A stretch of DNA of 25,881 bases, taken from IMG/VR virus record IMGVR_UViG_3300027573_000025, one strand, 5' to 3'. The notes beneath the pieces are model-generated. The model made no database searches. It was not told the origin of the DNA and saw nothing but the letters and a program-made list of their open reading frames with translations. Every line of letters begins with the position of its first letter. Positions within the stretch are counted from its first letter, which is position 1. This document shows, in pieces, positions 1 to 25,881 of the stretch. Made by a program: the position numbers and the translations under genes. Source of the DNA: an uncultured virus (IMG/VR IMGVR_UViG_3300027573_000025). Its lineage: Duplodnaviria; Heunggongvirae; Uroviricota; Caudoviricetes.

Positions 1-1228
1 TAGGGCAGTCGTAGGCCGTATGGTAATGCGTCGGCTCGTCATTCTCGACGACGGATTTATTGCGCACGCATGACTCCAAGGCGCCTTGGTCCGGTTGAGT
101 ACCGACAAAGCGCCCGGTGCTTCCAGACCAAGTTCCTACTGTTGAGATTTGCGTCCCCGCGTCGATACAAGCAGAGCTATCCGATAAGCTGAAATTTCCA
201 TTGGCGGGGTCAATCATACAACCCGCCGTGGTCCGGTTTGTGGTGATAGTAACATCCGGGTCGGTGCCGCTAATTGCCGTGCCGCCGACTTGGATTATGT
301 TATTGGCGATGAGACACGCCGAGCCGGTGGCACAACCGCTGATGGTGATGCCGGGGACTGCCGAGGCTTCGTAAATCGTGTTGTGAAGCGCCTCGTTTGC
401 CGTACCGTGCATTGTAATCCCGGTCGTGGTGTAATCTGCAACGATATTGTTGTGAGCGGTGTTTTTGTTGGATTGACTACCAAAATATATCCCATCCCGG
501 TGCGTTGCCCCATGAAAATAGCTGTTGCGAATGACATTATTTGTAGGCAAAACGTAAAACTGTATCCCGTGTCCGTCGTAGTCCGTGCACTCAATATGCT
601 CCATGATTGAGTTGTGCCCTGCCCAATAAAGGCAATGCGCCCCCGGCTGGTGGTCGGCTGTGCTCCAGCGGCTTATCTTCCCCCGGCTGATGCGCCAGCC
701 ATTCGCCGAGCTGCTTGGGCCGATTGCCGCGCCGGTGTCCACCGCTTGCCCTGCTGGTGGTCCAAGGCATTCAAAATCCTCAATGACTATGTTGGTCGTT
801 GCCGCGCTTGAAGTGCCATCAAAACAACTCGTGCCGGTGGTGGCGTTGCTCAAATCCCACTTGAGATACTTAAAGGTAACGTTAGACCGCGCCGAGGTGA
901 AAGCAACTCCCTTGACCGCCGTGCCGGTAGGTTGCAGCACCGGCCAACTTGCCTTGGTTGCCAATTCACCCCTGATCGTGATGCCGCTCGTTGGATTGGT
1001 GATCGTTGCGTTGGTGGTATAGGTGCCCGCCTTGACATAGACCTCGTCGCCGCTTGCCGTAGCGCAGGCAACGGCTCTAGCAAACGATCCGTAATTAGGA
1101 GTCGGGTCTGCGGTGCCGTCAATATCCGTGCAAACAGCGGAGTTACTGCCGCCACTCGACGCCCAATAGCGTGTAGCGTTGGCGTCGGTGGTTATCAGCA
1201 ATGCAAGCAGAGCAAGTAGAAGTCTCAT
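1..1228 (-). CDS. Signal-peptide-bearing right-handed beta-helix (pectin-lyase-like) protein, tailspike/depolymerase-like; 3'-partial (>409 aa)
   Basis: Not in the ORF track because it runs off the window; translated by hand. ATG at 1228 preceded by GAGGTG. Begins MRLLLALLALLITTDANA|TRYW, then GDEVYVKAGTY, Asn-ladder repeats (NNVIRNSYFHG, HNNIVAD, HNTIYE, ANNII) and the motif DPANGNFSLSDSSACIDAG...PDQGALE typical of beta-helix C-terminal caps. No stop down to position 2. Confidence 0.88.
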   Translation of the reverse strand, partial: MRLLLALLALLITTDANATRYWASSGGSNSAVCTDIDGTADPTPNYGSFARAVACATASGDEVYVKAGTYTTNATITNPTSGITIRGELATKASWPVLQPTGTAVKGVAFTSARSNVTFKYLKWDLSNATTGTSCFDGTSSAATTNIVIEDFECLGPPAGQAVDTGAAIGPSSSANGWRISRGKISRWSTADHQPGAHCLYWAGHNSIMEHIECTDYDGHGIQFYVLPTNNVIRNSYFHGATHRDGIYFGSQSNKNTAHNNIVADYTTTGITMHGTANEALHNTIYEASAVPGITISGCATGSACLIANNIIQVGGTAISGTDPDVTITTNRTTAGCMIDPANGNFSLSDSSACIDAGTQISTVGTWSGSTGRFVGTQPDQGALESCVRNKSVVENDEPTHYHTAYDCP

Positions 1229-1240
1229 ATTCACCTCACT

Positions 1241-2221
1241 TTATTGAAAGATAATCGGCGCAATGGGCCGAGCCGTTGAGTACACCGGAGTTTTGATTGC
1301 GTACCACCAGTATTTGACGCCTGCGCTTTGCACGTTGGCGTTTAAGCCTATCGTGAAGCCGGTGGCCGTGAAGCTCTGGATAAAGTCCGTGTTGCACGCC
1401 ACGTTTGTCATAGGACACGCGAAATCGCCAGTCATGGCGGAAGTGCGAAAGATGCCGACTCCGGCGTTGGTGTCGCTCTTGACGATGACGAGATCGGGCT
1501 GAAAGCCCACGGTGATTGCCAGCCCATCTGATGGTGAGCCACCAGCGGTGTATGTGCCCGATGTTGCGTAGCCGCCTACATCCTTGATGGCAAGCGGATA
1601 ATAATCCACCGTGCCGCCCGTGCCGTCGTTGACGCGCACTGTGGTTCCAACCTCGAAGCCGTCGGCGTTGAATGCTTGAATATGATTGGTTACAACGCCT
1701 GCCGCTGTAAACAGCAAAGCCGCATCCCCCGCCATCGCACTTAAACGCCAAGCATTAGAGTCGTCGGCTTCACTAGCGATGATAACCGCGCCGGGTAGAA
1801 ACGCCGGGCTTATGACAATATCCCTGTCATCTACGCTATTGCCGACATAGGTTCCCACCGCCAGATCATTATTGGCGTCGGTACCCCAGGCAACATAAAA
1901 GCAGTTGTCGGTGCCGCTGACATTGGTTGTTGAACTCCCTCCGACTTGGAATGTCCCAGTACCAAGTGACTGAATCTTGTTGGTGGTGATGCCGCCGCCA
2001 CCGCCTAGGTCATCGGCACCGTCGCCCGCAATGGACGACGTTTTCATCGTTGCGTGCGTTGCGCCGTTGCACTTTATGATGATGGCGGATATGGCAAACG
2101 AGGCGGCAGTGGAGATATTTCGGTCGTCGGCTCCGTTGCCGCTAAACATGCCGACCTCGAAGCGAAAGGCATGGACGGGTGTGGCGAGTAACAGCGTTAA
2201 AAGTATGGCGAGTAGTTTCAT
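1241..2221 (-). CDS. Signal-peptide-bearing phage fibre-tip-like protein with ~3 internal beta-repeats (326 aa)
   Basis: Begins MKLLAILLTLLLATPVHA|F. Repeated units (GMFSGNGADDRNIS / GTYVGNSVDDRDIV / GTYTAGGSPSDGLAITVGFQPDLVIVKS; KIQSLGTGTFQVG / HIQAFNADGFEVG / FIQSFTATGFTIG) resemble repeats common in environmental phage tail proteins. Confidence 0.75.
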   Translation of the reverse strand: MKLLAILLTLLLATPVHAFRFEVGMFSGNGADDRNISTAASFAISAIIIKCNGATHATMKTSSIAGDGADDLGGGGGITTNKIQSLGTGTFQVGGSSTTNVSGTDNCFYVAWGTDANNDLAVGTYVGNSVDDRDIVISPAFLPGAVIIASEADDSNAWRLSAMAGDAALLFTAAGVVTNHIQAFNADGFEVGTTVRVNDGTGGTVDYYPLAIKDVGGYATSGTYTAGGSPSDGLAITVGFQPDLVIVKSDTNAGVGIFRTSAMTGDFACPMTNVACNTDFIQSFTATGFTIGLNANVQSAGVKYWWYAIKTPVYSTARPIAPIIFQ

Positions 2222-2224
2222 GGC

Positions 2225-4018
2225 TTAATCCGAAAGTGAAGTCACGGAATATTCCATCGTAAACCCAAGGTGGTGCAGCGTAGCCGCCGCCGTGGTCGGG
2301 TTAGCCGTGGCGTCGTACTGCCAGCGAAACTGTAGCAGGCGCGACGTGCCCGCCGTGCAAGTGCCGTTGGGCGTCACGGCTGCGGAGGTGGTCATGTCGA
2401 TGGCGTTACTGCCAGTCACCGCTGCGTCGTCTATCGCTATCTCGGTCCCCCAAGTGTTGTTGATGGTGGCGGTCGCCAGTCGGCACGATGCCGCTATGTC
2501 GCCAAACATCGAGCCGGTATCGGCGGCTGTCTGGACGTAATGGTGAGTAAAGGTCACTGTGCCGCCATCCCACGACTTTCCCATGACCGCCTCGCCGTAG
2601 ATGGATGAAGCATCGTTCTCTGTGCAGATAATGGTATAGCGCGGAGCACCGCTGTTGATGGTCGCTAAGGCTGGCGACGCGCATTGCGCCGTGTCCGTGG
2701 TCAGCGATGCCGCCGGGAAGTACACGGTCTTGGTCGGCTTATATGCCGTCCCGAATGTATACTTACCGAGTTGCGATGCCGCGTCTGGGTCGATGGTCAG
2801 TATTGCCGCCGCCCCTTCGGTGTCGTAAAAGCCGCAGACTTGGTTAGTCATGCAAGTAAAGTAACGGTCTGCCGCGACGCTCGGCTCTATCACCATCTGG
2901 TTTGCGTCGGTAACGTAGACATTGATATAGACGGTGCCATTGCCGAATTGGCAGGGGTCGGCTTCGGTGCATTTGGTGGTTGCATTGCCGTTAGTCATTA
3001 CGCTTTCGAGGGTCTGCGATGAGCCGCTTACCCCTGAGAGTGCCAAGTCCCATGAACCACCACCGGCATTCCATACGCAACGGTTACGATATGTCCCGCC
3101 GCCAGTTTCACAGTCGGTTGTTGCCAGCGCGTCGGTAACGGTGACTTCTTGTCCGTCGACAGGCGTAGCGGGTAGCGTTGCCACGGTGACAAGCGGGGGT
3201 ATCCAGCCCGCCGCCGCTAGTGCGCTTGACGTGGTAGCCGTCGCCGCATTGCCGCTTACGTTGCCGGTCACGTTGCCGGTCAGCGCCGCCGTAATGGTGC
3301 CTGCAGCAAAGTTGCCGCTGGCATCCCTGGCGACAAGCTGGCTTGCTGTGTTGGTGGTGGTGGCGCCATGAGCGCCGGTGCCGGTAAGCGCACTATGCGT
3401 ATTCATTTCCACCTGAGTCGTTACATCGAAGCATCCCTCGACAGCGCCCGCGGCGTCCACACCGAGGGGAGCATTGCCGGCGCTACAGTTAACGCCATTA
3501 GCCGCCAATGCCGGCACTGTGGTAATGGCTTGCCAGCTATTGTCACCGCGTAGGTAATTGGTGGCGTCCGGTGTGCCCGAGCCTAGCCGTGCTGCCGCTG
3601 CGGTGCCGGTGGTAAGTTGTGAAGCGTTTAACGCAGTCAGCCCGGCGCCGCTGCCCGTTGGCGCCACATAGTCTGTGCCTGCTGCTGCGATGGACTGGAC
3701 GCCGGTGCCGGTCTGGTTCTTGACGATGCCGGTGGCAAGTACGCTCATGGCTTGCTCATTGTCCAGCCCGGCATCGGGGGTCTGAGTAATGTAAGTCGCC
3801 GTTGTTGGTGATCCTGAGCCGCTGGTATCTACGTCCACCCATGCCGCCGAGCGGTAAATGTAAAGGTGCCCCGAGGTGCGCCCGCTTACCGTGGTGGTCT
3901 GAGTGCAGACATCGCCTTCCTCTGGTCCTACCACCGTGCCGCAGTCGGTGCGCGTGTAGTAGGTGGCAAAGGCCGGTGAGGCGATAAGTAAACAGAGAAA
4001 GATTAAGAGTTTCTTCAT
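2225..4018 (-). CDS. Signal-peptide-bearing tail-fibre-like protein (597 aa)
   Basis: Begins MKKLLIFLCLLIASPAFA|T. Thr/Ala/Gly-rich, with fibre-shaft motifs ARLGSGTPDATNYLRGDNSW and NTASQLVARDASGNFAAGTITAALTGNVTGNVSGNAATAT. ATGA-coupled to the gp16-like gene, at the usual tail-fibre position. Confidence 0.8.
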   Translation of the reverse strand: MKKLLIFLCLLIASPAFATYYTRTDCGTVVGPEEGDVCTQTTTVSGRTSGHLYIYRSAAWVDVDTSGSGSPTTATYITQTPDAGLDNEQAMSVLATGIVKNQTGTGVQSIAAAGTDYVAPTGSGAGLTALNASQLTTGTAAAARLGSGTPDATNYLRGDNSWQAITTVPALAANGVNCSAGNAPLGVDAAGAVEGCFDVTTQVEMNTHSALTGTGAHGATTTNTASQLVARDASGNFAAGTITAALTGNVTGNVSGNAATATTSSALAAAGWIPPLVTVATLPATPVDGQEVTVTDALATTDCETGGGTYRNRCVWNAGGGSWDLALSGVSGSSQTLESVMTNGNATTKCTEADPCQFGNGTVYINVYVTDANQMVIEPSVAADRYFTCMTNQVCGFYDTEGAAAILTIDPDAASQLGKYTFGTAYKPTKTVYFPAASLTTDTAQCASPALATINSGAPRYTIICTENDASSIYGEAVMGKSWDGGTVTFTHHYVQTAADTGSMFGDIAASCRLATATINNTWGTEIAIDDAAVTGSNAIDMTTSAAVTPNGTCTAGTSRLLQFRWQYDATANPTTAAATLHHLGFTMEYSVTSLSD

Positions 4019-7000
4019 TGTGGTGCCTCCGGAGCACTCTTTGCTGGTTCATTGGCAAACTTCCGCAACGTCAACTCCTCGTCGCGCCCCAAGCCAGAAT
4101 CGTAAATCCCATACTTCATGAGATTCTCGCGTTGTTGCGGCAATAGAGAATCCAAAAGCCCTATGGAGCCAGTCACGTCAGCCTCGACTACGGCGCGTTG
4201 TTCAGGTTGCAACATCGGCAAGTATTTACCCGCACTTGACATAGCTACCTTCTTTGCTAATTCAACATTTTCGACCAGTAAAGCATTCTTTGCCAATGTC
4301 CTACTCTTTGCCAAGTAATTCATAAATGCTTCGCGCTTGAACGCTTCGGTGCCGTCTTTGTATTCGGGCCTGTCAAGTAATTGTTTCTGAATCCCGCCAT
4401 TCACGTCGCGTACCAGATTGCGATAAATCACAATCCAGCGGTCGCGCTGTTCTGGCGTCAACTCCACTGGCACAGCTTCGCCCGGCAATGCAGTTCTCAA
4501 GTCGAAGTCATCGCGCACATTGCCGCCGCCGGTCGACCACGGAAACGCCGGCATTTTGATTTGCAGCCTGTCGCCTTCGAGTTTAATCGGGTCTGTCTCC
4601 CCAGGCTTTAGGACAAACGGATTGCCGATATTGTTAAGTCCAGCCAGGAAGTCGCCGCCGATTGCCATATTCTTTCTAAGCCACTCCGAGCCTACCGCTT
4701 GCGGCACCAGTATGGGATCGCCGTAGCCGTCGCGCAGATAAGGCATCTGTTTGGAATAGCCGAACACCCTGGCGAATGGCCCCTTGCGAATGCCGTCGAT
4801 AAAGCTACGCGATTCGCGCCGCACCGGGTCAAGTTCGCGCTCAATTGCCAGCCCTAATGGCCCACCAGTAGCAATGGCAGTAAAAGGTGAAGCGAGCAAT
4901 TCAGCGCCGATTCGACTGATAGACTCACCACTGCGCCAAGTGCCAATGAGTTCCGAAATCTTACCGGCATTCTGCCACCATGTATTAGAGAGAACATCGC
5001 GGGATACCACCAGACTTATAGCCGTGGCTGTCTGTTCCAGCGTCATGTCATCAAGCTGATTGGCAATCTCCGCGAAGTCTGCGTACATCTCTAGCGGCGT
5101 TGTGCCAGGCTCCGCTGTGTTAGCGAAAGAGTATTGAGTACCATCGGCAGAATGAAAACTATATGGTTGCTTGGCTGCTAAGTATGAACGCCGCATCTGC
5201 GGGTCGGTTGGCCCGCCGCCTGTACCTAGTCCGGTCTGAAATAGCGGGAAAAAGAATTGTCCAAACATATTCGCCAAGGTGAGCCGCGCAACCGCCATGT
5301 CAGCCCGTGTGCCACCGGCTAGAATGTCCTCGTACAGACTACGGCTTGCCATCTGTAGCCCAGGTGTGCGGTTCCAGCCCCATTTGACCAAGTTCATGCC
5401 GCTTTTAACAAACGGGAAATAAGCCGCAAGCGGCCCCCACTGCAATAATCTCTGCGCTGCTTTACCGAATGTTCCTAACTCATTCTGAAAAGTTGCATGA
5501 TTGGCAATGTCAATGGCGCGTTCTTGGTTCTCCAAGGTCGGCATGATACGCCTGCGCGTAACGTAGTCGATATACTGTTTAGACCCTGGCTTGTAACCAA
5601 GGTGCGCCGCATCACGAAACGCCGATGCCCACACCTCACCGTTGTATGCTAGCGCCTTACCGAAGGCGTCCAAGCCACGGACGTTATCAGAGCCGAAGTT
5701 GATTGCTCTGCCGAATGCGCCGCCTATCTGGTGAATCGGGAAATCCAAGCGCCCTTGTGCCTGTGAATTGACTTTGAAAGCGTCGAGATAAGCCTTGGAT
5801 GCTTCAGCCATCGCCATACGATGGCCCATCATAAAGGCAAAGCCTTCGCCTTGCACAAGCCCCTTCTTGTCACTGAGCGTAAAGAATCCACCGACTTCTT
5901 TTTCAAGCACGTTTGCCACCGACCACATACTGTTGCCGATAGCTTGGCGCGTCCAAGTCACCGGACGAAGTAGCAATAGCCCGGAGAATCCTTCTCTAAA
6001 TTTCTGCCATCCGGTCGCGCCTGCTTTCACGGCATCGGCGCCGATTACTTGCAGAGTTTCCAGCTTGCCCGGCTCATTAGCTAAAGCCATAACATCTTCA
6101 GCCATTGTCTGTGCGGCTGCGGTTCTGTCCATCTTCGCCATTGCTTCAGAATCCCAATGACGGAGCATTTCATTGATAGCTTTATTTGCCGGCGCCTGGT
6201 CGAAGTATTTCACCACACGCCCGCCCGTGACGTTGGTAGTGCGCATTTGAGTTGTCAAACTGAACATGTCGAGGGTATCGGTCAGAAACTTATCGACCGT
6301 TTCCGGCTTGGTAGGGTCGAACGCTTTTGTAGTGGCAACCCATTGGCCTACCGGCGTTGCCGCTTTGTTAGCAGTCCCGAGGGCTTGCAAATAAGCCACT
6401 ACATCGTCATCGTTTATGCGTTTACCAGGGAATAATGCGCGAATGTCATCCGGCGTAAGCCCTAACTTCTCGGCTTCCTTTGTCGCCATGGCAAAGGATT
6501 TCGTTTCCGTTATGCCTTCGAGTTTCTTCTTGATTGCGTTGAACTCATCCCAAAATGTCTTGGGAATGTCCGATGCTGGCGGGAGTTTCAACGCATCGGT
6601 GGACACGCCCGGCAATGCCACACCGTCAGCCGCGAGTCCCTGCTTGATTGCATCGTCGGCTAGTTTCTCGGCTTGCGCTAACTTCGCTGCTTCATCGGCT
6701 GCCGCCGCCGCTGCTTTAGCCGCCGTCTTAGCTTCCTTTGCCGCGCCTATGGCTTGTACGCCTTTAGCAAACGACTTCGCCATAGTGCCGACTGGAACGA
6801 AGCCGCTGCCTACATCGGTTGCAATGCCTATCACGGTTGCTAGTCCCTGCGGCGCCCCGGCATCAAGCGCCCAATGCTTTGCTACCGCCCCGTTTACTTC
6901 GCCGAATGCTGTCAGCGGCGCCAACATCAATTGAATCTCACGCCACATTAAACGAAACGGTAAAGCCAGATTCTTGCCAACGCTTTTCTCGGGATCGTGC

Positions 7001-7224
7001 TTGCTGGCAAGGTCGACAAACTCGTTCCAGTTTTCAGTGACATGCTTGATGGTTTGCGTGAAATAGGTTTTCAACATGCCCTGCTCGCCAATGAGTTCGT
7101 CAAGATTCATGGCGGCAAGCCGGCGCATCTTATCGTTACGTTCGCCCACGGTAATGTACTTCTGCCGATAGGCGTCGTTGATGTCCTCTGGCGTAGGACG
7201 GTCCTGCTTTTGTAATTGTGGCAT
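4015..7224 (-). CDS. Large internal virion/ejection protein (T7 gp16-like position; 1069 aa)
   Basis: Large, predominantly helical, Cys-free protein. Motifs HATFQNELG...YFPFVKSGMNLVKWGWNRTPG and LRDGYGDPI resemble podovirus large ejection proteins. Last of three ejection-type genes. Confidence 0.72.
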   Translation of the reverse strand: MPQLQKQDRPTPEDINDAYRQKYITVGERNDKMRRLAAMNLDELIGEQGMLKTYFTQTIKHVTENWNEFVDLASKHDPEKSVGKNLALPFRLMWREIQLMLAPLTAFGEVNGAVAKHWALDAGAPQGLATVIGIATDVGSGFVPVGTMAKSFAKGVQAIGAAKEAKTAAKAAAAAADEAAKLAQAEKLADDAIKQGLAADGVALPGVSTDALKLPPASDIPKTFWDEFNAIKKKLEGITETKSFAMATKEAEKLGLTPDDIRALFPGKRINDDDVVAYLQALGTANKAATPVGQWVATTKAFDPTKPETVDKFLTDTLDMFSLTTQMRTTNVTGGRVVKYFDQAPANKAINEMLRHWDSEAMAKMDRTAAAQTMAEDVMALANEPGKLETLQVIGADAVKAGATGWQKFREGFSGLLLLRPVTWTRQAIGNSMWSVANVLEKEVGGFFTLSDKKGLVQGEGFAFMMGHRMAMAEASKAYLDAFKVNSQAQGRLDFPIHQIGGAFGRAINFGSDNVRGLDAFGKALAYNGEVWASAFRDAAHLGYKPGSKQYIDYVTRRRIMPTLENQERAIDIANHATFQNELGTFGKAAQRLLQWGPLAAYFPFVKSGMNLVKWGWNRTPGLQMASRSLYEDILAGGTRADMAVARLTLANMFGQFFFPLFQTGLGTGGGPTDPQMRRSYLAAKQPYSFHSADGTQYSFANTAEPGTTPLEMYADFAEIANQLDDMTLEQTATAISLVVSRDVLSNTWWQNAGKISELIGTWRSGESISRIGAELLASPFTAIATGGPLGLAIERELDPVRRESRSFIDGIRKGPFARVFGYSKQMPYLRDGYGDPILVPQAVGSEWLRKNMAIGGDFLAGLNNIGNPFVLKPGETDPIKLEGDRLQIKMPAFPWSTGGGNVRDDFDLRTALPGEAVPVELTPEQRDRWIVIYRNLVRDVNGGIQKQLLDRPEYKDGTEAFKREAFMNYLAKSRTLAKNALLVENVELAKKVAMSSAGKYLPMLQPEQRAVVEADVTGSIGLLDSLLPQQRENLMKYGIYDSGLGRDEELTLRKFANEPAKSAPEAPQ

Positions 7225-8609
7225 TAGAAGTCTTTCACCTTCTTCATCTTGTCAGGCGTTGACTGAGCCTTTTCGGTAATGCCCCTCTTGAATGTCTCAA
7301 GTTTCTTTTCCGCCGCCTGTTTGCCATCCTTGCGGTAAATCGACTCAATCTGAGCCTTCTCATGGACTGCCATGTTTCCCATTATCGAATTGACTATCGG
7401 GTTACTCTGCACCCAAGCGTCGTACTCGGTCTTGAGGTGAGAGATTTGTCTGTTGTCGGCGGCTATTGCGTTGGCTTGACGTGCAATACCTTGGTTCTCC
7501 AATGTGGTCCTATCGCTCTGTAATTCATCCTTGTACTTGAGAATCCATTTGTTAGGCGCACCGAGTTCCTTGGAGAGTCTATTCAGCTTTGCCAGTGCTC
7601 TATCAAGTGCCGTAAAGTTACGCCCGCCCGCGGTGTACTCATCCCATATGGCATCTGCCGCCGCGAGTCTGCCGCTGTCGCCGCTTCCTTCGTTGACTTC
7701 CTTGAGTGTTCTCGCTTCGGATGGACGGACCAGCGGGTTATTGCCAGCCAGCGCATCATTGAGCCATACCGGGTCGAGTTTGCTGAAGTTAGCCGCCGAA
7801 TAAGCTGCGTCGTACACCAGCTTCTTATTCTTGTTGGTAATGCTGTCGGTGCGGGATTCCTCTTTTTGAATCTCGGTTCTCGCCTTGCTTTCAATTTCAA
7901 GTATGCGTGCGTTGCCTAATGGCGCCAGCCGATTCTTGATTCTGTCATCGGTGAATATTCCTTGAGGGTTTCCCCGCGTTACCAGCGTTGCATATTCTTC
8001 CAATGCCTGAACATTGAACTTCGTCATTTCCTGTTCAGCTTGCTTCGGGCTTAATGTCGGCGGTACTGGTCTGCCGGCAACCATCGTCGGTGTTGACGCG
8101 GTATTGATGGTTGCTTGGAATATCCGCCGCGCCGCGTCTTGTTCCATCGGGTCGTCTGTTTCGGCAACACGCCGGGATAACATAGTGCGCAGGGTTTCAA
8201 TGTCGGCCACTTGTTTTCCATGCGCGGCTTGTACTTGAAGCCCGGAAACACGCCTGACGTTCTCGCCGAAGCGCCGGTCAGCGTGAAGATTGAATACGTC
8301 TTGAGTATCTTTATCGGTGTAACGCGCCCCTAAAGTCTGACGGATGTCCTTGTCTTTTTGAATTATCTCATCCCGCCAGGTATTAAGGTCGGCATTTGCC
8401 GGTAGTGCGTTGATGGCATCGTCCATCAAAATGTCGTACTCACTTGACGCCTTGGCGGCATCAATGGGCTTCTGCCGCGCCAACGCGGTATCGGCAAGTT
8501 GCGCAATGGTATGAAACACCCCCGCCCCAAAGTCCTGCGGCGTAGTCCTAGCCAATGGCCCGGAGAACGGGATATTAGGAGAGGCAAACAGCCTCGGCAA
8601 ATCAGCCAT
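7224..8609 (-). CDS. Internal virion/ejection protein (T7 gp15-like position; 461 aa)
   Basis: Helical, charged, Cys-free; N-terminus MADLPRLF...TTPQDFGAG; synteny directly before the large ejection protein (TAATG coupling). Confidence 0.62.
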   Translation of the reverse strand: MADLPRLFASPNIPFSGPLARTTPQDFGAGVFHTIAQLADTALARQKPIDAAKASSEYDILMDDAINALPANADLNTWRDEIIQKDKDIRQTLGARYTDKDTQDVFNLHADRRFGENVRRVSGLQVQAAHGKQVADIETLRTMLSRRVAETDDPMEQDAARRIFQATINTASTPTMVAGRPVPPTLSPKQAEQEMTKFNVQALEEYATLVTRGNPQGIFTDDRIKNRLAPLGNARILEIESKARTEIQKEESRTDSITNKNKKLVYDAAYSAANFSKLDPVWLNDALAGNNPLVRPSEARTLKEVNEGSGDSGRLAAADAIWDEYTAGGRNFTALDRALAKLNRLSKELGAPNKWILKYKDELQSDRTTLENQGIARQANAIAADNRQISHLKTEYDAWVQSNPIVNSIMGNMAVHEKAQIESIYRKDGKQAAEKKLETFKRGITEKAQSTPDKMKKVKDF

Positions 8610-9326
8610 TTAGATTGCAACCTCAAATGTCAGAGTACCGCCAGCCGCCGGCGCCTCATCAGTCAAGCCCACGGTGATGTCATTAGCCGTTTGACTGACC
8701 ACCTTAAACGCCGTGTGAAACGTCGAGCTAAAACCGATAATCTTGGCGTTACTGTCGTTGAGTCCATGCGTCACCACCGCCGAGATATCAGCCGGCGCCA
8801 AGACTACATCGACAACGGTATGAGTAATTGCTAAGGCTGAGGCCAGGACATTTGTGACCATATCCTCATCGGTATTCCAGCGCAGTATCTGCCCGGCTGC
8901 GGGGTCGGAAACGGTAATGTCGATACTCGTTGACGTGGTAGGGAAGTGGAGCGCCTTACGCGCCAGATAGGTCAATTCCTGGGCAAACATGGTAAGCCGG
9001 TCAAAGACTTCCTCGAATACCGATGATGGTATCGGCGCCCCTTCTTCAAGGTGGACAAGCTGAGTAAGCGCGGTCTGCCGGGTGAGAAACAACTCGGTGC
9101 CGCTTGCCAAGGCTGTAGCCAGGACTATCTGCCCACCGGCGCTGTTATTCACATACGCCGCGGCGATGGTGTAGTCAGTATCGAGTACCAACGTGGTCGG
9201 TGTCCCGCCGATAACTAATGTTTCAACCAGCATGTCGGCTTTCCTGAGTATGCGAAACGTGAAAGCGTAGTTGGTCAGTAAGCCGGTGCCGGTGTAGTGG
9301 TCTGGTGTGAAAGCAGACTGGATCAT
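8610..9326 (-). CDS. Short tail-fibre adaptor protein with T7 gp17-like N-terminal attachment domain (238 aa)
   Basis: Start reassigned to ATG 9326 (ATGA overlap with upstream stop). YTGTGLLTNYAFTFRIL...LVLDTDYTI...LTRQTALTQ...FEEVFDRLTMFAQEL matches the T7-type tail-fibre N-terminal domain pattern. Confidence 0.82.
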   Translation of the reverse strand: MIQSAFTPDHYTGTGLLTNYAFTFRILRKADMLVETLVIGGTPTTLVLDTDYTIAAAYVNNSAGGQIVLATALASGTELFLTRQTALTQLVHLEEGAPIPSSVFEEVFDRLTMFAQELTYLARKALHFPTTSTSIDITVSDPAAGQILRWNTDEDMVTNVLASALAITHTVVDVVLAPADISAVVTHGLNDSNAKIIGFSSTFHTAFKVVSQTANDITVGLTDEAPAAGGTLTFEVAI

Positions 9327-9994
9327 GCTAGTAACCTCGCTCCCCCGCTTTTCAATGACGGCGCTGCGGCCCCGATAATGCCGCTCCAAAGGTCAGCCTC
9401 GCCCCGCCGGCGTGCCAATCTTTCCTGCTCTTTGTAACTGGCGGCGCCTATCTCCCCTTGGTAATACTCCATTTGCGATGCAATAGCCGAGTTGCGCACA
9501 CTGTCTAGATAGACCAGCATGGGCGAGCCTGAGAATGTGGTGCCCTGCGCTCCCGCCTGAGCGCGTATCTCGCCGAGTTGAGCGCGTCCAACGGCATCTT
9601 TGATGTTCTTGTTCGCCGCGCCAACCATCCTGCTTTGCCGAGCCGCCTCTTTATTATAGGCGGCATTGGTATTGCCGGAAGCGTAGCCGCTTACGCCTTG
9701 GAGTAGAGTTGCTCCCTGTTGCAGATATTGGAGCGTCTGGCCTGCGGTAAGACCAGATGCCCCTGTTTGTGCCGCCGCTGCTGCCTGCGCTGATTCAACA
9801 GCGGCCTGCGTTCCTACTCCCTCCGCCACCGTTGCTGCTCCCCATGATTCTGCTAATGCGCCAGCCCCCACCTCCGAAGCCGCTGCGGCCCCGCCACCTT
9901 GAGCAAACATAGCCGCAAGCCATTCATGGCATTGATGCCGCGTGCCTAGCTGGATGGCGTCGGACATCGAGTTATCGAGTAAGTCGAAATTCAT
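9323..9994 (-). CDS. Small internal virion/ejection protein (T7 gp14-like; 223 aa)
   Basis: Ala/Gly/Gln-rich, with AQLGEIRAQAGAQGTTFSGSP motif and amphipathic C-terminus; follows the GNAT gene as in T7-like phages. Confidence 0.72.
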   Translation of the reverse strand: MNFDLLDNSMSDAIQLGTRHQCHEWLAAMFAQGGGAAAASEVGAGALAESWGAATVAEGVGTQAAVESAQAAAAAQTGASGLTAGQTLQYLQQGATLLQGVSGYASGNTNAAYNKEAARQSRMVGAANKNIKDAVGRAQLGEIRAQAGAQGTTFSGSPMLVYLDSVRNSAIASQMEYYQGEIGAASYKEQERLARRRGEADLWSGIIGAAAPSLKSGGARLLA

Positions 9995-10440
9995 TGCGCC
10001 CTCACCATCAATTTCATATCCGGCGTAAGTTTCTTAAACACTTCGGGATATTTGCATTCATCCGGTTTCACATACTTAAAACCTAGCGCCACAAGCCACC
10101 GCTCATTCTCGGGCTTGCAAGCGGCATAGACCTCATCGAGCTTTACCGAGTGCTTGTCGAGTAACTGCTTTACTAGCCGGTGCATGGTCAGCGGGTAAAC
10201 GCGCCTGAGTAACGGCGTGAAGTAAGTCCATGCCTCACCTATCCCTGGACGCTGCACCGACAAGCCCGCGGCGCCTATCGCCATGCCGTGCAGGTAAACG
10301 GTGTAGCCGGGACCGCTTTCCTGCGCCCGCCATGCCATGCGGTACAGCTCCTCGTCGGCATCGGGCACGATGTCGAATAAATGAGCGGCGCGGAATGGTA
10401 TCAGTTGGAGCTTCGTAAAATCACCTTTGTCGTTCTGCAA
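9991..10440 (-). CDS. GNAT-fold acetyltransferase-like virion assembly protein (T7 gp13-like position); start uncertain (TTG 10440 or ACG 10416)
   Basis: LIPFRAAHL, AIGAAGL...GIGEAW and ERWLVALGF motifs; synteny between the nozzle and the gp14-like gene. Confidence 0.75.
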   Translation of the reverse strand: MQNDKGDFTKLQLIPFRAAHLFDIVPDADEELYRMAWRAQESGPGYTVYLHGMAIGAAGLSVQRPGIGEAWTYFTPLLRRVYPLTMHRLVKQLLDKHSVKLDEVYAACKPENERWLVALGFKYVKPDECKYPEVFKKLTPDMKLMVRAQ

Positions 10441-10634
10441 AACTTGCAGCGCCTATAATGCTTGTCATGTCAGCCCTTGTACTCGAATACTCCTATGTTG
10501 CCGCAATGAGAACAGCGTTTGTAAGTCGTCACGTCCTTTACCCGCCACGGCACGCGCATATTGGGGTATCTCCCCTGCGCATCCGGCATTAACTGGCGCA
10601 CCTCCCCGGTGTCTGGGTTCTCGACAATAATCAT
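10401..10634 (-). pseudogene. Small zinc-ribbon ORF interrupted by an in-frame TGA (54 aa to TGA 10470-10472; 77 aa if read through)
   Basis: Hand translation from ATG 10634 (TAATG overlap): MIIVENPDTGEVRQLMPDAQGRYPNMRVPWRVKDVTTYKRCSHCGNIGVFEYKG*HDKHYRRCKFCRTTKVILRSSN*. The second CxxC lies after the TGA. Confidence 0.6.
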
Positions 10635-11590
10635 TAAACCACCGGGATATTGAGAAACGACACCGCTCCTACGGCATCAACTATCGTCACGACAATCGGC
10701 ACGCCGATAGGTGACACGCAACATTGCTCATCGACTATCGCCTGAGTTCTCACGTCGATGTAAGTCGTGTAATCGACATAGCCGGCGTTGCCGTAATTGC
10801 CGCCCACCTGACAAGCCCCGCGTGCTATCGGGAAATTGACTGTCTCGCTAAATGCCGGTGCGCCGCTCCATACCGTACCGTTGACGCCATTCTTGCCGGC
10901 AATGGCGGCAACACCAGTTACCGATCCGCTCTTACCGCCGTCCACGGTGCACTTAAAATCGTATGACACCCAACTGGTAATATCGTTAGGGTAGGTCGGT
11001 CCCGGCGTGCCTATTTCCGTGCCACCGTAATCGACCGTCACATAATGCTGCGTGTCTGCTGCCAGGTCGTCGCCGATAGGGTGCGGATAAGCGCCCACAC
11101 CCTGCACCGTCATCACCGAGCCTTCCAGCAATGGACTGGTAATTGCCCCTATGTTCATATTCAAGCCAAGACAGTCGAGCGACCGTAGAAATGTCTGCGT
11201 GACTATCTCTGTCTTCATCGGCTCACCGCTGCCCAGGCAAGGCGATAATCCGGCGCAGTCATTACACCCGTACTGCAACACCGGCTGAAAGAAGTTTATC
11301 AGTGCGCCTAATTCATGGATCGCTAGCGTTGCCGTGCGCGTGCCCGTAACCGTCAGGAATCCCCCGGTTGCCACCCAGATAAACGGCGGTGCCCCGCCCT
11401 CTATAGTTAGCTCAAGCGAGTAGTCGGCAAATGTGCAACTAAGAGCCAGCTTATTGCCGCTAATTGAAAGTGGCGATATCGGGCAAGGCGGGTCCGGGCA
11501 AGCCACTGGCCCCTGCGGTTCGCCGCATAGCGTCGGGTCGCTGCCGCCGCCGGTAAAGGTATTCCAGCCTATTGGTGTCTGTACCGCCAT
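10634..11590 (-). CDS. Cys/Gly/Pro-rich beta-rich tail-associated protein (318 aa), possible Ig-like segments
   Basis: Tightly coupled ORF after the nozzle. LTIEGGAPPFIW and IVVTIVDAVGA resemble Ig-like/He_PIG strands; 13 Cys; no signal peptide. Confidence 0.6.
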   Translation of the reverse strand: MAVQTPIGWNTFTGGGSDPTLCGEPQGPVACPDPPCPISPLSISGNKLALSCTFADYSLELTIEGGAPPFIWVATGGFLTVTGTRTATLAIHELGALINFFQPVLQYGCNDCAGLSPCLGSGEPMKTEIVTQTFLRSLDCLGLNMNIGAITSPLLEGSVMTVQGVGAYPHPIGDDLAADTQHYVTVDYGGTEIGTPGPTYPNDITSWVSYDFKCTVDGGKSGSVTGVAAIAGKNGVNGTVWSGAPAFSETVNFPIARGACQVGGNYGNAGYVDYTTYIDVRTQAIVDEQCCVSPIGVPIVVTIVDAVGAVSFLNIPVV

Positions 11591-11591
11591 G

Positions 11592-14500
11592 CTACACCTT
11601 CTTGAACATCAGCATGTGCGAGTCTTGGTGCACCACCAAGGGAGTCGCGTTGGTCACGTTCTGCGCCACTTGGAACGTCAAGTTGCCGGCGTTGGCGCCG
11701 TTACGCACCGTGAAGTGGAACACGCCGGAGGTATCGAAACCCGCCGATACCGAGTAAACGAGTTCAGTCGATAAATCGTAAGCTAGGTAGCCATAAGAGG
11801 CGTCGAACCATTTGCCCTCTGCCAACGCAGGACCGACAAACGTAAACTTCATATCGGGGGTCGCGCTAGCGCATTCGTAGCGCAAGACTACATGCCCGAC
11901 GTAGGTGGCGTTGGCTTCCATCAACAGCGACATATCGGTGTCGGTCAGCGTGTCGTTGGTCAGGTTCAAGTCTGCGGCTTGGTTTGCAATCATGGCTTCC
12001 TCTTCTACTGGCGGGGTTATTGTTCCGGCATCGACTATCTGGATAGCGGCTACGCATTCATTGGCAATGGAAATATCGGTGTCAAGCACGATCCAGGTAA
12101 TGATCGGCACGCCATTGACCGATATGGTGTAACTGTCGGCGTTGGTATCGCTCGCCTCTATCCTGAGAATATCGCCCTGCACCAAGGTTGCCGCCACTGA
12201 GGTCAGCACCGTGCCGATGGCGGTAAGCGGCTGGTTCTGGTACAGCACCAAGGCAATCACGTTCTGGTCCGGTAAGTACAATGCCGCCAAGCCTGTGAAT
12301 GCCAGCTCGTCAGCCGTAGTCGTTACCCGGATAGCGATACCCGCCGCCTCGGTGCCGTCGTCATACATCATCTGAGCAAACTGCCCGAACGGGCAAGTAT
12401 GCCCGCATTCCCGCGAGAAGCTGCCGAATACCGCAGCGTTGTTGTCCGTAGCGTTATCGCCAAAGCCGGGATTCTCGTCCACCGTTTCACAGCACCATTC
12501 CGTGCCTATCTCCAGGTCGCCGACGATATTCATCACCTCTGCCGGGAATGGCAAAGTCTGTTTGAATGACACCCGACAGAATGGATTGTAATTAGTCTGC
12601 TCGGTACATAATTTACCCTCTTGGAGCGGGATAGCCGCGTCCATGGGGTGATCGGGTCTGAGTATCGGCAAGCCGACATTGGCGCTGTCGTCCACGTTGA
12701 GAGTCAGCCCTGGTCCCGCCCTGCGCACGCGCATACCTAGCGCCTTCCAGCGCCGGCACATAAACATGCCGCCCTGCTCAGGCGGTATCAGCGGCTCGCA
12801 TGTCAGCCCTTCGGACTCGTAGGCAAGCCCGTACTCCACCTGACCTACGGTAATGGCAGGCTCAAGGGTAAATTGCCCGCCGGTCACTACGGCATCGCTG
12901 AATAGCATACCGTCGCCAACGACTTTAACCGTGGCGCCCTCTAGGTGGCCGGCGCCGGTAACAACCAGGCTGGTATTAGGGACCGCCACCACCGCGCAGT
13001 CAGTCTGAAGGCTGTGCCACTCACGATTAAGGTCGGCATCCGGTTCCATGTGTTCGATGAAAGTCTCGGTCACGCCGTTAATGTCCCGCTCGATACTGGC
13101 CCAAAGCCAGTCCTTGCCGCTGGAGGGTCGGGGTATGCAGGCAACGCTGGTCACTTCGCCGGTAGTCGGGTGAGTCGACCATGCAATGACGTTCTCGTCC
13201 TCTTGGTAGGTCAGCGCCAAAAGCATTCCATCGTCGCGCACTAGCCAAACAATCGAGTCGGGTTCCTGTTGGAATGCCGCGTCCATCAGGGAGTTATCTT
13301 CGGTCAGGTGCTCGGCTAAGGTAAGAAGCGAAGGCGACTTGAACTTGTCGGTTACGAAATCAAAGACCAGCTCCCTGATTTTCTTCTGTCCAAACTGCAC
13401 ATGAATAAGCTGCCCGCCGATACGGATAGGCGGGATGTTGGCGCTACCTCTGCTTGAGATAGGCAACACCGTGAAGTCTGAAGGTGATAGCGCCTTGCCA
13501 GGGGTCGATGCCGTTACCTCATACGCGCTGCCGCCGGTGCCTACTTGGAGCGAGCGCACCGCCTTAATCCAACGGATAGGGTTTACCTGGTCGTCGTCAA
13601 TGGTGCGCTGGATAGCATCGTCGGCATTGGCGCCCTTTGAGAAGTTCTCGAAGTCGCCGCTTACGCTGCCGTTGATAGTCTGTCCCTTGCACAGCCACAT
13701 ACGCGACTGGAAGAAGCAGCCGCACACCGGATAACCGAGCACGTCGCTCCATGCTTCGACCTCGATGCCCCATACCGTCGTGCTTGGCGGGTCGCCATAC
13801 GGTAAGCCGCTGGCCGGATCGTTAGGCACGTCAATAAGCGTATTCAGGATGACGCCGTTCATCTTGGCGCCATTGATATAGGCGGTGAGCTTTATCAGCC
13901 CGCCGTATATCGTCATGTACTTGTTGACATCGGACGGACGGAAAATGTTAGCGCCGGCGTCTAGTCCCACGCCTTGCCCGGCAAGCCGATTGGTAGGGTC
14001 TACGGCTATGGCGCCAAAGCCCTCGAAGTGCCATTCGTCCTGGGCTATCGACGTGCCGATAAAGTCGCTGACAACATCGGCGACGAGGATATTGGCGGAA
14101 GTAAAGGCGGTAATGACAGCCCTGCCGGCGGCGCTTACCAGTGTGCGCCCAACATCGCCGTTAAGCCAACATGCGTTAGCCGCCGTGATGGTGATACCGT
14201 CGCCGGTTACAGCCGAGAGCGTCAAGGTGGCGCTGTTAAGTTCGGTGCCGGTAGGCGAGTCGAGACTGGTTGCCGGCGGGTTAAACGATACCGCGCTTAA
14301 AGTGAACTCATCAGGCGAGACCGCTATTCTGGCGAGCTTCTGCACCGGGTAAATGCCGGTGCAGAGATACATGACATCGGCGCTTTGAAAGCTGCCTATC
14401 TTGATAAGGTCCAGGTCGGCAATGCCGAACGGGGTCACTAGCTCATGGGGAATTGCCGGGTTAACCGGGTCCATGAGCGGAACGCCGTCTTTGAAGAATC

Positions 14501-14780
14501 GCACATAGAAGTCGCCGAACTCAAGCATGTAAGCTTGAGTTGACGAGAAGCGGAAGTCTATCAGCCTGACATCGGCATTCTCCAGCCCGCTATATTTAGC
14601 CTTGGCGCTATAGGCAAACCCTTCACGCCGCTTGACACCGCCCATGGTAACGGGGAGCCAGTTTCGAAGGATACGGCAAGCCGACGAATACTTCTCGGTC
14701 TTGTCCTGGCGTGCCTCGAAACGCGGGGAGACTTCGCCGACATTGAGCGCAAAGTTAATTCTGGAGACATTGAACGCCAT
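11592..14780 (-). CDS. Tail tubular protein B / nozzle (T7 gp12-like) with ~300-aa C-terminal extension (1062 aa)
   Basis: NFALNVGEVSPRFEARQD, MGGVKRREGF, YMLEFGDFYVRF, QSADVMY, GYPVCGCFFQSRMW, IRELVFDF, FQQEPDSIVWLVRDDG and AWSTH motifs characteristic of podovirus nozzle proteins. Confidence 0.88.
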   Translation of the reverse strand: MAFNVSRINFALNVGEVSPRFEARQDKTEKYSSACRILRNWLPVTMGGVKRREGFAYSAKAKYSGLENADVRLIDFRFSSTQAYMLEFGDFYVRFFKDGVPLMDPVNPAIPHELVTPFGIADLDLIKIGSFQSADVMYLCTGIYPVQKLARIAVSPDEFTLSAVSFNPPATSLDSPTGTELNSATLTLSAVTGDGITITAANACWLNGDVGRTLVSAAGRAVITAFTSANILVADVVSDFIGTSIAQDEWHFEGFGAIAVDPTNRLAGQGVGLDAGANIFRPSDVNKYMTIYGGLIKLTAYINGAKMNGVILNTLIDVPNDPASGLPYGDPPSTTVWGIEVEAWSDVLGYPVCGCFFQSRMWLCKGQTINGSVSGDFENFSKGANADDAIQRTIDDDQVNPIRWIKAVRSLQVGTGGSAYEVTASTPGKALSPSDFTVLPISSRGSANIPPIRIGGQLIHVQFGQKKIRELVFDFVTDKFKSPSLLTLAEHLTEDNSLMDAAFQQEPDSIVWLVRDDGMLLALTYQEDENVIAWSTHPTTGEVTSVACIPRPSSGKDWLWASIERDINGVTETFIEHMEPDADLNREWHSLQTDCAVVAVPNTSLVVTGAGHLEGATVKVVGDGMLFSDAVVTGGQFTLEPAITVGQVEYGLAYESEGLTCEPLIPPEQGGMFMCRRWKALGMRVRRAGPGLTLNVDDSANVGLPILRPDHPMDAAIPLQEGKLCTEQTNYNPFCRVSFKQTLPFPAEVMNIVGDLEIGTEWCCETVDENPGFGDNATDNNAAVFGSFSRECGHTCPFGQFAQMMYDDGTEAAGIAIRVTTTADELAFTGLAALYLPDQNVIALVLYQNQPLTAIGTVLTSVAATLVQGDILRIEASDTNADSYTISVNGVPIITWIVLDTDISIANECVAAIQIVDAGTITPPVEEEAMIANQAADLNLTNDTLTDTDMSLLMEANATYVGHVVLRYECASATPDMKFTFVGPALAEGKWFDASYGYLAYDLSTELVYSVSAGFDTSGVFHFTVRNGANAGNLTFQVAQNVTNATPLVVHQDSHMLMFKKV

Positions 14781-15394
14781 CAGTAATTGCCATAACCACC
14801 ATTCCGCACGTCGATAAAGTCAGTCGATACCTCTATCTCGCGGTTCCCTTCGCCCTCGTCCACGCCCACGGCTTCATCAAACTCACGGTAGGCGTCCATC
14901 AGGAACTTCTCGGCTAGTTTCACGTCCTTGCCGAATGAGGCGGCAAGCCGTGACGCTAGAAGCGCCGCGCACGCATTGAATAGCAGCCGGTCCCACCTAT
15001 TCACGTCGGTAATGTTGGCTTGGTAGATAATGGCGGCGTTCTCCAAGTGGCAGTACAGAACGCGCTTGCCTTCGCTGTCCACTTCCCAGGAAAAGACATG
15101 GCGCTGATTAGTATACGGGAAACAGATAAGCCGGCGCACCGCTAGGCAGTCCGATGGTGTGCGGTAGGCGTAGGTCCACTCCCCGAGGCTTTCGTTGTTG
15201 GCGGTAAGCGATAAGGTCGCCCGGCGCCGCGCACAATTCCAGTCGCGCATTCTTAGGACTTGCTCCTTGGTATTTGCCAAGTGCGCGTTGATTGCCACCA
15301 CCGTCTTGTTGTTTAATGAGGTCAGCAGCGACGGCACGGAGTCTTGTCCGATAAGTGCCAGGGCCTGATTAGCTAGGTCGGTGTCTGTGCTCAT
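14780..15394 (-). CDS. Tail tubular protein A / adaptor (T7 gp11-like; 204 aa)
   Basis: DLANQALALIG, VLRMRDWNCARRRATL, WTYAYRTPSDCL and ALLASRLA motifs; directly upstream of tubular B. Confidence 0.88.
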   Translation of the reverse strand: MSTDTDLANQALALIGQDSVPSLLTSLNNKTVVAINAHLANTKEQVLRMRDWNCARRRATLSLTANNESLGEWTYAYRTPSDCLAVRRLICFPYTNQRHVFSWEVDSEGKRVLYCHLENAAIIYQANITDVNRWDRLLFNACAALLASRLAASFGKDVKLAEKFLMDAYREFDEAVGVDEGEGNREIEVSTDFIDVRNGGYGNY

Positions 15395-16524
15395 ATAATT
15401 ACCTTAATCGGTGCGCCGCCGGTGGTTAGAACATGGATTTGCTTTGCACTGGAAATGACAACCTTGACCGTGGTGCCGCTGTCGGTAAGCACCGTGCAGG
15501 CAATGCCATTCGGCGCTATTAAGACTTCAACTTCATCGCCGTCGGATATGGCGAACGGTCCCTGCAAGATGGCGTCAGCGCCGGTGATGGTGTAAGTGCC
15601 AGGTTCAAGGTTGAGAGCGCGACCTACCAAAGCCGTTAAATCGGCTCCGGTAATGGCATAAGTGCCGGCTTCCAAGTCAAGCGTCCGGCCCGCTATAGGC
15701 GTTAAGACTGTGCCGGTGACGGTGTAACTGCCAGCCTCTAATTCAAGCGTCCTAGCCGCCAGCGTCGTTAAGTCAGCTCCAGTGACAACGTAGGTGCCAG
15801 CCTCAAGGTTGAGATCGTAGGCGGTCGGCGTGCCGCTGTGATCCAGTGTGGCTTCCGCGCCACTAAGAACATAACTCCCCGCTTCAAGGTCGAGCGAGTA
15901 AGCGTTGATTGCCGGCTTATCCGGCCTAAACATCGTCGGTGGACGATAGGCAATGCGAATCTTCGAGTACGGGTTAGGCCAGTCGTGTTGTAGAAACGGC
16001 TTCTGTTTTTCCGGCAGTCGTACCGTGTAGCCGTAAGCCGCAAAGTTTAACGGTCGAGGGTTTGGATTAGGCCAGTCGGTTTTGGCGAATGGCGCCAGTG
16101 TTACGGGAACGTAGACGGTCGTTAAGTCGGCACCAGTTAGGGCGTAACTGCCGGCTTCGAGGTTTAGCGACCGAGCAGCCAGCGGTGTGAGATCGGCGCC
16201 CGTAGTGGCGTAAGTGCCAGCTTCGAGATTCAGGCTGCGAGCGGCTAACGAGGTGAGATCAGCGCCGGTTATCGCATACGATCCCGCTTCAAGGTTAAGT
16301 GAATGAGCAACTGCGGGTTTAAGGGTTGTCGCATTGAGATTCGGGATGGGCTGGGCAAGGATCGCCGCCATCGCCGACGTAGCAATAATTTTGGTGACTA
16401 GGGGAATACGCCTAACTTGAACGCCTGGAGCGCCGTATGTTTTACCTAAAAGATTCTGGACCCATCCAATTTCATTGGCCTGGTTGTATCTTTTCGGTGG
16501 CGGTCGGTAAGAGTTGAATGGCAT
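15391..16524 (-). CDS. Repeat-containing fibre/scaffold-like structural protein (377 aa)
   Basis: Start reassigned to ATG 16524, just after the upstream TAA. Eight ~22-aa repeats LxLEAG(S/T)YxxTGADL and two PFxxxDWPNP motifs. Confidence 0.7.
   Translation of the reverse strand: MPFNSYRPPPKRYNQANEIGWVQNLLGKTYGAPGVQVRRIPLVTKIIATSAMAAILAQPIPNLNATTLKPAVAHSLNLEAGSYAITGADLTSLAARSLNLEAGTYATTGADLTPLAARSLNLEAGSYALTGADLTTVYVPVTLAPFAKTDWPNPNPRPLNFAAYGYTVRLPEKQKPFLQHDWPNPYSKIRIAYRPPTMFRPDKPAINAYSLDLEAGSYVLSGAEATLDHSGTPTAYDLNLEAGTYVVTGADLTTLAARTLELEAGSYTVTGTVLTPIAGRTLDLEAGTYAITGADLTALVGRALNLEPGTYTITGADAILQGPFAISDGDEVEVLIAPNGIACTVLTDSGTTVKVVISSAKQIHVLTTGGAPIKVII
15557..16302 (-). repeat. Degenerate 66-nt (22-aa) coding tandem repeats, in clusters of 3 and 5 units
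   Basis: SLNLEAGSYAITGADLTSLAAR / SLNLEAGTYATTGADLTPLAAR / SLNLEAGSYALTGADLTTVYVP, then five more (SLDLEAG, DLNLEAG, TLELEAG, TLDLEAG, ALNLEPG). Confidence 0.9.
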
Positions 16525-16525
16525 C

Positions 16526-17248
16526 TTAGAACCATGACATCGTAGATAAAGGTAATGGCAGAGACACAACTCCCATAGCAGCATAGGACAGGCCATTGCC
16601 ACTGTTATAAAGAGTCGTAATCTCAGCCGAAGAAAGAACCCGTTTCCAAATCCCTACCTGATCCAAATCGCCGTTTAAGAAAGCTGCATCAGTACCAAGC
16701 GAACCAACGCGAAATTCCGCTGATCCAGCTAATACGCCGGTTGTGTGTGACGCAGTTTGCGCCGCCGCTCCGTTCAATGACACCCCAATCAGATTGTTTA
16801 CGCTATCGTGATAAGCGACAACAAAACCATAAGTGCCGCTGCTAATACTCGCCGTTGTAACAGCGGTTTTCACTGCCACGCCATTGTTAGAAACTCTAAA
16901 TTCTGCCTTAGCGACAGTGGTATCGTTTATCTCTACCATATATTCACGATTGTCAGTTGCGCCATTCCATTTCGACACAAAACATTGCTGCACACCGCCG
17001 CCCGCTGAAACGATTTTGATCCACAGTGCGATACTAAAATCAATGTCACCCATCTGTAGGCTGGTATTACTGGCATGTTTTAGAGTTTGAGAACTTGAAG
17101 ATACAAAATGTGATCCATTACCTACCTTGCCGGTTACGGATGTTACAGTATTAACGTCTGTCAAATTGTTTGCCGCACCCACAGCATCAACAAGAATGGC
17201 ACCAGACTCAAACTCAAAAAACGATATTAGATTGTCAGTCAAAGCCAT
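16526..17248 (-). CDS. LamG / concanavalin-A-like lectin domain protein (240 aa)
   Basis: LISFFEFE, GKVGNG, DFSIALWIK and FLNGDLDQVGIWKRVLSSAEITTLYNSGNG are the standard LamG-3 pattern. Confidence 0.88.
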   Translation of the reverse strand: MALTDNLISFFEFESGAILVDAVGAANNLTDVNTVTSVTGKVGNGSHFVSSSSQTLKHASNTSLQMGDIDFSIALWIKIVSAGGGVQQCFVSKWNGATDNREYMVEINDTTVAKAEFRVSNNGVAVKTAVTTASISSGTYGFVVAYHDSVNNLIGVSLNGAAAQTASHTTGVLAGSAEFRVGSLGTDAAFLNGDLDQVGIWKRVLSSAEITTLYNSGNGLSYAAMGVVSLPLPLSTMSWF

Positions 17249-17251
17249 AGT

Positions 17252-17572
17252 TTATCTTAATTTGTTGAACGCCTGTAAAATCGCCGCCTTGACGTTGCTG
17301 ACACTTGAATCAGTATCGAGTTTGCTTTGCACGGATAACAGTTCGTTGAATGCTTCATGCGCAATCGTATCAGTCGGAAAGCCGTATTGAATTCTAATTT
17401 CGGCATAGTGCGCATCAGCAGAACCATCGCCATCAATCATCAATTGCATGTTGGCGATTTCGTTGTTTAGTCCATCGGTTCCGTAAAGAGCCGAATTTAG
17501 ATTTCCCATGATGTTATTGAGCCGAATCGAACGAGACTTACTTGGATCGTGTGGTAAATATGTGAATGCCAT
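17252..17572 (-). CDS. Hypothetical helical protein (106 aa)
   Basis: Strong RBS (AGGAGG) upstream of ATG; fills the gap to the LamG gene; no recognisable motif. Confidence 0.75.
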   Translation of the reverse strand: MAFTYLPHDPSKSRSIRLNNIMGNLNSALYGTDGLNNEIANMQLMIDGDGSADAHYAEIRIQYGFPTDTIAHEAFNELLSVQSKLDTDSSVSNVKAAILQAFNKLR

Positions 17573-17580
17573 GTGCCCTC

Positions 17581-17655
17581 CTACTGTGCTTTGATAATCA
17601 AATTAGTTGGGGATGATGGCGCCGCCCCTGCGACGAAAGGGACTTCATTGTTCAT
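17581..17655 (-). pseudogene. 24-aa mini-ORF, possibly a C-terminal remnant of a fibronectin-III-type gene
   Basis: Hand translation MNNEVPFVAGAAPSSPTNLIIKAQ*; TGATG-coupled to the upstream gene; resembles the SNEV...PxxPTNL pattern at FN3 domain boundaries. Confidence 0.4.
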
Positions 17656-18158
17656 CAGTCCGGCTCGATTACGATATGAGACGCAAGCGCCGTCGATGCC
17701 GTCGAACCCGTATGAGCGGACAAACTAATCTCGCCCACGTTTACCGCTACGCCGTACTGCGAAATTTCTTCGCCTGGCGCGGCCACCCAACGCACAATCC
17801 CGCCGAAAGCGTTGAACGAGAGTTGCAGCAAGTGAAACGCGGCGTTTCTCTGCGGCATGGTGGTGGCGCTAAAGCCTGGTGTCGGTGGCGCCGCCAGCGC
17901 GGCAGTATGCACGCTCAATGGCGCCAACGAGCCGTTGGTGCCGAGCGTGATCGAGGTCGCGGCAATCGTCGAGTCACGCGCCACAACCATAATCATCGGC
18001 GCCGACGCGGTGGCTTGCCCACCCAGGTACACCTCGTAAGTCCTGATGAACTGCGTCGATGAACCAAGCACAAAGCACGCTCCGTTGGCGGTCATGGTGG
18101 CGCCGTTACCAACTACCGTCGCCGTCCAGGTCGGATTGGAAAAACTCCATTTAGCCAT
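17655..18158 (-). CDS. Hypothetical beta-rich structural-type protein (167 aa)
   Basis: Ala/Thr-rich, beta-strand pattern, coupled to its neighbours; no family recognised with certainty. Confidence 0.72.
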   Translation of the reverse strand: MAKWSFSNPTWTATVVGNGATMTANGACFVLGSSTQFIRTYEVYLGGQATASAPMIMVVARDSTIAATSITLGTNGSLAPLSVHTAALAAPPTPGFSATTMPQRNAAFHLLQLSFNAFGGIVRWVAAPGEEISQYGVAVNVGEISLSAHTGSTASTALASHIVIEPD

Positions 18159-18363
18159 TAGCTTTCTCCTTTTCTTCCTTTACTCTATCCAATTGTTCAC
18201 CTAATTCGCGCAGCGCAGAGGCCACGGTTGGACGAAAAACAACCGGACATCCACTTACATGAATAAACTGTCGGCGCTCGCTATCGCCGATCTGATCCCA
18301 ATAGCAGTCAAGCTCGCCAATACACGGCAACAACTTCTCCACCTGCTCGTCATATTTATCCAT
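18151..18363 (-). CDS. Small hypothetical protein with Cys/His cluster (70 aa)
   Basis: ATG 18363 follows the upstream TAG by 2 nt; MDKYDEQVEKLLPCIGELDCYW...HVSGCP. Confidence 0.6.
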   Translation of the reverse strand: MDKYDEQVEKLLPCIGELDCYWDQIGDSERRQFIHVSGCPVVFRPTVASALRELGEQLDRVKEEKEKANG

Positions 18364-18365
18364 CG

Positions 18366-18665
18366 CTAGTCTCCCGTCACAATAATCGGCCCGCCGTGGT
18401 GAGCCGCTTTTTCCGCCGCTTCGATAACCTTCATCCACGGTCTGCACTCCAGCCCGCACGCCGGCTTGTCGCACACATAATGGTCACACTTTACGCAATA
18501 GTGGCGTGGGCGTTTGCGCGTAGGCGATAGCACCACCACCGAGCCACAGTGAGAGCATGTTACCGTTGGCGACTCCCACACTTGCCCCTCGGGCGCGAGC
18601 GCGTTGCCGGGACTAGCTCGGTGGTCGATGATGAGGTAGCCCTCTTTGGTTCGTTGACTGCTCAT
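18366..18665 (-). CDS. Zinc-finger protein (99 aa)
   Basis: ATGA-coupled start at 18665; CSHC...CVKCDHYVCDKPAC...C (7 Cys). Confidence 0.75.
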   Translation of the reverse strand: MSSQRTKEGYLIIDHRASPGNALAPEGQVWESPTVTCSHCGSVVVLSPTRKRPRHYCVKCDHYVCDKPACGLECRPWMKVIEAAEKAAHHGGPIIVTGD

Positions 18666-19246
18666 AAGCAAATCTGCGCCATTAAGTTGGTAGAGCCTAA
18701 ATCTCCACCCGCAAAATCATCAATTGATTCAGAACCGGCTGCGCCAGTATACCCCGCGATACGCACACCGATAGCGCCCGTTGCCGGAATGTCGCCATTG
18801 CTCACACTTAGAATCGTCCCACCGTTGCGATTTAGAACCAAATCGCTGCCGTTTACTTGGAAATAAATTACGTCACTTACCGCCCACGCGGTGGTATCAT
18901 CTCCGGCTATTTGAGTTAGCACCGTTGCGATAGATTTATAAATTCGTGTCCACGGTGCGCCGGTGTAATGCCTTGCCATATAGTAGGTACCAACAGCATC
19001 ATCGAGGCGTAAAAACAAAGCCCAATTAGCATTACCATTTGCTTTAGCTGATATAGTAAATTGGGCAAACTGATTTGCACCTGGAGTAGACGCATTCCAA
19101 TAGACAGCACTGTCTGCGATATCAAGAGAAGAACACAACCTATTGCTAATAATTCGGGCATCAGCATATCCCCCACTTATTGTGGTCCAATTACCACCTA
19201 CGGGATTTGCGTCAGCGCGGTTAAAATCATCAGCGATAGCAGTCAT
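18662..19246 (-). CDS. ConA-like beta-sandwich (putative carbohydrate-binding) protein (194 aa)
   Basis: DDFNRAD start, NQFAQFTI, VIYFQVNGSDLVLNRNG...GAIGV...IDDFAGGDL beta-sandwich pattern. Confidence 0.65.
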   Translation of the reverse strand: MTAIADDFNRADANPVGGNWTTISGGYADARIISNRLCSSLDIADSAVYWNASTPGANQFAQFTISAKANGNANWALFLRLDDAVGTYYMARHYTGAPWTRIYKSIATVLTQIAGDDTTAWAVSDVIYFQVNGSDLVLNRNGGTILSVSNGDIPATGAIGVRIAGYTGAAGSESIDDFAGGDLGSTNLMAQICL

Positions 19247-20313
19247 CAGGGCAACTCCACGTCCTGCCAGCCCGAACCTGCTTCAACAGCCGCCAATAAC
19301 GTATCATCAGCAGTCTCAGCAGTATAAGAGTATGACGCGGATGGATTGAAAATACTTTCAGGAGTACGTTCCTCCACTAGTGCGCCACTTAAAAGATATT
19401 CACCGATACATTTAACGTACAACGATGGCCCAGGCTCAATACCGCCTATGTCCGAATCTAACATCAATGCAACGCCGCCAGCATGTTTTTTGTAAATGTC
19501 ATTCTCTGAATAAAATTGAACATTGAGTCCCGCTTGAACTCCAAGTACATTACGATCCAGATAATTATTGAATGCGTGTATCTTCCCCCATCTACACAAT
19601 GGATGACGAACATAGGTCGCTTGGTAATGGTTGTGATGCAACGTGATTGTCATATCTGCATCTTGTGTGCTGCTAGGATCGGAAATCAATACCGCTTTGT
19701 CGCCATAGCCAGGAGCTTCACCACCACCACCGCCGCCTGTAGTCGTCGGCCATTTACACCATGAGATAGTAATTCCGTAAGGCGCAATATCACCGTTTGG
19801 AAAAGCACTGCCAATATCAGAACCAACAAATAGCAGTTCATCCGTTGCATCGTGAAACGTGCAATGATCTATCCAGATGTTAGAAGCAGCCCCGCCTATG
19901 ATAACCCCACCGTTACTAGTAATTTCCTCAAATGTGATGTTGTGAATGATCACGTTATCAGTAACGAAATCGCTCACGGACCACACGCCTATTTCCATCC
20001 CAGAACTGGAAATCAGTACGTTTGCGCCCCTGCCATCAATAGTTTTATTGGATCGAATTTTGAGTACCGTAGATTGCGTGATAGTCCCCGACACATCAAA
20101 CACGATCCAATAGGGCGTAGTTGATTCTGCGCCTGCGCGAAGCGAACCAACGCCTGAGTCGTTCAGGTTGGTGACGTGATACAGCTCGGCACCCGCCCCG
20201 CCTACGGTGTCTTTACCGAAGCCGACGACGTTGGCAAGGATGTTCTCCCATGGTCGCAGATTGCTGGAACCTGCCGGCAAACCCGGCGCTTCGTAAGTTA
20301 CTGTAGGCGCCAC
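19246..20313 (-). CDS. Pectate lyase family 1 (PL1)-like protein (355 aa)
   Basis: Start reassigned to GTG 20313 (TAGTG overlap). Shows GFGKDTVGG, YHVTNLNDSGVGSLR, IVFDVSGTI, SNKTIDGRG, NIWIDHCTF and RHPLCRWG (RxPxxR) motifs. Confidence 0.88.
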   Translation of the reverse strand: MAPTVTYEAPGLPAGSSNLRPWENILANVVGFGKDTVGGAGAELYHVTNLNDSGVGSLRAGAESTTPYWIVFDVSGTITQSTVLKIRSNKTIDGRGANVLISSSGMEIGVWSVSDFVTDNVIIHNITFEEITSNGGVIIGGAASNIWIDHCTFHDATDELLFVGSDIGSAFPNGDIAPYGITISWCKWPTTTGGGGGGEAPGYGDKAVLISDPSSTQDADMTITLHHNHYQATYVRHPLCRWGKIHAFNNYLDRNVLGVQAGLNVQFYSENDIYKKHAGGVALMLDSDIGGIEPGPSLYVKCIGEYLLSGALVEERTPESIFNPSASYSYTAETADDTLLAAVEAGSGWQDVELP

Positions 20314-20525
20314 TATCCCATCCCCGCGCCGGTCATGCCCAGTTTTCCCGGGTCCATGCTGAACTCGAAATGTCTTCGACCGCATACTTTGCAACGCTCC
20401 ACTACGAGGTCCGCTTTCAATTGGTGCGGCTCGCAGTTCTCTTTTATTCGGCAACACTCGACCGGCCTATCCTCTCGTGGAATGTAGGTGGCACGGTAGA
20501 GTTCGCCGAGGGTAGTATCGCTCAT
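20313..20525 (-). CDS. Small Zn-binding-type protein (70 aa)
   Basis: ECC...RCKVCGRRH; ATGA-coupled to the upstream gene. Confidence 0.65.
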   Translation of the reverse strand: MSDTTLGELYRATYIPREDRPVECCRIKENCEPHQLKADLVVERCKVCGRRHFEFSMDPGKLGMTGAGMG

Positions 20526-20953
20526 GTCAGTGTGAAGATGTTCCCGGCAACGCCAACGGCGGCGTTGCTGAACTTCGCTGAAAATGTTTCGCCGTTACCT
20601 AGTGTCAGCGGCGAGCCGTAGTCCCACCAGCATATTAAGCCGGTAGCTACAGTGCTGTTCTGGAGCACCACATACTGCCAGCTTTGCCAGTCGGCAGCGG
20701 TGGCGGTCCACATGAGGGACGTGCCGCGAAGCCGTCCGGTGCCCGCAGGACTCTCGTCATAGGTGTTGAGAGTATCCTCGCCGCCCGCCGTGTAGCCGGT
20801 GCCGGTCGGTTGCGTCACGTCGGTCAGCACCGTGTCAGTATTGACGATCGGATCGGTGGCGCGCACCAAGGCGATTTTCAGAGCGTCGGTGTTGAGGTTG
20901 ACGCCAAGCCCAATCTGCTCGGCAAAGTCGAGTATCTTATTGTATGTTGCCAT
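20522..20953 (-). CDS. Small conserved phage virion protein (143 aa)
   Basis: LNTDALKIALV, GTGYTAGG and LICWWDYGSPLTLGNGETF pattern, typical of a widespread phage minor structural family; GGGGAG RBS. Confidence 0.72.
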   Translation of the reverse strand: MATYNKILDFAEQIGLGVNLNTDALKIALVRATDPIVNTDTVLTDVTQPTGTGYTAGGEDTLNTYDESPAGTGRLRGTSLMWTATAADWQSWQYVVLQNSTVATGLICWWDYGSPLTLGNGETFSAKFSNAAVGVAGNIFTLT

Positions 20954-20961
20954 CGCTCCCC

Positions 20962-21417
20962 CTAAAGTTTATGCGCTGCCTTGAACGCCTCGAAGGCTTT
21001 CTTTACTGCGTCGAGTTCTGCCTGCTTTGCCGTCTTTTCCGCTCCGAGCTTGTCAATCTCCCTGCTGTACTGCGCGCCTAGTTCCCCAAGCTGCTCCATC
21101 TTGCGGTCATGATCCGCTCTAGTCTTGGCAAACTCGGCTGTAAGCGCCGCCGTCTTTGTAGCCATACCGTTAGTGAAATCGTCAAACGCTTTACGCGCCA
21201 AGTCTGTTTCCCGCGCCAGTTTCGCCTTGGCGGTTTCGAGCACGGCTATCTCGTCGGCGAGCGCCTTCTTGCGTGACTCGTCTTCTTTGGTCGCCTTGGC
21301 AAACGCTTTCTCCGCGGCTTCCGCCGATTCGACAATCTCGATACACGAGGTTATCGCGGGGGCGAACTGCATCATCGGCTTTAACGCTTCTCTGATTTGT
21401 ATGGCTGTCATGGTCAT
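20962..21417 (-). CDS. Coiled-coil protein (151 aa)
   Basis: Ala/Lys/Glu-rich heptad pattern over ~120 aa; no transmembrane segment. Confidence 0.75.
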   Translation of the reverse strand: MTMTAIQIREALKPMMQFAPAITSCIEIVESAEAAEKAFAKATKEDESRKKALADEIAVLETAKAKLARETDLARKAFDDFTNGMATKTAALTAEFAKTRADHDRKMEQLGELGAQYSREIDKLGAEKTAKQAELDAVKKAFEAFKAAHKL

Positions 21418-21426
21418 GGTCGCCCC

Positions 21427-21891
21427 CTATTGAAGAAATCCTTGTATATTGACATTGCGCGTGCCGGTGCCGGGATGGACAAAGCAGATAGCGTGCAGCG
21501 CCGTGGCTTTGATAGGCGTCGTGAAATGAACGGCGTTGTGAGTAAATGCCAGTGAGAATCCAGCCCACAAAGACGCTGTGGCACTGCCGCAGTCGGCGCC
21601 AGTGCCGCTTCGTATCAGCATGTAATTTGTCGTGGTGCTGATAATACTACTGCTCCATGAGATGTCGGTGATATAGCGCGAGCCGGCGGTTGGCGCTGAA
21701 CAGCCAGTCACTTCGGTCAGTGCCGTTGCCGTCGAAATTATCGTGCAGTTAAACCCCTGCCCTAGCGACCCGACACGCGAATAGATTTGTGCGTCTGCAG
21801 GTCTATTCATCATTAACGCAGCGAACCCGTACATAACCAACACAACCAACAGCGTTATGCCACCACGATATTGTTGAACAATACTTTTCAT
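21427..21891 (-). CDS. Signal-peptide-bearing small beta-sandwich protein (154 aa)
   Basis: ATGA-coupled start at 21891 (or ATG 21897). MKSIVQQYRGGITLLVVLVMYGFAALMMNRPADA|Q, then a Ser/Thr-rich beta domain with 4 Cys. Confidence 0.7.
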   Translation of the reverse strand: MKSIVQQYRGGITLLVVLVMYGFAALMMNRPADAQIYSRVGSLGQGFNCTIISTATALTEVTGCSAPTAGSRYITDISWSSSIISTTTNYMLIRSGTGADCGSATASLWAGFSLAFTHNAVHFTTPIKATALHAICFVHPGTGTRNVNIQGFLQ

Positions 21892-22559
21892 TGCCATGCC
21901 TCTTTCACCCAATCTAGTTTTTTGTATACCTCTAATGGTTTTGGAAATCCGTGGCATATCCATAACGGCGTCGATTCAGGATTAGCCGGTCTGTCCTTCG
22001 GTTCGAGATTCCAATAGTGCGTGTTGAATCCCTTTATCTTGTCGGGGAATAAGCGGTTAAAGGTCGGTGCGCCCGGTAACTGCTCGCTCAGATATTCCTG
22101 ATCGCTATAATGGGTTTTCATTATCTCATCGCCATGTTGAGCGAAGTTCTCCCATACATGCGTTGCGTATCCTGGACGCAGACTCCACAACGAGCCATTG
22201 TAATACTTAGGCGCATCCACATTGTTGACCGTCTGCCATGTCGCTAGAGCGCAGAAGTCACCGCGCCAGTCTAGCAACCAGTCGATATTCCCGGTGATTA
22301 CCACGTCCAGGTCGATTGCAACAATCTGGTCATTCTCGATACATTGCGGTGGAGCAAAGAGCGGTATCTTGCACCACCACCCCTTCATCCAATACGGCAA
22401 TGGCCGGCACTCTATGCGAGCATCGACACCGGATCTATCTTCCGTAAAACATACAAAACGGAAGTCTCTATTCGTGTTGCGCCGTATCATGGATTCCAGC
22501 TTATTCACATACTCGGACTTGTAAAAATGTCCCTGCTTGATACATACAACATTCACCAC
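21888..22559 (-). CDS. GT-A fold glycosyltransferase (GT8-like; 223 aa)
   Basis: NVVCIK...YVNKL, FVCFTED, GWWCKIPLF, DxD motif IDLDVVITGNID, YNGSLW, SDQEYL and CHGFPKP. Confidence 0.88.
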   Translation of the reverse strand: MVNVVCIKQGHFYKSEYVNKLESMIRRNTNRDFRFVCFTEDRSGVDARIECRPLPYWMKGWWCKIPLFAPPQCIENDQIVAIDLDVVITGNIDWLLDWRGDFCALATWQTVNNVDAPKYYNGSLWSLRPGYATHVWENFAQHGDEIMKTHYSDQEYLSEQLPGAPTFNRLFPDKIKGFNTHYWNLEPKDRPANPESTPLWICHGFPKPLEVYKKLDWVKEAWQ

Positions 22560-23125
22560 GGCGCCCCCGTAAGCACGATTAGCCGGTCATCTTCTGACCT
22601 GTCTTGCCATTCTATCGGCCAACGCTTATCAATCTGGTCAAGCCACCATGCGGCGCTTTTAACTGTTAGGTGCAATGTCTCGCCTATCTTCGCGCCCCAT
22701 CCTTCAGGCCACAGTGCAATCTGCATAAAAGCGCCCCACATGCTCACATGCGCAATATTATCCAGCACGGCGTCAACGTGCTCAGGCGGAATGTGCTCCA
22801 GCACGTCGCAGCAGTAGGCCCAATCGAACTTGAGCGTAATCGGTTCCCATAGGCAATATTGGATAAATCGCATCTGGCCTTTACGGAAACTAACGTCAAG
22901 AGCGTTGCGCGTAATGTCCATGAGCCAAACATTGAAACCCGCTTTGGATAGTTCCCATCCTGCCCGGCCCGTGCCGCAGCCTAAGTCAATAAGAGTCTCG
23001 CCTTTATCCCAATCGGCGTGTTGCAGGAATGTCGGCACGAGGAGTTCGCCGGGCGATTTAACCCGATAGCCGGGGACTTCCCAAATTCTCCGGTATTTAT
23101 CCTGCTCTTGCTCTGGTGTTATCAT
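22553..23125 (-). CDS. Class I SAM-dependent methyltransferase (190 aa)
   Basis: Motif I LIDLGCGTGRAG, FDWAYCCDVLEHIP and LHLTV...WW. Confidence 0.9.
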   Translation of the reverse strand: MITPEQEQDKYRRIWEVPGYRVKSPGELLVPTFLQHADWDKGETLIDLGCGTGRAGWELSKAGFNVWLMDITRNALDVSFRKGQMRFIQYCLWEPITLKFDWAYCCDVLEHIPPEHVDAVLDNIAHVSMWGAFMQIALWPEGWGAKIGETLHLTVKSAAWWLDQIDKRWPIEWQDRSEDDRLIVLTGAPW

Positions 23126-23253
23126 CTTGCGCTGTGCTTAGTACATGGCGGCGTCGAGGTGCAACCATCAACCAGACACTTTGGCGGTGCCACCACCGGC
23201 TCGACTTGAGCTTCATTCACAGGCTTTTTGATAGCCTTTTTTTTAGGTGGCAT
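23122..23253 (-). CDS. 43-aa basic peptide with C-x4-C-x5-C-x2-H knuckle
   Basis: Hand translation MPPKKKAIKKPVNEAQVEPVVAPPKCLVDGCTSTPPCTKHSAR*; AGGTGA upstream; ATGA-coupled to the methyltransferase; fills the gap exactly. Confidence 0.65.
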   Translation of the reverse strand: MPPKKKAIKKPVNEAQVEPVVAPPKCLVDGCTSTPPCTKHSAR

Positions 23254-23261
23254 CGAATCAC

Positions 23262-23474
23262 CTAAACTGCGTCGTCTGCTCGGTCTTCTACCCATCCCCC
23301 GTATTCCTTGGTTGTAGCACTGCTAGGTGATGCAGGTCTTTGGAAACGGCAAATGGTGTTGCCAGATTTATCGACTGCCATGTGCGCGTTAGTCCAGGTG
23401 CCATCGGCTATTTTAGCCCTGGCCCATTCTTCTGCGGCTATTTTCCCGGCTGCGGAGTTTGCAAAATTAGCCAT
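23262..23474 (-). CDS. Hypothetical protein (70 aa)
   Basis: GGAGGA upstream; fits between neighbours with 3- and 8-nt gaps. Confidence 0.65.
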   Translation of the reverse strand: MANFANSAAGKIAAEEWARAKIADGTWTNAHMAVDKSGNTICRFQRPASPSSATTKEYGGWVEDRADDAV

Positions 23475-23477
23475 AAC

Positions 23478-23747
23478 TTATTCCTCCCTTAGAGAGCATT
23501 GCCCGCGCCTGATAAGTTGAATGAGTTTGTCATCCTCGGCTGGCCCGGCATCGTGCAGGCAAAACCCCTGCTTGATGGCGCCGTGCGGATCGGTGAGAAA
23601 GATTGGCATGTCGGTATAGCGTTTGTCGTGAACGCGGCAGCGTGTCGCCATCGGCATTCCTGGGATACCGCCAACGTCTAGGTGCTCGCACTTGAAAGCG
23701 CCGAGGAAACAGCAGACTCCACATTGATTGCAGGTGCCTTTAAGCAT
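23478..23747 (-). CDS. CxxCxxCC (YkgJ/FliB-like) Zn or Fe-S cluster protein (89 aa)
   Basis: CNQCGVCC...CEHL...CRVHDKR matches the CxxCGxCC...CxxL...CxxxxxR family pattern. Confidence 0.72.
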   Translation of the reverse strand: MLKGTCNQCGVCCFLGAFKCEHLDVGGIPGMPMATRCRVHDKRYTDMPIFLTDPHGAIKQGFCLHDAGPAEDDKLIQLIRRGQCSLREE

Positions 23748-24327
23748 GACCTAAGAATTCCTTGGTCCACCCGGACATACTACGCAGTGCCGCCTTAAAC
23801 TCCGGGTTCCGGTTTACTTCCGCCTTGAACTGGCTCTGGACTTTCAGGTAGCCACCATTCACAGTATCGTTGCTCTGCCAAAAACACGGCTTTGTGTCCG
23901 TGGGACAGCCGCAAAGTACGATGGGAGAACATCCCATCAGCCACGCAATCTGTGCCGCAAACAGTCCTGATAGGGCCATTATCGGTGTCAGTCCCGTCCA
24001 TTGGTGCCATTCCCTTTCCCCATACAAGCCGCCGTCATGGACTCTGAAATCCTTATTGCCGTATCCCTTGCTGGTCGCATCGCGTCTCAGCCCGGTCCAG
24101 TGATCCAGCTTCGGAGTGTGAAGAGACACCATATGATCCACATGAGAAAGGTAGACGCCAATGTCGTTAGCAGCAAACTGAACGCATCGGCCCAGTATTG
24201 ATTTGGCGGCTTCCACTTCTTCAAAGACGCCTTTCGCATTTCCGGCTACGATGGCCGGCTGGCCCCGAAGCTCCCCTAAGAGAGCCTCGGAGCCTTCGCC
24301 GGTGTATCCGCCTGACTCCCAAGTCAC
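23740..24327 (-). CDS. Maf/DUF115-like (sialyltransferase-like fold) putative glycosyltransferase (~195 aa)
   Basis: Start reassigned to GTG 24327. AIVAGNA, FAANDIG and SGLFAAQIAWLMGCSPIVLCG match the IxGxG...N...SG..A..A..MG...I.L.G pattern of Maf/GT42-like proteins. Confidence 0.62.
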   Translation of the reverse strand: MTWESGGYTGEGSEALLGELRGQPAIVAGNAKGVFEEVEAAKSILGRCVQFAANDIGVYLSHVDHMVSLHTPKLDHWTGLRRDATSKGYGNKDFRVHDGGLYGEREWHQWTGLTPIMALSGLFAAQIAWLMGCSPIVLCGCPTDTKPCFWQSNDTVNGGYLKVQSQFKAEVNRNPEFKAALRSMSGWTKEFLGHA

Positions 24328-24329
24328 GC

Positions 24330-24821
24330 CTATTCCGTGAACATGAAAGTGTAGTTGATAACCGTCGTCGCCACCGGAACGACCGCAGACCACGTTAAGG
24401 TAACAATCTTGTCAGTCGTCGGCTGGTAGTGGCAGCCGGTAGCGTTCATGCGACCAACAGCCGCCGCGTCAACATCGAAAGCGGTAACGTACTTATCCGC
24501 CGTGGTGCCGTCGCCCAAGGCCAGGGTCACGCCAGCGCCAGCCGAGGCGCCGGCAGCACCACTAGACACGATAACTTCCAGACACTTCCAGCCGGCCCGG
24601 TGGACAAACAGCTTTACCGTGCCCGATGCTGTCTCGGTGGTGCCAACAACGTATGTGCCGGCGCCGACGATATGCGTGTCGCTGATGATGATAAGGTGGC
24701 CGAAGCGGTCGTCTGACCGAAACGGACGACCGAGAATGTCGTGGTTCTGATACGACGTTGAGCGAAGCTCGCTCGCCGTGCCACGGCTCGATAGTAATAC
24801 CCGCTTGATGAATTGAAACAT
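24330..24821 (-). CDS. Capsid decoration/cement-like jelly-roll protein (163 aa)
   Basis: Directly after the MCP with a GAGGA RBS; beta-rich (GTVKLF, GVTLALGDGTTADKY, IVTLTW) as in BPP-1-type cement proteins. Confidence 0.68.
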   Translation of the reverse strand: MFQFIKRVLLSSRGTASELRSTSYQNHDILGRPFRSDDRFGHLIIISDTHIVGAGTYVVGTTETASGTVKLFVHRAGWKCLEVIVSSGAAGASAGAGVTLALGDGTTADKYVTAFDVDAAAVGRMNATGCHYQPTTDKIVTLTWSAVVPVATTVINYTFMFTE

Positions 24822-24835
24822 ATCTTTGTCCTCTC

Positions 24836-24860
24836 TAGGGTGTTCTCCATTTCCACCCTA
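24836..24860 (-). other. Intergenic stem-loop between the MCP and decoration genes
   Basis: TAGGGTG-11 nt-CACCCTA perfect 7-bp inverted repeat; no U-tract follows it on the minus strand. Confidence 0.5.
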
Positions 24861-24878
24861 ATTAACTGGCGTTAGTGT

Positions 24879-25844
24879 TTAATTTTCCTTGGCGATAATC
24901 TGGACAACGGCGCCTTCCCACAGTCTGACAGCCCCGAACGTTGCTGAAATGTAGACCTGATTATCGTAATTCAGATCATCCCTTTCACTCACCCGCGGCG
25001 TAAACTCCTGACCACTTGAAAAGCCAACCGCGCTTTTCGACATCGCAATCATGCTTCGGCTGTTGGCGTCGTACATCGGCAGGAGGGTTTGCAGCGCAAC
25101 CGCAGTGGCGTCGTCAACCCAAGTGGTTTGATCGCCATAATCCTGAACCAATGTCCACTCGAACCCTTGCCACGCATGACCATTCATTGAACCACTGTCC
25201 ATGATTCTCGGAGTGCTGGTAAAATCTGAAGATGACGCCTGCGTGATTGCCATGATATCGGTTTCTTGCCCGGCACCGTAAAACATCACACGGTTTTGTG
25301 GACCGGTCGGCACATACCCCTTAGTCAACAGCACACCGGCGCTGATGATAACGGTTAGGTTGATTGCCGTGTTGGTCGTGCCGACGATCCGGCTGGTGAG
25401 CATGGCTTGTGTGCCGTAGGTCATCTGGCCTGTCGTTCCCGCTGTAGTGATAACCATGGCGTCGCCTACCGCCGCCGATAGTAACGCCGCATCACGCGAC
25501 CGCACCGCAGCCGCTGAGAGTTCCCGCACATACTCGGACTGCGGGTTAATAAGCGCCCGCACCAAGTCGACGTTTTTGCTGACCAAGCAGGCGCCGCCAA
25601 TAGACTGCACCGGACAACCGCGCCGGGTGTGATTCGGATTCAAGATCGGCGTAGTGGCATGAGCGCCGATAGGCACCAGCATGACACCGCCCATCCGTTC
25701 CCAAGTGTCAATCGCTGCGCTGACTCCCATGTGCTTAACGGCTGGAGCAATCTTGTCGAATACGACCGCTTCGCGCTGCTCCATGTTGGCGAGAATGTTT
25801 TGGTTGAATTGATGGACATATGCCATCGGAAAACTGGTACTCAT
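24879..25844 (-). CDS. Major capsid protein (podovirus type; 321 aa)
   Basis: MSTSFPMAYVHQFNQNI..EQ, LINPQSEYV..LSAAAVRSRD, SSSDF, WQGFEW and ERDDLNYDNQVYISATFGAVRL..GAVV motifs; size and synteny fit. Confidence 0.88.
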   Translation of the reverse strand: MSTSFPMAYVHQFNQNILANMEQREAVVFDKIAPAVKHMGVSAAIDTWERMGGVMLVPIGAHATTPILNPNHTRRGCPVQSIGGACLVSKNVDLVRALINPQSEYVRELSAAAVRSRDAALLSAAVGDAMVITTAGTTGQMTYGTQAMLTSRIVGTTNTAINLTVIISAGVLLTKGYVPTGPQNRVMFYGAGQETDIMAITQASSSDFTSTPRIMDSGSMNGHAWQGFEWTLVQDYGDQTTWVDDATAVALQTLLPMYDANSRSMIAMSKSAVGFSSGQEFTPRVSERDDLNYDNQVYISATFGAVRLWEGAVVQIIAKEN

Positions 25845-25851
25845 GGATTTA

Positions 25852-25857
25852 TCCTTT
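25852..25857 (-). promoter_or_regulatory. Shine-Dalgarno sequence of the major capsid gene
   Basis: AAAGGA 7 nt upstream of ATG 25844. Confidence 0.7.
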
Positions 25858-25881
25858 CAGGGTTATATACTCTCGGCAATT

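Follow-up and report, generated by a model that had tools for sequence, protein, structure and literature searches.

At one end of the window, a 25,881-nucleotide stretch of DNA from an uncultured T7-like podovirus, lie three genes, here termed A, B and C, that are the final three of the late operon and are all encoded on the minus strand. Gene A (2225..4018) encodes a 597-amino acid fibre in which a leader is followed by an N-domain with two cysteines, then a shaft, and a tip of the beta-sandwich type. Gene B (1241..2221) encodes 326 amino acids, with a leader at 2168-2221 followed by three tandem beta-sandwich repeats of approximately 100 residues that correspond to DUF7483, and gene C (2..1228) has a leader at 1175-1228 followed by a right-handed beta-helix. 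The three open reading frames lie where the initial annotation placed them, but C is truncated by the window edge, so that only its first ∼409 of 699 residues lie inside; the complete 699-amino acid gene is present in the nearest virus record (G001). The true start of C is the ATG at 1228, which has GAGGTG upstream, and not the GTG at 1234.

The trio is tightly packed between the lysis cassette and the gene for a gp16-like large internal virion protein (4015..7224, minus strand), the role of which is assigned from size and position only and for which the single Pfam match is weak. The ATG of A overlaps the stop codon of this upstream gene as ATGA and is preceded by GGAGG at a distance of 7 nt, and the overlap suggests that A is translationally coupled to the gp16-like gene. 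The ATG of B is found 3 nt past the stop of A, and no promoter or terminator signals above chance set the trio apart. This position and packing favour phage genes over host or moron genes.

Leaders of A, B and C

The N-termini of A, B and C are MKKLLIFLCLLIASPAFA, MKLLAILLTLLLATPVHA and MRLLLALLALLITTDANA, followed past the predicted cleavage sites by TYYTR, FRFEV and TRYWA, respectively. In A, the predicted Sec signal peptide (3965..4018, minus strand) covers residues 1-18 with cleavage before T19. Leader calls, including this one, combine conservation with a rule that has three requirements: a 9-residue window that starts in residues 2-21 and averages at least 2.2 in Kyte-Doolittle hydropathy, no net negative charge ahead of that window, and small residues at -3 and -1. 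A leader was called in 5 of 33 gene products, namely A, B, C, the product of the open reading frame at 21427-21891 and a spanin-like lipoprotein, and in none of the other 28. The initial annotation had proposed Sec-type leaders on all three genes at the fibre position, and we confirm the canonical n/h/c build, the small residues at -3 and -1, and good ribosome-binding sites.

Leaders are also retained in homologues. A has 292 relatives at E<=1e-3, with a leader called in 81 among the 120 matches listed, and every one of 14 fibres that share the N-domain of A begins with a similarly built leader. For C, a leader was called in 16 of 18 homologues, the remaining two being cut at the N-terminus. 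For B, leaders were called in 39 of 73 relatives, close ones included, but were absent from distant relatives and from the fibre-region proteins of the cultured pelagiphage HTVC011P. The leader sequence drifts freely among relatives while hydrophobicity and the cleavage motif are retained. Additionally, distant bacterial relatives of B carry the same domain with other export devices, including actinobacterial-type leaders, pilin-like N-termini and T9SS C-terminal domains. The reading of A, B and C as exported phage fibre or spike proteins is supported, with export, cleavage and presence in the virion presumed from sequence. The checks suggested in the initial annotation that we ran, on leader conservation, gene origin and the adaptor link, did not refute it.

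Predicted folds and cysteine content

Protein A contains fibre-shaft repeats, including a 30-residue stretch that is 90% identical to cyanomyovirus structural proteins. Its AlphaFold2 model has a mean pLDDT of 70.8, low in the shaft and high over residues 270-597, and fold matches are to CBM6, CBM36 and Eph ligand-binding jelly rolls as well as to viral tail fibres; judged from this model, A is a fibre whose tip is of a sugar-binding type. The C-terminal part (2228..3208, minus strand; residues 271-597) consists of beta-rich domains ending in the jelly-roll tip, with pLDDT mostly 85-98, and shows 77% identity to the last 352 residues of a tail-module protein, itself leader-bearing, in an unrelated siphovirus contig (L006). 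The mature N-domain (3824..3964, minus strand; residues 19-65), a predicted plug, carries the motif [TQ]-aromatic-aromatic-x-R-x-D-C ... C. Among the 14 fibres with this N-domain, which differ in shafts and tips, all have C26, and 13 have R23 and D25. A domain resembling it recurs at residues 275-317 of A and in the siphovirus A-like protein, and therefore the motif is not confined to the plug.

Protein B matches DUF7483 at 28 bits (cut-off 27) and the tail-fibre family phrog_24898 at 1.1e-13. Its AlphaFold2 model (pLDDT 89.8, pTM 0.87) gives only weak fold matches, to fibre tips and to C1q/TNF-type trimers in single-chain form (best Z 5.9), and as modelled B is a three-repeat pseudo-trimer. 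The same domain is found in gp37 of HTVC011P (NC_020482.1), which is positioned like B, after the internal virion protein D gene. However, gp37 and three neighbours are leaderless with 0-4 cysteines, whereas the lineage of B has gained a leader and two cysteine pairs. Protein C matches Pfam Beta_helix at 9.4e-15 and NosD at 4.1e-06, and a profile built from 13 homologues matches PL6 lyases, chondroitinase B, alginate lyases and mannuronan C5-epimerases (E 4e-8 to 4e-4). By these matches C looks like a PL6-lyase-like beta-helix that resembles a secreted monomeric lyase more than a P22-type tailspike. The fibre-type bodies first described for the three proteins are borne out by the shaft repeats of A, the DUF7483 and phrog_24898 matches of B and the beta-helix of C, which by profile is closer to monomeric PL6-type lyases than to trimeric tailspikes.

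Mature A, B and C contain 14, 4 and 16 cysteines, those of A spaced as local pairs, and none occurs in the gp15/16-like proteins or in the leaderless protein at 8610-9326 described below. Among leader-called relatives with at least one cysteine, an even number is found in 67 of 78 for A, 15 of 16 for C and 18 of 21 for B, compared with 23 of 39 relatives of A without a called leader, all of these counts treating related sequences as independent. On such counts, even cysteine numbers in the mature parts are far commoner than by chance. The even, locally paired cysteines point to oxidative folding, and A, B and C would accordingly contain disulfide bonds.

A fibre stub and its predicted docking with A

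The leaderless protein at 8610..9326 (minus strand) is a 238-amino acid fibre stub, or adaptor, made up of a T7 gp17-type N-terminal anchor and a small C-terminal domain, without a distal fibre. Sixteen PHROG tail and tail-fibre families match it only at residues ∼9-130 (best 4.1e-25), and most of its 13,606 relatives at E<=1e-3 are long fibres that have only the first ∼160 residues in common with it. A few proteins of 234-240 amino acids align over the full length. The C-terminal domain (8613..8849, minus strand; residues ∼160-238) is a predicted socket for A.

The initial annotation had named this adaptor as a possible partner, and for A the link is backed by structure prediction and by gene order elsewhere. 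We predicted the complex of three copies of stub residues 95-238 with three copies of A residues 19-80. The score, which expresses model confidence and is not a measurement, was 0.78 (runs 0.81, 0.78 and 0.73), and the best of three controls scored 0.00. The prediction passes a mark that 116 of 157 solved complexes reach, as against 2 of 215 mismatched pairs, although self-made alignments and three copies per chain differ from the calibration of the tool. At least 90% of contacts agree between runs, with a partner pLDDT of 73-77. Predicted contacts lie at residues 179, 181, 203-204, 220, 222-224 and 226 of the stub, in whose C-terminal domain T205 and P226 are invariant across nine short adaptors, and at residues 19-24, 28-30 and 33 of A, and thus start at the first residue of A past the predicted cleavage site. 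In agreement, in the related contig L023 a gene for a 234-amino acid stub is followed directly, with 4 nt shared, by one for an 863-amino acid leader-bearing fibre that has an A-type mature N-domain.

Proposed assembly route, precedents and alternatives

We lean slightly towards a two-piece tail fibre, the parts of which are made in different cell compartments and joined at or after lysis. Given that leaders and paired cysteines are found on A, B and C and neither on the stub, the host-recognition gear probably folds outside the cytoplasm, joining the particle only on cell opening. The stub would be mounted on the tail in the cytoplasm through its gp17-type anchor, while A, B and C would be late products, made alongside virion proteins, that enter the Sec pathway, lose their leaders and fold in the periplasm with disulfide bonds. 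Mature A would form a fibre, presumably trimeric, with a sugar-binding-type tip, and its freed N-terminus, from T19 onward, would serve as an added strand that plugs into the C-terminal domain of the stub. Plugging would occur only once a holin lesion or lysis has allowed cytoplasm and periplasm to mix, and the distal fibre would therefore be added to the particle at or after lysis. B, as a lectin-like pseudo-trimer, and C, as a PL6-like beta-helix that may cleave polysaccharide, would share the export route and would either be carried on A or act free on host envelope glycan. Both are also present at full length in a siphovirus contig without such a stub, and so may never sit on a particle.

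A literature search found no published description of such leader-bearing fibres. In architecture, the stub resembles the adaptors that bear receptor-binding proteins in T7-like podoviruses, such as gp37 of SP6/K1-5, which carries tailspikes, and the KP32 pair gp37-gp38: in each, a short gp17-type-anchored protein carries separately encoded, N-terminally docking fibres or spikes. However, all partners in the known systems are leaderless and assembled in the cytoplasm, whereas the partners here have Sec-type leaders and paired cysteines. T5 Llp and lambda Lom and Bor are tailed-phage proteins that bear leaders. So are the secreted endolysin Lys44 of fOg44, SAR endolysins and T4 RI (PMC6116005, accessible text). 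All of these share the host Sec route with A, B and C, and some are encoded beside receptor-binding genes, but they serve in lysis, exclusion or conversion; there is no fibre or spike among them, and none is, within the scope of that text, considered a tail part. A also resembles the MAT fibres of Bdellovibrio bacteriovorus (Bd2133 and 20 others), which, in the accessible text of PMC10769870, are phage-tail-fibre-like, carry a signal peptide, are anchored by a conserved N-terminal domain and have tips that can be swapped. These fibres are trimers folded after export, and Bd2133 produced with a PelB leader formed fibres; by this analogy, phage-like trimeric fibres can feasibly fold in the periplasm. 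MAT fibres are nevertheless encoded and displayed by the cell, and their N-domain is ∼130 amino acids compared with ∼45 in A. Pantoea stewartii WceF, which is comparable to C as a leader-bearing beta-helix, is an exported tailspike-like protein acting on exopolysaccharide, but it is a bacterial gene product with a Tat signal that forms a trimer (PMC7949094, accessible text), whereas the leader of C is Sec-type and the nearest matches of C are monomeric PL6 enzymes.

The cultured Cellulophaga siphovirus phi10:1 (NC_021802.1) differs from the phage studied here in type and in host phylum (Bacteroidota), and is comparable in its leaders and their fibre-region position. Its gp091-gp095, a tail-fibre-region run with two annotated pectate lyases and one tail fibre, all begin with leaders, and none of nine other phi10:1 proteins tested (virion, tail and neighbouring genes) does so. 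According to the GenBank record annotation, gp091-gp094 are structural by MS/MS proteomics, although co-purifying secreted proteins could be the source of such detection. The record makes no mention of leaders.

It is possible, though we think it doubtful, that A, B and C are exported yet never borne by the virion, and act as late accessory proteins in the periplasm or on the infected cell surface. There they could bind and cut host surface polysaccharide, freeing progeny, preventing sticking to debris or blocking superinfection, in the manner of a receptor-destroying enzyme or T5 Llp. The nearest matches of C are monomeric PL6 lyases and mannuronan epimerases, secreted or periplasmic, which fits such a role, as does the fact that no attachment domain was seen in B or C, but the stub, without a distal part, needs a partner, and the contact predicted for it lies at the mature N-terminus of A. 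The A tip, B and C travel jointly among the podovirus, the siphovirus tail module (L006) and a complete 103-kb phage (G002), as would suit a host-glycan tool independent of virion architecture, yet A joins a conserved N-domain to tips that vary, as fibres borne on particles usually do, and in L023 a leader-bearing fibre gene is translationally coupled to the stub gene. The trio lies directly ahead of the lysis genes in three lineages, and the phage has leaderless candidate receptor-binding proteins (pectate-lyase-like, 19246-20457; LamG, 16526-17248; a repeat protein, 15391-16602). On the other hand, exclusion proteins act early in known cases, and late expression coupled to the gp16-like gene, as presumed here, would suit structural amounts better. 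Exported WceF and periplasmic depolymerases are bacterial precedents for action away from the virion (PMC7949094, accessible text), while the leader-bearing proteins of phi10:1 are marked as found in virions. This alternative may apply to B and C alone.

To our knowledge, every known tailed-phage fibre assembles in the cytoplasm, and the leaders of A, B and C are alike in length and build, as a shared docking peptide would be. The hydrophobic N-termini could thus be docking or trimerisation helices or membrane tethers that do not work in export, leaving the proteins in the cytoplasm or at the inner membrane face for textbook assembly. We consider this improbable given the complete n/h/c structure, the small residues at -3 and -1, the persistence of hydrophobicity and cleavage motif despite sequence drift, the cysteine pattern, the other export devices on bacterial relatives of B, and a predicted interface formed by residues past the leader, which itself is unused. 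Improbable too, in our view, is a moron or host-derived cassette encoding cell-surface adhesins of the Bdellovibrio MAT type that benefit the lysogen or infected cell and have no role in the phage cycle. The leader, conserved N-domain, shaft and variable tips of A are MAT-like, as far as the accessible text describing those fibres goes, and the Bd2133 tip is, weakly, among the fold matches of A (E 1.9e-4, TM 0.11-0.18). The cassette is mobile, and the GC skew of positions 1-4000, opposite in sign to that of the remainder of the window, hints at recent arrival. Nevertheless, the trio is not set apart by its own signals, the start of A overlaps the stop of a virion gene, and the link to the stub argues for a virion role. 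No integrase was seen in 10.5 kb beyond the window or in the complete 103-kb relative, and across 185,579 species genomes (two scans) the family was found on only two MAG contigs, one of which is phage-like and 44.9 kb in length.

Three leader-bearing genes at the fibre position

All genes of the window lie on the minus strand and, judged by PHROG and Pfam scans, make up a T7-like podovirus late module. The scans place a major capsid protein at 24879-25844 (phrog_3437, 3.2e-38), tail tubular protein A at 14780-15394 (phrog_394, 4.4e-31), tail tubular protein B at 11592-14780 (phrog_376, 2.5e-140), internal virion proteins at 9991-10440 and 9323-9994, and two large proteins in the gp15 and gp16 positions at 7224-8609 and 4015-7224. 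The cultured relatives nearest by tubular protein B are podophages of Pelagibacter, Ralstonia, Stenotrophomonas and Burkholderia, at only ~30% identity, and the nearest virus record, G001, is a 33.8-kb linear virus contig with a completeness rating of 78%. In T7, the fibre gene follows the last internal virion protein gene and precedes the lysis genes. The same interval here has three genes, which are therefore at the T7 fibre-gene position: A (2225-4018, 597 aa), B (1241-2221, 326 aa) and C, which starts at 1228, is cut by the window edge and is 699 aa long in full, as G001 and the protein collection show. Past the left edge, G001 carries the remainder of C, two small membrane proteins and a lipobox protein, and further out a Hydrolase_2-type endolysin followed by early genes on the opposite strand. 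A promoter and terminator scan stayed at chance level: promoter-like sites numbered 4, with 4.2 expected, and terminator-like sites 9, with 7.8 expected.

The initial annotation read Sec signal peptides at the start of all three proteins, and translation returned their N-termini exactly as it gave them. In a rule-based test, each has the build recognized by signal peptidase I, with a basic n-region, a hydrophobic h-region spanning ~7-15 residues and small amino acids in positions -3 and -1: MKK, LLIFLCLLIAS and PAFA ahead of T in A; MK, LLAILLTLLLAT and PVHA ahead of F in B; and MR, LLLALLALLITT and DANA ahead of T in C. Because the +1 residues (T, F and T) provide no lipobox Cys and the n-regions contain no RR, the leaders are of neither lipoprotein nor Tat type; in contrast, the spanin-like ORF downstream has an LPGC lipobox. 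The ATG of A overlaps the stop of the gp16-like gene (ATGA) and has GGAGG 7 nt 5' of it, the ATG of B lies 3 nt past the stop of A, and the ATG of C at 1228 is preceded by GAGGTG. The same test called a leader in 5 of 33 gene products, namely A, B, C, the ORF at 21427-21891 and the spanin-like lipoprotein. A start-codon artefact was considered and rejected for A: its conserved N-domain precedes the next in-frame Met (~residue 91), and the leader must therefore be translated.

Homologues, to which the initial annotation had looked for a check on the leaders, do retain them. A leader is called in 81 of the 120 A matches listed, out of 292 at E<=1e-3, and many of the relatives without a call are N-terminally cut or are leaderless fibres with shaft repeats alone in common. 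For C the leader is present in 16 of 18 homologues, the remaining two being N-terminally cut. Close relatives of B have a leader followed by F-[RN]-F-E-V-G, and in distant relatives the domain stands at the very start or other export devices are found; the cultured pelagiphage HTVC011P encodes a leaderless protein of the B-related family DUF7483 at the same fibre position, and its three neighbours are leaderless too. Across relatives the leader sequence drifts, while the hydrophobicity and the A-x-A type site stay.

Cysteines point the same way. The mature proteins contain 14 (A, where they form local pairs), 4 (B) and 16 (C), and there are none in the gp15/16-like proteins or in the leaderless 238-aa adaptor at 8610-9326 (-), hereafter the stub. 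Leader-called relatives that contain one or more Cys have an even number of them in 67 of 78 cases for A, 15 of 16 for C and 18 of 21 for B, and of the A relatives lacking a called leader 23 of 39 do; these counts take in related sequences and hence overstate significance. Such a bias would be expected of disulfide-bonded exported proteins. Three lines, namely conservation, sequence drift with a kept build, and the cysteines, thus say that the leaders of A, B and C are real, and by this sequence evidence all three proteins are very probably exported.

Predicted folds and the leaderless stub

The predicted structure of A is confident from residue 270 on and moderate over residues 21-65; the shaft is poorly modelled, which is expected of a trimeric fibre folded as a monomer. 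At its tip the model looks like a CBM6/CBM36/Eph ligand-binding type of jelly roll, matching CBM36, CBM6, CBM35 and Eph ligand-binding domains at Foldseek E 5e-5 to 5e-4 with target TM 0.47-0.64, and among predicted viral structures A matches mostly tail fibres. Against cultured phages only a 30-residue repeat of A was matched, in 4 records, and neither B nor C gave a match; a sequence search of A and B against solved structures returned nothing at E<=1. B scores 28.0 bits against DUF7483 (PF24299), for which the Pfam cut-off is 27, and the domain is precomputed on most of 73 B relatives, with the leaderless relative P0156 reaching 107.8 bits. It is built of three tandem repeats of ~100 residues, modelled (pLDDT 89.8) as beta-sandwiches in a pseudo-threefold bundle. 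The fold matches of B are weak (best Z 5.9) and comprise single-chain C1q/TNF-type trimers and the fibre tips of phage AP22 and R-pyocins; since all fall at Z <8, we claim only the pseudo-trimeric arrangement and no family. C, from its Pfam matches (Beta_helix, 9.4e-15; NosD, 4.1e-06), is a predicted right-handed beta-helix. A profile of 13 C homologues matches 9rx2, chondroitinase B, PL6 alginate lyases and mannuronan C5-epimerases (E 4e-8 to 4e-4), and the family has two further conserved C-terminal domains. PL6 enzymes carry a catalytic Lys/Arg pair and a Ca site.

None of the three proteins matches a T7 gp17-type anchor in the PHROG and Pfam scans. The anchor is found instead in residues ~9-130 of the stub, which match 16 PHROG families (best 4.1e-25). 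Most of the 13,606 relatives of the stub are fibres of 333-1227 aa sharing just the first ~160 residues, and end-to-end matches are a handful of proteins of 234-240 aa. Given this anchor-only similarity and the short length, the stub is therefore an anchor without a distal fibre, and the locus combines a short adaptor lacking a distal domain with separately encoded candidate receptor-binding genes, A, B and C.

We took 30 loci with an alignment of short stubs and then sorted them by ORF size. A stub-sized ORF is present in 9, of which 5 are cut by or near a contig end; the 4 stub loci with 10 kb downstream all have leader-bearing proteins of at least 597 aa, three of these loci being near-identical relatives of this phage and one, L023, distinct. 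At the 21 long-fibre loci the leader-called ORFs downstream are only 103-317 aa, most of them lysis-type, although the downstream reach of these loci varies from 663 to 10,000 nt, which makes the contrast between stub and long-fibre loci a rough one. In L023 a 234-aa stub gene overlaps the start of an 863-aa fibre gene by 4 nt, and the mature N-terminus of that fibre (QYMIRDNCNTL...VC...) is the same domain as that of A. A leader plus this N-domain is common to 14 fibres of differing shaft and tip, with C26 the same in all of them and 13 of the 14 carrying R23 and D25; in the 9 short stubs T205 and P226 are invariant.

Complex prediction of mature A with the adaptor, another check put forward by the initial annotation, placed the two in predicted contact. 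With three copies of stub residues 95-238 (9-row alignment) and three of A residues 19-80 (14-row alignment), runs scored 0.81, 0.78 and 0.73, and the job score of 0.78 compares with 0.00 for the best of three controls. In the tool's calibration, 116 of 157 solved complexes attain the score mark, as do 2 of 215 mismatched pairs, and the present job departs from that calibration by its own alignments and by several copies per chain. Contact agreement between runs is at least 90%, with a partner pLDDT of 73-77. The predicted interface joins stub residues 179, 181, 203-204, 220, 222-224 and 226 with residues 19-24, 28-30 and 33 of A, which form the free N-terminus once the leader is cleaved at the predicted site. 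As a prediction, the modelling supports binding of A to the stub. Neither the window nor 7 related loci contain the motif LPxY..D..A...GL..G..Y, and a plug-socket pair with that socket motif is therefore not used here.

Two of the 21 long-fibre loci, L035 (12502-13365, 287 aa, with AATLSPIQLLNPAG) and L036 (12385-13338, 317 aa, with ATTVPPQLISPAG), have a leader-bearing protein directly after a long leaderless podovirus fibre.

Spread of the cassette and alternative readings

Three near-identical IMG/VR contigs have, in order, the gp16-like gene, A, B, a different leader-bearing beta-helix protein and lysis genes. Contig L006 encodes a lambda-type tape-measure protein, DUF2460, a phiJL001 gp84-type hub and a Phage-tail_3 protein, and because of this content it is taken as a siphovirus tail module. 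The interval from DUF2460 to the hub contains three leader-bearing genes, whose products are an A-like protein with 77% identity to A in the final 352 residues, a B homologue at 82% and a C homologue at 54% over 98%. The DUF2460 protein immediately ahead of this cassette (L006 2264-3169) has an extra C-terminal extension of ~90 residues (containing DGVNVTFTLSQDP). An A-like, B-like and C-like trio, with leaders on all, also lies ahead of the same small-membrane-protein pair in G002, a complete 103-kb phage with terminal repeats, in which an integrase family search found no match. In species-genome scans covering 185,579 genomes, the C alignment found no relative and the A alignment found two MAG contigs only, binned as Alicyclobacillaceae and Dehalococcoidia, labels that we regard as unreliable for a phage-like contig. 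One of the two, 44.9 kb long and phage-like, has internal-virion-type proteins, three leader-bearing proteins, a lipoprotein and an endolysin, in that order, and one of the leader-bearing proteins has the N-terminus of C. An unrelated phage contig reached through a fibre repeat of A (L007, 14286-15884, -) has three consecutive small leader-bearing proteins of 145-225 aa.

In its short adaptor without a distal domain and its separately encoded receptor-binding proteins, the locus resembles the SP6/K1-5 adaptor systems; it departs from them in that all of their known parts are leaderless and assembled in the cytoplasm, whereas A, B and C bear leaders. Leaders on structural proteins are seen in Cellulophaga phage phi10:1, the GenBank record of which lists gp091-gp094 as structural "based on experimental MS/MS proteomics analysis": these four and gp095 all begin with leaders, compared with none of 9 other tested proteins of the record (virion, tail and neighbouring genes). 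The proteomics is reportedly that of Holmfeldt et al. 2013. Tailed-phage particles are, in the textbook view, assembled entirely in the cytoplasm. Among cell-encoded proteins, the Bdellovibrio MAT fibres are described as phage-like trimers with signal peptides that fold after export, with a beta-rich domain, conserved and ~130 aa long, right after the signal peptide (PMC10769870); by that description they are set apart from A, which has a conserved N-domain of ~45 aa and a gene in a phage late operon. WceF is presented as an exported tailspike-like enzyme of bacteria (PMC7949094), and a review of phage envelope-breaching enzymes, in its available portions, gives signal peptides for endolysins and T4 RI only (PMC6116005). 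We found no account of signal peptides on tailed-phage fibres or spikes in the full-text literature, the coverage of which leaves out most subscription journals.

We somewhat favor a reading in which A is the distal piece of a two-compartment fibre that joins the stub at or after lysis. The main rival, in which the trio acts on host envelope glycan and never becomes part of the particle, has most in its favour for B and C, the latter with its lyase and epimerase matches, and we consider it rather unlikely overall; the docking prediction and the domain shared with the stub-overlapping L023 fibre concern A, and the phi10:1 proteomics places leader-bearing proteins among structural ones. The chances appear evenly balanced that two-compartment assembly is general, such that widespread uncultured tailed phages (podoviruses, siphoviruses and larger) make their outer host-recognition apparatus in the periplasm. 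Fibres with leaders and disulfide bonds would fold there together with proteins that cut glycans, and would snap onto the leaderless stubs of particles assembled in the cytoplasm only once holin action or lysis joins both compartments; such two-compartment assembly would be a route not described for Caudoviricetes.

Were the distal fibres to mature in the periplasm, receptor-binding proteins could be stabilised by disulfides, the final assembly step would be coupled to lysis, and the same proteins could act on the envelope from inside before release. Host-range prediction and phage engineering would then have to treat such fibres as secreted proteins, with regard to leader, oxidative folding and stub compatibility, and virion proteomics or annotation pipelines that drop leader-bearing ORFs as non-structural would miss receptor-binding proteins. 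The pair formed by the stub and the mature N-domain of A is a directly testable interface, and the cultured Cellulophaga phages offer a bench system.

Other features of the late module

The + strand GC skew is positive over 1-4000 (+0.005 to +0.097) and mostly negative elsewhere in the window, despite the single coding strand, and GC reaches 0.62 in 3001-4000. This pattern could reflect recent acquisition of a cassette or, alternatively, the abundance of Gly, Thr and Ala in the A, B and C proteins.

T7 has no appendage genes between the capsid and tail tubular A genes. Here, that interval contains a block of leaderless candidate appendage genes (15391-20457, -), among them a pectate-lyase-like protein at 19246-20457 (PF00544, 7.5e-15), a virion protein at 18662-19246 (phrog_2804) and a LamG-type protein at 16526-17248, all on the minus strand. 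The block also encodes a protein with repeated LNLEAGSY.(I/V/L)TGADLT units, whose gene contains a 66-nt tandem repeat at 16141-16266. The fourth leader-bearing ORF, at 21427-21891 (-), begins MKSIVQQYRGGITLLVVLVMYGFAALMMNRPADA followed by QIY, has 4 Cys in its mature part and found no match in a PHROG search; it sits in the head-proximal late operon between a glycosyltransferase gene and a coiled-coil protein. Also in the capsid-tail interval of the structural operon, 21888-23125 (-) encodes the glycosyltransferase (phrog_1962, 3.3e-23) and a SAM methyltransferase (Methyltransf_12/23/25), enzymes with a possible role in modifying virion proteins or glycans; L023 has a similar methyltransferase ahead of tail tubular A. 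The nearest record encodes, among its early genes, an ArdC-like anti-restriction protein (ArdcN plus zincin peptidase; phrog_7245, 3.5e-75) at L002 1606-2517 (+).
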